This document shows, in pieces, positions 1-64,000 of a DNA stretch of 64,000 bases. Both the position numbers and the translations under genes were made by a program. Each line of letters opens with the position of its first letter. The stretch's first letter is position 1. The notes below the pieces were generated by a model that saw only the letters and a program-made list of their open reading frames with translations, was not told the origin of the DNA and did no database searches. This DNA comes from Hyalangium minutum (GTDB lineage Bacteria > Myxococcota > Myxococcia > Myxococcales > Myxococcaceae): assembly GCF_000737315.1 (NCBI RefSeq), contig NZ_JMCB01000003.1, positions 868,001-932,000 of the forward strand. The letters run 5' to 3'.

Positions 1-60
1 CGGGTGGGACTCGACGTCCTTGATGCGGATCACCAGGGGAAGCATGAACCTTCTCCTACC

Positions 61-93
61 AAAAAAAGGGGCCTCCGGTTCCCCGGGGCCCCC
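61..93 (-). terminator. Intrinsic terminator of the T6SS operon
   Basis: The minus strand reads GGGGCC-CCGG GGAA CCGG-A-GGCCCC followed by 7 T, about 35 bp downstream of the tssH stop. Confidence 0.8.
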
Positions 94-129
94 TTTTTAC
101 GCGCCCTGTAGGGTCCTGTCCCCCCTTTC

Positions 130-2757
130 TTACGCCTGGGAGAAGGCCAGATCCCACTCCCCGCTGGGGCTGAGCCCCACAGTGAGGTGGGTAGGCGTGG
201 CCCCGCTTGCCAGCTGCTCGAGCAGCTCACGCGACAGCTGCGGCATGAGCGAGGCGCGCATCACGTGGTCCACGTTGCGCGCGCCCGAGTCCATGTCCGT
301 GCACCGGCGGGCGAACTCCTCGATGACCTCCGGGGCGAACTCCGTCTTGATGCGGTGGGAGGTGTGCAGGCGCCCCGCCAGGGAGTTGAGCTTCATCACC
401 GCGATGTCCTTGAGGATCTCGCGCGAGATGGGGACGTAGGGCACCACGCTCATGCGGGCCAGGAGCGCGGGCTTGAAGTGCTTGGTGAGCACCGGCTTGA
501 TGGCGTCGCGCACGGCGTCCACGGCGGGAGGCTCGGGGGCCTGGAACATCTGGGTGATGACGTCCGTGGCCAGGTTGCTGGTGAGGATGATGACGGTGTT
601 CTTGAAGTCCACCGTGCGGCCCTCGCCGTCGTTGAGTACGCCCTTATCGAACACCTGGTAGAAGAGGTTCAGCACCTCGGGGTCGGCCTTCTCGCACTCG
701 TCCAGGAGCACCACGGAGTACGGGCGCTGGCGCACGGCCTCCGTGAGCATGCCACCCTCGCCGTAGCCCACGTAGCCCGGCGGCGAGCCGATGAGGCGCG
801 ACACCGTGTGCTTCTCCTGGAACTCGGACATGTTGATGGTGGTGAGGAAGCGCTCGCCGCCGTAGAGAGCATCCGCCAGGGCCAGGGCCGTCTCCGTCTT
901 GCCCACGCCGCTGGTGCCCACGAAGAGCAGCACGCCGATGGGGGTGTTCGGGTTGCGGATGCCCGCCGTGGAGGCGCGCACCGTCTCGGCCACCGTCTTC
1001 AGCGCCATCTCCTGGCCGCGCACGCGCGACCGGAGCGTCTCCTCCAGGTTCAGCACCGCCTGGAGCGAGGAGCTGCGCATCTTGCCCACGGGGATGCCCG
1101 TCCAGCCGGCCACCACCCGGGCCACCACGTCCGTGTCCACATCCGAGTGGACCATGGGGGACTCACCCCCCAGGCGCTTGAGGTGCTCGCGAGCCTCCTC
1201 CAGCTTGGCCTTGAGCTTCTCCTTCTCGCCGGCGTCCTTGGCGGCGTCCGTCTCGGCCTGGGCCTTCTTCAGCCCATCCACGGCGGCGCGCTGCTCCTCC
1301 CACTTGGCGCGCAGCGTGGCCACCTGATCCTGCACGGCCTTCAGGCGCTCCTCTACGGGGACGCCATCCTCAGGGGGCGGCTTCTGGCCCGAGGCCAGCT
1401 CGCGCTCGCGGGAGGCCTTCTCGCTCTCCAGCGAGGCCAGCTTCGCCTCCAGCTCCACCAGCTCGTCCGGGCGGGCGCTCTGCTCCAGCTTCACGCGCGC
1501 GGCGGCCGTGTCGAGCAGGTCCACCGCCTTGTCCGGCAGCAGGCGGCCGGAGATGTAGCGGTGCGACAGCTCCACCGCCGCGACGATGGCCTCCTCGCGA
1601 ATGCTCACGCCGTGGGCCTTCTCGTACACGGGGCGCAGGCCGCGGATCATCAGCACCGCGTCCTGCTGCGAGGGCTCCTCCACCTTCACCGGCTGGAAGC
1701 GGCGCTCCAGGGCGGGATCCTTCTCGAAGTACTTCTTGTACTCGGACCAGGTGGTGGCGGCCACAGTGCGCAGCTCACCGCGCGCCAGCTCGGGCTTGAG
1801 CAGGTTCGCCGCGTCGCCGCCGCCCTGAGGGCCACCCGCGCCGATCAGCGTGTGCGCCTCGTCGATGAAGAGGATGATCGGCTTGGGCGAGGCCTTCACC
1901 TCGGAGATGACGGCCTTGAGGCGGTTCTCGAACTCGCCCTTCACGCCCGCGCCCGCCTGCAGCAGGCCCAGGTCCAGCCCGAGCAGCTCGAAGTTCTTCA
2001 GGGACTCGGGCACATCGCCCTTGGCGATCGCCAGCGCCAGGCCCTCCACGAGCGCCGTCTTACCCACGCCCGGCTCGCCCACGATGATGGGGTTGTTCTT
2101 CCGGCGCCGGGACAGCACGTCGATCACCTGCCGGATCTCCCGGTCACGGCCGAAAATCGGATCGATCTTCCCCTCGCGGGCCTTCGCGGTGAACGAGGTG
2201 GTGAAGCGCGACAGCGCATCCTCTCCCCGAGGCGCCGCCGCCCCGCCCGCCGGAGCCGGAGCCGAGCCCGCCGCGGCCACTTCCGCCGCCTCCTTGGAGA
2301 CGCTGACGATGTCCTCGAAGGCCTTCTTGAGGGCCTCGGTGGAGATGGCATCCAGCTCCGGGTACGACTCAGCGGAGTACTTGGCGGAGCGGGCGATCCA
2401 CTGCGCCATCAGCGCGCCCGAGCGCAAGCGCAGCGCGCCATGCTCCAGCGAGGCCAGGAGCCACGCGTCCTCGAACCACTGGAAGAGGCTCTCGGAGAAC
2501 ACGGGGCGGCCGGCGTTGCCGGCGCGCAGGCCGCGCAGGGTGTCCTCGACGCGGGCCAGCACTTTGGTCCGGTCTACCTGGAAGTGGCGGAGAATGAGCG
2601 AGGCCTCACCCTCCTCGTCCTCCAGGAGCTGCCGGAGCATGTGCTCGGGGATGATTTCATAACTACGGGCGCTGCTCGCCCGGGACACGCCTCCCTCCAG
2701 ACTGCGCGTGGCAGTGGAGGTAAGACGGCGGACGAGGGTCTTCGGTTCAACGCGCAT
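130..2757 (-). CDS. tssH: T6SS AAA+ ATPase ClpV/TssH
   Basis: 875 aa with two Walker A motifs ([16 protein letters not shown]), ClpB-type RRRKNNP and [13 protein letters not shown]; lies in the T6SS operon. Confidence 0.97.
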
Positions 2758-2794
2758 CAGATGGCTCCTCTAAAAATTGCGAGTGCAGGTGCTG

Positions 2795-4024
2795 CTAGGG
2801 GCTCGCCGAGGCCCCGCTCCCCGTCGGCAGAGGCAGCGGAACGATCCGCGTCCTCAATCGGGGAACGGCGCCGTGCCGGCCACCCAGGTAGGTGTTGCGC
2901 CCAAGTCGGGCGGGATTCTTGTTCTTGATCTGGAAGGCGCCCAGCACGTCCTCGCGCACGCCCAGCTCCAAGGCACACTCGAGCGGATCGCGCACCACGA
3001 GCGACACCACCTCGCGCACCAGGGGCATCAAGTCGCCCTCGGGCAGCAGCCGGTGGTAGGTGGGCCCATCCAGCGGAGAGATTCCAATGATGAACTTGCC
3101 GGCGCGGTCGAACAGCTTGCCGCCCAGCATGGAGGTGCGGCCCAGGTGCGAGTTGATCTTGCCGAGCATCATCCGCTGCTCGCTCTCCACCTCGACCCAG
3201 CTCCCGGCGAACTGGCGCACGGAGACGCGGGCCTCGCCCAGCTCCTCGCGCAGCACGTCCGCGAGCGCCCGCTCCAGCGTCTGCGCGGTGCGCGCGCGCG
3301 TGGACAGCAGCGGGGCCAGCCGCAGCAGCTGGGACACGGACAGGCGCACCGAGGGGCCGCGCTCGTAGGTGTCCAGGCCCGCCAGCGCCAGCACGCGCCG
3401 CGTCCACACGTCATCCCCGGCGCGCGTCGTCTCCGCCTCGAGCATGTAGCGGGACAGCGCCCGGTACAGCAGCGACACCAGCCGGTGGTGGAAGAGATCC
3501 AGGAACTGCCGCTTCAGCGGGCGGTCCGGATCCTCCTGGGCAATCTCCTCGACGATATAGCCTGGGAGCGGCGAGGACGCGCCGGTGAGGCCCAGGAAGG
3601 TGGTGACCACCTCGAAGACGTGCTTGGGGCCACTCCGCTCCACGCCCCACTCGGAGACCTGGGGCACCAGCCGGACCTGGCTCACGTCTCCCGCGGCAAA
3701 CACCAGGGACGGATCATGCCGGAAGCGGATGGCTTCCTCCGCGGGCGGGCCGTCTCCGCCCACGCGCACCGCGCTGCTCGTCAGCCGCTCCAGCAGGGCC
3801 ACCAGCGAGGTGAAGCGCACGTCGCCCGTGGAGAACTCGAGCGCAGTGTCCAAGCGGAAGCGAACCGTCTGATCGCCGCCGCCCTGCGCTCGCACCTGCA
3901 TGGCGCGCGAGGTCAGCTTCTCCAGCCGCGAGGCCAGAGAGAGCGTGGCGAGCTCTCCGGACTCCTCGTCCGGTGGCTCCTCCCCGTTCAGAGGATCGGC
4001 TGACGGCCGTTGCGAGGAGGCCAC
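2795..4024 (-). CDS. tssG: T6SS baseplate TssG
   Basis: Motifs FLGLTGASSPLP, FLDLFHHRL and LGRNTYLG; overlaps the 3' end of tssF as is typical. Confidence 0.92.
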   Translation of the reverse strand: MASSQRPSADPLNGEEPPDEESGELATLSLASRLEKLTSRAMQVRAQGGGDQTVRFRLDTALEFSTGDVRFTSLVALLERLTSSAVRVGGDGPPAEEAIRFRHDPSLVFAAGDVSQVRLVPQVSEWGVERSGPKHVFEVVTTFLGLTGASSPLPGYIVEEIAQEDPDRPLKRQFLDLFHHRLVSLLYRALSRYMLEAETTRAGDDVWTRRVLALAGLDTYERGPSVRLSVSQLLRLAPLLSTRARTAQTLERALADVLREELGEARVSVRQFAGSWVEVESEQRMMLGKINSHLGRTSMLGGKLFDRAGKFIIGISPLDGPTYHRLLPEGDLMPLVREVVSLVVRDPLECALELGVREDVLGAFQIKNKNPARLGRNTYLGGRHGAVPRLRTRIVPLPLPTGSGASASP

Positions 4025-5730
4025 CGGTACTCCACCTGAGAGGGTTGGATGCGCAGCAACAGCTCGCTGAACGCGTTGAGGCTCACGTACGAGGCGAAGA
4101 TCTCATCCAGCACACTCCCGAAGAGGAAGGCGTCTCCCAGGCCGGTGAAGCCGGCCTCCTCGACGTCGACCGTCACCTGGGTGCCGCGCACGGGAGCGCC
4201 CTGCAGGAAGCGCGTGGCCGGCTTGCCCGCCACGGCCGTGAGGGAATCAATGCGCAGCGTGTTGGCGCGCGCGGTGGGCTGATCCGCTGTCGCCTGGAAG
4301 TTGTAGAGCTCCAGCAGCGCCTTCAGTGTGCCAGGGTCCAGCAGCGAGCGCTGGTTCAGCGCCAGGTGTGACAGCAGCCGCCAGTGCAGCTCCGAGCCCA
4401 GCGGCGGCCGCACCGGCTTGCTCAGCGCAATGATGTTGCGGAACTTGGCCGTGGTGGGCGACGCCGGCGTGGGCATGCTCAGGTCCCCCACCTGCAGCCG
4501 CGTGGGGAGCGAGCGATTGGTGCACGTCAGGTCGATGGAGAGCGTCTCCTCGGTGGCCGAGGGCGCCACGTCGCGCGGGCTGCCGAGCGACAGGAAGGTG
4601 TCGATGCCGTCATTGAGCGGCGACTGGGAGCGGCGCAGGCGGAAGAAGCGCGCGTTGTCCCCGGTGTTGTGCGCGAAGTCGAAGAAGGGCTTGTAGTCCA
4701 GCCGATCCGTGCGTCCAGCCTGGAGGCCGGTGACGGTGTCCACCGAGTAGACCTCCATGTGCTCCGGATCCAGCCCGGAGGCACGCAGCAGGTGCTCGTG
4801 GCCCATGGTGCCGACCTTGATGGGATCGGAGGTGGTGGAGAACAGGTTCACCACCGGCGCGCAGTGCAGCTTGAAGATGTCCTTCGGCACGCGGCCGGTG
4901 AGCGGCGGAGGCCGCTCGAACTCGAAGATGAGCTCCAGCTTCTGGCCGGTGAGCCCGGCGGCGGCCTGCAGCCCGCGCACCTCCACGAAGAGGAACTTCT
5001 GCGGCAGCGTGAAATACTCCTGCAGCAGCCGGTAGCCCTCGGGGGCGCGCGCCGGCCACGGCAGCAGCTGATCCTCTGGAGCGAAGCCCACCGCGCGCAG
5101 GCTGTTCGGCGGCAGCCGCACGGTCTCGGAACCGCCAGAGCCCTTGAGCACCACGCCCTTGCAGTGCCGCATCAGCCACACCAGCAGCGTGGAGCTGACG
5201 GCGGGCTCGCCATGAATGAAGAGGGAGAACCCCTCCTCCTGGAAGATCTCGCTCCTCCCCTGCTCCGCCACCTGGAGCTGCACGCGCAGCACCGGCGCCA
5301 GCTGGGTGGACTGATCCAGCACCGTCTCCACCAGTGTCAGCGGCAGCAGATCCACCGGCCGCGTGGTGCGGAACACGCACGTGGTGCCATCCACCGGCTT
5401 GGAGCCCACCTCAGCGCCCGCGGGGATTCGCGAGCGGCCTCGCAGCAAGCGCGCGTGCGGGGTGAACTCCACCACCGAGGCCGACGGCAGCACCCGCAGG
5501 TAGTGCGGCAGCAGCAGATCCACCAGCCCGTGCACCACCTCGGGGACGGCGTCGTCAATGCGCTCGCGGATGCGGGCCGTCAGGAAGGCGAAGCCCTCCA
5601 GCAGGCGCTCCACGTCCGGATCGCCGCCGCGCTCCACCAGCATGCCGGCCAGCGCGGGGTTGGCGCTTCCAAACGCCTTCCCCATCTCTCGAAGGTATGC
5701 GAGCTCGCTCTGGTAGTACTTGCTGAACAC
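3988..5730 (-). CDS. tssF: T6SS baseplate TssF
   Basis: Motifs YYQSELAYLRE, DPDVERLLEGFAFL, LLQEYFTLPQKFLF and LHCAPVVNLF; GTG start. Confidence 0.96.
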   Translation of the reverse strand: MFSKYYQSELAYLREMGKAFGSANPALAGMLVERGGDPDVERLLEGFAFLTARIRERIDDAVPEVVHGLVDLLLPHYLRVLPSASVVEFTPHARLLRGRSRIPAGAEVGSKPVDGTTCVFRTTRPVDLLPLTLVETVLDQSTQLAPVLRVQLQVAEQGRSEIFQEEGFSLFIHGEPAVSSTLLVWLMRHCKGVVLKGSGGSETVRLPPNSLRAVGFAPEDQLLPWPARAPEGYRLLQEYFTLPQKFLFVEVRGLQAAAGLTGQKLELIFEFERPPPLTGRVPKDIFKLHCAPVVNLFSTTSDPIKVGTMGHEHLLRASGLDPEHMEVYSVDTVTGLQAGRTDRLDYKPFFDFAHNTGDNARFFRLRRSQSPLNDGIDTFLSLGSPRDVAPSATEETLSIDLTCTNRSLPTRLQVGDLSMPTPASPTTAKFRNIIALSKPVRPPLGSELHWRLLSHLALNQRSLLDPGTLKALLELYNFQATADQPTARANTLRIDSLTAVAGKPATRFLQGAPVRGTQVTVDVEEAGFTGLGDAFLFGSVLDEIFASYVSLNAFSELLLRIQPSQVEYRWPPRNGRQPIL

Positions 5731-5754
5731 CCGTGGCTCCCCACCTGCACGCTG

Positions 5755-6147
5755 CTACCAGACCTCGACCTTCCCTCCCGGTGACATCTGCGTCCGGAAC
5801 CGCAGCACGCCGCGGGCGCTGCGATCCGCGGGCTGCGCGCTGATCTCGAAGCGCAGCACGAGCGGATCCTCATCCGGCACGTGACGGACGCTGACGTTGC
5901 GCAGGCGCGGCTCGTACTCCAACACCGTGGCACGGATGGCCGCCTGCAACGTCTGGATGGCCGAGGGGAACGTGTGGACCAGGTCCGTGAAGTCCACCAC
6001 TCCAAAACCCGGCACCGTCGCCGAGTCCCCCTTGCGCGTGTTGAGCAACACCCGCAAGTGCTCGACGATGGAGGCGGAGGCGTCCTGGCTGCGCGAGGAC
6101 GTCCCTTCCTCAGACTCGATACGTGACAGAAGCCCACGCCCCGCCAC
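5755..6147 (-). CDS. tssE: T6SS baseplate TssE (gp25-like)
   Basis: LLNTR...PGFGVVD and LEYEPRL gp25-like motifs; lies between hcp and tssF. Confidence 0.93.
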   Translation of the reverse strand: MAGRGLLSRIESEEGTSSRSQDASASIVEHLRVLLNTRKGDSATVPGFGVVDFTDLVHTFPSAIQTLQAAIRATVLEYEPRLRNVSVRHVPDEDPLVLRFEISAQPADRSARGVLRFRTQMSPGGKVEVW

Positions 6148-6215
6148 TGTCGTGTCCTCTCCGAAGCCTGCCCCCGCGCGCCCGCTTCAACCCGGGCGCG
6201 CGGCGGGCCAGGGAC

Positions 6216-6707
6216 TCAGCGCTGCTGATCCCAGGTGTCCTCGTGCGTCACGCCACCGTTGGTGTACGTCCACCCGATGGTGTGGAACACGAAAGTCACT
6301 TCCTCGAGCGGCGGCTCGGTGGAGCTGGCCGGGACGATGGTGTCCGGCACCACCTGCTTGATGCTGGCGATGCGGCCCTTCTTGAAGCCCACCGTGTAGA
6401 ACTGCTCGGTGGTGCCGTCGCCGGTGGGGTTGGGGCGGAAGAACTTGAAGGTGGCGTCGATCGCCTGGTTCTCGCACAGCGCCTTCATCAGCAGCGGCGA
6501 GGACTTGTCGATGCGCTTACGCACCAGCAGCGGCTGGTACTGGCGGCGGCCCGTGGCGATGCCGGAGCCAGCCTCGCGCGCGGTGATGACCGCCTGCTCG
6601 TAGTAGACGCACTCGATGGAATCCTGGCGGCCCAGGCTCACCTGCGTGCTCTCACCCTTGATGTCCGTCCCGTTCGCCTTGAGGAACAGGTGTACTGTCT
6701 CGGCCAT
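6216..6707 (-). CDS. hcp: T6SS tube protein Hcp
   Basis: 163 aa with IKGES, RRQYQPLLVRKRIDKSSPLL and LEEVTFVFHTIGW. Confidence 0.96.
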   Translation of the reverse strand: MAETVHLFLKANGTDIKGESTQVSLGRQDSIECVYYEQAVITAREAGSGIATGRRQYQPLLVRKRIDKSSPLLMKALCENQAIDATFKFFRPNPTGDGTTEQFYTVGFKKGRIASIKQVVPDTIVPASSTEPPLEEVTFVFHTIGWTYTNGGVTHEDTWDQQR

Positions 6708-6842
6708 GGCGCTTCTCCTTGTCTTGCTAGCTTCAGCGTGATGACTGCGCGTGACTGCGAAGCTGCTTCAAGGGGCCCCCCCTCCGGAGAGCCCGGACCT
6801 GCGAGTATAGCCTCCGGCTCCCACAAAACCGGAGGCTCTGGC

Positions 6843-6866
6843 GAGTAGGGGGTTTTCCCCCAACTC
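6843..6866 (-). promoter_or_regulatory. Stem-loop between tssC and hcp
   Basis: GAGT-A-GGGGG TTTT CCCCC-A-ACTC directly after the tssC stop; no U-tail, so possibly a processing or stabilising hairpin. Confidence 0.4.
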
Positions 6867-6868
6867 CG

Positions 6869-8353
6869 CTACTCCTTGTCCAGCTTGCCCACGAGGGACA
6901 GCGTGAACGAGGCGCCCATGTACTTGAAGTGGGGGCGCACCTGGAGGTTGCAGCGGTACCAGCCCGGCTGGCCCTCCACATCCTCCACCTTGATCTTCGC
7001 CGTGCGCAGCGGGCGCTTGGAGCGCACGCTGGGGGCCGGATCATCCATGTCCGCCACGTACTGGCCGATCCACTGGTTGAGCTCGCGCTCCAGATCCGAG
7101 CGCTCCTTCCAGCTGCCGATCTGCTCGCGCTGCAGCACCTTCAGGTAGTGCGACAGGCGGGACATGATGAACATGTACGGCAGCTGCGTGCCCAGGCGGT
7201 AGTTCGTCTCCGCGGCCTTGCCCTCGGGGCTGTTGCCGAAGAACTTGGGCTTCTGCACGGAGTTGGCCGAGAAGAAGGCGGCGTTGTCCGACTCCTTGCG
7301 GAACACCATGCCGATGAAGCCCTCCTCGGAGAGCTCGTACTCGCGGCGCTCGGTGAGCATCACCTCGGTGGGGATCTTCGTCTGGATCTCGCCCATGGCC
7401 TCGTACTGGTGCAGCGGCAGGCTCTCCACCGCGCCACCCGACTGCGGGCCGATGATGTTCGGGCACCAGCGGTACTTGGCGAACGAGTCGACAATCCGGC
7501 TGGTCAGCGCGATGGAGGCATGGCCCCACAGGTACTTGTCGTGGTGGCCGACGACCTCCTCGTTGAAGTTGAAGCTCTTCACCGAGATGGTCTTCTCACC
7601 GTAGGGCAGCCGCAGCAGGAAGCGCGGCATGGCCAGGCCCACGTAGCGGCTGTCCTCGCTCTCGCGGAAGCTGTGCCACCGGGCGTACTGCGGGCCCTCG
7701 AACAGGGACTTCAGGTCCTTGAGGCCCGGCAGCTTCAGGAAGCTCGTCTCCCCGAAGAACTCCGGCGACGTGTTGGCGATGAACGGCGTGTGCGCCATGG
7801 CCGCCACGGACGCGCACTTCTGCAGCAGCGCGATGTCCTCGGGGCCGGGGCCGAAGTCGAAGTTGGCGCAGATGGTGCCGTAGGGCTTGCCACCGAACAC
7901 GCCGTACTCGTTGGAGTAGACCAGCCGGTACAGGCCGGACTTCACCGTCTCCGGAGCGTCCTCGAAGTCCGTGAGCAGGTCTTCCTTGGTGGCGTTCAGC
8001 ATCTCCACCTTGATGTTCTCGCGGAAGTCCGTGCGGTCGATGAGGAACTTCATGCCGCGCCAGGCGGACTCGAGCGCCTGGAGCTTGGGGTGGTGGAGGA
8101 TCTCGTTGACCTGGGCGCTCAGCCGGGCGTCCACCTCGGCGATCATCGCGTCCACCAGGGCCTTGTCCACGCGCTCGGCGGAGCGGCCCGGGGCCAGCAT
8201 CTCCGCGATGAACGCCTGGACACCCTTCCGGGCGACGTCATAGCCGTCGTCGCTCGGCTTCATCTTCGTCTCGGCGAGGATCTCGTCCAGCAGGGATCCC
8301 TGCGCGTCGACCGTGGTTGCTGCGGCGGTACCCGCCTTGGCTTCAGTGCTCAT
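6869..8353 (-). CDS. tssC: T6SS sheath large subunit TssC
   Basis: Motifs LESAWRG, AAMAHTPF, YVGLAMPRFLLRLPYG and QLPYMF. Confidence 0.97.
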   Translation of the reverse strand: MSTEAKAGTAAATTVDAQGSLLDEILAETKMKPSDDGYDVARKGVQAFIAEMLAPGRSAERVDKALVDAMIAEVDARLSAQVNEILHHPKLQALESAWRGMKFLIDRTDFRENIKVEMLNATKEDLLTDFEDAPETVKSGLYRLVYSNEYGVFGGKPYGTICANFDFGPGPEDIALLQKCASVAAMAHTPFIANTSPEFFGETSFLKLPGLKDLKSLFEGPQYARWHSFRESEDSRYVGLAMPRFLLRLPYGEKTISVKSFNFNEEVVGHHDKYLWGHASIALTSRIVDSFAKYRWCPNIIGPQSGGAVESLPLHQYEAMGEIQTKIPTEVMLTERREYELSEEGFIGMVFRKESDNAAFFSANSVQKPKFFGNSPEGKAAETNYRLGTQLPYMFIMSRLSHYLKVLQREQIGSWKERSDLERELNQWIGQYVADMDDPAPSVRSKRPLRTAKIKVEDVEGQPGWYRCNLQVRPHFKYMGASFTLSLVGKLDKE

Positions 8354-8395
8354 CCGTTTTCAGCCTCTCTCAGAATGCGTGCGTGACGGCGGGGC

Positions 8396-8896
8396 TTACG
8401 GCTTCTTGCCATCCGCGCCCAGACCCAGCTCCGACATCAGCTTCTGGCGGCCCTCGGTGTCGCCGAGCAGCGCCTGGATCTTCTTGCGGAAGGCCGGCAC
8501 GTTGCCCAGAGGCCCCTTGAGGGCGTTGAGCGCCGCGCGCAGCTCCAGCAGCTGCTTGAGCTGGGGCACCTGGTTGACGAGGCCCTCCGGGGTGAAGTCC
8601 GCCAGGGTGGAGAACTTCAGCGAGACGGCCATCTCCGCGCCCTTCTCGTTGGAGAGCTTGTCGGCGACGTTGATGTCCAGGCCGAGGTTCTGCTTGGCCA
8701 TCACCTCGTTGAAGTTCTGCTTGTCGATGCTGATCGGCGTGCGCTCTTCGACAGGGCGATCATCCTTGCGGCCGGTGTAGTCCCCGACCATGAGGACCTT
8801 GAGGGGAAGCTCGACCTCCGCCTGCGCGCCTCCGGTCTCGGACTTGTAGACGATGTTGACGCGCTCCTTCGGCGCAACAGACCCTTCCTTGCTCAC
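8396..8896 (-). CDS. tssB: T6SS sheath small subunit TssB
   Basis: Motifs PKERVNIVY, EVELPLKVLMVGDYTG and DFTPEGLVNQVPQLKQLLELR. Confidence 0.97.
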   Translation of the reverse strand: MSKEGSVAPKERVNIVYKSETGGAQAEVELPLKVLMVGDYTGRKDDRPVEERTPISIDKQNFNEVMAKQNLGLDINVADKLSNEKGAEMAVSLKFSTLADFTPEGLVNQVPQLKQLLELRAALNALKGPLGNVPAFRKKIQALLGDTEGRQKLMSELGLGADGKKP

Positions 8897-8962
8897 CTGG
8901 TGACCTCCTGGTTGGAAACTGCGTTATCCCGCGCGGAACTCACTGTAAGGGGGCCCCCCCAC

Positions 8963-10603
8963 TCACAGAGACACCCTCAGGGCAGCACTGGGATCAATCA
9001 GACAGAGCCGATGATACCGGGCGTTGAACTCCGAGACCAGTCCCTCACCCGCCTTGGGCTGGGGTTTGGAAACCCCCAAGAGGCCCTCCAAGCACTCCGC
9101 TGCTAGCACCGGCTCCCACACGTCCAGCCCCCGCTCGACTGCCTCGCGATCGAGCGCTTCGAACAGCGCGCGGGCCACAGGGGTCTGGCCGCTGGCAGCG
9201 CAAAGTTTCGCAAGCGCCAACCTCGCCTTGAAGCGCTTGCGGCTGGAGGTGGCGCTGTCCACGCGCTTCTGCAGCAGGGCGATCGCCTCGGGGGCCTTGC
9301 CGCCGCCGAGCAGCTTGCGCGCCTCGGTGAGCGCCGCCGCCTCGTCATCGCCCTCCCCTGCCTCGTCCTTGGACGCCGAGCCGCCGCCACCTGTCGCGGC
9401 GGGTGGGGCCAGCTCGGACTCGAGCCACGCGCGCGTCTCTCCGTTGGCCGAGGGTGAGCCGTCGCCAAAGAGGAACTTGGGCACCGAGGGCATGCGCTTG
9501 AGCCAGGAGCCCAGCTCGATCAGCAGCGCCTGGCGCGCGGGCGCGTAGGTAGGCCCCAGCTCCGCGAGTGCGCGGGCGCTGAGGTAGTGCAGATCCACCC
9601 AGAAGCGGTACTGCGTGAGCGCGGACTCGGACTCCTCGAGCACCTCGGCCCACTTGCCGTTCTGCGCCATCTTCTCCAGTTGCGTGCGCAGCGACGGAGG
9701 CGGAGGAGGAATGGACGTCTTCCCGGCGGCGTCCGAGGGCGGCGGCTGCACCAGGTGCAGGTAGAGGCCGACGCGGAGCATCCGGTAGGACTGCGGATCC
9801 GTAGCCACCGCGCGCCGCAGCGTGTTCGCCGCGTTCAGCAGCGCCGAGCCCGTCTGGCGCAGGAAGTCGGTGACACCCTCGGGGCCGGCCAGCGCAGCCA
9901 CCGCGGGCATCTCGACCGCCGGAGCGGGCGTGGGTGCAGCCACGGGCGCCGTCACCGGAGCAATGGCCGGGGGCGGTGGCACCGAGGTGGTGGGCTTGGG
10001 CTGAGGCGGCGGCGGCGGTGGAGGCGGCGGGGCCTCCGCGGGCAGCGAGGCCTTCAGGCGCTGCACGCTCTCCAGCAGCGGCCGGACCGCGGGACCATTG
10101 GCCTCGAACTTCTGCCGGGCCACCTCGGCGAGCCGGGCGGCGGCCACATCGAGCGCCTCGACGCGCTCCTTGGCGCCACTGTCGAGCGGCGTGTCCGCCA
10201 GCGTCAAGGTAGTGCGCTCGATGAGCCAGCCGAGGGCGTTGGCGCGGCCGCGCATGCGGGCCAGCTCCGGGAAGAGGCCTGGCCAGTACCGGTCCATGAT
10301 CTCGGAGACGACCACCAGACCCGTGGCGAGTCCGTCCAGCCCCTGCGTCTGGTACAGGCCAAAGGCCATGTACGTGGCGATGCGGAGATCCTTCGAGACG
10401 GACTGGAGCACCTTGCCGCTGGAGTCGAGCACCATGGGCCAGTCCACGGCGCCACCGGTCACGGATTCCAGCTTGGCCATCTCGGCGATGACGGCCTCGT
10501 ACTGAGGGTTGGTCTTCGCGGTGGCGCCCGCCGGAGCGGCCGTCGAGCACGGCTCGATCCAGTTCTTGGCCTTCTCCTTCAGTTGGTCGATCGAGACTGC
10601 CAT
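8963..10603 (-). CDS. tssA: T6SS TssA (ImpA N-terminal domain, Pro-rich linker)
   Basis: Motifs SKDLRIA, YWPGLFP...RGRANALGW and a poly-Pro linker; position in the operon fits. Confidence 0.9.
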   Translation of the reverse strand: MAVSIDQLKEKAKNWIEPCSTAAPAGATAKTNPQYEAVIAEMAKLESVTGGAVDWPMVLDSSGKVLQSVSKDLRIATYMAFGLYQTQGLDGLATGLVVVSEIMDRYWPGLFPELARMRGRANALGWLIERTTLTLADTPLDSGAKERVEALDVAAARLAEVARQKFEANGPAVRPLLESVQRLKASLPAEAPPPPPPPPPQPKPTTSVPPPPAIAPVTAPVAAPTPAPAVEMPAVAALAGPEGVTDFLRQTGSALLNAANTLRRAVATDPQSYRMLRVGLYLHLVQPPPSDAAGKTSIPPPPPSLRTQLEKMAQNGKWAEVLEESESALTQYRFWVDLHYLSARALAELGPTYAPARQALLIELGSWLKRMPSVPKFLFGDGSPSANGETRAWLESELAPPAATGGGGSASKDEAGEGDDEAAALTEARKLLGGGKAPEAIALLQKRVDSATSSRKRFKARLALAKLCAASGQTPVARALFEALDREAVERGLDVWEPVLAAECLEGLLGVSKPQPKAGEGLVSEFNARYHRLCLIDPSAALRVSL

Positions 10604-10626
10604 GTCACTTCTCCCCCTGCTGGCGC

Positions 10627-11562
10627 TCAGCTCGAGAACGCCAGGATCACCGACTCCGTCGTGGAGCTGTCATCATCGAGCGCGCTCTTCTGCTTGGCGG
10701 TGAGCGCCTGCTTGGCGGTCTCGATGGCGTTGGTTGCCTTGGTCTTCAGTGGCCAGAGCTTCATGCTGGAGTGATCCGGCTTGGCCAGGTGCAGCAGCAG
10801 CGTCGAGGACGGCGGCCCCAGCGACACCAGCAGCCGAGGGCTCGGCCCACCGTGCCAGAACAGCGCCGGCGTCATGCCGCGCCACTGCAGCATGCGGCGC
10901 GCCATCTCCACCCACGGATAGGGCCCCACCGCCTCCGGAAAGGGGCAGTCCAGCGTGACACCGGGCTTGGAGGGTTCCTTCCCGCGCTCGGCGTTGCACG
11001 CCATCGTGAAGGTGCGGAAGGCGTAGTACTTCGTGAACGCCGGAACGCCATCGCCGGTGAAGAGCGACGTCAGCGCCGAGGCCGGAGCCGCCAGCGCCCG
11101 GCGCCGGTACGTGTCCGCGGCGGCCGAGTCCCCGCTCGCATGCGCGTTGAGCGCCTCCACGCGCTTGGCCAGCTCATCGGCGGAGAGCTTCGCTGCATCG
11201 GCCAGAAGCTGCCGCGCGCCCGCGAAGAAAGCCTGGTGCGAGCCGTACAATGTGGCGGCGTTGCCGGAAATGGGCCCCAGGTCCACCGGCACGTAGACGG
11301 TGAGCGGGAACTGGCGGCCCACCTTGTCACTGCTGGGGGCCATCATGCCCAGCAGGGCCTGGCGGCCACCGGCGGCGCTGTAGACGAAGCAGATGGGCTC
11401 GGCCGGGAGCGTGAGGTTGGCACGGCGGACGGTCTCGTGCCCCTCCTCCAGCCACTTGTGGAACTGCGCGGAGACGGGATCGGCGGCGTTCCAGCGGATG
11501 AAGTCTCCCTGGCACGGCGCCTTGCCCAGCAACGCGACGCTGTTGGGTTTTACTCCGAACAT
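10627..11562 (-). CDS. tagF: T6SS-associated TagF
   Basis: LLGKAPCQGDFI and SDKVGRQFPL motifs; start placed at MFGVKPN (11562), which overlaps the tssM stop. Confidence 0.88.
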   Translation of the reverse strand: MFGVKPNSVALLGKAPCQGDFIRWNAADPVSAQFHKWLEEGHETVRRANLTLPAEPICFVYSAAGGRQALLGMMAPSSDKVGRQFPLTVYVPVDLGPISGNAATLYGSHQAFFAGARQLLADAAKLSADELAKRVEALNAHASGDSAAADTYRRRALAAPASALTSLFTGDGVPAFTKYYAFRTFTMACNAERGKEPSKPGVTLDCPFPEAVGPYPWVEMARRMLQWRGMTPALFWHGGPSPRLLVSLGPPSSTLLLHLAKPDHSSMKLWPLKTKATNAIETAKQALTAKQKSALDDDSSTTESVILAFSS

Positions 11563-14500
11563 CCAGCCCCCCTTCCGATGGTCCGCGGAGGTGCCACGCC
11601 AGCGGCGCGGAACGGCTGAAGCACCGGCGTCCCCGGCCCCGGAGAGGTGCCGAAGAACGGTGTGGCGGTGCGCTCGGGCTTGAAGTCGATGACGACCTCC
11701 GACTTCGTCTGCGGCATCTTCCACGTCATGGTGAAGACGCGAGAGCCCTTGTCGATCTGGGCCACGCCCTCCTCCATCAGCCGGAACAGGCCCCACTCGC
11801 CCTCGCGGATGAGCTCCTCGGGGCCGCTGCTCTTGGGGCTCCGGACCTTGAGGAAGGCACCGGACGTCTTGCCGTCACCCGGCCAGGTGAACTGCGTCCA
11901 CCGCTCGGGCTCGTTCTTGTAGACGACCTCCTTGCCGTCCACCGAGAAGGTGATCTGCGACAGCTGCGGCGAGGGGCGGATGCTGATGGAGAACTTCATC
12001 TGCGGCTCGGCGCCGTTGGGCGAGAACAGCGACGTGGAGATATCGTACGAGCGCTTCAGGAAGTTGAGCACCACCGGCTGCAGGGGCGAGCCGCCCAGCT
12101 TCTTGATGAACTGGAACTTGTCACCCGCGCGCCGCACGTCCTCCTTGAGCGACGTATCGAAGTAGCCCCACATGGTGCCGCTGCTGGGGCGGTAGAACTC
12201 GCCCACGTCCGCCAGCGCCGCGTCGTGGCCATTGCGGTTGAAGGGGTAGCGGTTGGCGAGGTTGCGCTTGAACGCGTCCACGATCTCGCTGCACCAGCTC
12301 TGGTTGATCGCGGTGCCCGCCTCGCGGCCCGCCAGCGACGTGGCGGCCTCCAGCGGCGGCATCAGCAGCTTGCCGAGCACCGGGCGGATGTTGGGATCCT
12401 CCTGGCCGTTGACCAGCGACTGGATCTGCACGCGAGCGGTGGCGAGGCGAGAGTTGAGCGCCTTGCCCTCGGAGGGGTTCTCCAGGAACTGGCGCAGCGC
12501 GTCCCGGATGAACACCAGCTGCTCCTGGTAGAGGTCCAGCTGCACGGACTCGGGGGGCGCGTCGGGCGAGGCCGGGGGCGGCGCCACGCCGAACTTCACC
12601 AGCGAGTCGAACGCGGCCTGAACGTGCGGCGCCGTGTAGACGACCTCACCCGTGTCCTCGCTGGCCGTGGCGAACTTGATGCCCGCGTTGACGCCGTCCT
12701 TCATGTCCTTGGGCGCGCCCTTGTTGATCTTGTCCTTGAGCTTCTTGAGCAGATCGTCACCCAGCTCCTCGGTGGCGGTCTTGTTCGGCAGCTTGGAGTT
12801 GTACGAGAGCGACGAGAAGAGGCGCGCCAGCGGGGGCGGCTTGCCGCGGGTCAGCTCCTCCAGGGCGGCCAGCACCTCGGCGTTGGTGCCCGGACGCGCC
12901 ACCTCGATCGAGCCGAGGAACGTCTGCCACTCGGCGATGTACTGCTCGAAGTAGAGCGAGGTCAGCGCCTTGATGATGCGCTCGATCTCCGCGTCCGTGG
13001 AGTCCTTCGTCGTGCGGCTGAGCACCCAGAGGTCCGCGTTCTGGAGCGGAGACTCCAAGCGATCCCTCACCACCTTGTCCCAGCCCTTGCGCGTGAAGGC
13101 GCCGCGCACGATGCCCTTGGACTTGATGTTGGAGGCGGTGCCACCCAGGATGTTCGAGAGCTTCAGGTCCGCCTCGCGGCCCACATCCGCGACGATCTGG
13201 TTCAGCAGCAGCCGCTCGAACGGGAGCTTGCCCAGGGCCGCGCGCGTGTCGTTGATGACCTTGTCATTGCGCGTGAAGGCCAGCGACTGATCCTGCGCCA
13301 GCAGCTTCACGTAGAGGTCCAGGTGCTCGCCGAGGATGCGCTGGCGATCCGCGCTCTCCGCGAAGCCCGAGCGGTTGGCCCAGCGGCTCACCAGGTTGGC
13401 GACGATCCAGGCGCGCTCGTTGTCCCCGAGCTGCGGCTCGGACTCCGTGCGCGGGCCCGTCAGCAGCAGGTTCAGCTTGAGCATGCTGAAGTAGCGCGCG
13501 TACTCGCGCTCGTCGGGGATCGTCGTCTCCTCGCCCTCGTGCCGCTTGGCGAAGGTGGTCAGATCCTTCATGTCCTGCGCCAGCACCGGCTCCACGAAGG
13601 TGCGCCGGACCGCGGCGCCATAGAACTTGGTGAGCGGCTCGAAGAGCCCATCGCCCCGGTACATGCCGAAGCGCATGCCCGTGGGCGGCCCCTCCTCCTT
13701 CCACTTGAGCAGCTCGTCGAGTCTGTCTCTCAGCACCCGCAGATCCTCCACCGCGATCGAGGCCGTGGAGGTGCTGGCCTGGCTGTCCTTCTGCGCCAGG
13801 AAGAGCTTCCGCGTGTCCGAGATCATCTCTCGGTTGCGGAAGAACGCGATCGTCGGGAACAGGAGGATGAGCAGCGCCAGGAACAGCGCACCGCCCGCGT
13901 AGGCGTACTGCATCTGCCGCTGGCGCCGGTCCTCGGCCGTGCTCTGCACCGCGAGGTCCTGGTCCGGGAAGATGACGTTCGCGAAGACGTCCCGCAGGAA
14001 GTAGCTGCGAGACTCCACTGCGGGCTTGTTGCTGGTGGGCAGCGACTGCCGGATGCCGAAGGCGTCCGCCATCGCGTTCATCACGCGATCGATCGGGCTG
14101 CCCTCCTGCGTGCCGCTGTTGAAGTACACACCGCGCATCACCGGCGTGTCCGCGTAGACGTTCTCCGCGAAGAGCGTCTGCACCATCACGGCGATGTTCT
14201 CGCGCAGGCCCTCGAACTGCTGCGGGAAGCGGTAGATGCGCTCGCGCGTCTCCGGGTGGCGCTCCTCGCCCATGCGCTGGATGGAGCGCTGCTCCACCAC
14301 CTCGGCCATCTCGTCGAACTTCTCCTTGAAGACCGCGCCCAGGTCCTCGCCCTTGTCCATCACCGGCGTGGTGAAGCCCCAGATCTGCCCACGGTCCGTC
14401 TTGGACAAGTCACCGAACACGTCCACGAAGCCGGCCAGCAGGTCGCACTTGGTGAACATGAGGTAGACGGGAACGATCATCTTCAATCGCTCCATCAGCT

Positions 14501-15191
14501 CGTCCACGCGCTCGCGCAGGCGCTGGGCCAGCTGGATCGTCTCCTCCTCGTCGATGCCGATGATGTCGCCCACGCTCACCGCGACGATGAGGCCGTTGAC
14601 CGGCTTCTTCGCGCGCGTGCGCTTGAGCATGTCCAGGAAGGAGAACCACTCGTCCCGGTCATCGTCCTCGGTGGTGTAGCGGCCGGCCGTGTCGAGGAGC
14701 ACCGCCTCGTTGGTGAGCCACCACTCGCAGTTGCGCGTACCGCCCACGCCCTTCACGCCACCGCCGCGCGAGGACAGGTACGGGAACTTGATGCCCGAGT
14801 TGCGCAGCGCCGTGCTCTTACCGGAGCCCGGCGGACCGATGATCATGTACCAGGGCAGGACAGAGAGGGCTTCCTTGCCTCCCTTGCCCCGCGCCAGCTT
14901 GGAGCTCTTGAGCGCCGCGATCGCCTTGACGAACTCGGCCTGCATCTGCTGGACCTCTTCCTGGAGGTCCGGCCGGGCGCTGGCGGCCTGGGCGTCCGCC
15001 TGGGCGGACAGCGCCTTCTCGATGTCACCGGCGGCCTTGGCGGCCTTGATCTGCCGCACCGCGATGAGCGCGATCAGCCCGGCGATGATGAGCGTGGTGG
15101 CCAGGATGGCGATCCAGATGGGCAGCTGGAACACCAGGACAACGGCCCAGAGAATCGCGGCCGCCAGCGCGGCGAAGATGTACTTGAGCAT
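11550..15191 (-). CDS. tssM: T6SS membrane core TssM/IcmF
   Basis: 1213 aa with N-terminal TM helices, LPWYMIIGPPGSGKST, DTAGRY, RGVYFNSGTQEG and GEWGLFRL. Confidence 0.97.
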   Translation of the reverse strand: MLKYIFAALAAAILWAVVLVFQLPIWIAILATTLIIAGLIALIAVRQIKAAKAAGDIEKALSAQADAQAASARPDLQEEVQQMQAEFVKAIAALKSSKLARGKGGKEALSVLPWYMIIGPPGSGKSTALRNSGIKFPYLSSRGGGVKGVGGTRNCEWWLTNEAVLLDTAGRYTTEDDDRDEWFSFLDMLKRTRAKKPVNGLIVAVSVGDIIGIDEEETIQLAQRLRERVDELMERLKMIVPVYLMFTKCDLLAGFVDVFGDLSKTDRGQIWGFTTPVMDKGEDLGAVFKEKFDEMAEVVEQRSIQRMGEERHPETRERIYRFPQQFEGLRENIAVMVQTLFAENVYADTPVMRGVYFNSGTQEGSPIDRVMNAMADAFGIRQSLPTSNKPAVESRSYFLRDVFANVIFPDQDLAVQSTAEDRRQRQMQYAYAGGALFLALLILLFPTIAFFRNREMISDTRKLFLAQKDSQASTSTASIAVEDLRVLRDRLDELLKWKEEGPPTGMRFGMYRGDGLFEPLTKFYGAAVRRTFVEPVLAQDMKDLTTFAKRHEGEETTIPDEREYARYFSMLKLNLLLTGPRTESEPQLGDNERAWIVANLVSRWANRSGFAESADRQRILGEHLDLYVKLLAQDQSLAFTRNDKVINDTRAALGKLPFERLLLNQIVADVGREADLKLSNILGGTASNIKSKGIVRGAFTRKGWDKVVRDRLESPLQNADLWVLSRTTKDSTDAEIERIIKALTSLYFEQYIAEWQTFLGSIEVARPGTNAEVLAALEELTRGKPPPLARLFSSLSYNSKLPNKTATEELGDDLLKKLKDKINKGAPKDMKDGVNAGIKFATASEDTGEVVYTAPHVQAAFDSLVKFGVAPPPASPDAPPESVQLDLYQEQLVFIRDALRQFLENPSEGKALNSRLATARVQIQSLVNGQEDPNIRPVLGKLLMPPLEAATSLAGREAGTAINQSWCSEIVDAFKRNLANRYPFNRNGHDAALADVGEFYRPSSGTMWGYFDTSLKEDVRRAGDKFQFIKKLGGSPLQPVVLNFLKRSYDISTSLFSPNGAEPQMKFSISIRPSPQLSQITFSVDGKEVVYKNEPERWTQFTWPGDGKTSGAFLKVRSPKSSGPEELIREGEWGLFRLMEEGVAQIDKGSRVFTMTWKMPQTKSEVVIDFKPERTATPFFGTSPGPGTPVLQPFRAAGVAPPRTIGRGAGCSE

Positions 15192-15203
15192 CCGCGAGCT
15201 CCG

Positions 15204-15908
15204 TCAGGGCTTGGCAGCCGGGGAAAGAGAAGAAGACGTGGTGGAGGAAGCTTCGATCTCCTCGACGAGCGAGGAGACGCTGCTGCTCAACCCCAGCCGC
15301 AGCCCGCCGTAGACGAGCAGCGCGAAGACGACGACACCTCCGGAGATGGCCACCAGCGGCAGCGTCCGCTTGGACGCGCGGAGGTTGCCCGCGGGCCGCT
15401 CGCCATGAGGCGACAGCGTCTCCGTGTCGAACTTGAACGAGGGCGCCAAATCTCTCTGCAGCTGTTCGATGAGCTGCATCAGCTCCAGCTCGCCGCCGCG
15501 CACGCGGTAGCGGCCCTGGAAGCCGAAGATGAGGCACAGGTAGTAGGCGCGCAGCGCCTCCGTGCGGCGGGGATCCTTGCGGATGTCCTGGAGCCGGGTG
15601 AAGAAACCCTCGCCGGCGCGGTTCTCCTTGAAGTACTGGAACTGCAGCAGGTTGCTGAGCCAGTACTCGCGGAACTCGTCGGACTTGCTCAGCGCGAGCT
15701 CATCCGCCAGCGCCACGAGGGCGTAGGCGATGTCATCCACGTCCTGCTGCGGCAGGCCCTCGTCGCGAGCATTGCGCATCATCTCGCTGACGAAGCGGCG
15801 CAGGCGATCCTGCACCTGCTCGGGCGCGGGCAACGCGCTGGGTTCCGCCTGGCGGATCTGCAGCAGCGCGCCGAAGCAGTCCTTGGTGATCAGGTTCAGC
15901 CTGTCCAT
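15204..15908 (-). CDS. tssL: T6SS TssL/DotU
   Basis: Motifs YALVALADE, GEGFF and YYLCLIFGFQGRY, plus a C-terminal TM helix. Confidence 0.95.
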   Translation of the reverse strand: MDRLNLITKDCFGALLQIRQAEPSALPAPEQVQDRLRRFVSEMMRNARDEGLPQQDVDDIAYALVALADELALSKSDEFREYWLSNLLQFQYFKENRAGEGFFTRLQDIRKDPRRTEALRAYYLCLIFGFQGRYRVRGGELELMQLIEQLQRDLAPSFKFDTETLSPHGERPAGNLRASKRTLPLVAISGGVVVFALLVYGGLRLGLSSSVSSLVEEIEASSTTSSSLSPAAKP

Positions 15909-15932
15909 CTCTTACCTTCCCCCAGAGGTCTT

Positions 15933-17315
15933 TCAGCGGCCCTTGCTGCCATCCTTCTTCCCCGGCACCGCCATCAGCTCCAGCTTGGTGCGCGAAGGGT
16001 CGAAGGGCTGCGGCAGGTAGATGGCGAGCGTCTGATCCTGGATGGCGTCCTTCCAATAGCGGTCGGTGATGTCGAGCAAGAAGTAGACGACCTTCGGCTT
16101 GACGGGGATCTCCGGCGGAGGCCGGAACGTCACCGTCAGCGGCACGCCGGGCGTGGCGGCCTGGATGATGTTGTTGATCTCGTCCCAGCTGGCGATCTTC
16201 GCCAGGGCGGGCAGCTCGTCGGCGGTCTTCTTCTCGGCCACCTCGCTCTTCACCGCGAGGATGAAGTGCGTGCAGCGCGGGAGGCGCTCGTCCTCGAGCC
16301 GCGCCAGGTGCATGCCGTCCTTGCGGGACTCCAGAGGAATCGCCACGGACTGCTCGATGGCCACCGAGCGCAGCAGCCCCTCCAGCTTGAGGAAGAGTCC
16401 CTCGAAGGTGGCGCGCAGGTTGGTGTACTGGAACTTGGGCAGGTTGGCCGGATCCGAGTCCGTGGAGAACGTGGAGAGTTGCCCAGCGGCCTGGCACAGC
16501 AGCAGGTAGAGGAACTGAGGCGACATGTCCGCCGCCTCCACCGCGTGGGCCACCTGGGGGATGAGCCCGTTGAGCGTGCTGAGCTGCAGGAACTTCGTCA
16601 CGTCCGCGCCGGTGAACTCCAGCGAGGCCTCGTCCCGGTGACGGCGCGTGTCGGACAGCTCGCGCTGCTTGCCGTACATGGACTTCAGCAGCTGCCGCAG
16701 GTTGGCCAGGATGTAGGCCGAGCCGGACACCCGCAGGCTCGGAGGAATGTACGAGGGCGCCAGCACCGCGGCGCCCGTCTTGTCGCGCACCAGCTCGGCG
16801 ATCTTGATGACCTCGTAGTCGTCGCGGGGCTCGGTGCCGAAGAGGAAGCGGATGTTGCGCTGGGCGAAGGCCACGGCGGATACGGACTCGGTGGTGATGA
16901 GATCCGCCACCGAGCGGTTCACCACGCTGAAGCGCGGCGCCGTGGTGGAGCCGCTGGGCTCGCCGTAGCTGGCCACGCCATCGCGCTCGCGCGCCACGCC
17001 GAGGTACACCTCCAGGGACTTCTTGGAGGCGCCAAAGTGCTCCTCGATGGGGCGGCCCTGGGGCTCCTCGGGCTGGCCGCGCTCGAAGGTGACGGGCAGG
17101 CCGTCCGGGAGGATGCCGAAGAAGCGCAGCAGCTGGAACTGACCGGCCGCCAGCGCCTTGTCATCCACCTCCATCTCCACCACGCCCCAGTCGTAGGGCG
17201 TCATGGCGCCGAGCCGGGCCGACAGGAGGGACTCGTGGTACAGGTCCGCCTGCTGGAGGTGCTGGGGATTCATGAACATCCCCTCGGACCACACGACACG
17301 CTGAGGAATCTTCAT
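15933..17315 (-). CDS. tssK: T6SS baseplate TssK
   Basis: Starts MKIPQRVVWSEGMFMNPQHLQQ; ATGA overlap with the tssJ stop. The longer ORF to 17609 is an upstream extension. Confidence 0.95.
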   Translation of the reverse strand: MKIPQRVVWSEGMFMNPQHLQQADLYHESLLSARLGAMTPYDWGVVEMEVDDKALAAGQFQLLRFFGILPDGLPVTFERGQPEEPQGRPIEEHFGASKKSLEVYLGVARERDGVASYGEPSGSTTAPRFSVVNRSVADLITTESVSAVAFAQRNIRFLFGTEPRDDYEVIKIAELVRDKTGAAVLAPSYIPPSLRVSGSAYILANLRQLLKSMYGKQRELSDTRRHRDEASLEFTGADVTKFLQLSTLNGLIPQVAHAVEAADMSPQFLYLLLCQAAGQLSTFSTDSDPANLPKFQYTNLRATFEGLFLKLEGLLRSVAIEQSVAIPLESRKDGMHLARLEDERLPRCTHFILAVKSEVAEKKTADELPALAKIASWDEINNIIQAATPGVPLTVTFRPPPEIPVKPKVVYFLLDITDRYWKDAIQDQTLAIYLPQPFDPSRTKLELMAVPGKKDGSKGR

Positions 17316-17926
17316 CGCCCCTCCACCCGGCCGCGGGCCTCGACCCGGTAGTCCTCGAGATAGAAGTGCAGCGGAGGCGGCTGGGCCCCCGGCTTCTTCG
17401 CCGCGGCGCACAGCTCGGGCGTCACCTCCGGCAGCCGCAGGATGGAGCGCCACACCTGGCCCGCGGGCTTGCGGAACACGCCCAGCACCACCACGTAGGT
17501 GGCCTTGGGATCGCGCGCGAGCTGCCGCGTGAGCGACTGGCCCGGCTGGAGCGTCAGCTCGTCCGAGGCGATCAGATCGTCCTCGAGGACTTCCTTGGAG
17601 CGCTGCCACACGTCCTGGAACTCCGCGGCCTCCAGGCGGCGGATGTCCTTGAGCTGGAGCACCTGGACAATGGTCGACAGGGAGTTGCCCCTGTCATCCG
17701 GATTGAGGCGCTCACTCGCCTCGAGAAGGACAGCGATGGGGGGTGGCTCCTTGCACGGCTCGGCCGGCTTGGCCGTCGCACAGGCGCTCAGCCACACCGA
17801 AGCCGCGAGCACCAGCGCCCCGCGCAACCCGATTCCCCCACTGCTGTCCCAGATCTGCCGCCACCTCCCGGCCAGCATGCAAACCCCTGTCAGAGCACGT
17901 GAAAATGCGGCGGAACGCTGCCACAC
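17312..17926 (-). CDS. tssJ: T6SS outer-membrane lipoprotein TssJ
   Basis: Lipobox WLSAC, LNPDDRGNSLSTIVQVLQL and YVVVLGVFR; the true start is probably downstream of 17926. Confidence 0.88.
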   Translation of the reverse strand: MWQRSAAFSRALTGVCMLAGRWRQIWDSSGGIGLRGALVLAASVWLSACATAKPAEPCKEPPPIAVLLEASERLNPDDRGNSLSTIVQVLQLKDIRRLEAAEFQDVWQRSKEVLEDDLIASDELTLQPGQSLTRQLARDPKATYVVVLGVFRKPAGQVWRSILRLPEVTPELCAAAKKPGAQPPPLHFYLEDYRVEARGRVEGR

Positions 17927-18039
17927 CGAACCGTTCAGTTCAAGGCAGCTACCCGGTCCTTGGGGGGTTCCCTAGGGAGCTGTCCGCACAGGGCATGTGC
18001 CTCGCTGCGCCCCCGCGAAACCTGGAGAGTAGGACCGGG

Positions 18040-18528
18040 TTACCGAGCCTGCTTCAGCTTCGCGAGAACTTCCCGCTGAGCGCGGACAGCTTCTTCTCCC
18101 CTCCCCTTAGGAACCCCATAGAAGCTTTGGAGGAGCGCATCCGGGGACTGGGGGGCCGGCGGCTTCACGGCGAAGATCAGCTGCTGCCCTACCTGGACGT
18201 CACCCGGAACTCCCCAGGTCAGAAAGCTGAGCTGGCGAGGCAGCGAGCCCTCGAGCTGCTTCTCCACTTCTATATGGATACGCAACCGCGAGCCGCGCGT
18301 GCCCGCGTTGAAGTGCTCCACGCGCTGCACCTGGCCCAGCGCCACACACCCGCCCTGGGCGAGGAAGCCTCGCAACGGCTCCTCTTCAATGATCTCGATC
18401 TTCACGGGCCTCGCAGGCTCTTTGGATGCAGGGGGCTGCTGGGGGGCGGCAGGCTCCGAGCCAGCCGCGCAGGAGAAGACGAGGGCCAGGGCACTCAGTG
18501 CCCCCAGCACGCGCGAAGTCATCGCCAT
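18040..18528 (-). CDS. Hypothetical lipoprotein
   Basis: Signal peptide with lipobox LVFSC and a beta-rich body; overlaps the upstream gene by 10 bp. Confidence 0.65.
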   Translation of the reverse strand: MAMTSRVLGALSALALVFSCAAGSEPAAPQQPPASKEPARPVKIEIIEEEPLRGFLAQGGCVALGQVQRVEHFNAGTRGSRLRIHIEVEKQLEGSLPRQLSFLTWGVPGDVQVGQQLIFAVKPPAPQSPDALLQSFYGVPKGRGEEAVRAQREVLAKLKQAR

Positions 18529-19058
18529 GAGGGCTTCTCGTCCACGGTGTGCCAGCGGCGGTGGATCGCGAAGGCCCGCCCGAGCGCCCCGTTCACCAGC
18601 ACCTGGATGTAATCGCGCTCCACTTTGATGCCATTGACCACGTGGCCCCAGCGCGCCACGAAGACCTCCTCGCCGGCCTGCTCCTCGTAGTCCGCCACTT
18701 CGAGCACAGCGTCCTCAGGAGGCTGGGCGGCCTTCTTCGCCACCTCCAGCGCCTGAGCCTTGGTGAGCCCCCGTCCACATCGCTCGGTGAAGGCTGCGAA
18801 GAGCCACGAGCGCTGCTCTCCCGTCACCGGGCTGTACTTCGTGGAGTACTCGGAGACGCGCTGGTACATCCCGAACTTCACCCGCTTGTACGGCCCCTGC
18901 CGCTCCACAGCCTCGGGGCGCGCCTGGATGAGGTACTGGAGGTACTGGACAGCCTCGGGCGTCCCCTGCCGCTCCAGATCCCGCTCCAGCACGCGGAAGA
19001 CCGAGGCTCGGGCCGGCTCGATGGGCGCTGCGTCCTGGGGGTCTGTCTCGTCCGCCAT
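18519..19058 (-). CDS. Hypothetical protein with PepSY/YcdB-like C-terminal half
   Basis: LTKAQALEVAKKAA...DYIQVLVNGALGRAF; resembles the 30994-31476 product. Confidence 0.65.
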   Translation of the reverse strand: MADETDPQDAAPIEPARASVFRVLERDLERQGTPEAVQYLQYLIQARPEAVERQGPYKRVKFGMYQRVSEYSTKYSPVTGEQRSWLFAAFTERCGRGLTKAQALEVAKKAAQPPEDAVLEVADYEEQAGEEVFVARWGHVVNGIKVERDYIQVLVNGALGRAFAIHRRWHTVDEKPSWR

Positions 19059-19107
19059 CGCTCCCTCCGTTACCGGCTGGGGCGCTCACTGTAGCCTGCC
19101 CACCGTG

Positions 19108-19145
19108 AAAAAAGCCCCGCATCCCCTGCTGCGGGAACGCGGGGC
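19108..19145 (-). terminator. Intrinsic terminator
   Basis: GCCCCGC...GCGGGGC stem followed by 6 T on the minus strand, downstream of ORF 19165. Confidence 0.7.
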
Positions 19146-19164
19146 CGTGACTCCAGGCCGCAGT

Positions 19165-19458
19165 TCAGGACGGCCGGACTGGCAACGGCCGCTGAGGCCC
19201 CAGGGCATCGGAGAGCGGGGGCAGCGGGCGGGTGAACACGTCGATCAGCAGATGAACGGAATCCTCCGGGACGCCCTCGATGTCCATCAGCACCTCGCCG
19301 TTCTCTTCACGCAATGTCACCTTCACCTGCGAACCCTTCGGGAAACGCCGAGCGGCCGCCAGGGTGTACTGCTCGGACAGCAGCTCCAGTTCCGACGACG
19401 GAGAGCGGCTCTTGGGCACAGTGAGAGCGGATTCGTTCAGTTTCTTCGTATTGGACAT
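19165..19458 (-). CDS. Hypothetical protein (about 97 aa)
   Basis: Starts MSNTKKL after a purine-rich region; followed by a terminator; no recognisable family. Confidence 0.45.
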   Translation of the reverse strand: MSNTKKLNESALTVPKSRSPSSELELLSEQYTLAAARRFPKGSQVKVTLREENGEVLMDIEGVPEDSVHLLIDVFTRPLPPLSDALGPQRPLPVRPS

Positions 19459-19680
19459 CCGAGATTCCTTTGAGGGGGGAACGCACCCTGCGTTCTCCGG
19501 CTGCAGGTCTGTGCGGCGGAACGGTCCAAAGCACACGGCGAGCCAACGCTTGGGCGCGAGTGAAAACAAGCACTTGCGAAACAGGGCCTCCCCGTGGACC
19601 GTCCACGCCCGCGGACGGTCCGTCCACGCTGGGAGACGGGTCAGCCGTGGCCGCCTGGGGTTCTCCCCGGCTGTCCGGCC

Positions 19681-19706
19681 TTCAGGGCTCACCGGTGAGC
19701 CCTGAA
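19681..19706. repeat. Perfect 26-bp palindrome
   Basis: TTCAGGGCTCACCGGTGAGCCCTGAA equals its own reverse complement and contains the Imm52 stop codon. Confidence 0.95.
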
Positions 19707-20434
19707 CTCCCGCCCTCGCCCACCGGCCATGGCTGCAACGGCCGCAGCAGTCCTGCCTGGTCCAGCAACTCGTGCACGCGAGCGGCCAGCGAGACGTGCT
19801 CTGAGTTGGAAACGGTGAACCGCTCGGGAGTGAGGATGACGAGCGTCCCCTTATCCTCCACCGGCTCGATGCGCACGGGGGCTGGCAGCGAGGGCACGGT
19901 GCCTCGCAGCCGCGAGAAATACATCACCCAGCCAACGAAGGTGCCCGCCTTCGCTTTCTCCGTCACGCTGTCCCGGTGCGCCTCGGAAGTAGCGACTCCC
20001 CACTCCGGCTCCCAGGCCAGGGCCATCGCGCGCAGCACCTCGGTCATAACGGGAGCGGTGAGCACCCGATCCACAGGGGGCTCCTGCTTGTAGGACTTGA
20101 GCAAGCAGAGGGAGGCAAGCCGACGGTTCGCTGAACCACATCTCCCATCCACGCCGGACGTCTCCTCCAAGGTGTCCCCCGTCCACAGGTGGAAGGACAA
20201 ACTGTCACCCACCTGGTTGTCCTTTTGCGCGAAGAACTTCTGGAAGTTCGCCGCATCGGTTGCGAACGGACGTTGGCGCGCATCCTCGAAGGAGTCCGCA
20301 GGCTCGTACCAACGGGTCCATGCCGGATCGCAGCGCCCCAAGAGGCGGAAGAAGCGCTCCGCGCGTTGTGCGCACACTGAGGCCGCTTCGGGCCGGGCAA
20401 GCCAGTAGGAGCCCACGTAATACGTCTCAATCAT
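19682..20434 (-). CDS. Immunity protein, Imm52 family
   Basis: MIETYYVGSYW..R...WEPEWGVATS...FVGWVMYFSR...EPVEDKGTLVILTPERF; lies directly after the REase toxin. Confidence 0.85.
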   Translation of the reverse strand: MIETYYVGSYWLARPEAASVCAQRAERFFRLLGRCDPAWTRWYEPADSFEDARQRPFATDAANFQKFFAQKDNQVGDSLSFHLWTGDTLEETSGVDGRCGSANRRLASLCLLKSYKQEPPVDRVLTAPVMTEVLRAMALAWEPEWGVATSEAHRDSVTEKAKAGTFVGWVMYFSRLRGTVPSLPAPVRIEPVEDKGTLVILTPERFTVSNSEHVSLAARVHELLDQAGLLRPLQPWPVGEGGSSGLTGEP

Positions 20435-20448
20435 CGGACAGCGGCTCC

Positions 20449-21894
20449 TCACGGGGGCACGGGGGTTGGGGGAAGATGAACGACCTCAATGTCTTCGAAG
20501 CCGTTCGCCTTGAACAGCTTCCTGAGCGCACCTGCGAGTTTCTCTTCCGCGACGATCCACCGGATGGGCGTTTCATCGGCGACTCGCATCTGGCGTTCCG
20601 CCTGTTTCAGCAACCGGTCACGGCCCTTGAAGTTTGGCAAGAAGTCCAGCTTCCGGGTGATCCACTGAGCGTAGCCGGGACCTTTGACCTCGAGCAGAAC
20701 TCCCTGTTCGAAGCCGTCAAAATCCACCTCTTCGTCCCCGACTTTGACGCGGTAGGCGTAGCCCCGGGGTGCCCCCGTCATGTGAGCCTGATAGGTCCGG
20801 GCGCTCTCGGACATGGACTCCTCCACCTGGACCCATTCCCCTGGGCCACCGGAGGTGGGCGGCGCAGCCTGCGCGCCCGTCCCGCCGCCCGAGTTGCCGC
20901 GCGCCGCCATTGCCACCGCGTTGGGGGCCAACACGAGGGTGACTCCCTCAGAGGTGAGGGCCACCGCCTCCACCTGGGCCAGCGCCGGAGCCGTCCAGCG
21001 CAGGCCCAGTTGCGCCTCGGCCGCCACCGCTGCCTGTCCGGCTCCCGGCAATCTCGGCAGCGTGGACGCCATCCCCGAAGCCGTGCTCCCCACGGCTACC
21101 GTGCCCAGCATGACGAAGGCTCGCGCCGCCTTCTCCCCCATCGTGTCCCCGAACCTCTCCCCAGCGGCGTAGATGCCATCGAAGGTGGTGGCCTGATCCA
21201 CTTCCCTCATCAGCACCAGCCACCCGTCAACAAGCCGCCACACCGTGTCCCAACCCAGGTAGGCCATGGCCCCCAGCGTCATCAACGCCGCCACGCCCTT
21301 GCTCACCGGCTCGGGCAGCGCGAGCAGAATCGCGTACAGCGTCAGCCCGCCCACCACCGTGGCCACCACCGCCTGGGGGTCCACCATCCGGGCCAGTTCC
21401 TCCTTCATCGCCCCCAGCACCTTGCTGTGCGCAATCGCCATGGCCAGCGCGTACTTGGCATCCCCATCCAGGAAGGGCCTGTCCACCAGCAGGCGCAGGC
21501 AATCTCCCCCTCCCCACTCCTCACCGCACCACAGCAGGTAGCGGCGCTTGAGTTCCTCGTCCTCGGGCAGCAGGCGCAGGTTCTGGGGGCTCCCCGGCTC
21601 CGACACCATGAGGCGCTGGCTCCGGCCCTCGTACCGGTACCAACCGCTTCGCTCGGGCAGTCCGAACAGCTGCCGGGCGTGCTCCAAGGGCCGCTCCACG
21701 GGAAGCACAAAGGGGGCTTGTTGCGCGACGGCCTTCCTGAACTCCTTCGCGCTGAGGGACACCGGGTCCACGTCGCCGCGCGGCGAATAAACCCGAGGCG
21801 CACCCTGGCCTGTGTCCAAGCGGACCACCGCCTTCATTGAGGCGCTGCACCCCGAGAACACCACGAACAGCAGCACCACCACCAAGCGCGGCAT
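20449..21894 (-). CDS. Lipoprotein polymorphic toxin with Tox-REase-5 C-terminus (SitA5-like)
   Basis: Lipobox FSGC, VVRLDTGQG N-terminus, and C-terminal VDFDGF..GVLLEVKGPGY...QAERQ...PIRWIVAE; GGAGG RBS before ATG 21894. Confidence 0.85.
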   Translation of the reverse strand: MPRLVVVLLFVVFSGCSASMKAVVRLDTGQGAPRVYSPRGDVDPVSLSAKEFRKAVAQQAPFVLPVERPLEHARQLFGLPERSGWYRYEGRSQRLMVSEPGSPQNLRLLPEDEELKRRYLLWCGEEWGGGDCLRLLVDRPFLDGDAKYALAMAIAHSKVLGAMKEELARMVDPQAVVATVVGGLTLYAILLALPEPVSKGVAALMTLGAMAYLGWDTVWRLVDGWLVLMREVDQATTFDGIYAAGERFGDTMGEKAARAFVMLGTVAVGSTASGMASTLPRLPGAGQAAVAAEAQLGLRWTAPALAQVEAVALTSEGVTLVLAPNAVAMAARGNSGGGTGAQAAPPTSGGPGEWVQVEESMSESARTYQAHMTGAPRGYAYRVKVGDEEVDFDGFEQGVLLEVKGPGYAQWITRKLDFLPNFKGRDRLLKQAERQMRVADETPIRWIVAEEKLAGALRKLFKANGFEDIEVVHLPPTPVPP

Positions 21895-21929
21895 GGGCAG
21901 CCTCCGGAGCATGGCTCCCGCGCCGGGAG

Positions 21930-22321
21930 CCCCCCGAGATTAAAGCGCGCGAGGAGATGTGCCGCGAGCACTGGAACCGGTGCATCGAGCATGGTGGCGA
22001 ATACGAGAGGCGCGGGCAATACGGCCAGACCCTCTGCCGTTCCTGCTGGCAAACCTGCAAAGCGAATGGGTTCTGGCCCGATCAGGTCAACGACATTCCG
22101 TGTTTGGGGGGCTAGGCGTGGGTCGCTCTCGGAGAGCATGGTGGCGCGCTGTCGCGGAGGCGCGCGAGTGGCTCACGCTGGACCTGAGCTACGCGGACGC
22201 GCCCTTCGAGGTGATCGTCGCCGTCCCCAAGGATCTCGAGCGGCAACAAATGCTCGACAGCATTGAGCACGCCCGGCGCGTAGCCCTTCGATGTCTTCCA
22301 CACAGGGAGACGGGCCCCTAG
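21930..22321 (+). pseudogene. Remnant: Cys-rich toxin-like C-terminal fragment plus a short downstream ORF
   Basis: CREHWNRCIE...LCRSCWQTCKANGFWPDQVNDIPCLGG* (stop 22115) has no start of its own; a GTG ORF follows at 22118-22321. Confidence 0.55.
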
Positions 22322-23307
22322 CCCACTGTTCCCCGCCGCTGATCGCGCCGGTATGTGCCAGGAGCCGTCCCTCCCCAACGCTTGAAGGCCCGGTTGAACG
22401 AGGCCTCGCTGCTGTACCCCACGTACTCGGCCACCTCGCTCAGCGGCACGTGGCTCTCGCGCAGCAGCTGCGCCGCCTTCGTCATTCTCCACCGCGCCAG
22501 GTACTCCAGGGGCGGCTCTCCCACGAGCGCCGTGAAGCGCGCGGCGAACCCGGACCTCGAGAGCGCCACTGCCGCCGCCAGGCTCTCCACCGTCCACGGC
22601 TCCGCGGACCGCTCGTGAAGCAGCGCGAGCGCCTTGCCAATCTGCGGATCCACCAGCGCCCGCAGCCCGTGCTCCTCGCACTTCCCTCCCGCCACGTGCG
22701 CCCGAAGCGCCTGCACCAACAAGATGTCCGCCAGCCGGCTCATGATCACCGTCGCTCCCGGGCTGTTCGACGCGCTCTCCGCCAGCAGCAACTGTACGGT
22801 CGGCGCCAGCGAGCCCGCCGTTACCGGATCATCCGCGGTGATGTGGATGAGCGGCGGCAGTGCATTGAACAGCGGCGTCTGAGGCTCGACCCCAAACCGG
22901 AACGAGGCCGCTACCAAGGACGTGCGCGCCCCCTCCCCACCCAGCCGTATCGGCCCCACCCCCCGGGCCCGCTTGCACTCGCCCTGCCCCAGCACATGCA
23001 ACGGGCTCCCCGCCGTATCGCGCAGCGTGTGCCCCCCGCCATGCGGAAGCAGCGCTAAGTCCCCGGCCGACAGGACGACGCCTCCCTCGCGCCCCTCGAC
23101 CTCCAAGCGAGCACCACCGCGCGCAATCAGAACAATGTGAGCCCCCGGGCGCTGCGGGAACTGAATTCCCCACGGCGCATACAGCTCGAAGCGGCCATAC
23201 ATGTGCGTGGACAGCCGCATCGTGTCCAGCACCTCCGCCAGTACATCCGCAGGCTGCCCGTCCGGCTCGGCTGGACGATCGGTCAATTCTTTTGGACTGG
23301 GTGACAT
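22318..23307 (-). CDS. AraC-family regulator (cupin plus HTH)
   Basis: DVLAEVLDTMRL, WTVESLAAAVALSRSGFAARF and VGYSSEASFNRAFKR. Confidence 0.92.
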   Translation of the reverse strand: MSPSPKELTDRPAEPDGQPADVLAEVLDTMRLSTHMYGRFELYAPWGIQFPQRPGAHIVLIARGGARLEVEGREGGVVLSAGDLALLPHGGGHTLRDTAGSPLHVLGQGECKRARGVGPIRLGGEGARTSLVAASFRFGVEPQTPLFNALPPLIHITADDPVTAGSLAPTVQLLLAESASNSPGATVIMSRLADILLVQALRAHVAGGKCEEHGLRALVDPQIGKALALLHERSAEPWTVESLAAAVALSRSGFAARFTALVGEPPLEYLARWRMTKAAQLLRESHVPLSEVAEYVGYSSEASFNRAFKRWGGTAPGTYRRDQRRGTVG

Positions 23308-23341
23308 GGCACGTCCATATCGGCCTGGGTATTTCCTGGCC

Positions 23342-24430
23342 ATGACAAACATCTCGCACCTGTTCACTCCGTACCGACTGGGCCGCTTCGAGCTAAAGAA
23401 CCGCCTGGTCATGGCCCCCATGACTCGCAGCCGCGCCTCGGCGGAGGGCAACGTCCCCAGCCCGCTCGCCCCGGACTACTACGCACAGCGCGCCTCGGCC
23501 GGGCTCCTCATCACCGAGGCGACCCAGGTCAGCCCTCAAGGCGTAGGCTACATCCGCACGCCCGGCATGCACTCGCCCGAGCAAGTGGCCGGCTGGCGCA
23601 AGGTGACGGACGCCGTCCACGCGGCGGGCAGCCTCATCTTCGCCCAGCTTTGGCATGTCGGGCGCGTCTCGCACCCTGACTTCCATGACGGCCGACTGCC
23701 AGTGGCGCCCTCGGCCATCGGTTACGGGGGGTTTGCCTTCACGTTCCAAGGCCGCAAGCCCACGGTGACGCCGCGAGCGCTCGAGACCGAGGAGCTCCCC
23801 GGCGTCGTCGAGCAATTCCGGAGCGCGGCCCAGAACGCCCTGGAAGCGGGCTTCGATGGCGTGGAGCTGCACGGCAGCAACGGCTACCTGCTGGATCAGT
23901 TCCTGCGCGATAGCTCCAACCAGCGCACGGACGCGTACGGAGGCAGCATCGAGAACCGGGCGCGCTTCCCGCTGGAGGTGACCCGGGCCGTGGCGAGCGT
24001 CTGGGGCGCGGAGCGAGTGGGCTACCGGCTCTCGCCTCAGCCGTACGCGTACGGAGGCATGTGGGACTCGACCCCGGCAGACACCTTCAGCTACATGGCC
24101 CGCGAGCTGAGCCGGCTGGGGCTGGGCTACCTGCACGTGACGGAGCACGTATCGGGCAAGGAAGTGCCGAGCCCGGAGCAGCGCATCACCCCGCTCTTGC
24201 GCAAGGCGTTCCACGGCACCTTCATCGTCAACGGCAGCTATGACGCCCAGGCGGGCGAGGCGGCGCTCTCCCGGGGTGAGGCGGATCTGGTGGCTTACGG
24301 CGTGCCGTTCCTCGCCAACCCGGATCTGCCGGAGCGCTTCCGCCAGCAGGCCGTGCTCAACCCTCCGGACACCTCCACCTTCTTCACCGGCGAGGAGAAG
24401 GGCTACACGGACTATCCGGCGCTGCACTGA
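23342..24430 (+). CDS. Old Yellow Enzyme / alkene reductase (NemA-like)
   Basis: KNRLVMAPMTRSRA, QLWHVGRVSH and FDGVELHGSNGYLLDQFL. Confidence 0.93.
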   Translation: MTNISHLFTPYRLGRFELKNRLVMAPMTRSRASAEGNVPSPLAPDYYAQRASAGLLITEATQVSPQGVGYIRTPGMHSPEQVAGWRKVTDAVHAAGSLIFAQLWHVGRVSHPDFHDGRLPVAPSAIGYGGFAFTFQGRKPTVTPRALETEELPGVVEQFRSAAQNALEAGFDGVELHGSNGYLLDQFLRDSSNQRTDAYGGSIENRARFPLEVTRAVASVWGAERVGYRLSPQPYAYGGMWDSTPADTFSYMARELSRLGLGYLHVTEHVSGKEVPSPEQRITPLLRKAFHGTFIVNGSYDAQAGEAALSRGEADLVAYGVPFLANPDLPERFRQQAVLNPPDTSTFFTGEEKGYTDYPALH

Positions 24431-24478
24431 GCCGGACGTGGCATCCTGCGGCAGCGAAGCAGTGCAAGGAGCGGCCCC

Positions 24479-25375
24479 ATGTCGACGGACCCGGAGTTGG
24501 AACTGGTGATGCTGGCCCGGAGCGCGGAGCTCCCCGGAGGGCTGCACGTGCGCCGGGCCATTCCACAGGCCCAGCGGCGGATGGTGGGGCCGTTCGTCTT
24601 CGTGGATCAGATGGGACCGGCGGAGTACCCGGCGGACCGGGAGGTGACGATCCTCGCCCACCCGCACATCGGGCTGTCGACGGTGACCTACCTCTTCGAG
24701 GGCGAGGGCGTGCACCGGGACAGCCTCGGGACGGAGCAGAAGATCCTCCCGGGTGAGGTGAACTGGATGACGGCGGGCCAGGGGATCGTCCACTCGGAGC
24801 GGACGCGGGCGGGCGGCTCGGGGCGGATGTTCGGCATCCAGACGTGGGTGGCGCTCCCGAAGCACCTGGAGGAGTGCGCGCCCACCTTCGAGCATTATGA
24901 CGCGAGCGCCGTGCCACTCTTGGAGGAAGGCGGCGTCACCACCCGGCTGATCGCGGGCTCGCTGTTCGGGGCCCGCTCCCAGGTGAGGACCTCCTCCCCG
25001 CTCTTCTACGCCGAGGTCCTGTTCGAGGCGGGGGCGGTGCTGCAGCTGCGCCCCGAGTACGACGAGCGGGCCGCCTTCGTGGTGGAGGGCGCGGTGACGC
25101 TGACCGAGACGACGCTGCGGGCCGGCGAGATCGCCTTCTTCCACCGGGGCACGGAGGTGCTGCTGCGCGCCGAGGAGCCCACCCGGCTGCTGCTGCTGGG
25201 AGGCGAGCCGCTGGAGGGCCCGCGCTACATCTCGTGGAACTTCGTCTCCAGCTCGAAGGATCGGCTCAAGCAGGCGTCCAGCGACTGGCGCCACCAGCGC
25301 TTCGCGCGCATCCCCGGGGAGACGCAGTACATCCCGCTCCCCGAGGACGGCGATACACCGGTCAACTATCCCTGA
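24479..25375 (+). CDS. Pirin family protein
   Basis: VGPFVFVDQMG, HPHIGLSTVTYLFEG, WMTAGQGIVHSE and GIQTWVALP. Confidence 0.93.
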   Translation: MSTDPELELVMLARSAELPGGLHVRRAIPQAQRRMVGPFVFVDQMGPAEYPADREVTILAHPHIGLSTVTYLFEGEGVHRDSLGTEQKILPGEVNWMTAGQGIVHSERTRAGGSGRMFGIQTWVALPKHLEECAPTFEHYDASAVPLLEEGGVTTRLIAGSLFGARSQVRTSSPLFYAEVLFEAGAVLQLRPEYDERAAFVVEGAVTLTETTLRAGEIAFFHRGTEVLLRAEEPTRLLLLGGEPLEGPRYISWNFVSSSKDRLKQASSDWRHQRFARIPGETQYIPLPEDGDTPVNYP

Positions 25376-28300
25376 CGGCGCCCACGGAGAGCCCATGCCA
25401 GAGCCATCAAGGCCCATGAAAGAGGAAGGACAGGGGCGGTAGCGCAACTCCAGCCGTAATGGCTCATGGGGATGATGAATGCGTACTCAGCGGAGGGTTG
25501 GCTGGTATTGCTGGCTTCATCCGTGGCAGTGGCCACGACCAGGTGGCGGCCTCCTGCCAGCGCCGTGTCGACGTTGACACTCCAGTTTCCCGCCTCATCC
25601 GCTGGGACCGTCCCCACCCAAAGACCATCCAGCCACACATTCACAGTGCTCTTTGCCTCCGCCGTCCCCCCCAGAGTGGGCTTCGGGGTGTTGACGATGG
25701 AGCTTGGCAATCCCACCTCGGGTGCATCGGGCTTCTGGGTGTCGACGGTAAAGGGATGAGCCGTAGAGAGAGCACTGATATTGCCCACGGCATCGGTGGC
25801 CATCGCTGTAACCAGATGCGGTCCATCGAACAACTCCGCCCCCGGAGTGAAGCGCCAACTCCCCGTGGCATCTGTCATGGCGATGCCTGCATCCGTCTCA
25901 TCCAGCCGCACCGTCACCATGCTTCCCACCTCCGCTCTCCCTTCAATGAGAGGTATCCGTGTGTTGACGAGTGCTCCAGGCGCCGTCACTTCGGGCGCCT
26001 CGGGTGCCAGAGAGTCGATCGTGAAGGTACGGACCCTGGTAGAACTGACATTGTTGGCTTTATCGGTGGCAGTCACCTCGGCGACGTGGAGTCCCTCGAT
26101 CAACGGAGTCTCAAGGGTCACGCTCCAGAATCCCGTCGCGTCTGCCTGAATGGTCCAAACCTCTTGCCCATCCATCCGTACCGCCACGGTGCTATTGGCC
26201 TCCGCCGTGCCAGCAATGGTGGGCTTCAGGGTATTGATAAGCTCCCCAGGAGAACTCACCTCAGGTGCGTCTGGCCGCACGGTGTCGACTGTGACGAGGT
26301 GGGTTTTGGAGAGGCTGACATTGCCCACTTCGTCCGTGGCGGTGAGCTCGGTTTGGAGGTGTCCATCGGAGAGAGCCGTGGAAGGAATGAAGCTCCAGGC
26401 TCCATCTTCATCGGTGCTGGCTGTCCCCAGCACGGTGCTTCCCAGCCACAACGTCACCGTGCTCCGGGCCTCCGCCAGCCCCCTGTAAGTCGGCCGGTTG
26501 TCGTTGATGGTGGAGCCGTTGTTCGGTGTGAGCACCACTGGGGACGATGGCGGCACGGTGTCCACGATGAACGTGTAGGCGATGGATTCGGCGCTGGTAT
26601 TGCCCCCGGCATCCGTCGCTTGCACCTTCACCGTGTGGACGCCGTCCGCCAGCACCGCTGGCTGCGTGCAGTTCCACTCTCCCGAGGCATTGGCCACCCG
26701 AGTCCCCACGGCCACGCCATCCACCATCACCTTGACGGTGCCGCCCGCCTCCACGGTCCCTTGATAGATCGGCCGATTGTCTTTGATGGTGGAGCCGTTG
26801 GCCGGCTCGAGCACCTGCGGGGCTCCGGGTGGCTGCGTGTCCACTGTGAACGTGTAGGGCATGGACGCAGCGCTGGTATTGCCCGCGGAATCTGTCGCGT
26901 ACGCTTTCACCGTGTGCTCCCCCTCCGACAGCACCGTGGGCTGCGTGAAGTTCCATATCCCCGAGCCATTGACCCCCGCCGTCCCCAACACTGTGGTCCC
27001 CAGCCACAACGTCACCGTGCTCCGGGCCTCCGCCAGCCCCCTGTAAGTCGGCCGGTTGTCGTTGATGGTGGAGCCGTTGTTCGGTGTGAGCACCACTGGG
27101 GACGATGGCGGCACGGTGTCCACGATGAACGTGTAGGCGATGGATTCGGCGCTGGTATTGCCCCCGGCATCCGTCGCTTGCACCTTCACCGTGTGGACGC
27201 CGTCCGCCAGCGCCGCTGGCTGCGTGCAACTCCACTCTCCCGAAGCATTGGCCACCCGATTCCCCACGGCCACGCCATCCACCATCACCCTGACGGTGCT
27301 GCCCGCCTCCACGGTCCCTTGATAGATCGGCCGATTGTCTTTGATGGTGGAGCCGTTGGCCGGCTCGAGCACCTGCGGGGCTCCGGGTGGCTGCGTGTCC
27401 ACTGTGAATGCATAGGGAGTGGACTCGAAGCTGATGGTGCCCGCGGAGTCTGTCGCGTACGCTTTCACCGTGTGAATCCCATCCGTCAGCACCGTGGGCT
27501 GCGTGAAATTCCACTCTCCAGAGCCATTGACCCCCGCAGTCCCTCGGGCTGTGCCATCCACCACCACCGTGACGGTGCTGCCCAATTCTGCCGTGCCGCT
27601 GTAGAACGGACGGTTGTTGTTGAGCGTGGAGCCGTTGATGGGCGTGAGCACTGTCGGGCTCGTTGGGTCAATCACCTCCATGCTGGAGAGGGCGCCCCCG
27701 GAGCCAAAGCCCCCGGTCACCAACACCTTGCCAGAGTCCAATAACGTCGCCGTGTGGTATACGCGTGCGGCGCTCAAAGGGTTCGTGGTGCTCCAGTTCC
27801 CTGTGGTCGGGTCGTACAGTTCCATGCGGTCGAAGTAGGCACTGGAGCCCTCGCCACCGATGACCAGGACCTTGCCGGAGGCCAACAACGTCGCTGTGTG
27901 ATCAGCACGCGCCAAGGACAGGGAGTTCGTAGTGCTCCGGTTCCCCGTGTCGGGATCGTACAGCTCTGCATGGGCGAGATAGCCGCTGGTGCCATGGCCC
28001 CCAATGACCAGCACCCTGCCGGAGGCCAACAACGTCGCCGTGTGGGCCATGCGAGCCTTGGCCATCTCACCCGCGCTGCTCCACGTTCCCGAGGCGGGGT
28101 CGTACAGTTCCATGCTGGTGAGAACACCCCTGGAGCTATCGCCCCCGATGACCAGCACCTTGCCGGAGGACAGCAGCGTCGCCGTGTGAGTATCACGGGC
28201 CGTCATCATTCTTCCCGTGGTGCTCCAGGTCCCCGTGTCGGGGTCATACAGCTCCGCAGTGGCCAGATAGCCGCTGGGACCGTACCCCCCGGTGACTAGA

Positions 28301-29823
28301 ACCTTGCCGGAGGCCAACAGCGTTGCCGTGTGAGCATCACGGGCCATGGTCATGGAGCCTGTGGTGCTCCACGTTCCTGTGGCTGGATCGTATAACTCCG
28401 AGGTGGCTAGAGAGCCGGCCACGCTAAATCCCCCAGTGACCAGCACCTTGCCGGAGGCCAACAGCGTCGCCCTGTGGGTGCTACGGGCTGTGCTCATGGA
28501 GCCCATGGGGCTCCAGGCCCCCATGGCCGGGTCATACACCTCCGTGCTGGCGATATTGCCACTGGGGCCAAAACCCCCGGTGACCAGCACCTTGCCGGAG
28601 GCCAACAGCGTCGCCTCGTGGTACTGGCGGCCCGCGATCAGAGAGCCCTTGGTGCTCCAGGTTCCCATGGCCGGGTCGTACACCTCCGCGCTGGAGAGAT
28701 ATCCGCTGAGACCATAGCCAGCCATGACCAACACCTTGCCGGAGGGCAGCAGCGTCGCCGTGTGGCGATAACGAGCCGTTCCCATGACGCCCGTCGTGCT
28801 CCAGGTACCCGTGGCCGGATCGTACACCTCCGCTCTGGAAAGCGGGCCCGCCTGGCCATAGCCGCCGGCAACCAGCACCTTGCCGGAGGCCAACACCTCT
28901 GCTGTGTGGGTTTCACGGGCTGTAGCCATAACGCCCGCAGTGGTCCACCCCCCTGTGGCCGGGTCGTACACCTCCGCGCTGGAGAGGAGGCCCCCAGGAC
29001 CATAGCCACCGGTCACCAAGACCTTGCCAGAGGCCAACACCACTGCTGTATGGGCTTTACGGGCCATCGCCATGACGCCTGCGGTGCGCCAAGTCCCCGT
29101 GGCTGGGTCGTACACCTCCGCGCCAGCGAGCGAGCCGTCTAGATCTTCGCCTCCGGTGACCAGCACCTTGCCGGAGGCCAACAGCGTCGCCGTGTGGGCG
29201 ACACGGACTGTGGCCATGGAGCCCGTGGAGTTCCAAGTCCCCGTGGCCGGGTCGTACAGCTCTGCGCTGGCAAGGGGACCCTCTGAGTCTTCGCCTCCGG
29301 TCACCAGCACTTGGCCGGAGGCCAACAGCGTCGCCGTGGGGGCCTCGCGGGCCATGGCCATGGAACCCGTGGAGCTCCAAATCCCCGTGGCCGGGTCGTA
29401 CACCTCCGCGCTGGCAAGGGAGCCATTGGGGCCGTACCCTCCGGTGACCAACACCTTGCCGGAGTGCAACAACGTTGCTGTGTGGGTCCTGCGAGCTGTG
29501 GCCATGGAACCCGTGGAGATCCAAGTCCCCATGGCCGGATCGTACAACTCCGCGCTGGCAAGAGAACCGCTTCGGGCACGCCCCCCGGTGACCAACACCT
29601 TGCCGGAAGACAATAACGTCGCCGTGTGAAAATCGCGGGCCGTAGCCAGAGTGCTCACGGCACGACTGCCCCCCGCGAGAGCCTGAAGGGCCTGGGTCTC
29701 GAGTCTTTGGGGATGCTGCTCTTGACCCTCACTCTCCACCTGGCCGCACGCCAAACACAGCAGTGCGGAACTGATGATCAGCCTGACGATCACTCTCAAC
29801 TTGATTCTGAGGGCGGATGGCAT
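25366..29823 (-). CDS. Large surface protein: 14 Kelch repeats, 8 bacterial Ig-like domains, MYXO-CTERM-like tail
   Basis: 48-aa repeats HTATLLASGKVLVTGG...YDPATGTW counted 14 times; Ig-like units ...ATDxAGNxS; N-terminal LCLAC lipobox; C-terminal YGWSCATAP..WALMALAWALRGRR. Confidence 0.88.
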   Translation of the reverse strand: MPSALRIKLRVIVRLIISSALLCLACGQVESEGQEQHPQRLETQALQALAGGSRAVSTLATARDFHTATLLSSGKVLVTGGRARSGSLASAELYDPAMGTWISTGSMATARRTHTATLLHSGKVLVTGGYGPNGSLASAEVYDPATGIWSSTGSMAMAREAPTATLLASGQVLVTGGEDSEGPLASAELYDPATGTWNSTGSMATVRVAHTATLLASGKVLVTGGEDLDGSLAGAEVYDPATGTWRTAGVMAMARKAHTAVVLASGKVLVTGGYGPGGLLSSAEVYDPATGGWTTAGVMATARETHTAEVLASGKVLVAGGYGQAGPLSRAEVYDPATGTWSTTGVMGTARYRHTATLLPSGKVLVMAGYGLSGYLSSAEVYDPAMGTWSTKGSLIAGRQYHEATLLASGKVLVTGGFGPSGNIASTEVYDPAMGAWSPMGSMSTARSTHRATLLASGKVLVTGGFSVAGSLATSELYDPATGTWSTTGSMTMARDAHTATLLASGKVLVTGGYGPSGYLATAELYDPDTGTWSTTGRMMTARDTHTATLLSSGKVLVIGGDSSRGVLTSMELYDPASGTWSSAGEMAKARMAHTATLLASGRVLVIGGHGTSGYLAHAELYDPDTGNRSTTNSLSLARADHTATLLASGKVLVIGGEGSSAYFDRMELYDPTTGNWSTTNPLSAARVYHTATLLDSGKVLVTGGFGSGGALSSMEVIDPTSPTVLTPINGSTLNNNRPFYSGTAELGSTVTVVVDGTARGTAGVNGSGEWNFTQPTVLTDGIHTVKAYATDSAGTISFESTPYAFTVDTQPPGAPQVLEPANGSTIKDNRPIYQGTVEAGSTVRVMVDGVAVGNRVANASGEWSCTQPAALADGVHTVKVQATDAGGNTSAESIAYTFIVDTVPPSSPVVLTPNNGSTINDNRPTYRGLAEARSTVTLWLGTTVLGTAGVNGSGIWNFTQPTVLSEGEHTVKAYATDSAGNTSAASMPYTFTVDTQPPGAPQVLEPANGSTIKDNRPIYQGTVEAGGTVKVMVDGVAVGTRVANASGEWNCTQPAVLADGVHTVKVQATDAGGNTSAESIAYTFIVDTVPPSSPVVLTPNNGSTINDNRPTYRGLAEARSTVTLWLGSTVLGTASTDEDGAWSFIPSTALSDGHLQTELTATDEVGNVSLSKTHLVTVDTVRPDAPEVSSPGELINTLKPTIAGTAEANSTVAVRMDGQEVWTIQADATGFWSVTLETPLIEGLHVAEVTATDKANNVSSTRVRTFTIDSLAPEAPEVTAPGALVNTRIPLIEGRAEVGSMVTVRLDETDAGIAMTDATGSWRFTPGAELFDGPHLVTAMATDAVGNISALSTAHPFTVDTQKPDAPEVGLPSSIVNTPKPTLGGTAEAKSTVNVWLDGLWVGTVPADEAGNWSVNVDTALAGGRHLVVATATDEASNTSQPSAEYAFIIPMSHYGWSCATAPVLPLSWALMALAWALRGRRQG
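26441..27556. repeat. 558-bp intragenic tandem duplication (two Ig-like domains)
   Basis: 26441-26850 is nearly identical to 26999-27408, and the 558-bp register continues with more mismatches. Confidence 0.9.
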
Positions 29824-30094
29824 GCCTGCCTCCTTACCTATTGCTTCTCTTCTCTCCCCAAGAGCGTTTGCAGCTCTTGAGAACAGCACGGGCTGGGAGT
29901 GCTACTGCACCCGGTGAAGCCCGAAAGGGTGAGCCCCAAAAGAGAAGCGTGGCGGAAGAGCGCCGCTGAACGGCGCGTACGCCAACAGGCAATGCAAGTA
30001 ACGGACCCAGGAGCGAATACTCCTGGGGGAGGCACCGGCGAGGGTTAGGAATGAGAGCAATGCCTGGCCCCGGAATGGCCCAGACTTACGTCAA

Positions 30095-30128
30095 CTGACG
30101 CGTCAACGCTTGCATCTGACGCGTCAAC
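30095..30128. promoter_or_regulatory. Two copies of CTGACGCGTCAAC (palindromic core TGACGCGTCA), 21 bp apart
   Basis: Seen at 30095-30107 and 30116-30128 in the intergenic region upstream of the Kelch gene. Confidence 0.55.
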
Positions 30129-30199
30129 ATGGGGAGACGGCCTGAGCGACAGTTCTCGCCCAGGCCATCCGCCTGCTCGTCTGCTCAGCAAGGAGCAGC

Positions 30200-30706
30200 T
30201 CACCGGCCGCCGAGGAAGTCCGCCTTGCCCACGTCCACACCGTTGTGACGCAGAATGGCGTAGGCCGTGGAGAGGTGGAAATAGAAGTTGGGCAGCGCGA
30301 AGTGGAGCAGATATTCCTGGCCCTTGAAGTGAAGCTCACCTGCCCTCGTCTTGAGGGTGACGGAGCGCTCCTCGCTGCCATCGATCTGCGCCGCAGTCAC
30401 TGTCTTCAGAAAGGCGAGGGTCTTCTCGATGCGCTCCTTCAGCTCGGGGAACGTGGACTCGGTGTCTGCGAAGCTGGGCGCCTCGATCCCCGACAGACGG
30501 GCCGCACATCCCTTTGCAGAATCGGTCGCGGTCTGAATTTGGAAGGAGAAGGGAAGCATGTCGGGCGCCAAGCGGTCCCGGATCAGCACCGCCGGATCAA
30601 TCTTCTTCGCCTCGGCATGCGCCGCAGCCTTGTCGAGGATCTTCGAGAGATTGCCCAGCATGCGGATGAAAACGGGGATCGACGCCTGGTACATGGACAG
30701 GGACAT
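30200..30706 (-). CDS. DUF1993 family protein
   Basis: RLAPDMLPFSFQIQ, YLLHFALPNFYFH and AYAILRHNGVDVGKADFLG. Confidence 0.9.
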   Translation of the reverse strand: MSLSMYQASIPVFIRMLGNLSKILDKAAAHAEAKKIDPAVLIRDRLAPDMLPFSFQIQTATDSAKGCAARLSGIEAPSFADTESTFPELKERIEKTLAFLKTVTAAQIDGSEERSVTLKTRAGELHFKGQEYLLHFALPNFYFHLSTAYAILRHNGVDVGKADFLGGR

Positions 30707-30748
30707 GGTGCTGGCTCCAAAAAATGGGGGGGAAAAGCGGGCCGGAAT

Positions 30749-30997
30749 CTAACGGGAGCGCCGCACGCGGACCACCTTACCGCGCCGATCATCCACCGCC
30801 AGCTCCACCCACCGGCCCCGAGGCATCCCAAAGCGCACCAGCCACACCATGACATCCCGAACGGGAGAGGGCTGCTCCGGCTCTCCCTCGCCCAGTTCGA
30901 TGTACTGCAGCTCGGCCGACTCCACCCGGGCGTCCGGGGGTACTTCCTTCTCCTCTCGGGCGCTCTCGGCGATGGCCACGGCCTGCTCCCGCATCAT
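30749..30997 (-). CDS. Small PepSY-like protein (82 aa)
   Basis: MMREQAVAIAE...VESAEL...VWLVRF...ELAVDDRRGKVV; start overlaps the upstream stop (ATGATGA). Confidence 0.7.
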   Translation of the reverse strand: MMREQAVAIAESAREEKEVPPDARVESAELQYIELGEGEPEQPSPVRDVMVWLVRFGMPRGRWVELAVDDRRGKVVRVRRSR

Positions 30998-31476
30998 CGC
31001 GCGCCCTCCTCCACGGGCAGGATGGAGATGACGGCGCGCCGCGCGGGGTTGATGCACACGCGCAGCCCGTCCGAGGGCTCCTTCCCTTCGAAGCGAAGCT
31101 CCAGGCTCCCCTTCTCTCCCTGGCGGGACTCCACCAGCGTCAGCCCGGGCCGCAGCAGCCCGCTCGTGCGAGCGATGGCCAGCGCCTCCGCGTCCGTCAG
31201 CGGCTCCCAGCGGCACTTCTCCCACTTGTCGTGGTCCACGTAGCCCACGACCCGATCGTCCGCGTCGAGCACCACCTCGAACTGGCCATACCGCCGCCAG
31301 AGCACCATCGAGCGATCCGCCACGTAGCGCAGCTCGATAGGATCCCACGTCAGCGCCGCATCGTCCGGTACGGGGATGGGCTCAGCGACGAAGTCCCCGT
31401 TCATGTGCTCCTGGGCGAACTTCAAGCAGTCTTCGATCGCCTTCTTCTGCAGCGTGTCGAGATCGAACAAGGCCAT
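30994..31476 (-). CDS. Hypothetical protein with PepSY-like C-terminal half; candidate immunity
   Basis: Starts 15 bp after the vgrG stop; LTDAEALAIA...LRVCINPARRAVISI. Confidence 0.7.
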   Translation of the reverse strand: MALFDLDTLQKKAIEDCLKFAQEHMNGDFVAEPIPVPDDAALTWDPIELRYVADRSMVLWRRYGQFEVVLDADDRVVGYVDHDKWEKCRWEPLTDAEALAIARTSGLLRPGLTLVESRQGEKGSLELRFEGKEPSDGLRVCINPARRAVISILPVEEGAR

Positions 31477-31491
31477 CTGGGCTTCCTGGGG

Positions 31492-34400
31492 CTACTTCAA
31501 CATCGAGACGACGCTGGTGACGAACCCGGCGATGGCCCGCCCCAGCGCAGTGAAGGGCTGGAGGAACGGATGATCGATGGACCCGCCGCCCTCGCCGAAC
31601 AGCACCGGGCGCATGCTGTGATAGTAGGGCGCGCCCGTGTCGTAGAAGACCGCTGGAATCTTCGCGGGGTTGAAGTGATACGAGTCCCTCCACTTCGTAT
31701 AGAAGTTGCGCGCCATGGCCCGCGCGTCGTTGTCGGGGATGTAGCAGCGGAAGGCCAGGTAGTTGCGAGTGCCCCGGTTGACGAAGGCATTGCCCAGGCT
31801 CCGCTCCCAGCCCGCCACGCACGTGTCCACGTAGACGAGGTAGCGCGGCACGCTCGGCACAGCGGTCTTGTTGCGGACGTCAGCCTCTCCGAAGGTGTTG
31901 CCGGGCTGGTTGCTTGACGCCACGGCAACGATGACACTGCGCCAGTTCCCACCAGGCTGCGAGTGCGGCGGGTTGTTGTTCTTCGGATCCTGCAGGCTGG
32001 CACCCGTACCCGGATCCTGCACGTCGCCGTGGCTGGCGTGGTGATAGCTGTAAGTGTTGCGCAGCAACGAACCCCAGTTCGCTACCGGCACCGTGGCCCC
32101 ACTGAGCGCAAGCGTCCCCGCCTTGTGGTGCGCCTTGGCGCGGATCAAACCGGCGATCTCGTTCATCTCCGCGCCCGTGGTGAGCCCACCGCCCGGGCCT
32201 GTATCCGCCACCGAGTCACTGACCACCATGTGCCAGTACTCGACCTGGAGCGTCTTCGCCTTGTCCTTGCCCAGATCATACGGGCTGGAGCCCGTGAGCC
32301 CCTTGTGGGACAGCTTCACGCGGAAGAAGAAGTGCGGGCAGTCGTAGGGATCCCACGGCAGGTGCTTGGCCTCGAAGGTCCACACCGGCGGCTGTCCCGT
32401 CTTCTTGTCCACCACCTTGTTGCCCTGCACCACCAGATCCGTAAGCGCCCCCACTCGCGCGCCCGTGAGGCAGTGGTGGATGGAGATGAGCGCCCGGGCA
32501 CCCGCCGGGACGTTCTCCGTCTCCACCTGCGCGACGATCTTTGCGTCCGCGGGCACAGCGCCGCCCGGGGGCGCACCGCTGTTGTGGTTGGGCACGGCCT
32601 TGTTCTTGTCCCAGGTGAGGCTCTTGAGGACTGGAACTGGATCCTTCTTGGGCGCCTTCGGGGCCTTGCCCTTCTTGCCTTTGAGGCTCTTCTGCGAGCC
32701 CGCGGAGATCCTCTTGACCTCCGAGCCCTTGAACTTCAGCTGGCTCCCGTCGACGGTGATGGAGCTGCCCGTCCACTGGATGTTGCCGGACTGCTCGACG
32801 GTCAGCACCACCTTGCCGCCTACCGACACGGTGAGCTTGTCCGCCTTGAGCTCGATCTCCTGGGCCATCCACGCGAACCCGCCCGTGATGGCGTGGAGCG
32901 TGTCCCCCTTCACTGTCTCGGTGAGGTCCTTGCCGATCTCCACCTTGAGCTCTTCTGGGATCGCCGTTTTGAACTCGCCGAAGATCTTCGAAGAGCGATC
33001 GCCGTCGACCTTCTCCTCGCGGTCCAGCTGGACCACCTCGATGAACGAGCCGCCCACCTGCTCGGCCTTCAGTCCGATCACGGCCTCGTTGAACCCCAAC
33101 CCCACCGCCACCGAGTACGCCCCGCCCACCGTCAGCGCCTTGGCCGCCGCCACGTTCTCCATGGAGGCCATGGCCACATCGAGCTTCAGCACCTGGGCCA
33201 CCGTGATGCTCTGCGCGTTGGCCACGTCCTCGTGGTGATCCCCCGAGATGTCCGTGGTGCGGTTGCCCATCACCGTGAGCGACTGGTTGCCCTGGATCTT
33301 CCGGACGTCCTCCTGCTGCACCGCCAGGATCTGGTTGCCCTGCACGCTCTGCGTCCGGTTCCCCGCGACCGTCAGATCCTCGAAACCTCCGATGCGCTGG
33401 GTCTTGTCGTTCTCGGCCTGGATCTCCCAGTCCTTCTGGCCGTGCAGGGCAATGAACTCCGTCCCCGCCGCGTCCTCGAAGCGCAGCTCGTTGAAGCCTC
33501 CACCGCCCGGGCTGGAGCTGGAGCGCAGCGTGCTCTTCGTCTTCTCGTCTGGCAGCGGCACCGGCGGCGGGTTCTCGCCGTTGTAGACCGAGCCCACCAC
33601 CAGCGGACGATCCGGATCGCCCTCCAGGAACCGGACGATGACCTCCTGCCCGATGCGCGGCAGGTACAGCGCGCCCCACCCGGCCCCCGCCCACGCCTGG
33701 CTCACGCGGATCCAGCATGAGCTCCGGTCGTCGCCCGGCGCCTCGCGGTCCCAGTGGAAGCGGACCTTGATGCGGCCGTGCTCGTCGGTGTGGATCTCCT
33801 CGCCCGAGGGCCCCACGACGATCGCCGTCTGCGCTCCGGCAATCACAGGCGCCGGGGTGAGCCGAGGCGGACGGAAAGGCACGGCCGCCGGGAGCGCATG
33901 GAACCGGCTCCGGTAGGCGTGGTGCCCGCCCGAGTGTTCCACCGCGACCAACAGGTAGTCCCCCTCGAAGGCGGCATCCGGATGCTCCGTCAGCGTGAAG
34001 GTGCAGCCAGGCACCATGCGCACACTCGAGCTCTCGCCCTCGCAGCGCTCGGCATCCTGCCGGTGCTCCTCCAGCCGCACCTTCGACAGGTTCTTTCCAG
34101 CGCCCGGATCCTCGTACTTGCCCGGATAGTCGTAGACCTCCAGCTCCGTGCCGACGTTGGACGCCTCCTTGTTCGCCGTCAGATCCAGCGACGGGCGCAC
34201 GAAGTCGAAGTCCCGCAGCACCACCGCGCCCGGCTGCACGCGGGCCACGCGCTCCAGGCCCAGCACGTGCTCCTCGCTGACCTCGGTGCCCAGAGCCCCT
34301 CGGAACGGCAGGCGCGCCTCCCCCGGAATGGGCGTGTGCGCGCCCGTGCCATCTCCGAGCATCAGCGTGTGCGCGTCCTCGGTGTGCTCGAAGAAGAAGA

Positions 34401-34914
34401 AGATGCCCTCGGACTCGAGCAGCCGGGACACGAAGTCGAAGTCCGACTCGCGGTACTGCACGCAGAAGTCCCGGGGCGCGTAGCTGCCATCCAGGCTCCC
34501 GCCGTGCGAGAGCCCTGCCTCTTCGAGCACTTGCTGGACGATCTCCGGCACGCTCTTCTGCTGGAAGATGCGGCTGCGGCGCACGTGGCGGAGCTTCCAG
34601 AACTCGGGGACGAGCAGCGCCCGGTAGCGCATGAGCCCCTGCCGCTCGCCCAGCGACTCCACCCGGCCGATGATCCCGTGGACGAAGCGCGAGGCCCCAT
34701 TCACCACATCATGCAAGGCCAGCACGCCCTTCTGCCCGAGCATCTCCCGAGGCTGGATGGCCGCCTGCCCCACGGCCGCCAGCTCCACGGTGAAGGAGAA
34801 CGCGCGCGACAGCTCCTCCCGCCCGGAGAAGCCGAGCACGGTGAGCTCCTCGGAGGTGTAGGGCCCCGCGCGGAACTCGAAGGCGATGCGGCGGGTCTCT
34901 TGTCCTGACGGCAC
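31492..34914 (-). CDS. vgrG: Evolved VgrG with a ~400-aa C-terminal extension (caspase/CHAT-like)
   Basis: VgrG core (CVQYRESDFDFVSRLLE, HTDEHGRIKVRFHWDR, LPRIGQEV) with beta-helix repeats; extension carries YHHASHG and LVYVDTCVAG. Confidence 0.93.
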   Translation of the reverse strand: MPSGQETRRIAFEFRAGPYTSEELTVLGFSGREELSRAFSFTVELAAVGQAAIQPREMLGQKGVLALHDVVNGASRFVHGIIGRVESLGERQGLMRYRALLVPEFWKLRHVRRSRIFQQKSVPEIVQQVLEEAGLSHGGSLDGSYAPRDFCVQYRESDFDFVSRLLESEGIFFFFEHTEDAHTLMLGDGTGAHTPIPGEARLPFRGALGTEVSEEHVLGLERVARVQPGAVVLRDFDFVRPSLDLTANKEASNVGTELEVYDYPGKYEDPGAGKNLSKVRLEEHRQDAERCEGESSSVRMVPGCTFTLTEHPDAAFEGDYLLVAVEHSGGHHAYRSRFHALPAAVPFRPPRLTPAPVIAGAQTAIVVGPSGEEIHTDEHGRIKVRFHWDREAPGDDRSSCWIRVSQAWAGAGWGALYLPRIGQEVIVRFLEGDPDRPLVVGSVYNGENPPPVPLPDEKTKSTLRSSSSPGGGGFNELRFEDAAGTEFIALHGQKDWEIQAENDKTQRIGGFEDLTVAGNRTQSVQGNQILAVQQEDVRKIQGNQSLTVMGNRTTDISGDHHEDVANAQSITVAQVLKLDVAMASMENVAAAKALTVGGAYSVAVGLGFNEAVIGLKAEQVGGSFIEVVQLDREEKVDGDRSSKIFGEFKTAIPEELKVEIGKDLTETVKGDTLHAITGGFAWMAQEIELKADKLTVSVGGKVVLTVEQSGNIQWTGSSITVDGSQLKFKGSEVKRISAGSQKSLKGKKGKAPKAPKKDPVPVLKSLTWDKNKAVPNHNSGAPPGGAVPADAKIVAQVETENVPAGARALISIHHCLTGARVGALTDLVVQGNKVVDKKTGQPPVWTFEAKHLPWDPYDCPHFFFRVKLSHKGLTGSSPYDLGKDKAKTLQVEYWHMVVSDSVADTGPGGGLTTGAEMNEIAGLIRAKAHHKAGTLALSGATVPVANWGSLLRNTYSYHHASHGDVQDPGTGASLQDPKNNNPPHSQPGGNWRSVIVAVASSNQPGNTFGEADVRNKTAVPSVPRYLVYVDTCVAGWERSLGNAFVNRGTRNYLAFRCYIPDNDARAMARNFYTKWRDSYHFNPAKIPAVFYDTGAPYYHSMRPVLFGEGGGSIDHPFLQPFTALGRAIAGFVTSVVSMLK

Positions 34915-34972
34915 AGCTTCTCCCAGGGCAGCGCGACGCAGGCAGAGACGCTAGCATGAAGCCCCGCCTCGG

Positions 34973-37300
34973 ATGGACGGGACCCGAAGCAGGCATCTAT
35001 CGTCCTTGCCGAGCGCACAAGGGAGCATTCCGGTGAGACCAGCCAGTGTCCTGACCGCCAGCGAGCCTGAGTTCGAGTTCGCCGCAGGCCCCTTCACACA
35101 GGGAGAGCTCTCCGTCATCGAGTTCGAGGCCCGCGAGGGCCTGTCCACCCCGTACCGGGTGGAGCTCGTCTTCACCGCCGCATCCGACATGGTCGTCGAG
35201 GCCGCCGATCTGCTCGGCCAGCCCGCCGCCCTGGTGGTGCGCCAGGGGGACGACATCCGCTACCTGCACGGTCTCGTCTCCGAGCTGAGCCGATGGAACA
35301 TGGGAGGCGGGCCACAGCGCAACCGCTACCGCGCGGTGCTCGAGCCCCGGTTCCACCAGCTGCGCCATACCCGCCGCAGCCGAATCTTCCAGCAAAAGAG
35401 CATCCCCGAGATCATCCAGGCGGTGCTGGACGCGGGAAAGGTGAAGTACACCCTGGACCTCCAGGGCTCCTACTCGCCACGGGACTACTGCGTGCAGTAC
35501 CGCGAGTCCGACTTCGACTTCGTCTCGCGGCTGATGGAGGAGATGGGCATCTTCTATTTCTTCCGCCACGAACAGGGTGAGCACGAGCTGGTATTGGGGG
35601 ATTCCCCCAGTGTGCATACGCCCATCCTCGGCGAGCCGGCGCTGCCCTTCCGGGATCCGGCGGGCATGGCGGCGACGGAAGAGTGCGTCTACGACATGGC
35701 AGGGAAGCTGGAAGTGGTCCCCGGGGCAGTGGCGCTGCGGGACTTCGACTTCGTGCGGCCCTCGCTGGACATGACGGTGGACAGCCAGGACTCGAAGGGC
35801 GACACGGCGCTCGAGGTGTACGACTACCCGGGCAAATACGAGGATCCCGGCCCAGGTCAGGATGTGGCGAAGATCCGCCTGGAGGAGCTGCGGGCTCCCG
35901 GGCAGGTGGCGTGGGGCCAGTGCCAGAGCCGGCGGATGATGCCGGGACACAAGTTCGAGCTGACGGGCCACGCGGAGCCCGAGCTGAACCGCGAGTACCT
36001 GCTGCTATCGGTGATGCACGAGGGTTATCAACCTGAGGTGCTCCTCTTCGAGCAGTCGAACGGAAGGCTCACGGGGCGCAAGCCGTACCGCAGCACCTTC
36101 CAGTGCATGCCGTCCGAGGTCCCCTACCGCCCGCCTCGGCGGACATCGCGTCCGGTGATTCCCGGGCCGCAGACGGCGATCGTCGTGGGGCCCTCGGGCG
36201 AGGAGATCCACACCGACGAGCACGGCCGGGTGAAGGTGAAGTTCCACTGGGACCGCGAGGCGCCGGGCGACGACCGGAGCTCGTGCTGGATCCGCGTGAG
36301 TCAGGCGTGGGCGGGCCCGGGCTGGGGTGCGCTGTACCTGCCGCGCATCGGGCAGGAGGTGGTGGTGGACTTCCTGGAGGGCGATCCGGATCGGCCCCTC
36401 ATCACCGGGCGCGTGTACAACGGGCACAACCCTCCCCCCACGGATCTGCCCGGGAAGCGGACGCAGAGCACGCTGCGCTCGGACTCCAGCCCCTCCAGTG
36501 GCGGCTTCAATGAGCTGCGCTTCGAGGACGCGGCCGGTGAGGAGCAGATCTACCTCCATGCGCAGAAGGACATGGAGATCGGCATCGAGAACGACAAGAA
36601 CCAGTCGATCGGCGGGAACGAGTCGCTCACGGTGGCGAAGGATCGGCGCCGGGAGATCAGCGGCAACCAGTCGTTGAAGGTGCAGGGAAACGACGACTCG
36701 ACGGTGGGCGGCAACCAGACGGTGGAGGTGCGCTCGAACCGGACGACGACGGTGGCGGGCAACCACACGGAGACGGTGGGCGGCGCGCAGAACATCGAGG
36801 TGGGCGGGACTCACACGCTGTCGGTGGCGCTGGCCTCGGCGGAGACGATCGGCCTGGCCAAGGCGCTCAATGTGGGCGGGGCCTACGCCATCAGCGTGGG
36901 CGCGGCGATGAACGTGGCGGTGGCGGGGGTGAAGGCCGAGGAGGTGGGCGGCTCCAAGACCGAGCTGGTGGGCTCGCAGAAGACGGAGAAGATCGCCGGC
37001 TCGAAGACGCTCACGGTGGGCAAGGAGCTGACGGAGACGGTGGGCGAGTCGCGCACGCTCGAGGTGGGCAAGGACATGACGCTCACGGTGGGCGGCATGC
37101 TCCAGCAAGTGACGAAGAAGAACCACAAGCTGTCGGCCAAGGAGATCAGCCTGGTGGCCGAGGACACCTTCACCATCAAGGTGGGCTCGGCCTCGCTCAC
37201 GTTCAAGAAGAGCGGGGACATCGTCATCAAGGGCGCCAAGGTCGAGGTGACCGCCAGCGGCGACGTCATCATCAAGGGCAGCAAGATCGCCGACAACTGA
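34973..37300 (+). CDS. vgrG: VgrG (no effector extension)
   Basis: Full VgrG core ending in the short DUF2345-like tail IKGAKVEVTASGDVIIKGSKIADN; the start may be GTG near 35032. Confidence 0.95.
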   Translation: MDGTRSRHLSSLPSAQGSIPVRPASVLTASEPEFEFAAGPFTQGELSVIEFEAREGLSTPYRVELVFTAASDMVVEAADLLGQPAALVVRQGDDIRYLHGLVSELSRWNMGGGPQRNRYRAVLEPRFHQLRHTRRSRIFQQKSIPEIIQAVLDAGKVKYTLDLQGSYSPRDYCVQYRESDFDFVSRLMEEMGIFYFFRHEQGEHELVLGDSPSVHTPILGEPALPFRDPAGMAATEECVYDMAGKLEVVPGAVALRDFDFVRPSLDMTVDSQDSKGDTALEVYDYPGKYEDPGPGQDVAKIRLEELRAPGQVAWGQCQSRRMMPGHKFELTGHAEPELNREYLLLSVMHEGYQPEVLLFEQSNGRLTGRKPYRSTFQCMPSEVPYRPPRRTSRPVIPGPQTAIVVGPSGEEIHTDEHGRVKVKFHWDREAPGDDRSSCWIRVSQAWAGPGWGALYLPRIGQEVVVDFLEGDPDRPLITGRVYNGHNPPPTDLPGKRTQSTLRSDSSPSSGGFNELRFEDAAGEEQIYLHAQKDMEIGIENDKNQSIGGNESLTVAKDRRREISGNQSLKVQGNDDSTVGGNQTVEVRSNRTTTVAGNHTETVGGAQNIEVGGTHTLSVALASAETIGLAKALNVGGAYAISVGAAMNVAVAGVKAEEVGGSKTELVGSQKTEKIAGSKTLTVGKELTETVGESRTLEVGKDMTLTVGGMLQQVTKKNHKLSAKEISLVAEDTFTIKVGSASLTFKKSGDIVIKGAKVEVTASGDVIIKGSKIADN

Positions 37301-37318
37301 GCCTCGCGCCCCTGGGCG

Positions 37319-38689
37319 TCAGCGGTTCAGGAGCCGATCAAAGGAGCGGGAGAGGAGATCCGAGCGCAGGCCCGCGGCCTTCTGGGCCTGAGCCCGCTGC
37401 ACGTGCGTCCACGTGCGGGATTCAATCTGGCATGAGCCCTGACTGCGGATGGCCAGTTCCCATGCCAGCACGGAGCGGCGGCGCAGCGGCTCACCCTCCA
37501 GCGCGGCGCGGAGGAGGTCGGCCGAGAGGGGCTGGCCCCGGAGGTAGCGGCCCGAGGGCTCGAAGCGCCTGCGGGCCTCGCCCCACCAGCGATCCACCCG
37601 GTCCACGCGGACCTTGCCCGGGAGCACCTCGGGCCCGGGGAGCAGCTCCGCCACCGGGGCCTTGGGCGCCTCTTGCTCCTCTTCCTCCAGGAGCTCCTCT
37701 TCGAAGTCCTCCTCCCCCTCCTCTTCCTCCTCGATGAAGGGCGCCGCGAGCGGCAGGCCGGTGATGGCCGCGAAGGACTCGGCAGCGAGCCGATCGCCCA
37801 CCGCCTGAAGGTTCTCGAAGGCCAGCTCCGCCGCCGTGAGCCGCCCGCTGAAACCGAGCGCCCAGAGCGCCTCGTCACGCAACGCCGGATCCTTCAACGC
37901 GGCCCCAAGCGCCTCCAGGTCCGCCGCCTCCCCGCCCAGCGCCAGTGCGAGCAAGGCAATCCGAGGCACCTCCCCGCCCGCCTCCAGCAGCTTGCGGCAC
38001 CGCGTCCAGGCCTGACGGCTGCCCAGCACGAGCCCCGCCTCCAGCGCCGCGTCGCGCACCAGGGGCTCGCTGTCCCCGAGTCCCAAGCGGACCAGCTCTT
38101 CGCCAAGTGGCCGGGAGACAAAGCGGGCGTTGCGGACCGCCTCCACGCGCAGGGAGACGTCCTCGCCCAGCTTCACTTTCCCCAAGGCCTCGCTGGCATC
38201 CGCCTGACGGAAGCGCAGGGCAGCGAGCACCCCGGCCTGCTCATTGGGCGGAAGGGTGGGAACCAGCGCCAACAGGGCTGGGGTGAGCTCCTCGCGCGGG
38301 CTCAGCTCCACACCGCGCCGGATGCCGGAGATGAGTTCCTCAGCGCCCTCGGCGAGCCACTCAAGCACCGTCTTCTGCCAGTCCACGTCCTCACCGCCGA
38401 GCAGCGCCAGGGACGCCACGCTGATGGCGCTCACCTCCTCACCCTGGATGGCGGGAATCAAGAGCCGCTCGGCCACCGGCCGGCCGCCGAGCACGAGCGC
38501 GTCGATGTGGGCCAGCAGGCGCTGCTCCTCGCGCTGAGCGAGCTCGCCCAGCACGTAGTCCGGCGCCCACAGCGCGTGCTCCCATTGAGCCCAGAGGAAG
38601 GTGGCCTCTTCGAGGTGGACTTCCAGCACGTGCCAGGGCACGGGAGGACGGCGGTACGCGGGGGGTGATGGAGGCTTCGCCACGGTCAC
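37319..38689 (-). CDS. TIGR02270-family T6SS-associated protein
   Basis: HLEEATFLW...EQRLLAHIDAL, helical repeats, ALWALGFSG and GRYLRGQP. Confidence 0.8.
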   Translation of the reverse strand: MTVAKPPSPPAYRRPPVPWHVLEVHLEEATFLWAQWEHALWAPDYVLGELAQREEQRLLAHIDALVLGGRPVAERLLIPAIQGEEVSAISVASLALLGGEDVDWQKTVLEWLAEGAEELISGIRRGVELSPREELTPALLALVPTLPPNEQAGVLAALRFRQADASEALGKVKLGEDVSLRVEAVRNARFVSRPLGEELVRLGLGDSEPLVRDAALEAGLVLGSRQAWTRCRKLLEAGGEVPRIALLALALGGEAADLEALGAALKDPALRDEALWALGFSGRLTAAELAFENLQAVGDRLAAESFAAITGLPLAAPFIEEEEEGEEDFEEELLEEEEQEAPKAPVAELLPGPEVLPGKVRVDRVDRWWGEARRRFEPSGRYLRGQPLSADLLRAALEGEPLRRRSVLAWELAIRSQGSCQIESRTWTHVQRAQAQKAAGLRSDLLSRSFDRLLNR

Positions 38690-38744
38690 GGCATCCTAGC
38701 TGCAACCCACGTGCTCCCCTATGCTCACGAGCGTGGACCGGCAC
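38686..38744 (+). repeat. 59-bp imperfect direct repeat, copy 1
   Basis: 52 of 59 bases match 39974-40032; shared core GCTCCCCTATGCTCACGnGCGTGGACCGGCAC. Confidence 0.92.
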
Positions 38745-38762
38745 AGAGGAGGGTGTACTGCA

Positions 38763-39153
38763 ATGCGAACCGCGTCCCTCGCACAGGAGGTGCTGGCCAC
38801 GAGCCTTGCGCTCATGCTCGTACCTGGGGCCGTGGCGCATCCACAAGGGACGGTGGTGTGAATCGTCCTGTTTGAAACTTGCGGATATGTGCAATCGGGG
38901 AATGGGCGAGTGGGCTGCGGAGTATGCTGCGGAGTTTGACGCAATCGATCCTGCGGTTGATTGGATAAAGAATCACCGCGAAGAGATTCTCGTGGGCACC
39001 GTCATCGTCATCGCAGGAGTCGCCTTCACTGCGGCGGTTGCCGCATCTGCCGGAGGTGCTCTCATCTTGGTGCCGCTGGTGCTGCTAGCGGAGGACTCCT
39101 CTGGGACAGTCCCGTCTGCGCGGCTCGCAAGGACGTCCCATGAAGATTTTTGA
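38763..39153 (+). pseudogene. Decayed exported toxin-like gene
   Basis: GAGGAG RBS and signal-peptide-like MRTASLAQEVLATSLALMLVPGAVAHPQGTVV* (stop 38861); a Cys-rich region and hydrophobic C-terminus continue in another frame to 39153. Confidence 0.55.
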
Positions 39154-39952
39154 ACCTCTTTCAAACGCATCGCTTTTTGCTGGAAAGCGATGGCGTTCAG
39201 CCATGTCCGCCGGCCGGGAGGAAGAAAGCGAACTCTGGCGCTATTTGAGAGAGCAATTCTCCTTCATCTCTGAGTTGGGGCAGGCTTACCAGTTCGAAGA
39301 CTATCTTCAGGGGATTCCATCCACGCCACCACCCTACGTGAGCGCCGCTCTGGACTCACGCCAAGAGGCAGCCTCGCGACAGGCCATGGCTCTCGCTCGC
39401 AAAGCTTTGGAGGAGGCACCCGGCCCGGACCAAGCGAAGCATGCACTCATCCTCATCAACCTCCTGAATTTCCTCGCAGACACCGGACAGACCGCTGACT
39501 TCGAGGACTTCTTCACCCACCGCCTCGACTATGCGCCGCTCGCCATGGCCTCCTTCGCGACACGCGAGGAGGCGGAAATCTGGCTGAAGGGTTTGGCAGA
39601 ACCTCCCAGCCCGGCCCGCATCCTTATTGGAGATGAGTATTACTTGGCTTGGTATTCCCGCGAGGACGGCTCTCGAGGTGTGTCTCGTGATTTTACGATA
39701 GAGCCATATATTGAAGAACTCACGGCACGTGGGATTCCTCCCAACACTCCTTCATTCAAGACACGTGAAGAAGCCGAGGCGTGGCTGGTCCACCACCCCG
39801 CCTCTCCCTTCTCCTTCCTCGCCATCGCCGGAGAGCACTACTTCGCGGTGCACCACAAGCGGCTGAAGCGGCATACCCTTCACCCGGTGGCGCGCAGCCT
39901 GGAGGAGTGGGAAGAAGAGAAAAAGACCGCCGCGCGTCAGTCCGCCCAGTGA
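39140..39952 (+). CDS. Myxobacterial immunity-like protein with duplicated FxTREEAExWL module
   Basis: FATREEAEIWL..PPSPARILIGDEYY and FKTREEAEAWL..HP..FLAIAGEHY; overlaps the remnant's stop. Confidence 0.7.
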   Translation: MKIFEPLSNASLFAGKRWRSAMSAGREEESELWRYLREQFSFISELGQAYQFEDYLQGIPSTPPPYVSAALDSRQEAASRQAMALARKALEEAPGPDQAKHALILINLLNFLADTGQTADFEDFFTHRLDYAPLAMASFATREEAEIWLKGLAEPPSPARILIGDEYYLAWYSREDGSRGVSRDFTIEPYIEELTARGIPPNTPSFKTREEAEAWLVHHPASPFSFLAIAGEHYFAVHHKRLKRHTLHPVARSLEEWEEEKKTAARQSAQ

Positions 39953-39973
39953 GAGACGACGCAGGAAGGATAA

Positions 39974-40032
39974 TCACGGCACCCTGGCTGGAACCTGCGG
40001 GCTCCCCTATGCTCACGCGCGTGGACCGGCAC
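39974..40032 (+). repeat. 59-bp imperfect direct repeat, copy 2
   Basis: Partner of 38686-38744; ends 2 bp before the KAS-like gene. Confidence 0.92.
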
Positions 40033-40034
40033 GT

Positions 40035-41171
40035 ATGATGGGATGGGTGAAGACCATAGGGCTGGCGTCCTCGCTGGGCCCGTTGATCCCGGCGTGCGCG
40101 GCGTTCCGCGCGGGCGTCTCCCGGCCCTCCGCAGCTCCGGACGCCGAGGTCTTCTTCCAGGGCGACGAGGAGCCCGCCACCGTGGCCGTCCATGTGCTCC
40201 CAGCCGCCACGTTTGGCTTCTCCGGAGTGGGCCGGCTGATCGCCCTGCTCACCGAGGCACTCGCGGACCTCGCGACGCGGGCGGACCTGAGCGCGCTGGA
40301 TGCACAGGCGGGGCTCTACGTCGCGCTGCCTGATCCCGAAGCGCGCGGCTTCACCCCCAGCAAGGAGCCCGAGGACGAGAACGCGGACACCGTCGAGGAG
40401 CGCGTGGCAGCGCTCGGAGCGCGCGTGGTGGAGGGAACCTTCGCGGCGCTGCGACACCCATGGCGAGGCCCTCCCGCGCGCCTCTTCCACGGAGGCAACG
40501 CGGCGTTCGGCATGGCCCTGGCGGCCGCGGCAGAGGATCTGAAGAACCGCCGGGTGAGCACCGCCCTGGTGTGCGCCGTGGACAGCCTGGCCTCACCCGA
40601 GACCGTGCGCTTCCTCAACGACGAAGGGCTGCTCAAGACCGAGGACCACCCCACGGGCCTCATCCCCGGCGAGGCCGCCGTGGCCCTCCTCTTGAGCCCC
40701 ACCTCCGCGGCCCGAGCAGAGGCCCAGGGCACGCCGGTCTTCCTCCGAAGCGTGGCGCTGGACACGGATCCGCACCCGGTCGGGGCGGATCGTCCCACCG
40801 ATGCTCAGCCGCTCGCGGGCTGCCTCCTCACCGCGCTGGGGCCTCTCTCGCCCCAGGCCCGCGTGCCCCTGCTCATCTCCGACCACGACGGCCAGCACTG
40901 GCGCGCGTACGAGTGGGGCTTGCTCCAACTCCAGCTCGCCAGCCGCGAGCGCTCCCTGACGGATGCTCCCGCGTGGCTGCCCGCCCTGAGCTTTGGCCAC
41001 ACGGGAGTGGCCTCGGGAGGGCTCGGCGCCGCCGTGGCCTTCCGGGCCTTCCAGCGAGGCTACGCCCCTGCTCCTTCTATTCTCGTGCTCTCGTCCTCGG
41101 ACACGGGCGAGCGCGCAGCCCTCCACTTCTCCTCCGAGGAGCCCTCGGCTCCCGGCCGTTCACGGCGGTAA
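40035..41171 (+). CDS. Ketoacyl-synthase-like T6SS effector adaptor (PRK06147-type)
   Basis: ALVCAVDSL, GLIPGEAAVALLL, SDHDGQHWRAYEWG and SFGHTGVASG; context with DUF2169, DUF4150 and TIGR02270. Confidence 0.8.
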   Translation: MMGWVKTIGLASSLGPLIPACAAFRAGVSRPSAAPDAEVFFQGDEEPATVAVHVLPAATFGFSGVGRLIALLTEALADLATRADLSALDAQAGLYVALPDPEARGFTPSKEPEDENADTVEERVAALGARVVEGTFAALRHPWRGPPARLFHGGNAAFGMALAAAAEDLKNRRVSTALVCAVDSLASPETVRFLNDEGLLKTEDHPTGLIPGEAAVALLLSPTSAARAEAQGTPVFLRSVALDTDPHPVGADRPTDAQPLAGCLLTALGPLSPQARVPLLISDHDGQHWRAYEWGLLQLQLASRERSLTDAPAWLPALSFGHTGVASGGLGAAVAFRAFQRGYAPAPSILVLSSSDTGERAALHFSSEEPSAPGRSRR

Positions 41172-41176
41172 TCCCC

Positions 41177-42031
41177 ATGCCTCCAGATGTCGTCGAGAAC
41201 ACCGCGTACTCCCAGAAGATCCACGACAGCTATCACGCGAGCCTGGATCGGAAGTACGCGGCCGATAAGGCCAAGAAGAAGAAGGCGAAGGCCAAGGCGA
41301 AGGCCAAGGGCCTGCCGCACGCGAGCACGGACGATCCGCTCAAGGGCGTGCTGGGCAAGGGCGACAAGTACGCCCAGCGGGCGCACGACTACCTGCTGAC
41401 GAACGGCGGGCGGAACAAGGTGTACCAGGACCTCTCGCACCACCACGTGAAGCGCATCAACCGGAAGAAGCTGGAGCACTTCAAGTTCCCGGGCGGCCCG
41501 GTGGAGAACTTCAACCCCTCGGCCAAGTACAAGGGCAAGAAGGCCGGACAGCGCTTCCCCTATGTCTGGGAGGCCCACCACATGCTGCCGGGCTCGGCCT
41601 TCTACTTCGAGCTCAACGGCACACTCTGCTTCACAGCGGCGCAGCGCCAGATCATCCTCAAGTCCGACTACAACATCAACCACGGGCACAACATGATCGA
41701 CTTGCCGGATCAGGCCTGGGCTGTTCCTGTCCACCGGTTGATCCAGCACCCGGGAGACCATCCGGAATACACCGCCCGGGTGATGAAGGCCCTCAGCAAG
41801 CTCTCCAAGAAGCTTCAGGAGCTGGCCGACAAAGGGGCGAAGCATGAAAAGCTCAAAGAGAAGGTGTTCGAGCAGCTCCAAGACCTGGAGAACCAGTGCT
41901 GGGAGTTCCTCATCGCGCTAGGACGCAGGAGCGTGAATGCGGTGCTGGCCGGCAAGGTGCTCGTGGACGTGAACGTCCGCTACGAAACCAAGGACGGCAA
42001 GACCAAGTTCAAGTGGGGCGCGCTGTACTGA
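41177..42031 (+). CDS. AHH-domain (HNH-like) nuclease toxin
   Basis: WEAHHMLP, YNINHGHNMIDLP and HPGDHPEYTARV; followed by Imm11. Confidence 0.85.
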   Translation: MPPDVVENTAYSQKIHDSYHASLDRKYAADKAKKKKAKAKAKAKGLPHASTDDPLKGVLGKGDKYAQRAHDYLLTNGGRNKVYQDLSHHHVKRINRKKLEHFKFPGGPVENFNPSAKYKGKKAGQRFPYVWEAHHMLPGSAFYFELNGTLCFTAAQRQIILKSDYNINHGHNMIDLPDQAWAVPVHRLIQHPGDHPEYTARVMKALSKLSKKLQELADKGAKHEKLKEKVFEQLQDLENQCWEFLIALGRRSVNAVLAGKVLVDVNVRYETKDGKTKFKWGALY

Positions 42032-42053
42032 CTGATCGGGAGCAGGTGGGCAC

Positions 42054-42677
42054 ATGGCCTATTGGATCCTCAAGGTTCCGAACCAAGGGGCGGTTCTCGG
42101 GGGCTTCCCCCGCAGCAAGATCAAGGCGTGGCGCTATGGGAAGGGCGAGCGGCTGGCCAAGGAGTTCCCCAAGAACGCGGCCGTCCAGTTTGCGGACAAG
42201 TTCAAGAGCCGGCGCGAGCTCTTCGACTTCGTCTTCAACTTCGACGACGCGCTCTACGTCTCCAGCAAGGTGCGCGCCATCCTGGAGCAACTGGAGACGC
42301 CCGAGCTCGAGTTCCTGCCTGTCTCCATCAAGGACCACAAGGGCGCGGTGGCCGCGAAGGACTACTTCATCCTCAACCCTGTCGGCACCCAGGACATCAT
42401 CGACATGAAGAAGTCGGATGTCGTCATGGACTCGCTGATCGAAGGCGAGATCTCCCGGATCAAGAAGCTGGTGCTTCAGCCCAAGGCCGTCGACAAGGGG
42501 GCTCACCTCTTCCGCGCGACGAACATGCCCGATCTGATCGTGATCGACGACAAGGTCCGCACCGCCTTCGAGAAGCAAGGCGTGACGAACTACCAGCTCT
42601 TCAAGGCCGAGGGTTGGGATGGCCTGGAGCTGGGAGGCGCGGAGTTCGATGACCCCGACGGCGGCATCACCTTCTGA
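42054..42677 (+). CDS. Imm11-family (DUF1629-like) immunity protein
   Basis: LYVSSKVRAILE...EFLPVSI...YFILNPV...HLFR...IVIDDKVRTAFE. Confidence 0.82.
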   Translation: MAYWILKVPNQGAVLGGFPRSKIKAWRYGKGERLAKEFPKNAAVQFADKFKSRRELFDFVFNFDDALYVSSKVRAILEQLETPELEFLPVSIKDHKGAVAAKDYFILNPVGTQDIIDMKKSDVVMDSLIEGEISRIKKLVLQPKAVDKGAHLFRATNMPDLIVIDDKVRTAFEKQGVTNYQLFKAEGWDGLELGGAEFDDPDGGITF

Positions 42678-42695
42678 CCGGGCGGACCCAGGCGC

Positions 42696-43118
42696 CTACC
42701 CCTTCTTGCGCTTCGTGGCCGCCTTCCGGGGCTTGGCTGCCTTCTTCCGGGCCGGGCTCGCCTTGCGCTTCGGTGTGGGAGGCTCGGGGTCTTCTTCCAG
42801 CCAGCGGATGAACCGCTTGACGTTCACGAGCGCCAGCACGGGCCGGTCCTTCCCATCGAGGAAGCGGATGGCGTCCCGCCCTCCCGAGAGTCCCACCTGC
42901 ATGCAGTAGATGGGCATCTCCGAGGCCGTCTTCAGATCCTTCACCTGGGCATCCAGGATCTGGGGGTGGAGCTGAAGCACTTCGTCCAGGACGCCATCGA
43001 GCGGGAGCAACACGCCCTGCTCTCCCTTCCGAGCGGACAGGAAGCAGGGCGTCTTCTCTCGGAGCACCCGCGCGACGATGTCCGCAGGCTTCTCCTTCAA
43101 GCAGTTGGCTTCGAACAT
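42696..43118 (-). CDS. Hypothetical protein with basic K/A-rich tail
   Basis: 140-aa ORF filling the gap between Imm11 and Imm49; GGGGAG RBS-like sequence upstream. Confidence 0.55.
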   Translation of the reverse strand: MFEANCLKEKPADIVARVLREKTPCFLSARKGEQGVLLPLDGVLDEVLQLHPQILDAQVKDLKTASEMPIYCMQVGLSGGRDAIRFLDGKDRPVLALVNVKRFIRWLEEDPEPPTPKRKASPARKKAAKPRKAATKRKKG

Positions 43119-43151
43119 GGGTAGGCTCCCCCTTCAGGCCCTGGAGCATAC

Positions 43152-43955
43152 ATGCCGAACATGAAATCCCTCCGCGCCGATGCGGCCATGAAGCTCGAAG
43201 GGCTCATGGACGACTTCCGGCCCGGCGCGGATCGCGACACGCTGCTGGCCCAGGTCAACGACATCCTCCTGAGCCTCCACACCATCGCCGTGGCCACGCT
43301 GCTGGTGGATGGCAACCCCCAGGGCTTCTTCCTCAACCTGTGCCGCGCCGCCGAGAACGGCCGCCGACTCCTGGAGCTGCTCCAGGCCCGTCAGCTCACC
43401 CCTCCTCCCGCTTCGTGGAACATGCCCCTGCTGGCCGCGCTCGCCGCTGGGAACTTCCCCCAGGCGGACGCCATCGCCGCGGCCTCCACCTCTACCTGGC
43501 TGCACGCGGAGGTGCGTGAGTACGAGGACGAGTTCCTCTGGGCCGTCATCCTCCAGCAGCTCGCGCACCACAAGCCGCCTCCGGCCTCGCGGGTGGAGCC
43601 GCTGATCGCCCGCTTGGAGAAGCTCAACAAGAAGGAGTACGGCAGCCGCTGTGCCCTGGCGCGGGCGCTGCTCACCCAGTCCTCGTCCGGCTTCGCGAAG
43701 GCCTTCGAGGCCGCTCGGCTCGACTACGAAGTCCGGATCGAGAAGGAGGCCCAGGAGTTCGGCACGCCTGTCACCGCGTTCGCCCCGCACCGCTTCCTCT
43801 GGCTGGAGGGGCTGGCGCTGCTGCGGCTGGCGGAGCGGGCGGGCATTCCGCTCGAAGGCGCGGATCTGAAGTACTGCCCTCCCCTCGCCCGCGTCCCCAT
43901 GGCGGCGAAGTACGCGGATGACTGGGCCATCCCGGCGCGCACCGCCAGCAAGTGA
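43152..43955 (+). CDS. Imm49-family immunity protein
   Basis: Helical protein with PLLAALAAG, EYEDEFLW and FLWLEGLALLRLAERAGI...YCPPL. Confidence 0.75.
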   Translation: MPNMKSLRADAAMKLEGLMDDFRPGADRDTLLAQVNDILLSLHTIAVATLLVDGNPQGFFLNLCRAAENGRRLLELLQARQLTPPPASWNMPLLAALAAGNFPQADAIAAASTSTWLHAEVREYEDEFLWAVILQQLAHHKPPPASRVEPLIARLEKLNKKEYGSRCALARALLTQSSSGFAKAFEAARLDYEVRIEKEAQEFGTPVTAFAPHRFLWLEGLALLRLAERAGIPLEGADLKYCPPLARVPMAAKYADDWAIPARTASK

Positions 43956-43976
43956 ACCCGCGTCGCACGGGATGCG

Positions 43977-44486
43977 TCAGTTGATCTGAACCTTGCCGCC
44001 CTTGATGCGCTGCAGCCCGGAGGCGGCCGTGAGGATCTCCGCGCCCTTCAGCACGATCTTCCCGTCCCGGCGCAGGGTGATGCTGGCCTTGCCGCACTCG
44101 AGGACGACCTCCTGCTGGCCGCGGATCACCACCCGCTCACCGTCCACGAGCGCCTCCTCGGGCATCGAGGCCGCGGGCTCCGCGAGCACCGCATCCGTGA
44201 GCGGCGTGGCGCTCGGCGTGGCTAAAAGGGTGACGAGGATGGGCAGCCCAGGATCGCCGTTCTCGAAGAAGAGGAGTGCCTGCTGGTGCTGCTCGGCGGC
44301 GCGCACCAGGACGTCCGAGGGAATCGACGCGGACACCCGAGCGGCGAGCGGGCCTCGCGTGTTGCCCGGGTAATCCACCCGGGGCGAGCCGTCCTTCGTG
44401 ACGCCCACGACCGAGCCAACCCGAGGCTCGCGGATGAGCTCCTCGAGGGCCTGTCCACTCTTGTGTCCGGCCTCACGCTTCTTCAT
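43977..44486 (-). CDS. DUF6484-family protein (VgrG-tip-like C-terminus)
   Basis: ALLFFENGDPGLPIL...VDGERVVIRGQQEVVLECGKASITLRRDGKIVLKG..IKGGKVQIN. Confidence 0.8.
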   Translation of the reverse strand: MKKREAGHKSGQALEELIREPRVGSVVGVTKDGSPRVDYPGNTRGPLAARVSASIPSDVLVRAAEQHQQALLFFENGDPGLPILVTLLATPSATPLTDAVLAEPAASMPEEALVDGERVVIRGQQEVVLECGKASITLRRDGKIVLKGAEILTAASGLQRIKGGKVQIN

Positions 44487-44516
44487 GCCCGTGCCTTCCC
44501 GGCCCTCGCACTGGGG

Positions 44517-44981
44517 CTAGAGCTCCTTCTCACAGAGGAGGCACTTGGGCTTATCTCCGGACTTGCCCAGGCCGATGACGGGCGCCTGCAGCACGGGGAA
44601 CGGCGGCGTGTTCTTGTCGTTGTGGAGCATGAGATCGAAGGAGCGGGCCACGCCCTTGCCCTCGAAGCTCACGTCGAAGGAGTAGTTGACGAACTCGGCC
44701 TTGCCCTTGGTCTTGTTGGAGGCCACGCCACCGCCCGCGGTGCCCGCCTCGTCGCCCGTGCTCATCTTGAAGTTGGAGTCCGCGATGCACACGGGCTTGC
44801 CGTCCACCTTCACCTTCTTGGTGCCCTTATCCGTATCCGAGGACTGGGCGATATTCGGGTACGGGATGGGAATGGGCCCGCCGGGGCTCGGCGTCTTGCA
44901 CACGTCCGGGAAGGCGATGGTCTTCCCGTTCGTGTCCTGGTTCACCACTGACAGCTTGTTGACGCCGACGCTCGTGCTCAT
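44517..44981 (-). CDS. Stand-alone PAAR-like DUF4150 protein
   Basis: FPDVCKTPSPGGPIPIPYPNIA, STGDEAG and YSFDVSFEGKGVAR; CLLC at the C-terminus. Confidence 0.9.
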   Translation of the reverse strand: MSTSVGVNKLSVVNQDTNGKTIAFPDVCKTPSPGGPIPIPYPNIAQSSDTDKGTKKVKVDGKPVCIADSNFKMSTGDEAGTAGGGVASNKTKGKAEFVNYSFDVSFEGKGVARSFDLMLHNDKNTPPFPVLQAPVIGLGKSGDKPKCLLCEKEL

Positions 44982-45023
44982 CTCGGACTCTCTGGGCCCC
45001 ACGCGGCCCCGTGGCCCTTCATT

Positions 45024-46091
45024 CTACTCCGCTTGCTCGCCGGATGCCTGGGGAGGTCCCCACCGCTCCGAACCCTCACAGGTGACCACCATGGACTCCA
45101 CTTCGGTGGGCTCCTGGGCGAGCACGAGCATCCCCCTCCAGAGGAGGACCAGGCGCATCGCGTCGGTGTCGATGATCACGGTGTCGAGGCGCAGTTCGAG
45201 ATCCTCGTCCGATTCGCGCTTCCGGTAGACCACGACCTGCGGGGGCGGAAGCCCGGGGAGACTGAAGGCGAGCCGGCCCTCGGGGGTAGCGTTGGCGATG
45301 ACGACGGGCTCACTCCCCTGGAGGTAGCCGGGAGCGATGAGGCCGGGGGACGCGGCGTTGAGGAAGCGCCGGTCGAAGTCTCTCGGGAGCAGCGGCTTGC
45401 GCGACTTCTCCCAGGCCGCGTCGTAGGTACCAGCGAAGGCGGCGCGAGGCTGCCAGTTCGGACCGATGAAGCCGAAGCCCACGGGCGCGGGGCGGTCTCC
45501 CCACTCCTCGATGGGCTGCACCGGGTCTTCCAGGTTGGGCAGACGCACGCCCTCCTCGAAGCGGCTCCCGGCCGCGCGGAAGCCGGTGCCCACGGGGTTG
45601 CGAGGTTCAAAATGGTGCTTCGCGGCGTCGGGGTTGCTGCGATCCCAGCCGCCGAAGGCACGCTCATAGCGGAGAGGGATGCGCTCGAAGGGAGCGGGCT
45701 TCGTCATGGCGATGCTGCCCATGCTCTTGAACCAGGCCCGATCGCCGATGACCCTCACACCCTTTTGCAGGGCCCCGACCTTGAGGGCGACGAGCAGCTC
45801 GCGAGTGCCTTTCTCTTGGGCATGAGCGTGGCCCACGAGGACCACGTCCGTGGCGGGCTTGAAGAAGGCGCCCTCGGGCTCGTACTTGTCGCTGGCCTCG
45901 TCCGAGCCGTCCCACTTCGTGCCGGACAGCTCGAGTGGCTCCTGCTCCTCTGCCAGTGAAAGCTTGCCCTGAGGGCTGATCTCGAACGTGGCCTTCACCA
46001 CGGGTACGAGCAGCGGGCGCAGTTCCTCATCCGCGAGGAAGAGTGGCTCGAAGGTGAAGGGCGTACGGTTCTCGGAGGTGGGATGCCCCAT
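45024..46091 (-). CDS. DUF2169-family T6SS effector adaptor
   Basis: VVKATF, KPATDVVLVGHAH, PLRYERAFGG, NPVGTGF, GFGFIGPNWQPR and LDTVIID. Confidence 0.92.
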   Translation of the reverse strand: MGHPTSENRTPFTFEPLFLADEELRPLLVPVVKATFEISPQGKLSLAEEQEPLELSGTKWDGSDEASDKYEPEGAFFKPATDVVLVGHAHAQEKGTRELLVALKVGALQKGVRVIGDRAWFKSMGSIAMTKPAPFERIPLRYERAFGGWDRSNPDAAKHHFEPRNPVGTGFRAAGSRFEEGVRLPNLEDPVQPIEEWGDRPAPVGFGFIGPNWQPRAAFAGTYDAAWEKSRKPLLPRDFDRRFLNAASPGLIAPGYLQGSEPVVIANATPEGRLAFSLPGLPPPQVVVYRKRESDEDLELRLDTVIIDTDAMRLVLLWRGMLVLAQEPTEVESMVVTCEGSERWGPPQASGEQAE

Positions 46092-46126
46092 GGGCCTCTT
46101 TCTACCAAGGACCGGACGCTCTTGGG

Positions 46127-46517
46127 GTGAACCCCGCCCGCTATGACGGCCTTGCCGAGGGGACCCACTCCTTCCAGGTGCGGGCACGCGACACGGCGGG
46201 CAACGTGGACCCCTCTCCGGCCTCCTTCTCCTGGCTTATCGATGTGACGGTGCCTGACACTGCGATCACCTCGACTCCGCCCAACCCCTCCAACCAGCCC
46301 ACCGACACCTTCTGTCGGTGCCGTCAGCGACACGGGAGGCACCAGCTCCGCGTCCACCCCGGTTCGTTTCACGGTGGACACCACCCCTGACACACCCGAG
46401 CCTCCGGATCCGGGCGGCTGTGACTGCGCTGCAGGCTCAGGCGATGCCTCCTGGCTGCTGGGTGGGTTGGCACTGCTGGCCCGCCTGACTTCCCCGCGCC
46501 GCCAGTGGCTGCGCTGA
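46127..46517 (+). pseudogene. 3' remnant of an Ig-repeat MYXO-CTERM surface protein
   Basis: LAEGTHSFQVRARDTAGNVDPSPAS, a frame change near 46300, then TVDTTPDTP..GGCDCAAGSG..WLLGGLALLARL..RR*. Confidence 0.75.
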
Positions 46518-46575
46518 CCACCGCGTCCGCCGCCGAAGGGAGGAGCCCTCCTTGCTCCTCCCAAGCCCGTGCGCC

Positions 46576-47268
46576 TCACTGCTCCTTCAGAGCGGCGAGC
46601 ACCTCGCGCGCGACAGCCACGGAAGAGGCCGGGTTCTGGCCCGTCACCAGCCGCCCGTCTCGCACCGCGAAGCTGCCCCACATGGGCCCGCGCTCGTAGC
46701 GGCCGCCCAGCTCGCGCAGCCGTGTCTCGAGCGCGAAGGGCACCACCTTGTCGAGCTTCACCGCCACCTCCTCCTCATTGGAGAAGCCCGCCACGCGCTT
46801 GCCCGCCACCAGTGGGCGGCCATCCGAGCCTTTCACCCCCACCAGCGCCGCGGGCCCATGGCACACCGCCGCCACCACCGCGCCCCGCTCGTAGGCGCTC
46901 GCGAGCAGGCGCTGCAGCGGGGTGTGGACCGCCAGATCCCACATCACCCCGTGCCCACCGACCACGAAGTAGGCGTCGTACGGCTCCTTCACCTCCTCCA
47001 GCACGAGCGTGTGCTCGAGCTTCTTCACCGCCTTGGGGTCGGCCAGGAACGCACGAGAAACCTCGGAGGGATCCTTCACGCTGCGGGGATCCGCGGGGGC
47101 CTTCCCTCCGCGGGGAGACGCGATGTCCACCTGCGCACCCGCCACCGAGAACTCCTGGTAGGGCGCCGCGAGTTCCTCCAGCCAGAACCCCGTGCGCTCC
47201 TGAGTGGTGCCGAGCTGCTCGTGGCTGGTGACGATCAGCAGAATCTTGAGGGCAGCCAGTGCCTTCAT
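46576..47268 (-). CDS. DJ-1/PfpI family (type 1 glutamine amidotransferase-like) protein
   Basis: KILLIVTSH, GFWLEELAAPY, GGHGVMWDL, AAVCHGPAAL and LVTGQNPASS. Confidence 0.9.
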   Translation of the reverse strand: MKALAALKILLIVTSHEQLGTTQERTGFWLEELAAPYQEFSVAGAQVDIASPRGGKAPADPRSVKDPSEVSRAFLADPKAVKKLEHTLVLEEVKEPYDAYFVVGGHGVMWDLAVHTPLQRLLASAYERGAVVAAVCHGPAALVGVKGSDGRPLVAGKRVAGFSNEEEVAVKLDKVVPFALETRLRELGGRYERGPMWGSFAVRDGRLVTGQNPASSVAVAREVLAALKEQ

Positions 47269-47371
47269 GGTGATTGCTCCTTGGGGGCCACCCTTCATGG
47301 GGGCCATGGCTAAGAAGTAGCGCTGGCTGGGGGCCAAGAAAATCGAGGGCTTCTTCGCATAATGTGTAGCC

Positions 47372-48289
47372 ATGCTTGGCAATCACGAAGCGCTCTGGAC
47401 GCTGTGGGAGGTGAGCCGGGCCGGGACCTACGCAGCCGCAGCAGCACGGCTGGGGATCACGGCCTCGGCGGTAGGCCAGCAGCTCAAGGCACTGGAGCAG
47501 CGCTTGGGCGTCGCGCTGTTCGAGCGCGTAGGACGGCGCGCCCGGCTCACGGCGATCGGCCAAGCTCTGATCGAGCGGCTGGGCGAGCACCTGCCTGCCC
47601 TCGATGCGGCGCTGGAGGAAGCCGCCGCCACCCACCGAGCAGTGCGCGGAGAGGTATCACTGGGAGGCCCGTGGCCTTTCTGCCGCTCCTGGCTGCGCCC
47701 TCGCCTGCCCTCTCTGCTGGAGCGCTACCCAGACCTGCGCCTGAACATCCGCTTCGATGTCCCCAGCCTGCTCACCCGCCGGCTGCTGGGCGGAGAGCTG
47801 GACCTGGCCATTGTCGGCACGCTGCCCGAGGAGCCAGGGCTGGAGGTGCACCCGATCGCCCATGAAGGCTTCATCGCCGTGGCCGCGCCCGGCTATCTGC
47901 GGCGACACGGCACGCCTCGCTCGGCACGGGACTTTGCGGCTCACCGCTTCATCGCCTTCGACTCCGATCTGGCGATGCTCGTCCCTTGGTGGCGAGCGGC
48001 CTTCGGTCCCCGAGAGCCGCTGCCCACCCAGGTGGTATGCCGCATCACCAACCTGGACGAGATGCTGGCGCTGGCGGAAGCCGGATGCGGCATCACCGTG
48101 CTGCCCGACTACCTGGTTGGAACCTCGGTCAACGAGGGGCGGATGGTAGCGCTCGAACCGGAGGTCCGCCGACGCTCGCTGCGCCACAACCGGGGGACGC
48201 TCTGGCTGGCATGGCGCAGGGCCGCGGCGCCCACGGCGCGATTCCTCGCGGTACGCGACTGGCTGCTGGAGGGCGGGCTGAAGGAATGA
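47372..48289 (+). CDS. LysR-family regulator
   Basis: N-terminal HTH ...AAAARLGITASAVGQQLKALEQRLGVALFER; divergent from the DJ-1 gene. Confidence 0.92.
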   Translation: MLGNHEALWTLWEVSRAGTYAAAAARLGITASAVGQQLKALEQRLGVALFERVGRRARLTAIGQALIERLGEHLPALDAALEEAAATHRAVRGEVSLGGPWPFCRSWLRPRLPSLLERYPDLRLNIRFDVPSLLTRRLLGGELDLAIVGTLPEEPGLEVHPIAHEGFIAVAAPGYLRRHGTPRSARDFAAHRFIAFDSDLAMLVPWWRAAFGPREPLPTQVVCRITNLDEMLALAEAGCGITVLPDYLVGTSVNEGRMVALEPEVRRRSLRHNRGTLWLAWRRAAAPTARFLAVRDWLLEGGLKE

Positions 48290-48300
48290 GGCGAAGGATC

Positions 48301-49731
48301 CTACCGACGCGCAGAGGCGCCCCAGCGCTGCGCAGGCCGAAGCCGAGCGGGCGGAGAGTCCGGCGCAGGCAGAATCCACCCCTTGGGAGCAAGCCCATCC
48401 GCCTGGTGCGCGAGATCCACCTCCGGATCCACCAGGAGCTCCGAGGGGCGCCCGTTCAGCGATGCACGCGCGTCGGCATGAACCTCGACGGGGCCCTTGC
48501 CCTCCGCCTCGAAGTCGCGGGCGATGCGCCGAGCAAGCTGCAGGATGAGGTCCGGCTGCACGGACATCTCCCGCTCCTGAAGCTGCGTGAGGTACTGGCG
48601 CGGAGGCACGTGCCACTCCTTGCCCGTCACGGGTGAGCGCACCACGAAGGTCACGCTGCCGTTCTTCTCTCGGGCCATCACTCGCCACGAGAAGCGCATG
48701 CCCTGCTCGTGCCAGAGGACATTGCCTCCATAGAAGTGGGTCCTGAGCGGAAGCGCGATCTGAAGGATCCCATAGGCCACAGCCACCCCCAGGGCGATCC
48801 GGGCCTTCCTCCCGGGGGCCGCCAGCACGGGCACCGCAACGGGCGGCTTCGGCCGTTCCACCCTGCGCAGGCGCGACACGAGCCACCGCGGCCAGGAGGA
48901 ATCGAAGAACACCAACGCGGCCGTGACCATGATCACCGGGAACATCCCGATGGGGAACAGCGCCCAGGTCGCCGCATGGAACCCCAGCACCACCACGTAC
49001 GCAAACGGACGCAGCCTCCGCACGAGCAAGAAGGCCACGATCGTCGTGTCGAAGAGGAACCCCGACCACGCCGCGGCATAAGCGACCCACGTCTGATCCA
49101 GCATCGGCCCCACGAGCGGAAGCCCCGTGCGCGCCGAGAGCCAGATCTGGAGCGGCTGGGCATGCACCAGCCAGTCCGGGGTGAGTTTGGCCAGCCCGGC
49201 GAACACGTAGACGACGGCCACCTGGAAGCGCAGCAGGTACGTGCACCACGTGGGCAGCCAGTCCTGGCGCAGCACCGGGTTCCTCCACGCATCCACGGAG
49301 AACGCCCGGTGCGCAGGGACGAAGCACAGCAGCCCCGCCAGCAGGCTCACCAGATAGTAGTGGTTGAGGTACGTGGTGACGTCCACGAGCTGGACGTACG
49401 TGAACGTGACGAAGAGCAGCGCGATCGCCACGCGGTAGTAGAAGCCCAGCGCCACGCAGAGCCCCAACATGCCCAGGGCCGCGAAGACGACGTGGATCCA
49501 CGGGGCCGGGAGCGCGGGCACCCACCCGAAGCCCCAGTAGGTGAAGTGGAACTTCGGCCGGACGAAGAACTCCTGCACCCAGCCGTAGGCGAGGAAGCGC
49601 ACCGCCGACACCGTCACCATCAACCCGAACGCCACCCGGAAGACCGCCAGGGCCGCGATGTCTCGCGGAGCCAGCAGATGCGCCCAGAGCCGACTGGCCG
49701 TGCCCGGCGTGCTCACCGCCTGCTCAGTCAT
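48301..49731 (-). CDS. HTTM-domain / vitamin K-dependent gamma-carboxylase-like membrane protein
   Basis: LAVFRVAFG, TYLNHYYL, LRFQVAVVYVFAGLAKL, IGMFP, GMRFSWRVM and QPDLILQLA. Confidence 0.88.
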   Translation of the reverse strand: MTEQAVSTPGTASRLWAHLLAPRDIAALAVFRVAFGLMVTVSAVRFLAYGWVQEFFVRPKFHFTYWGFGWVPALPAPWIHVVFAALGMLGLCVALGFYYRVAIALLFVTFTYVQLVDVTTYLNHYYLVSLLAGLLCFVPAHRAFSVDAWRNPVLRQDWLPTWCTYLLRFQVAVVYVFAGLAKLTPDWLVHAQPLQIWLSARTGLPLVGPMLDQTWVAYAAAWSGFLFDTTIVAFLLVRRLRPFAYVVVLGFHAATWALFPIGMFPVIMVTAALVFFDSSWPRWLVSRLRRVERPKPPVAVPVLAAPGRKARIALGVAVAYGILQIALPLRTHFYGGNVLWHEQGMRFSWRVMAREKNGSVTFVVRSPVTGKEWHVPPRQYLTQLQEREMSVQPDLILQLARRIARDFEAEGKGPVEVHADARASLNGRPSELLVDPEVDLAHQADGLAPKGWILPAPDSPPARLRPAQRWGASARR

Positions 49732-50935
49732 TGTCCCCTTCCACCGTCTGGGGCAGCTCGAGGTCCAGCACGGTGACAAAGTCGGTCTTGAGCAGATCCG
49801 TCACACCCTTGAGCGAATCGTAGAGCGCGCGGACCGAGGCCTTGTCCTGCACGAGCGCCTGCGCCAGATCCTGCTCCTCGATCGCGTTGAGCGCGGCATC
49901 GGCTGCCACCAGCCTCGAGCGCAGGGCCTGCGCGAGCGAGTCTGAGCCCACCGCCTCCAGCAAATCATCGAAGCCCCTGCCCGAGAACCCTTCCCCACAG
50001 CCCTCGACGATGCGCCGGAACCCCACGAGGTTGTTGCGCAGGTTCGCCTTCGAACGCCCCGCGTAGATCGACTCCAGCAGCTCCGGGCACGACTCTGAGT
50101 CACACTCCCGCAGGCCCAGCGGGCGCGCCAGCTTCCGATCCTTCATTTCACTATCGAGGTAGAAGAGCCCGTCGCTCACCGAGTTCAGCGCCATCTGCAC
50201 CGACGGGTAGATCGCGTTGCCCGTGCCAGGCGACGCCAGCGTCGCCCCGAAGTTCCCCTTCCCCGGATCCCACGCGTCCGCCAACTGATCCGCTCGCGCC
50301 CGCACCGCCTTGGCCGCCGCCGCCGCATAGGCCCGCTTGCGCGCCTGCCGCTCCTCGACCGGCAGCGCTGCCCATGTCCCTCCAGCCACGATCGGAGAGC
50401 TCGGAGCACAGGCCGTGTCCGTGCCCTCGTAGAACAGCAGGAACTCCACCGCGTACAGCCCCCGGCGGGACACCAACATCGCCGGGAAGTCCTGCGACTC
50501 GTAGCCACGAGCGACGATCTGCTCCTCCACGGCGCACCGGCTCACGAGCGGCCACGAGTAGATGTTGTCCCGCAGCTCCGCCCCGCCCGGCTGGCTTCGA
50601 GGCAGCGTGGGCCCCACCTGCATGGCATCGATCTCCTGCCACGCGTCCATCGCCCGGTGGAACGCCGCCCGAGCCGCGTCCCGATTGGCCGTGTCGGGAG
50701 CCGCAGCCAAGGCCGCTGTCGCCGTCTCCAGCTCCACGGCAGTAGCCTGGAAGGCCTTCGAGCGGCTCTGCTCGCACGAGCCCACCGCGGCCAGCAGCTC
50801 TTTCCGAACCGTCTCCGCCGGAGGCGTGTTGCCGGGATCGGGCTTGCTGTCCTCCTTGCAAGCGCACAGACACGTGAGCACTGCGAGCGCGAACACTCCC
50901 GCGCCGCGGGCCCCCTCGAGGCGATTTCGTGGCAT
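49724..50935 (-). CDS. Imelysin-family lipoprotein (iron-uptake associated)
   Basis: Lipobox LCAC; AARAAFHRAMDAWQ, IYSWP and RGLYAVEFLLF (GxHxxE-like). Confidence 0.85.
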   Translation of the reverse strand: MPRNRLEGARGAGVFALAVLTCLCACKEDSKPDPGNTPPAETVRKELLAAVGSCEQSRSKAFQATAVELETATAALAAAPDTANRDAARAAFHRAMDAWQEIDAMQVGPTLPRSQPGGAELRDNIYSWPLVSRCAVEEQIVARGYESQDFPAMLVSRRGLYAVEFLLFYEGTDTACAPSSPIVAGGTWAALPVEERQARKRAYAAAAAKAVRARADQLADAWDPGKGNFGATLASPGTGNAIYPSVQMALNSVSDGLFYLDSEMKDRKLARPLGLRECDSESCPELLESIYAGRSKANLRNNLVGFRRIVEGCGEGFSGRGFDDLLEAVGSDSLAQALRSRLVAADAALNAIEEQDLAQALVQDKASVRALYDSLKGVTDLLKTDFVTVLDLELPQTVEGDND

Positions 50936-51038
50936 GGCCCTGCCGTACCAAACGATTTTGGAAGTGACAAGCATTCTCAAAATGGTCTGGGGAACTCCTT
51001 GACACTCTCTCGATCGCCACGGTACTCCGCGCGCCGCG

Positions 51039-51061
51039 TTGAAAACGATAATCGTTTTCAA
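51039..51061. promoter_or_regulatory. Fur-box-like perfect 11-1-11 inverted repeat
   Basis: TTGAAAACGAT-A-ATCGTTTTCAA; the inner 19-mer matches 15 of 19 positions of GATAATGATAATCATTATC. Confidence 0.8.
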
Positions 51062-51090
51062 TTCCATAAAAACGCTCTGGAGGGGCAAAC

Positions 51091-52551
51091 ATGCGGAACA
51101 ATTCGGAAGGGGCGGGCCTGCGGGCCTCGCTCGTGGGCGCGGTCGTGCTCGCGCTCACCCTCACGGTGGCGGGTGGCTGCGGAGATGATGACGAGATCAT
51201 CGATCCCCCCGACAACACCCCGGACGCAGGTCACGAGCCCCCGACGGACGGTGGGACGGACGCTGGCGTACAGCCTACCCCCTCTACGGACACGGCGTTC
51301 GCGGCGGTGCGCTTCAACACCAACGGCACGCTGGACACCACCTTTGGTACCGGCGGCGTCGCGGTGGTGGACGTGGCCCCTGGCAACACGTCCGCGCGTG
51401 AGACCCTGTGGGGCGCGGCGCGTGACAGCTCGGATCGCATCGTCATGTTCGGCCACGCGAAGGGCACGGATCGCCTCGACGTGGATCGCGTCGTCGTGCG
51501 GCTGTCCGCCAATGGCGCGCCTGACACCGGGTTCGGCACCAGCGGCGTGAACACCCTCAACGTCTCCAACCTCACCGACAACGCGCGCAGCGGCATCATC
51601 CAGCCGGACGGGAAGATCGTCACCTCTGGCTACACCCCGCATCCCACGGGCGTGGGGACGCAGACGGGCAACCGGATCGTCCTGACGCGGCTGAACGACG
51701 ACGGCAAGACGGACGCGACGTTCGGCTCCAAGGGCGTGGTGAACTCCATGCCGATTCCGCCTGCGGATCCCGTCAACACCGAGTGGGGCTATGCCGAGGC
51801 GTACGCCGTGGGCTACCAGGCCGGCAAGTACGTCACCACGGGCTACGGCCGCTTCGGCAACACGGGCGCGGTGGACCTGCTCGCCTTCCGCTACACGAGC
51901 ACCGGCCAGCTCGACACGAGCTGGGGCACCAACGGCACCTTCTCGCTGGATCTGGTGGGAGACAACGATCGCGGCCGCAACCTGGTCGTCCTCCCGGACA
52001 ACCGCGTGTTCATGGTGGGCAGCGGCACGCCCGCCGCCCAGAACGTCGACGCCATGGCGGTGATGCTCACCGAAAACGGCGCCCGGGACACCAGCTTCGC
52101 CACGGAGGGCTACAAGCTCTTCGACTTCGGCCGCTCGGACGAGGCGTTCTTCGGTGCCGCCGTGTCCGCGGACGGCGCGTGGATCGCCGCGGCGGGGTAC
52201 GTGGCCGGCGGAGGCCAGGATGACGACGCGCTCCTGTTTGTGCGGCCCACGGGCAGCGGCACCGAGTTCGTCCAGCCCGTGCCCATCTCCGACACCGCGA
52301 ACGACCGCTTCTGGGCCGTGACGTTCGACGCCTCGGGGAAGGTCTACGCGGCGGGCTTCATCACCGAGAACGGTGACAACAAGATGATCGTGGCGCGCTT
52401 CAACACGGACGGCTCGCGAGACACGACGTTCGGCACCAACGGCGTCGCCACGCACAACGTCGTCCAGGCCGGCACGGATGAGACGGCCCGCGCCGTCATG
52501 ATCCAGTCGGACGGCAAGGTGGTCATCGCCGGCACGGTGGAGAAGAAGTAG
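51091..52551 (+). CDS. Delta-60-repeat (DUF5122-like) beta-propeller lipoprotein
   Basis: Lipobox AGGC; repeats RFNTNGTLDTTFGTGG, QPDGKIV and QSDGKVVIAG. Confidence 0.82.
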   Translation: MRNNSEGAGLRASLVGAVVLALTLTVAGGCGDDDEIIDPPDNTPDAGHEPPTDGGTDAGVQPTPSTDTAFAAVRFNTNGTLDTTFGTGGVAVVDVAPGNTSARETLWGAARDSSDRIVMFGHAKGTDRLDVDRVVVRLSANGAPDTGFGTSGVNTLNVSNLTDNARSGIIQPDGKIVTSGYTPHPTGVGTQTGNRIVLTRLNDDGKTDATFGSKGVVNSMPIPPADPVNTEWGYAEAYAVGYQAGKYVTTGYGRFGNTGAVDLLAFRYTSTGQLDTSWGTNGTFSLDLVGDNDRGRNLVVLPDNRVFMVGSGTPAAQNVDAMAVMLTENGARDTSFATEGYKLFDFGRSDEAFFGAAVSADGAWIAAAGYVAGGGQDDDALLFVRPTGSGTEFVQPVPISDTANDRFWAVTFDASGKVYAAGFITENGDNKMIVARFNTDGSRDTTFGTNGVATHNVVQAGTDETARAVMIQSDGKVVIAGTVEKK

Positions 52552-52575
52552 GCGCAGTCCCAAGCAGCCGGCACC

Positions 52576-52610
52576 CGAGGCCCCTCCGAATGCATGCAGG
52601 GGGGGCCTCG
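52576..52610 (+). terminator. GC-rich hairpin between the delta-60 gene and the receptor
   Basis: CGAGGCCCCTC...GGGGGGCCTCG; no U-tail. Confidence 0.4.
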
Positions 52611-52712
52611 CCCCTGGGATCAGGGTGCCGCGCCGCTTTCGCAGACAGGTGGCGTTGACAACCGTGGGGCAGAAGGGGATGGAGGGCCCCACGATTCAAG
52701 GAGAAGTACGCA

Positions 52713-55025
52713 ATGCATGCACGGATGTGGGTGGTCGCTGCGCTCGTCTTCGTCGCGGCGACACGGGCGGCGGCTCAATCAACGGAGGCTGAGCAAGCGG
52801 CTCCTGTGGAGCCTCCAGCGGGTGAGCCTGCAGCACCTGCCTCGCCTGTCCCCTCCCCTGCCGTAGCGGAGCAGCCGGCCCCCCCGTCTGAAGCCGCGCA
52901 GCCAGCGCCCGCGGATGCGCCCACCGCGCCCGCCTCTCCGAAGTTCGAGAGCGTCGTCGTGGGCACCTCTGAGGCGAAGACGAGCGGCTCGGTCCACATC
53001 CTCAAGGCGGACACGCTGCAGCGCTTCGAGAAGGACGATCCGCACGCGATCCTCCAGTCCGTGCCCGGCGTCTACGCGCGCGGCGAGGATGGGTATGGCC
53101 TGCGGCCCAACATCGGCCTGCGCGGAGTGAACCCCGATCGCAGCAAGAAGGTGACGCTGCTGGAGGACGGCGTCCTCTTTGGCCCAGCGCCCTACTCCGC
53201 GCCAGCGGCCTACTACTTCCCGCTGATGACGCGCATGCAGAGCGTGCGCATCCTCAAGGGCCCCGCGGCCATCCAGCACGGCCCGCAGACGGTGGGCGGC
53301 TCGTTGGAGTTCATCACCCGGGACATCCCCGCCGAGGAGGATTTCGGGGTGGACCTGGGCGGCGGGCAGGATCTCTACGGCAAGTTCCACGGCTTCTACG
53401 GCGCGAGCACCGAGCGCAGCGGCTTCCTGCTGGAGGGCGTGCACCTGCGCACCAACGGCTTCAAGGAGCTGGACGGCGGCGGCTCCACCGGGTTCCGCCG
53501 CAACGAGTGGATGATGAAGGCCCGGCACCAGCTCGACGTGGAAGGGGACTCGCGCCAGAGCCTCCAGCTCAAGCTGGGCTACTCGGATGAGGTGTCCAAC
53601 GAGTCCTACCTGGGCCTGAGCGACGCAGACTTCGAGGCCAACCCGCAGCGCCGCTACGAAGTGAGCAAGATGGACCGGATGGAGAACCACCGCACCCAGG
53701 TGGTGCTCTCCCACCAGTTCGAGTCCGGCGCGCTGGCGGTGACGACGCAGGCCTACCGCATCGACTACCACCGCATCTGGCGGAAGGTGAACCGCTTCCG
53801 GAACATGGATATCGCCAGCGTGCTCGCGGATCCCACGAGCGCGCGCAACGCCATCTACTACAGCGTGCTCACGGGGCAGTTGGACAGCTCTACCTCCGGA
53901 GAGACGATCATGATCGGCCCCAACAACCGGGCCTTCGTCTCGCAGGGACTTCAGAGCGTGGCGCGGTGGACCACGGCCACGGGCCCGCTGAACCACAACC
54001 TGGAAGCCGGGGCGCGCTTCCACTACGACAGCATCCGCCGCATCCACACAGAGGACGGCTACCGCGTGGTGGGCGGAGAGTTCGTCCCCGAGGGTGGCCC
54101 CACGGACACCACCGCGAACAACAAGGACTCGACGCGCGCGGTGGCGCTCCACCTCACGGATGCGATGACGTGGGGGCGGTTCGTGGTGACGCCGGGCGTG
54201 CGGCTCGAGGTGATTCGCTCGCAGTCGGCGGACTACCTGAACGAGAAGCGCCAGGAGGGGGCGCTCGAGGTGCTGCTGCCGGGCCTGGGTGTCTACGGCT
54301 CGCTCACGCGAGCGCTGGGCCTGTTCGCGGGTGCGTATCAGGGCTTCTCGCCTCCCGCGCCGGGCCAGGCAGGCACGGTGCTCCCGGAGAAGAGCGTGAA
54401 CTTCGAGGGCGGCGCTCGGTGGACGCGCAGCGGCGAGCGCTTCGAGGTGGTGGGCTTCTTCAACGACTACTCGAACCTCACGGACGTGTGCACCTTCTCC
54501 AACGGATGTCTGAACGAGAACCTGGATCGCCAGGTGGACGCGGGCGAGGCCAACATCTGGGGCATGGAGGTCTTCGCGGAGAAGACGTTCCGGCCGGGCG
54601 GCGGCGTGACGTTCCCCACGTCGCTCGCCTACACGCTCACCCGGACGAAGCTGCTCGAGGACTTCCGCTCGGACGATCCGCAGTACGGCGTGGTGCGCGC
54701 TGGGGACGAGATGCCCTATGTGCCTCGGCACCAGCTGTACGCCTCGGCGGGCGTGGAGTCAGTGCTCGGGGGCGTCTTCTTGAGCGCGGCGTACGTGGGC
54801 TCCATGCGCGAGGCAGCGGGCCAGGGAGAGATCCCCGAGGGTGAGAAAACGGGCGCCCAGCTGACGTTCGATCTGAACGCGAGCTGGAACTTCGCCAAGC
54901 AGGCCGAGCTCTACCTGAGCGCTCGCAACCTGCTGAACGAGCAAGTCATCGTCTCCCGCCGTCCGTTCGGCGCCCGGCCCAACGCGCCGCGCACAGTGCT
55001 GGTCGGACTGAAGTACTCGATGTAG
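52713..55025 (+). CDS. TonB-dependent receptor (FecA-like)
   Basis: Signal peptide; plug motif EDGYGLRPNIGLRG..RSKKVTLLEDGV..PYSAPAAYY; C-terminal RNLLNE...GAPRT-like strand. Confidence 0.92.
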   Translation: MHARMWVVAALVFVAATRAAAQSTEAEQAAPVEPPAGEPAAPASPVPSPAVAEQPAPPSEAAQPAPADAPTAPASPKFESVVVGTSEAKTSGSVHILKADTLQRFEKDDPHAILQSVPGVYARGEDGYGLRPNIGLRGVNPDRSKKVTLLEDGVLFGPAPYSAPAAYYFPLMTRMQSVRILKGPAAIQHGPQTVGGSLEFITRDIPAEEDFGVDLGGGQDLYGKFHGFYGASTERSGFLLEGVHLRTNGFKELDGGGSTGFRRNEWMMKARHQLDVEGDSRQSLQLKLGYSDEVSNESYLGLSDADFEANPQRRYEVSKMDRMENHRTQVVLSHQFESGALAVTTQAYRIDYHRIWRKVNRFRNMDIASVLADPTSARNAIYYSVLTGQLDSSTSGETIMIGPNNRAFVSQGLQSVARWTTATGPLNHNLEAGARFHYDSIRRIHTEDGYRVVGGEFVPEGGPTDTTANNKDSTRAVALHLTDAMTWGRFVVTPGVRLEVIRSQSADYLNEKRQEGALEVLLPGLGVYGSLTRALGLFAGAYQGFSPPAPGQAGTVLPEKSVNFEGGARWTRSGERFEVVGFFNDYSNLTDVCTFSNGCLNENLDRQVDAGEANIWGMEVFAEKTFRPGGGVTFPTSLAYTLTRTKLLEDFRSDDPQYGVVRAGDEMPYVPRHQLYASAGVESVLGGVFLSAAYVGSMREAAGQGEIPEGEKTGAQLTFDLNASWNFAKQAELYLSARNLLNEQVIVSRRPFGARPNAPRTVLVGLKYSM

Positions 55026-55131
55026 GCCACACGCAAATTAACCTCGGAGTGGCTGCGGGGTTCTCTTGACGAAGGCCGTGGGAGCCACAGGGGCTTCCCC
55101 ACGCGTCCCTGTACCGAGGAGAACTCACACC

Positions 55132-55527
55132 ATGCGCATCAAGACGACCTTGCTGTCCACCACCCTCGCCTCGCTGCTGTTCGCCACCGCCTCGCTGGCC
55201 GCACAGGAGGCCACGCCGGACGGCCGTCAGCACGCTGCGGGCGAGTGCCGCGGTGGCAAGGGTGGCAAGGAAGGGAAGATGTTCCACAAGCTGGCGCGAA
55301 TGGAGCACCGGCTGGATCGCGCCGTGGAGAAGGGCCGGCTGACGCAGGCGCAGGCGGACCAGTTCAAGGCCGAGGCCCGCCAGCTGCGCGACGAGGCACA
55401 GGCGCAGCGCCAGTCCAGCGGCGGCCAGCTCACGGACGCGCAGCGCGAGCAGCTCCGGCAGCGCAAGCAGGCCCTGCGCGAGAAGGTGAAGGCCGCGATG
55501 AAGGCCACCGCGCCGCAGGGGGTCTGA
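55132..55527 (+). CDS. Small secreted helical protein (Spy/CpxP-like)
   Basis: Signal peptide, LTQAQADQ and LTDAQREQ motifs; GAGGAG RBS. Confidence 0.6.
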   Translation: MRIKTTLLSTTLASLLFATASLAAQEATPDGRQHAAGECRGGKGGKEGKMFHKLARMEHRLDRAVEKGRLTQAQADQFKAEARQLRDEAQAQRQSSGGQLTDAQREQLRQRKQALREKVKAAMKATAPQGV

Positions 55528-55533
55528 GTTGGC

Positions 55534-57045
55534 TCAGTCGAAGAGGCCCTGGAGGTAGAAGCGGCCGTCCTTCGCATCCCGGAACACCCACGCCGGGCCC
55601 ATGCCCTCGAAGTGGACCCGGTAGTAGTCGCGGCTGTAGGGGTCCTTCGCCCACCACTCGCCGCCCAGGCGCTCCGGTCCAGCCATCGCCATCACCCGGC
55701 GCCGCTTGCCCAACAGCCACGCCGCGCGCAGTTCCCCAGACTCCGTCACCTCGGCGTCCAGCGTGGCCGGCTGCTCCAGCAGCCGCGAGGGCCGCTCCTT
55801 CAGCGCGTCCTCCAGCGGCACTTCCACCTCGGCCTCCGGCAGCAGTTCTCCCGCCATGCCTCGCGTGGTGGCCGGGGGATGGAAGGCCTGCGCCGCATAG
55901 GCCTGCTCCGGGCGGTGGACGGCCTCCAGCGAGGCGGAGAAGAGCGACTCCTCTCCCAGCGTCGTGACCAGCCGCGACAGCACCACCTCCAACGCAGCAT
56001 CGCCCTCGGGCGTATCACCCAGCGCCAGCTGCTGCCCTCGGTCCTCGTTGTGCTCCTCCACCCGCACCGAGATCCCCGCTATTGGGTTCTCCACCCGCAG
56101 ATCGGAGAGCTGGTGCCGCGCCAGATCCAGCAACAGCTTCGCCCGCGCCGTGGGCCGGGCCAGCGTCAGCGGCAGCTCCACCTGCCCCGTCGGATCCAGC
56201 TTCAGCACGAACTTCAACCGCACCGCCGCCCGCCGGCGCCCCGCCAGCCGCGCGCAGAGCCGATCCAGCAACGTCTTCAGCGCGAACTGCAGGGGCTCGA
56301 AGGACTCGGCAGGCCAGTCCAGCGTCATCCGCTCCTCGAGCACCTCCTCCAGCACCGCCGGAACGAAGGGTGTGTCATCCCCTCCCCCGCACAGCGTGTG
56401 AGCGCGCAGCCGTGACATGCCCCCGCGCGCCGCCACCGCTCCCGCAGGCAGCGCCGCCACCTCGCCCAGGGTTCTCAACCCAAGCGCCACGAAGGCCTCG
56501 CGCTCTGGCCCCTCCAGCGCCGCGAGCGGCAGCAGTGCCAACATCTGGGCACTCCCACCCTCCGGCACCACCAGTACGGGCCGCGTGCCATTCCGAGCCA
56601 AAGTCCGCGCCGTGAACAGCTCCGAGGCCACCACCGCCCGGCCCCGGTACCCATGGATCGAGCAGACCTCCAGCGCCCGCAGGCACAGCCCCTCCTCGCC
56701 TCCGAAGAGGTGCGCCGCGCTCGCGTCGAACCACAGCCCCTCCGGCGCGGAGAGCTGAAACCCCGGCGCGACGCACATCAGCGCCTCGCCCAGGGATGTC
56801 AGGGCACGGACCTCGTCCTCCTCCTTATAAGGAAAGTGCTGCAGCGAGGGCTCCAGGGCCGTCGCTGCCGTCAGCGTCATCCCCGGACGGACACCGGCCT
56901 TCAGGGCGCTCGTGGAAGCAAAGGCCACGCGCCGGGCACTCCGAACCTCCTCCTCCAGGACGAAGGGCTTTCCCGCCAGCACGGGCACCTCGATGACCTT
57001 CCGCTGCGCCGGGAAGCGCGAGAAGTGCAGATATCCCAGCCGCAT
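55534..57045 (-). CDS. imuB: Y-family polymerase-like ImuB
   Basis: ALKAGVRPGMTLTAA, GLWFDASA, LGLRTLGEVA and GPERLGGEWW..RDYYRV. Confidence 0.9.
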   Translation of the reverse strand: MRLGYLHFSRFPAQRKVIEVPVLAGKPFVLEEEVRSARRVAFASTSALKAGVRPGMTLTAATALEPSLQHFPYKEEDEVRALTSLGEALMCVAPGFQLSAPEGLWFDASAAHLFGGEEGLCLRALEVCSIHGYRGRAVVASELFTARTLARNGTRPVLVVPEGGSAQMLALLPLAALEGPEREAFVALGLRTLGEVAALPAGAVAARGGMSRLRAHTLCGGGDDTPFVPAVLEEVLEERMTLDWPAESFEPLQFALKTLLDRLCARLAGRRRAAVRLKFVLKLDPTGQVELPLTLARPTARAKLLLDLARHQLSDLRVENPIAGISVRVEEHNEDRGQQLALGDTPEGDAALEVVLSRLVTTLGEESLFSASLEAVHRPEQAYAAQAFHPPATTRGMAGELLPEAEVEVPLEDALKERPSRLLEQPATLDAEVTESGELRAAWLLGKRRRVMAMAGPERLGGEWWAKDPYSRDYYRVHFEGMGPAWVFRDAKDGRFYLQGLFD

Positions 57046-57069
57046 GAGCCCCTCCTCCCTGCTCCCAAC

Positions 57070-57948
57070 TCAGCGCGAGGCCGAGCCCGCCTTCAGCACC
57101 GCCCCCATGGAAGGCATGGAAGCATCCCGCCCAGGACGCTGGCCCAGGATTCCGCACCCGTTGCGCTTCTCCCAGGAACGCTCGCGATAGAAGTCCGGGA
57201 CCAGCTCCTTCTCCGCCGGCATGTCCCCCGCGAGCAGCACGGACTCCTCACCCTCGGGACCCAGCGCCGGATAGAGCGCGTTCCACGGCAGCACGGCCCG
57301 CGTCCCCAGCCCGCCCTGGCGGCTGCGCACCACCTCCACGGAGACACCCTCGGGCCCCAGGGACTCGGTCCTCATGCGCGTCACACCGTCCGCCGGAGCG
57401 CTCGGAGAGGACAGCAGCAGCAACAGGCTCCCACCCCGGAAGGCCGCATCCGCGAGCTTCTTGCCCTCCGCCAGGGACAGCCGCAGGCCAGCGGACTTGC
57501 CGCCCGATGCGCTCGACGCGAGGCCGTGGTTCAAATCCAGCACCACGCACGCGAACGCGCCGCTCCGGGCCAGCTGCACCGCCGTCCACGCCAGCTGGGA
57601 GGGCTCCTTGGGGCGGATGATCAGCAACCGGGACAGGTCCACCCCCATGGCCGCGGCCGCGGGCGGATAGAGCTCCTTGGGCCCATCCACCCAGGCGCAC
57701 AGCCGCTGCTCCTTGTGCGCGGCGGCCACCGCGCGCAGCGCCAGGCTGGTGCGCCCCGAGGCCGCCTCACCGCACAGCTCCACCGCCTGCCCCAGCGGGA
57801 AGCCGCCCGAGGGCAGCAGCGCGTCCACCTCCTCCACCCCGGTGCGCAGCGTGGCCAGATAGCTCCGAGGCGCGGCCTGCAGCTGGCGGATCCGCTCCCG
57901 CAGCTGCTCCACCACTGCTCCCGATCGCTGTTCCGCCGTCGCGCTCAT
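57070..57948 (-). CDS. imuA: RecA-like ImuA
   Basis: TGVEEVDALLPSGGFPLGQAVE..GEAASGRTSLA and AWVDGPKELYPP; directly upstream of imuB. Confidence 0.9.
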   Translation of the reverse strand: MSATAEQRSGAVVEQLRERIRQLQAAPRSYLATLRTGVEEVDALLPSGGFPLGQAVELCGEAASGRTSLALRAVAAAHKEQRLCAWVDGPKELYPPAAAAMGVDLSRLLIIRPKEPSQLAWTAVQLARSGAFACVVLDLNHGLASSASGGKSAGLRLSLAEGKKLADAAFRGGSLLLLLSSPSAPADGVTRMRTESLGPEGVSVEVVRSRQGGLGTRAVLPWNALYPALGPEGEESVLLAGDMPAEKELVPDFYRERSWEKRNGCGILGQRPGRDASMPSMGAVLKAGSASR

Positions 57949-57974
57949 CACACCGTCTCCGAGGCCGAGCCGAT

Positions 57975-57991
57975 CTACACGCTCGTTCAGT
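57975..57991. promoter_or_regulatory. Myxobacterial LexA (SOS) box
   Basis: CTACACGCTCGTTCAGT matches 16 of 17 positions of the M. xanthus consensus CTRHAMRYBYGTTCAGS (recalled); 27 bp upstream of imuA. Confidence 0.8.
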
Positions 57992-58252
57992 ATGCTCACG
58001 GATCTGCCCCTCGGCACGAAGGACCTGGTGCGGTGGTCGTGCGGGGACGAAAGGGGTATGCGGCGATCCTCGCGGGATCACAGGCACTCGCGCCTTCAAT
58101 CCAACCTCCCAGGCCAGATCTGGGCAACGAATGTGCCGGGGCGCCTCGAGCCGCAGGCCACTCTCCAGCCGAAGGCCAGAGCCGGGATTTTTCCCTCGGA
58201 ATGATCGCGCGGAGGCCGATTTCTCGGCCTCAAACGCGCGGGGCTCGCACCC

Positions 58253-59473
58253 CTACTGCGCGCAAAAAAGCTTGACTTCGACGGCCTGATCATCCGGCAG
58301 GCGAGTACAGTCGCCCAGGAAGAAGATGCGCGCGGGACGGTCCTCGCCGGACGGGTCGTAGCGCAGGTTCCCCGCCGCCACGCTGCACGTCTGCACCGAG
58401 CCATCCGCCCGCGTCACGTCCACGCGCGCCAGCCGCGGATCCGGCAGGTTCATCACCTCGATGCTCTGCGATATCGCCGCCAGCTCCGCGATGGCCACCA
58501 GCGTGTCGCGGTAGCTCGGCTTGCAGATGGAGTCCAGGTTCCGCAGCTGACTGTCGAAGCGCTCGGACATGGCGCGGTGGCGGAAGCCAGGACCGTAAGA
58601 CGTTGGACACTCCACGTTGCGAACGACGATCCCCGTCGGTGTCGACTCCTGCACCGTTCCAGCCCGCTTGTCGCTCAGCGCCACCGGGCCAATTGTCGCC
58701 CACAGCACTTCGCGCGCCGCGCCCTTGCCGTCCTTCAGCCCCTGGAAGATCTGGAAGTAGTCGTCCACGGACGTGAGCAACGCGGCCTGCTCCGAGCACA
58801 AGTCCTTCGACGTGTCCTCCGTGAGCGCCACCGGCGGCGGGCGCAGCGTGGAGCTGCAGTCCTCCTCGTCCGTCACGACGACCACCAACAACCGGGCCCC
58901 GTCCCTCAGGAAGCCCCCGTTCCCCCCCTGCGCCAGCGGCGTGGTGGCCAGCGAGGAGGCCACCGCCAGCCGTACCGCCTCGAAGGGCGTCTCCTGGCCG
59001 CTGCCGAGCGTCCCCTGTTGGACCAGCCGCCCGAACTTCGGCAGCAGCTCTGGGTCCGAGCCCTCGATATAGCGCTCAGCGCTAGGCTCCTTGGCCGCCG
59101 TAGGAACGGGCCTCAGGTGGCCGGCCTCTTCGGGGTACTCGCGATAGAGGTCGCGGTTATCAATGAAGGAGCGCCGATAGACGGAGGTCGTAATCACCCC
59201 CACCCGGAAGTCTTGCGCCACCCCGCCTCCCTGCCGGAGCTCGGACACGAAGGCCGGCAGCTCCGTGGCAATGGCGAGCTGCTCCTCGGACATCGACCCG
59301 GAGTTGTCGATGACGAAGAGCACGTCCGTCTTCTGGGTGGCAATGCTGGGGGCGTCCGCCTGGCACTTGCCGGGGACGGTGGATCCCGCCTGGTCTACCG
59401 GCGAGCTACAGGCCACGGCCCATGCCAGGGCGGCGGCCATCAGTGGGGGACGAGCAGGCCTTCGGGCCCTCAT
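58253..59473 (-). CDS. vWA-domain lipoprotein
   Basis: Lipobox AVAC, MIDAS motif DVLFVIDNSGSM, LLVVVVTDEEDCS and several Cys. Confidence 0.85.
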   Translation of the reverse strand: MRARRPARPPLMAAALAWAVACSSPVDQAGSTVPGKCQADAPSIATQKTDVLFVIDNSGSMSEEQLAIATELPAFVSELRQGGGVAQDFRVGVITTSVYRRSFIDNRDLYREYPEEAGHLRPVPTAAKEPSAERYIEGSDPELLPKFGRLVQQGTLGSGQETPFEAVRLAVASSLATTPLAQGGNGGFLRDGARLLVVVVTDEEDCSSTLRPPPVALTEDTSKDLCSEQAALLTSVDDYFQIFQGLKDGKGAAREVLWATIGPVALSDKRAGTVQESTPTGIVVRNVECPTSYGPGFRHRAMSERFDSQLRNLDSICKPSYRDTLVAIAELAAISQSIEVMNLPDPRLARVDVTRADGSVQTCSVAAGNLRYDPSGEDRPARIFFLGDCTRLPDDQAVEVKLFCAQ

Positions 59474-59719
59474 GAGGGTTCCCTCCCGTATACGCAACGC
59501 GCTTGGACGCGCCGCATCGAATGAAATGGAATCTGGGGTTCAGCATGCCCCACCCGCCACGGCTTCGCGACAACCGTCTGGCAGGCAAACTCGCCTTCGG
59601 AAAAATGCACATCGCGTTTGCCATGGCCGTTTTGGTTGCTACGTTGGGTCAACTGGCACAGAAGAACAGCTTGTAATCAACAGCCCGACATGCGGTCGGG
59701 CACCTAGAGGGTCGAACGA

Positions 59720-62212
<2,493 letters not shown>

Positions 62213-62249
62213 ACAGGCTGTCGATCACCTCTGGGTGATGCAGTAGACG

Positions 62250-62277
62250 CGGGCAGGCTCCTTCGGGGGCCTGCCCG
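62250..62277 (+). terminator. Hairpin after lon
   Basis: CGGGCAGGCTCC TTCG GGGGCCTGCCCG with a weak U-tail. Confidence 0.65.
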
Positions 62278-62319
62278 TTGTCGTTGGAGGCAACACGCTT
62301 TCCGCGGAGGGGCACTTCG

Positions 62320-62638
62320 ATGAAGTACACGTACCTGGGACGCACGGACTTGAAGGTGTCGCGCATCTGGGTGCATGAGCTACGGCAGCACCTCGTGGCG
62401 CCCGTGGGTGCTGGACGAGGAGGCCGTGAAGCAGGTGGCCACGGCGCGAGGGAACTCGATGGCGGAGGTGGCCCTGGCGTGGCTGTTGTCCAAGCCCATG
62501 GTGACGGCGCCCATCGTCGGCGCGACGAAGCTGGACCACCTGGAGGCAGCCATCCGCGCGGTGGAGGTCCAGCTCTCGCCGGAGGACATCGCGGCGCTCG
62601 AGAAGCCCTACAAGCCGCACGAGGTCCGCGGCTTCTAA
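62320..62638 (+). pseudogene. Aldo/keto reductase pseudogene
   Basis: MKYTYLGRTDLKVSRI, a frameshift, CMSYGS..PWVLDEE fused directly to C-terminal AEVALAWLL..PIVGATK; the catalytic core is missing. Confidence 0.85.
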
Positions 62639-64000
62639 CCCCGCTCGGGCTCTCGCGAGGGCTCCGGCCACAAGGAACGCCTGCGGGCCAGCTCGAGCAC
62701 GCGGGCATTCTCGGGAACCCGGGTCAGGAAACGCTCCTGGGCTGCCGCATCGGGGAGCTGCTCCATCCGGAGGCGCAAGCACTCCACGGCCTTGCGCAGG
62801 GCGGCTTCGGCCGCTGCGTCATCCCCTTGGGACAGGCAGGCCGCCGTCAGCGCGTGCCAGCCGCTCACAGACGCCGCGCCCACGCCCCCCATCTGCTCCA
62901 CCACCCGCACGCCCTCCTCCGCCTCCGCGCGGCTCTCCTGAGCGCGATCCTGGGCCAGCAGCGTCGCGCTCAGGCAGATCCGCGCGAAGACTTGGTAGAC
63001 GGGAAGGCCCTCCAACCGTGCGCACGCCTCGCGAGCCCATTTCTCTGCTTCGCGGAGTGAGCCCTGCGCCAGCGATGCTCGGGCCAGCGCCGCGGTCGCG
63101 ATGCCCTGGTGCTGCGGGTTCGTCCGCTCCGCCTCCAGCTCGAGGAGCGCCAAGCGGCGGGACTCCTCCTGATCCTCCGGCTCGGAGCTCCCCGACAGGA
63201 CCAGGGCCATGTGGATCGAAAACCAGCTGCCCGCCCGGCCAAAGTATTTGATTCTCACCCGCTCTTCTCTCAGCACGGCTGAGGCCCGGGGCATCTCCCC
63301 CAGGGCAGCCAGGACCTGCCCGAGCAGGGCCCGGGTCACCAGCTGGTTCCTCTCCGCGCCGATTTTGCCAAAGGCCTCCAGGGACTCCTCCGCACCGAGC
63401 AGCGCTCGCCAGAGGCGAGTGCCGTAGTCGTACTCGACCTGGGCCTGCCCGAGGGACCACCAGCCATGGGCGAAAGCATCACGCTCCGCACCGTTTCTCG
63501 CGATCACGGCTTCGCGTTCCTGCACGAGCAGGGCCTTCTGCGGGTGGCCCGTCCATTGGTACATGCCACTGAGGAAAGCGAGCGCCTCGATGTACGGGGC
63601 CATGGCACCCGGGGCGGGTTGGATGCCCATCAGCCGGTGTGCGAGCTCGCTCGCCTCCTGGAAGCGTCCGCTCATGGCGTCCATCAGGATGAGGTTTCCC
63701 ACCACCTGTATCCAGGCGCCACTCCCCTCGGCGAGCTTGGGCAGGACCTCATGGCTGACGGCGACGGTGCGGGCGAAGTCATCCATCCAGAAGGCGATGT
63801 CCGCCTCCAGCACCTGGAGCTCGGTGAGGATCTGCCCCGAAGGCTCACAGGCCAGCGCGGCCGCCAGACACCGCTGAGCCCCCTGCAGATCCGAGCGCTG
63901 CCGCTCGCAGTTGTGTTTGCAGGCGAGGACAAAGAAGTGGATGGCCTTCTGCTTCTCCCCACCGAGCTTGTAGTGCTCGGCCAGCACGATGGGCTCGGAC
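62635..64000 (-). CDS. C-terminal part of a TPR-rich protein (kinase/AAA-TPR type); 5' end lies outside the window
   Basis: The ORF runs off the window end; VLAEHY..GG...KA and helical repeats ending LTRVPENARVLELA. Confidence 0.7.
   Translation of the reverse strand, partial: SEPIVLAEHYKLGGEKQKAIHFFVLACKHNCERQRSDLQGAQRCLAAALACEPSGQILTELQVLEADIAFWMDDFARTVAVSHEVLPKLAEGSGAWIQVVGNLILMDAMSGRFQEASELAHRLMGIQPAPGAMAPYIEALAFLSGMYQWTGHPQKALLVQEREAVIARNGAERDAFAHGWWSLGQAQVEYDYGTRLWRALLGAEESLEAFGKIGAERNQLVTRALLGQVLAALGEMPRASAVLREERVRIKYFGRAGSWFSIHMALVLSGSSEPEDQEESRRLALLELEAERTNPQHQGIATAALARASLAQGSLREAEKWAREACARLEGLPVYQVFARICLSATLLAQDRAQESRAEAEEGVRVVEQMGGVGAASVSGWHALTAACLSQGDDAAAEAALRKAVECLRLRMEQLPDAAAQERFLTRVPENARVLELARRRSLWPEPSREPERG

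Follow-up and report, generated by a model that had tools for sequence, protein, structure and literature searches.

A split, PepSY-like gene set adjoining a VgrG-borne CHAT/caspase-like domain in Hyalangium minutum: a candidate chaperone-inhibitor or immunity partner

Gene organization of the locus

The window, that is, the whole 64,000-nucleotide stretch of Hyalangium minutum DNA analyzed here, carries on its minus strand an evolved vgrG followed by two small genes, A and B. Two further small genes, C and D, lie 11.7 kb away on the same strand.

Features of the locus (window coordinates)
18040-18528, minus strand: gene D (162 aa), located by tblastn; exported lipoprotein with a signal peptide and a ...LVFSC lipobox.
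18519-19058, minus strand: gene C (179 aa), located by tblastn; piece 2 of the putative split A-C-B unit; predicted cytoplasmic.
19059-30748, no strand: probable insertion, a block of about 11.7 kb, which parts A-B from C-D.
19113-19146, minus strand: strong terminator-like hairpin with a 14-pair stem and a T-run, about 55 bp upstream of C.
30749-30997, minus strand: gene B (82 aa), ATG start; piece 3 of the putative split unit; predicted single alpha-beta4 PepSY-like domain.
30994-31476, minus strand: gene A (160 aa), ATG start; piece 1 of the putative split unit; predicted cytoplasmic, with two alpha+beta domains.
31492-34914, minus strand: evolved vgrG (1140 aa), in which a Lys/Pro-rich linker joins a canonical VgrG/gp5 spike (residues ~1-740) to the C-terminal toxin domain.
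31495-32673, minus strand: CHAT/caspase-like putative toxin domain (VgrG residues 748-1140, 393 aa), of a Pfam CHAT-related family.
31819-31821, minus strand: putative catalytic Cys1032, from alignment invariance.
32026-32031, minus strand: putative catalytic His962-Gly963, from alignment invariance.

The vgrG stop codon (31492-31494) and the A start codon (31474-31476) are separated by a spacer of exactly 15 bp, which contains AGGAAG 5 nt before the ATG of A. An earlier, sequence-only reading of this DNA had described two genes tightly 3' of the evolved vgrG with a 15-bp gap, and its coordinates proved exact. The stop codon of A (TGA, 30994-30996) and the start codon of B (ATG, 30995-30997) form a 4-bp overlap, ATGA. 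The overlap had been given as 'ATGATGA', but the junction reads GATGATGC, in which the ATGA overlap is followed by a second ATG. The sequence GGAGGAGGG is found upstream of the B start. Stop/start overlap or abutment of A and B was seen again in most related loci. A sigma-70 promoter scan returned zero sites, the sigma-70 model being uninformative for a myxobacterium. Neither A nor B contains a hydrophobic segment of the signal-peptide type, in agreement with the absence of signal peptides noted earlier.

Database homologs number 29 for A (47-90% identity) and 35 for B. The named homologs of both are all from Myxococcota, and Pfam annotation is absent from both families. Because these homologs are conserved and syntenic, A and B are genuine genes, and their interpretation as chance ORFs in high-GC DNA was ruled out.

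A and B had been proposed as two candidate immunity genes. Both genes are real, but the extent of the unit was underestimated, since C and the lipoprotein gene D, 11.7 kb away, had been overlooked. C is 70% identical (tblastn) to the M. stipitatus gene located directly 3' of B, and no hydrophobic segments were found in it. D overlaps the end of C and is directly followed by tssJ, tssK, tssL and tssM, identified by Pfam T6SS-SciN, VasE, DotU and IcmF. Its signal peptide and lipobox read MAMTSRVLGALSALALVFSC, and almost every member of the D family likewise carries a signal peptide or a lipobox, mostly both. No relative of D was found in Pfam or the PDB. In Hyalangium versicolor, whose toxin domain is 90% identical to that of the window, the genes run without a break from vgrG with its C-terminal domain through A, B, C and D to tssJ and tssK. 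Therefore, the block between B and C in the window was interpreted as an insertion, deduced by comparison with locus L006 only.

The C-terminal domain of the evolved VgrG

The spike of the evolved VgrG was readily identified by Pfam Phage_GPD (1.6e-94), Gp5_trimer_C and Phage_base_V, and by NCBIfam TssI/VgrG (6e-186). The C-terminal toxin domain of the window scored 13.4 bits against Pfam CHAT (PF12770; E 0.05), under the 24-bit cut-off, and its profile search against all PDB sequences returned noise (E>=0.26). At the level of the family, CHAT was matched at E<=0.1 by 27 of the 37 members, with a best E-value of 5.9e-9, and PF12770 annotation is precomputed on three distant homologs. Moreover, His215, Gly216 and Cys285 of the domain (VgrG His962, Gly963 and Cys1032) are invariant in the 37-sequence alignment, the His-Gly pair in the context '...HHASHG...' and the cysteine in '...DTCVAG...'. 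By its residue conservation this is the pattern of a caspase-type dyad, and the C-terminal 393 aa of VgrG are assigned, on these family matches, to a divergent CHAT/caspase-like domain. The family result also bears out the 'protease' that the sequence-only reading had placed at this end of VgrG.

Elsewhere, the toxin domain occurs in stand-alone proteins of about 400 aa, or behind PAAR-like, peptidoglycan-binding or Ig-like N-termini; PG_binding_1 is carried by one homolog, and the PAAR-like N-terminus is found in one. In VgrG and in all homologs it is the C-terminal-most domain. C-terminal 'Tox-Caspase' domains have been predicted to be T6SS-delivered toxins with Imm36 or Imm57 as immunity partners (Zhang et al. 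2012, PMC3482391). The same study considers most caspase-like domains of polymorphic toxins to be releasing peptidases and not toxins, and gives the toxin role to the C-terminal versions (PMC3482391). Thus, by its majority class, the domain studied here could be a processing or releasing peptidase, with A to D as its substrates, cargo or regulators. We hold this to be very unlikely: in VgrG and every homolog nothing lies downstream of the domain to be released, it belongs by position to the versions assigned a toxin role, and A, B, C and D are without recognizable enzymatic or toxin family.

Linkage of the gene set to the toxin domain

The association was followed in 15 loci, namely 14 fetched loci carrying the toxin domain and the window, by running the family HMMs on six-frame ORFs. 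A and then B were found directly 3' of the toxin domain in all of them, L008 ending inside A. C and D followed in at least 13 fetched loci, arranged as A-B-C-D or A-B-D-C; the C HMM found its target in 14 loci and the D HMM in 14 or more, and the D-like gene is duplicated in some. In toxin-domain loci from other phyla, the proteins measure 154-163 aa (A-like), 81-99 aa (B-like), 176-187 aa (C-like) and 120-180 aa (D-like). By their record titles, the loci represent at least five phyla (Myxococcota, Gammaproteobacteria, Verrucomicrobiota, Bacteroidota and Planctomycetota), with loci from Hyalangium, Myxococcus, Myxococcaceae, a Gammaproteobacteria MAG, a Pseudomonadales MAG, Limisphaerales, Flavobacteriaceae, Tepidisphaera, Phycisphaerales and several 'delta/Proteobacteria' MAGs. 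Altogether, an adjacent, co-oriented and tightly coupled layout was seen in 20 or more related loci. C and D are absent after B in L017, a close metagenomic relative, and D is absent within 2.2 kb after C in L022.

The mode of delivery of the toxin domain varies. VgrG carries the domain as a fusion in roughly half of the loci (the window, L001, L006, L007, L013-L015 and L017); the domain is a separate gene after vgrG in L004, L009 and L012, stands behind other N-termini in L005, L008, L010 and L016, and is solitary in L002. A-B is kept whatever the delivery form, and so are C and D where the contig continues. Since the set accompanies every delivery form, we assign it to the toxin domain rather than to VgrG.

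The reciprocal scan was performed on metagenome contigs seeded with A. It gave seven loci, and the toxin domain adjoins A in 6/6 of those with flanks. Homologs unlinked to VgrG-CHAT genes had been named beforehand as a finding that would speak against the proposal; linkage held in every toxin-seeded locus and in every informative A-seeded one. No orphan copy of A or B away from the toxin domain was seen in either the A-seeded contigs or the toxin-seeded loci.

Natural fusions of A, C and B

In one branch, the small genes are replaced by single proteins. Among the representatives, six proteins (413-423 aa) join A, C and B in that order in a single chain, and another, of 255 aa, joins C to B. 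The family HMMs matched these proteins with E-values of 4e-19 to 4e-7 for A, 1e-28 to 6e-19 for C and 2e-18 to 8e-14 for B. Upstream sequence is available for three fusion loci, and in each of them (3/3) the fusion gene is directly preceded by a toxin-domain homolog: a 372-aa homolog before a 418-aa fusion in L024 (E 1.2e-54), a 390-aa homolog, itself preceded by a VgrG C-terminal fragment, before a 423-aa fusion in L025 (E 1.3e-49), and a more divergent 639-aa homolog, in stop/start overlap with the fusion, in L026/L027 (E 2e-6). The toxin gene and the A-C-B fusion form an ordinary two-gene toxin/partner layout. Because they are fused beside the toxin in these genomes, A, B and C were considered to be pieces of one functional protein rather than alternative immunity genes. 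D is absent from the fusion-clade loci L024, L025 and L026, which indicates that the A-C-B unit alone can partner the toxin.

Predicted folds and relationship to PepSY

Structures were predicted with AlphaFold2 from the family alignments. The A model (pLDDT 83) displays two alpha+beta domains, and its C-terminal half consists of a helix (residues 95-103) and four strands. The B model (pLDDT 93) contains a helix at residues 3-12 and strands at 24-36, 46-57, 63-69 and 75-80. The helix and four-strand pattern first recognized by eye in the translations is thus reproduced in B and in the C-terminal half of A.

When compared with the PDB by Foldseek, the A model had as its top match the C-terminal tandem PepSY array of YpeB (5BOI, E 7e-3, probability 1.0). 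For B, the best meaningful matches were the propeptide of vibriolysin MCP-02 (3NQZ_A, probability 0.87, TM 0.50) and YpmB (2GU3, probability 0.93). The best meaningful matches are all PepSY proteins (5BOI, 3NQZ_A, 2GU3 and 9A5Z), with E-values of 7e-3 to 0.9 and TM scores of at most 0.5 for what is a small common fold. At E<=0.001, there was no Foldseek match for either model.

At the sequence level, A and B of the window matched nothing in Pfam and NCBIfam even at E<=10, and when the profiles of all four proteins were searched against all PDB sequences, only noise came back (E>=0.26). Among diverse family members, PepSY was matched by 2/15 B proteins (best E 0.02) and by none of 16 A proteins. 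The B-like segments of the fusions were more informative. Against Pfam PepSY (PF03413; gathering score 24 bits), those of P0176, P0210 and P0204 scored 26.7, 29.7 and 30.9 bits and spanned profile positions 2-59 of 60. Three of the seven fusion proteins scanned passed the threshold; an eighth, P0220, is a 117-aa fragment. The same three segments matched the B HMM at 2e-18 to 9e-16. Since B-like fusion segments exceed the PepSY cut-off, B reads as a divergent PepSY domain through transitive homology. A resembles PepSY only weakly, through its predicted fold, a sequence-level link being absent. The PepSY relationship suggested by the sequence-only reading for both genes is thereby retained for B, by way of the fusion segments, but finds no Pfam counterpart in A and B of the window themselves. 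A profile search with B among 1.84 billion representatives returned 115 clusters at 50% identity, nearly all of 79-107 aa and a few of them long. For C, DUF4901 (YcdB/YcdC) was matched by 2/13 members at 2.5e-4, and a C-like fusion segment scored 25.4 bits against this repeat family (cut-off 27).

The A, B, C and D profiles were also compared with one another by hhalign, and no significant similarity was detected; the best pair, A and C, reached 20% and A and B 2%. With no probability above 20%, the four genes as simple paralogs were dropped. One weak hint of relatedness is that the A HMM matched the C-like region of one fusion with a domain E-value of 5e-4. These comparisons bear on a further explanation, in which A and B would be paralogs that confer immunity independently and redundantly, each sufficient alone. 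Both do contain a helix and four-strand domain, and arrays of immunity genes are common at polymorphic toxin loci (Zhang et al. 2012). However, homology between A and B is undetectable at an hhalign probability of 2%, the two are separate orthologous families kept in a fixed order across phyla, and their fusion with C in one polypeptide marks them as parts and not alternatives. We regard such redundancy as very unlikely.

Neither A, B, C, D nor their relatives matched Imm36, Imm57 or any other Imm family of Pfam; Imm-NTF2-2 was matched by one B relative at E 0.037, which is noise level. The T6SS adaptor families DUF4123/Tap, DUF1795/Eag and DUF2169 were unmatched in Pfam and NCBIfam, and A-B-C lie 3' of the effector, not 5' of it as expected of an adaptor. 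PADLOC returned nothing for the four small proteins or the toxin domain and thus gave no sign of an anti-phage defense system.

Proposed role of the gene set

We propose that A-B-C form a split, cytoplasmic, PepSY-like partner dedicated to the VgrG toxin domain, acting as a chaperone-inhibitor or as immunity, with D as the periplasmic partner. We give this reading a probability of roughly 0.55. It is favored because the adjacent, coupled genes track the toxin domain across delivery modules and are fused in one branch. From gene context only, an inhibitor or immunity role is the most likely one for A and B. A mode of neutralization is suggested by the PepSY pro-domains of M4 peptidases and the YpeB array, both of which are described as chaperone-inhibitors. 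A-B-C would assemble on the protease domain in the cytoplasm of the producer and embrace it, and the complex would block the active site formed by His962 and Cys1032. It may also assist folding of the toxin domain. The same complex would neutralize toxin injected by sister cells, which would constitute immunity, and lipoprotein D would do the equivalent protective job in the periplasm.

General features of such systems also count against this proposal. A set of three or four immunity genes is unusual for the T6SS. Moreover, immunity genes often exist as orphans, and that no orphan copy was seen here counts against immunity.

An exported lipoprotein is the typical form of immunity to effectors acting in the periplasm. 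Given that D is exported as a lipoprotein and that a peptidoglycan-binding domain occurs in one toxin homolog, D could be the true immunity protein, with A-B-C just folding or loading factors. In its full form, this explanation makes A-B-C only folding, stabilizing or loading chaperones, a pro-domain in trans that is stripped at secretion, with a toxin that acts in the periplasm. It accounts for the signal peptide or lipobox that D carries in nearly all loci, for PG_binding_1 on the toxin homolog and for the lack of any orphan A, B or C copy seen, and PepSY pro-domains and YpeB are indeed described as chaperones besides being inhibitors (PMC13556211). The loci without D speak against it, both those that pair the toxin with an A-C-B fusion (L024, L025, L026) and L022, with no D within 2.2 kb after C. 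In addition, VgrG-fused versions of the toxin, which make an adaptor unnecessary, still keep A-B-C, and these proteins are unmatched by the known T6SS adaptor families of Pfam. A purely chaperone role for A-B-C is thus judged unlikely, and a neutralizing cytoplasmic partner remains the preferred reading.

Comparison with known systems

Effector-immunity pairs of the T6SS are familiar, and so are caspase-like toxin domains; the A-B-C-D partner is not. In the PMC/bioRxiv full-text collection searched, we found nothing linking PepSY to T6SS immunity, and no description of this module in work on CHAT T6SS effectors or on evolved VgrG with a caspase. Nor did it yield a characterized caspase-like T6SS or polymorphic toxin with a matching immunity mechanism, although such domains have been predicted since 2012.

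The closest structural parallel of A is the partner of the Bacillus spore cortex lytic enzyme SleB, since the tandem-PepSY protein YpeB provides the top Foldseek match (5BOI). The PepSY domains of YpeB are proposed to be chaperone-inhibitors that embrace the SleB catalytic domain, akin to protease pro-domains (PMC13556211). YpeB is, however, a single, membrane-anchored, extracytoplasmic protein whose client is a peptidoglycan lytic enzyme, whereas the unit of the window is predicted to be cytoplasmic, is encoded by three genes, has a caspase-like protease as its client and stands in a T6SS context. No match between A and YpeB was found at the sequence level.

For B, the comparison is with the FTP-PepSY propeptides of M4 metallopeptidases (thermolysin/vibriolysin), whose alpha-beta4 PepSY domain is both a folding aid and an inhibitor of the protease. 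The B model found one of its best matches in the vibriolysin MCP-02 propeptide (3NQZ_A), and the PepSY HMM fits B-like segments of some fusions above its cut-off. Unlike the domains of the window, which are separate, predicted-cytoplasmic proteins paired with a cysteine (clan CD-like) peptidase, an M4 propeptide is covalently linked to the extracellular zinc metallopeptidase that it inhibits and from which it is cleaved.

The Tox-Caspase toxins with Imm36 or Imm57 (PMC3482391) share with the present system a C-terminal-most His/Cys peptidase, delivery by the T6SS and a dedicated downstream partner. Here, in contrast, a lipoprotein and a multi-domain, PepSY-like unit make up the partner, and none of these proteins matches a Pfam Imm family. 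Finally, an interbacterial cysteine-protease toxin that targets GyrB/ParE is reported to cleave type II topoisomerases and to have a cognate immunity protein (PMC12136450). The likeness would lie in an interbacterial cysteine protease with a cytoplasmic target that is neutralized by its cognate immunity protein; the putative toxin of the window differs in being CHAT/caspase-like and in having a partner encoded by three separate genes.

A wider interpretation is that the loci represent an undescribed, phylum-spanning T6SS module, in which a protease is held by a PepSY chaperone-inhibitor, made as one A-C-B protein or from three genes, and the lipoprotein provides a second, periplasmic layer. 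We advance this only tentatively, as somewhat doubtful. If true, it would be the first PepSY-based immunity and the first two-compartment, multi-subunit immunity to a protease effector. If the partners inhibit, the known range of PepSY as a chaperone-inhibitor would grow to include cysteine proteases and interbacterial immunity, and the locus would clearly exemplify the division of one immunity protein among three translationally coupled genes. The module is in any case a defined, testable set, in which a toxin domain with an evident His/Cys dyad goes with one lipoprotein and three small soluble partners, and the natural single-chain fusions can be used directly for structure work. For annotation, names could replace 'hypothetical' for the roughly 115 B clusters (at 50% identity) as well as for the corresponding A, C and D families.

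Content of the block between B and C

No compositional anomaly is visible in the block that separates B from C in the window. It contains a DUF1993 gene, a gene for a 1507-aa Kelch/Big_13 protein, an AraC/cupin regulator and a Tox-REase-5/Imm52 toxin-immunity pair, together with pirin-like and OYE-like ORFs identified by reading of the translations. The hairpin at 19113-19146 marks the end of the block.

A block of genes separates the putative partner genes A-B from C-D

In the window, the two pairs of putative partner genes of the CHAT/caspase-like toxin domain, A-B and C-D, are held apart by a block of about 11.7 kb (19059-30748). This block is absent from Hyalangium versicolor, where the vgrG carrying the toxin domain is followed without interruption by A, B, C, D, tssJ and tssK. 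In a metagenome relative (L017), C and D likewise do not follow B, and the DUF1993 and Kelch genes found in the window block are missing. The GC content of the block showed no anomaly. Features located in the block and beyond the toxin gene include the following.

19113-19146, minus strand: strong terminator-like hairpin (14-pair stem with 10 GC pairs, T-run)
19682-20452, minus strand: Imm52 gene, overlapping the Tox-REase-5 gene (Pfam, 6e-98)
20449-21912, minus strand: Tox-REase-5 protein, 487 aa (Pfam, 3.3e-13)
25366-29889, minus strand: Kelch/Big_13 protein, 1507 aa (some 14 Kelch repeats plus 8 Big_13 Ig-like domains)
34973-37300: second vgrG, canonical and divergently transcribed
40460-42031, plus strand: ORF encoding a nuclease toxin domain of the AHH family (HNH/EndoVII-type), 523 aa (Pfam, 2.8e-7)

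The hairpin precedes gene C by approximately 55 bp. C-D and the T6SS genes tssJKLM would require their own promoter if this hairpin is functional.

The block also holds a second toxin-immunity pair, formed by Tox-REase-5 and Imm52 (19682-21912, minus strand). The gene for the 1507-aa Kelch/Big_13 protein is located inside the inserted block as well; the C-terminus of this protein is hydrophobic, and the N-terminal end resembles a signal or anchor sequence.

The AHH ORF is sited downstream of the second vgrG and is probably a further T6SS effector. None of the small ORFs separating it from that vgrG gave a Pfam match.

Variation of the module in related loci

Gene copy number differs among the loci carrying the module. 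In L019 (2929-7754), two toxin genes in tandem are followed by one A-B-C-D set, and two D genes were found in both L007 (8151-10471) and L015 (8690-9912). The D gene of M. stipitatus (L001, 9295-10131) is internally duplicated, and the start assigned to it in the annotation appears to leave out the lipoprotein signal peptide.

In H. versicolor (L006, 4716-8182), the orthologous vgrG-toxin gene is broken up, with one ORF of 528 aa and another of 609 aa; the cause is a frameshift, which would make it a pseudogene, or else a mistake in the assembly. Only in L023 (2358-4132), on a contig that stops within the toxin gene, was A located upstream of the toxin-domain gene, not downstream. In a Pseudomonadales MAG (L002), an Imm11-family gene (4378-4977) stands directly upstream of a stand-alone toxin gene, with no T6SS genes detected within 5 kb. 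Finally, L005 possesses a B gene (7347-7592) overlapping the end of A, which the source annotation had left uncalled.

Follow-up and report, generated by a model that had tools for sequence, protein, structure and literature searches.

The 64-kb window of Hyalangium minutum DNA analysed here (the whole stretch, taken at full length) contains an evolved vgrG gene, a VgrG spike joined to a predicted C-terminal toxin module. Its product is probably a clan CD protease toxin, delivered on the T6SS spike and controlled by three co-inherited partner proteins (A, B and C), perhaps together with a fourth (D). The gene is a single ORF of 1140 aa plus stop at 31492..34914 on the minus strand, at the head of a T6SS core cluster that lies downstream on the same strand (130..17609) and in which ClpV, TssF, TssC, TssA, TssM and TssK were recognized using Pfam. 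A second vgrG, also identified using Pfam, is divergently oriented (34973..37300, plus strand) and encodes 775 aa with no toxin extension.

The evolved VgrG and its proposed toxin module

Judged by curated profile cut-offs, the ORF is a bona fide VgrG (TssI), as a first-pass annotation made from the sequence alone had stated. The NCBIfam model TIGR03361 matched at 619 bits, its cut-off being 186, TIGR01646 matched at 458 bits, and Phage_GPD (317 bits), Phage_base_V (56 bits) and Gp5_trimer_C (119 bits) were all present in Pfam searches. The VgrG core, assigned to residues ~1-735 (32710..34914, minus strand), consists of a gp27-like hub, an OB domain and a gp5-like beta-helix; the profile matches span residues 14-572, and the rest, as far as a Lys-rich linker, was assigned by eye. 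This linker is Lys/Pro-rich and predicted to be disordered (residues ~736-761, 32632..32709, minus strand; KGKKGKAPKAPKKDP), and the first 30 residues of an AF2 model of the 415-aa C-terminal part have a pLDDT of only 43-66. GC3 along the gene is 0.86-0.93, the same as in the neighbouring T6SS genes, which argues that the evolved vgrG is a real and native coding region. That the toxin region was recently gained by horizontal transfer was considered and is unsupported, since its GC and GC3 equal those of the T6SS core genes. No further copy of the CHAT-like domain described below was found within the 64-kb window.

The toxin module is made up of a beta-sandwich, a protease domain and a C-terminal amphipathic helix. 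The sandwich covers residues ~762-900 (32215..32631, minus strand), where model segment 37-175 is all-beta with pLDDT above 95. It is conserved among the family members aligned in A1, with the consensus motifs W43 and PWDPWDKPFFYF, and Foldseek linked it weakly to sandwiches of the GH2, complement MG and CBM types. The helix, at residues ~1116-1140 (31495..31569, minus strand), was placed using model helix 391-414 and tail hydropathy; when tail hydropathy was examined in all homologues, approximately 10 of 64 had a true transmembrane helix in its place. A search of viral folds (BFVD) yielded, beta-sandwich noise apart, a single uncharacterised Myoviridae protein (E 5e-4).

Between sandwich and helix, residues ~901-1115 (31570..32214, minus strand) were assigned to a divergent CHAT-type (clan CD) cysteine protease domain using Foldseek, hhalign and conservation. 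The last ~380 residues of the ORF hold both motifs of the predicted dyad, YSYHHASHG with His962 (codon 32029-32031) and LVYVDTCVAG with Cys1032 (codon 31819-31821), spaced 70 residues apart. The 1140-aa translation contains NTYSYHHASHGDVQ and RYLVYVDTCVAGWERSLGNAFVNRGTRNYLAFRCYIPDNDARAMARNFYTKW as the first-pass annotation had quoted them, and ORF arithmetic gave the same codon positions and spacing. The range of 31492-32260 that it had assigned to the feature needs correction: its length is not divisible by three, so that a translation of it falls out of frame, and the sandwich begins earlier, at ~32631, and the protease domain at ~32214. In the numbering of the 415-aa query used for modelling, the two residues are H237 and C307. 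Each of His237, Gly238 and Cys307 is kept by at least 90% of 64 homologues and is invariant in the trimmed set, and the His-Gly pair and the Cys are likewise at least 90% conserved among 45 more distant relatives, so that the motifs exceed chance.

The model of the C-terminal part (pLDDT 90.3, pTM 0.86) was compared with known structures using Foldseek, a check that had been suggested against CHAT and caspase folds, and clan CD structures were the top matches. The best PDB match was SAVED-CHAT 8tl0 (E 4.9e-5, prob 1.0), and all matches with E<=1e-3 were SAVED-CHAT chains; gingipain RgpB, separase, the TPR-CHAT of Craspase, PorU and DdvA, which contains a CHAT domain, came among the other, weaker matches. 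DSSP analysis of the model places His237 after strand 231-235 and Cys307 after strand 301-305.

At the sequence level, the Pfam CHAT model (PF12770) matched the window protein at 13.3 bits (E 0.056), below the gathering threshold of 24 bits and over profile positions 212-251 of 289 only, and the shortfall marks the protease domain as a divergent branch of CHAT. Weak matches to the same model were found in 56 of the 65 family members at E<=1, the best having an E of 3.6e-5. The family profile also recovered a bona fide CHAT protein, P0158 (98.7 bits on PF12770), from a library of 1.84 billion proteins. When family profile A2 was compared using hhalign, the match to P0158 reached 97.2% (E 4.5e-11, 145 columns) and that to P0159 96.4%. 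In the former alignment, YHHASHG lies over FHYAGHA and YVDTCVAG over ILSGCETA, His on His and Cys on Cys, thus pairing SHG with the GHA of the CHAT 'AGH' motif and DTC with SGC. The la.afl..Ga...a....v.D..a..f...FY pattern, in which the first-pass annotation had seen a CHAT-like continuation, corresponds to a ...RGT..AF....D..AR.MA..FY..W stretch that hhalign likewise pairs with CHAT. A direct PDB sequence search with the 415-aa domain and the family profile gave no meaningful match, the C-terminal 415 aa had no match in NCBIfam, and neither a Pfam nor an NCBIfam model covering the module was found. The weak Pfam CHAT matches, Foldseek, the profile search and hhalign all agree on the clan CD/CHAT-like domain that had been proposed, and support a clan CD (caspase-haemoglobinase) fold for the enzyme domain of the module, with a predicted His-Cys dyad equivalent to that of CHAT. 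We infer that the module is proteolytic and toxic.

Distribution of the family and its partner genes

The protease-module family is rare: a library of 1.84 billion proteins contains 112 clusters of it, and members occur in 26 of approximately 185,000 species genomes. In other phyla the module is carried by VgrG, Tox-PAAR-like or OmpA/peptidoglycan-binding modules, or stands alone. Fusions among the homologues include PG_binding_1 (15), OmpA (14), PG_binding_2 (6) and LysM (1); peptidoglycan-binding domains occur in 15-20 of 65 homologues, and these fusions have no signal peptide. Of 29 loci, 19 have T6SS marker genes no more than 10 kb from the module; the other 10, that of Piscinibacter sakaiensis included, have no T6SS gene in this range.

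The module is followed by a conserved set of genes. Partner A (30994..31476, minus strand; 160 aa), a candidate immunity protein or inhibitor, was assigned using synteny, AF2 and Foldseek, and partner B (30749..30997, minus strand; 82 aa) using synteny, its ATG overlapping the stop codon of A (ATGA). Partner C (18519..19058, minus strand; 179 aa) was located using tblastn with the C proteins of loci L001-L003. None of the three has a signal peptide. Partner D (18040..18528, minus strand; 162 aa) has a lipoprotein-type signal ending ...LALVFSC. Approximately 11.7 kb separate A-B from C-D in the window, and blastn synteny with L005-L008 (L005 being Hyalangium versicolor, protein P0001) attributes this to an 11.66-kb insertion between B and C (19084..30747). 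The insertion is missing from the four closest relatives, and in L005-L008 C lies directly 3' of B. A DUF1993 gene (30200..30706) considered as the third partner has no similarity to C and was rejected in favour of the true C at 18519..19058.

Across loci the partners are of typical sizes, ~160 aa for A, ~82 aa for B and ~176 aa for C. Among the 28 other non-duplicate loci, A follows the toxin gene in 27 and B follows A likewise in 27, and the order A-B-C is kept in nearly all, over at least seven phyla. D is less widespread: counting duplicates, it was seen in 16 of 30 loci as well as in the window, or about half. Its window copy has a lipoprotein signal, as do the copies in most D-bearing loci; those of the OmpA-type loci have no signal peptide. 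The first-pass annotation had proposed immunity proteins encoded downstream of the toxin gene. Both adjacent genes are indeed near-universal partners; the set, however, amounts to three to four genes (A, B, C and often D) rather than two. Since this exceeds the need of a simple toxin-immunity pair, some of the partners may serve as chaperones or adaptors.

Comparison by hhalign shows A and C to be paralogues (92.8%, E 3.9e-7). An AF2 model of A, built with database homologues from a profile search (pLDDT 88), has two units of a helix plus an antiparallel sheet. Its top Foldseek match was the tandem-PepSY C-terminal domain of YpeB (5boi, E 7.7e-3, prob 0.99), with a TM of only 0.37, and the top match in a profile search with A was YpmB (2gu3), a weak one at E 0.073. 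PF03413 (PepSY) matched none of 10 representative partner proteins, 28 A members and 19 C members, and at E<=10 A, B and C matched no Pfam family save for DUF4901 (YcdB/YcdC repeat), weakly, in 5 of 19 C members (best E 1e-4). The PepSY-likeness earlier ascribed to the downstream proteins is weak: the model of A weakly resembles tandem PepSY domains, with YpeB and YpmB as best matches, and the Pfam family is not recognized. A, B and C also differ from PepSY proteins (M4 peptidase propeptides, YpeB, YpmB) in being predicted cytoplasmic, since the latter are as a rule found outside the cytoplasm. Propeptides of the PepSY type are known to inhibit proteases, and A, B and C are presumably inhibitory as well.

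Two further assignments were tried. B as a single unit of A or C is no more than an impression from sequence patterns, and hhalign found no significant similarity (1.5% and 4.8%). D as a TssJ-like lipoprotein was rejected: it had no Pfam match, and its PDB profile matches were consensus TPR designs, which we judged compositional; none had a passing stretch, and no credible PDB relative of D was found.

Comparison with known systems

The modelled module shares its caspase-haemoglobinase fold with CHAT proteases (PF12770), among them the SAVED-CHAT of type III CRISPR (8tl0) and Csx29, the TPR-CHAT of 'Craspase' (7y84), and with their eukaryotic relative separase. Its His-Gly and Cys occupy equivalent positions and are followed by the same ...aGa..vva....v.D..a..lm..fY helix-strand-helix signature. 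Unlike CHAT, the module scores below the Pfam gathering threshold, has a long insert of 70 residues between His and Cys, and is flanked by a family-specific beta-sandwich before the protease domain and a membrane-type helix after it. Its fusion partners, too, are secretion carriers and not the sensor domains (SAVED, TPR) of CHAT proteins, and it shows no sign of ligand-controlled activation.

Caspase-like toxins of this general kind have been predicted. Tox-Caspase domains were described by Zhang et al. in 2012 as C-terminal toxin domains of polymorphic toxins with T6SS among their export routes (PMC3482391), a class defined only computationally and listed with the immunity families Imm36 and Imm57 (PMC3482391). 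The module resembles this class in ending with a caspase-like H/C peptidase domain, in its predicted T6SS-type export and in its adjacent, putative immunity gene; the H/C domain sits at the very C-terminal end, after a trafficking domain, and has been recombined onto different carriers. It differs in that partners A, B and C match neither Imm36 nor Imm57 in Pfam at E<=10. The first-pass annotation had called the effector/immunity pair undescribed. In the literature searched we found no description of the module family or of its A-B-C partner set, nor a T6SS toxin with a caspase/CHAT fold, so the claim stands for the family and its partner genes; the idea of a caspase-like toxin dates from the 2012 prediction (PMC3482391).

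Among evolved VgrGs, those of V. cholerae include VgrG1-ACD and the muramidase VgrG3. VgrG2b of P. aeruginosa is an evolved VgrG with a metallopeptidase domain (PMC6899460). The gene described here has the same plan, a VgrG core with a covalent effector domain and a downstream, putative immunity gene. Its predicted catalytic class, a clan CD cysteine protease, sets it apart from the characterised examples, and an experimentally characterised VgrG with a clan CD fold was not found in the literature searched. Cpe1, a papain-like cysteine protease, is an interbacterial toxin and acts by cleaving GyrB/ParE (PMC12136450). The proposed likeness to it lies in site-specific proteolysis of essential cytoplasmic proteins by an interbacterial toxin with cognate immunity; Cpe1 has a papain fold (clan CA, not clan CD) and a single immunity protein.

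Proposed action and alternatives

On T6SS firing, the spike, tipped by a VgrG trimer, would deliver the protease in three copies to an adjacent bacterial cell. In that cell its C-terminal helix probably keeps the protease at a membrane, with which the module is presumably associated, and the enzyme would cleave one or a few essential target proteins. In the producer and its kin, A, B and C, which are cytoplasmic, weakly PepSY-like and likely protease inhibitors, would give protection, and the lipoprotein D perhaps contributes. Several observations weigh against this reading: the sub-threshold Pfam CHAT score, the number of partners, the conflicting cues to the compartment of action given below, the 10 of 29 loci with no T6SS gene inside 10 kb, the weak PepSY-likeness of A, and the 11.7 kb that part C and D from the operon in this genome. 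A more far-reaching version appears doubtful to us: the family would be the first of interbacterial toxins in the caspase/CHAT clan, T6SS-borne, tethered to the victim's membrane by the C-terminal helix and cutting specific envelope or division proteins, with co-evolving, PepSY-like A, B and C jointly caging the protease and D guarding the periplasm in an unprecedented two-compartment immunity.

Cues to the compartment of action conflict: A, B and C lack a signal peptide, whereas D is a lipoprotein and a share of the homologues carry peptidoglycan-binding domains. The enzyme might instead act in the periplasm on the cell envelope, as a protease or a clan CD-type transpeptidase directed at peptidoglycan-associated proteins or stem peptides, with D as the true immunity protein and A-C as inhibitors or chaperones acting in the producer before export. 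The PG_binding_1, OmpA, PG_binding_2 and LysM fusions would fit this, as would the lipoprotein signal of D, the usual extracytoplasmic location of PepSY-type domains, and the presence among the fold matches of gingipain and of PorU, a clan CD sortase-like transpeptidase. We consider it unlikely all the same. D is restricted to about half of the loci, and its versions in OmpA-type loci lack a signal peptide; A, B and C occur almost everywhere and carry no export signal, and the peptidoglycan-binding fusions themselves are without a signal peptide.

Self-processing in place of toxicity is highly improbable in our estimate. The clan CD domain would then act mainly as a peptidase for release or maturation, in the manner of the MARTX/TcdB CPD or of the internal 'releasing' caspase domains found in polymorphic toxins, and most Tox-Caspase versions are releasing peptidases according to Zhang et al. 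2012 (PMC3482391); the flexible Lys-rich linker ahead of the module is also compatible with this. The module, however, is C-terminal-most and not internal, exists in stand-alone versions and is followed by dedicated conserved partner genes, and the 50 matches that Foldseek listed include no CPD (C80) structure. We give least credence, and very little, to an effector aimed at eukaryotic cells or prey (protists, fungi), with A-C as loading adaptors or chaperones that shield, for example, the hydrophobic C-terminal helix. Myxobacteria are predators, the true transmembrane helix in some homologues would need shielding, and the model of A has a weak fold match to the EagT6 chaperone complex (6xrf); that match, at E 0.32, is not significant. 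Against such a role, A-B-C accompany the module whatever its carrier (VgrG, PAAR-like or none) and even where T6SS genes are missing. The partners are thus tied to the module and not to the carrier, which is the behaviour of immunity genes and unlike that of carrier-specific adaptors.

CHAT proteases are of current interest as executioners of CRISPR- and CBASS-linked immunity, and to our knowledge few proteolytic T6SS toxins have defined substrates. If the spike-delivered protease toxin is confirmed, a secreted and presumably constitutively active relative of CHAT would represent a new toxic mechanism with probably new essential targets, and A-C, as its dedicated inhibitors, would be natural protein inhibitors of CHAT/clan CD proteases. 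The family is small and well delimited and has a conserved gene module, which makes it suited to experiment. For myxobacteria, it would add a candidate determinant of kin discrimination or antagonism at the head of a T6SS cluster.

Protease domain of the evolved VgrG

The evolved vgrG is a single ORF of 1140 codons at 31492..34914 (-). Its GC3 (0.86-0.93) equals that of the adjacent T6SS genes, and the gene is thus native coding sequence. Residues 14-572 of the translation are unambiguously VgrG, as claimed in a first-pass annotation made by reading the DNA without database searches (TIGR03361, 619 bits against a cut-off of 186, together with Phage_GPD, Phage_base_V and Gp5_trimer_C in the Pfam and NCBIfam searches). 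That annotation placed a caspase/CHAT-like protease at the C-terminus. The three strings it quoted are all present in the ORF, and its positions for the two catalytic residues are exact: numbered from the first codon, the His in '...YSYHHASHG' is His962 (codon 32031..32029) and the Cys of 'LVYVDTCVAG', 70 residues further on, is Cys1032 (codon 31821..31819). The range it gave, 31492-32260, overlaps the domain but is too short for it and does not hold an integral number of codons. No NCBIfam model matched the last 415 residues, and their sole Pfam match was CHAT, at 13.3 bits (below the cut-off of 24), spanning the stretch immediately after the Cys.

An AlphaFold2 model of this 415-aa region, built on the homologue alignment, had a mean pLDDT of 90.3 and a pTM of 0.86. 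In query numbering (add 725 for the full protein), it consists of a disordered Lys/Pro-rich linker (residues 1-30), an all-beta domain (approximately 37-175), an alpha/beta domain (approximately 180-390) and a final helix (391-414), with strands 231-235 and 301-305 preceding His237 and Cys307, respectively. The best Foldseek match in the PDB was activated SAVED-CHAT (8tl0, E 4.9e-5, prob 1.0), followed by gingipain RgpB, separase, the Craspase TPR-CHAT protease, PorU and the CHAT-containing anti-sigma factor DdvA, all of clan CD; the other matches listed were beta-sandwich proteins on the N-terminal domain. The model is thus consistent with the caspase-like fold that had been proposed.

Searching 5.8 billion proteins with the 415-aa query gave 64 homologues, the nearest from Hyalangium versicolor at 89% identity. 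H237, G238 and C307 were at least 90% conserved in the alignment of the 64 and invariant once it was trimmed, and the H-G and C were also at least 90% conserved among 45 distant relatives, so the proposed dyad is conserved. The second His of the motif, H233, is replaced by I, Q, V or M among the homologues, which identifies the His of S-H-G as the catalytic one. Scanned singly, 56 of the 65 family members matched Pfam CHAT with E-values of 1 or less (3.6e-5 at best). When a profile confined to the protease domain was searched against one representative per 50%-identity cluster of approximately 15 billion proteins, it reached only 112 clusters at E<=1e-3, indicating a small family. Its weakest matches included P0158, a genuine CHAT protein (98.7 bits over profile positions 19-287 of 289), and P0159, likewise above the Pfam CHAT cut-off. 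With hhalign, the profile aligned to P0158 over 145 columns (97.2% probability, E 4.5e-11), pairing YHHASHG with FHYAGHA, YVDTCVAG with ILSGCETA and NAFVNRGTRNYLAFRCYIPDNDARAMARNFYTKW with NAFLARGSRAVIATSRSVDDRSARAVISSFYDQW, and to P0159 at 96.4%. Given these alignments, the CHAT matches within the family and the conserved H-G and C, the earlier structural reading was correct: the protease represents a divergent lineage within the CHAT/clan CD superfamily, one that lies below Pfam's own threshold.

Carriers and distribution of the putative toxin module

The putative toxin module (beta-sandwich, protease and C-terminal helix) is invariably the C-terminal-most part of its protein. Its carriers are VgrG (in Myxococcota and one Planctomycetales MAG), Tox-PAAR-like domains (loci L001 and L019), OmpA with PG_binding_1, or LysM, and a short M-P-x-P-K-S-G leader with a charged disordered stretch, encoded immediately 3' of vgrG in Tepidisphaera (L002) and Phycisphaerales. 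The joining of a single C-terminal domain to different trafficking domains, as seen for this module, is the hallmark of polymorphic toxins. With one genome per species (185,579 species), 26 loci carrying the module were found, in Myxococcota, Planctomycetota, Acidobacteriota, Bacteroidota, Fibrobacteria, Desulfuromonadaceae, Burkholderiales, Pseudomonadales and Gemmobacter. In 19 of 29 loci, T6SS marker genes lay no more than 10 kb away. In the window, the vgrG toxin gene heads a T6SS core cluster, followed on the same strand by TssK, TssM, TssA, TssC, TssF and ClpV. The variety of carriers and the adjoining cluster support the interpretation as a T6SS-spike toxin.

An M-[PN]-x-P-K-S-G start with a K/E/P-rich disordered leader occurs in approximately 17 of the 64 homologues, all stand-alone (P0007-P0029, P0051, P0059, P0061, P0064); in Tepidisphaera this gene (L002 8001..9329) directly follows vgrG. 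The leader, which the Lys-rich linker of the VgrG-fused form resembles, may serve to load the protein onto the spike. In the closest relative, Hyalangium versicolor (L005, near 9158), the longest toxin-containing ORF is 695 aa (609 aa in the database protein, P0001) and similarity to the VgrG core extends upstream of it; this vgrG is possibly interrupted, by a frameshift or through faulty assembly.

Partner genes and the locus in the window

Genes A (approximately 155-165 aa; 30994..31476 (-) in the window), B (81-99 aa; 30749..30997 (-)) and C (172-188 aa) follow the toxin gene in that order on one strand in nearly every locus; the sole misses among 28 other non-duplicate loci were A in L027 and B in L028. 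A fourth gene, D (160-180 aa), is present in about half of the loci (16 of 30 plus the window, duplicates counted). Signal peptides are absent from A, B and C; most D proteins carry a lipoprotein-type signal (...LALVFSC in the window). By hhalign, A and C proved paralogous (92.8%, E 3.9e-7), with no demonstrable relationship of B to either.

The downstream genes had been described as PepSY-like immunity proteins. Pfam PepSY matched none of A, B or C, and 5 of 19 C proteins weakly matched DUF4901 (YcdB/YcdC repeat). Protein A was modelled (pLDDT 87.9) as an N-terminal helix plus two units of helix and sheet. The model best matched the YpeB tandem-PepSY C-terminal domain in the PDB (5boi, E 7.7e-3, prob 0.99, TM 0.37), and the best profile match of A was the PepSY protein YpmB (2gu3, E 0.073). 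"PepSY-like" is thus a reasonable but weakly supported description. The partner set is larger than had been noted and is split in the H. minutum genome. Since A-B-C accompany the toxin domain on every carrier type, even in an orphan cassette without a nearby T6SS gene, they are tied to the toxin and not to the secretion machine. The simplest reading is a putative role in immunity or inhibition; three to four genes are unusual for immunity, and one of the products could be a chaperone. The orphan cassette, in Piscinibacter sakaiensis 201-F6 (CP182947.1, L031 8190..11769), encodes a 119-aa protein, a 477-aa toxin, A, B, C and a 125-aa protein. It is embedded in a housekeeping region (phenylacetate catabolism and other functions), and the 10 kb around it contain no T6SS gene.

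The four closest relatives (L005-L008) have C, D and tssK immediately after B. The window differs by an insertion of 11.66 kb (19084..30747), absent from those four, exactly in the B-C spacer; C (18519..19058) and D (18040..18528) are still intact ORFs. The insertion carries Imm52 (19682..20452), a Tox-REase-5 toxin (20449..21912), an AraC regulator (22318..23451), an Old Yellow Enzyme (OYE)-type NADH:flavin oxidoreductase (23201..24430 (+)), a 1507-aa Kelch/Ig-like protein (25366..29889) and a DUF1993 protein (30200..30706); no mobility gene was identified among its genes.

Apart from the T6SS core cluster and two vgrG genes, the window makes up an effector island, which takes in Tox-REase-5/Imm52, AHH/Imm11, Tox-PAAR-like, DUF6484 and DUF2169 proteins. 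The second vgrG is transcribed divergently from the toxin vgrG, with an annotated start-to-start gap of 58 bp (34915..34972). Since the Phage_GPD match begins at residue 54 in the second VgrG versus 32 in the first, the true start codon of one or both genes may be internal. Convergent with the second vgrG, an acidic 456-aa protein with weak HEAT and zf-HC2 matches (37319..38689 (-)) is kept beside the module in L005-L008 and L015, and L001 has a HEAT_2 protein. In a second toxin-immunity pair (40460..42677 (+)), a 523-aa protein ending in an AHH (HNH/EndoVII) nuclease domain precedes an Imm11/Imm43-like protein. Genes for a DUF2169 adaptor, a 161-aa stand-alone Tox-PAAR-like protein and a DUF6484 protein are consecutive (43977..46187 (-)), a trio also found beside the toxin in L001, L007, L008, L015 and L019.

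Possible site of action and relation to known toxins

In approximately 10 of the 64 homologues (P0003, P0010, P0025, P0032, P0033, P0041, P0051, P0058, P0060, P0062), the C-terminal tail forms a true transmembrane helix, hydrophobic throughout a 19-residue stretch (mean Kyte-Doolittle hydropathy >2.2). Most of the rest, the window protein among them, have an amphipathic helix there. These tails suggest that the module works at a membrane. The main rival explanation, action in the periplasm, draws on the peptidoglycan-binding fusions in 15-20 homologues and on D being a lipoprotein, whereas the signal-less A-C point to the cytoplasm.

In the OmpA/PG_binding_1-fused subfamily (P0022, P0035-P0050; L003, L029), the toxin has no signal peptide, the D homologue is without a lipoprotein signal, and no T6SS gene is nearby at either locus. 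Its members carry a Cys...Cys insert between the catalytic His and Cys (for example VRCRIDG..FPTVCPNDPSHPGRS), possibly a small zinc or disulfide knuckle. Beside the L003 member (4861..6823 (-)), a 166-aa PG_binding_1 protein and a 476-aa Peptidase_C2 (calpain-like) protein may be another protease toxin module.

This kind of caspase-like toxin was already known from comparative genomics, since 'Tox-Caspase' was defined in 2012 as caspase-like H/C domains, usually releasing peptidases and 'likely toxins' if C-terminal-most, with T2SS, T6SS, T7SS and PVC among the predicted export routes and Imm36 and Imm57 as immunity families (Zhang et al. 2012, PMC3482391). Our literature searches turned up neither an experimentally characterised clan CD T6SS effector nor a VgrG with a CHAT domain, and no T6SS immunity of the PepSY type. 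The first-pass claim that the pair is undescribed therefore stands for characterised equivalents in the literature searched but not for the class, which had been predicted. The nearest functional analogue is the protease toxin Cpe1, which differs in having a papain fold (PMC12136450).
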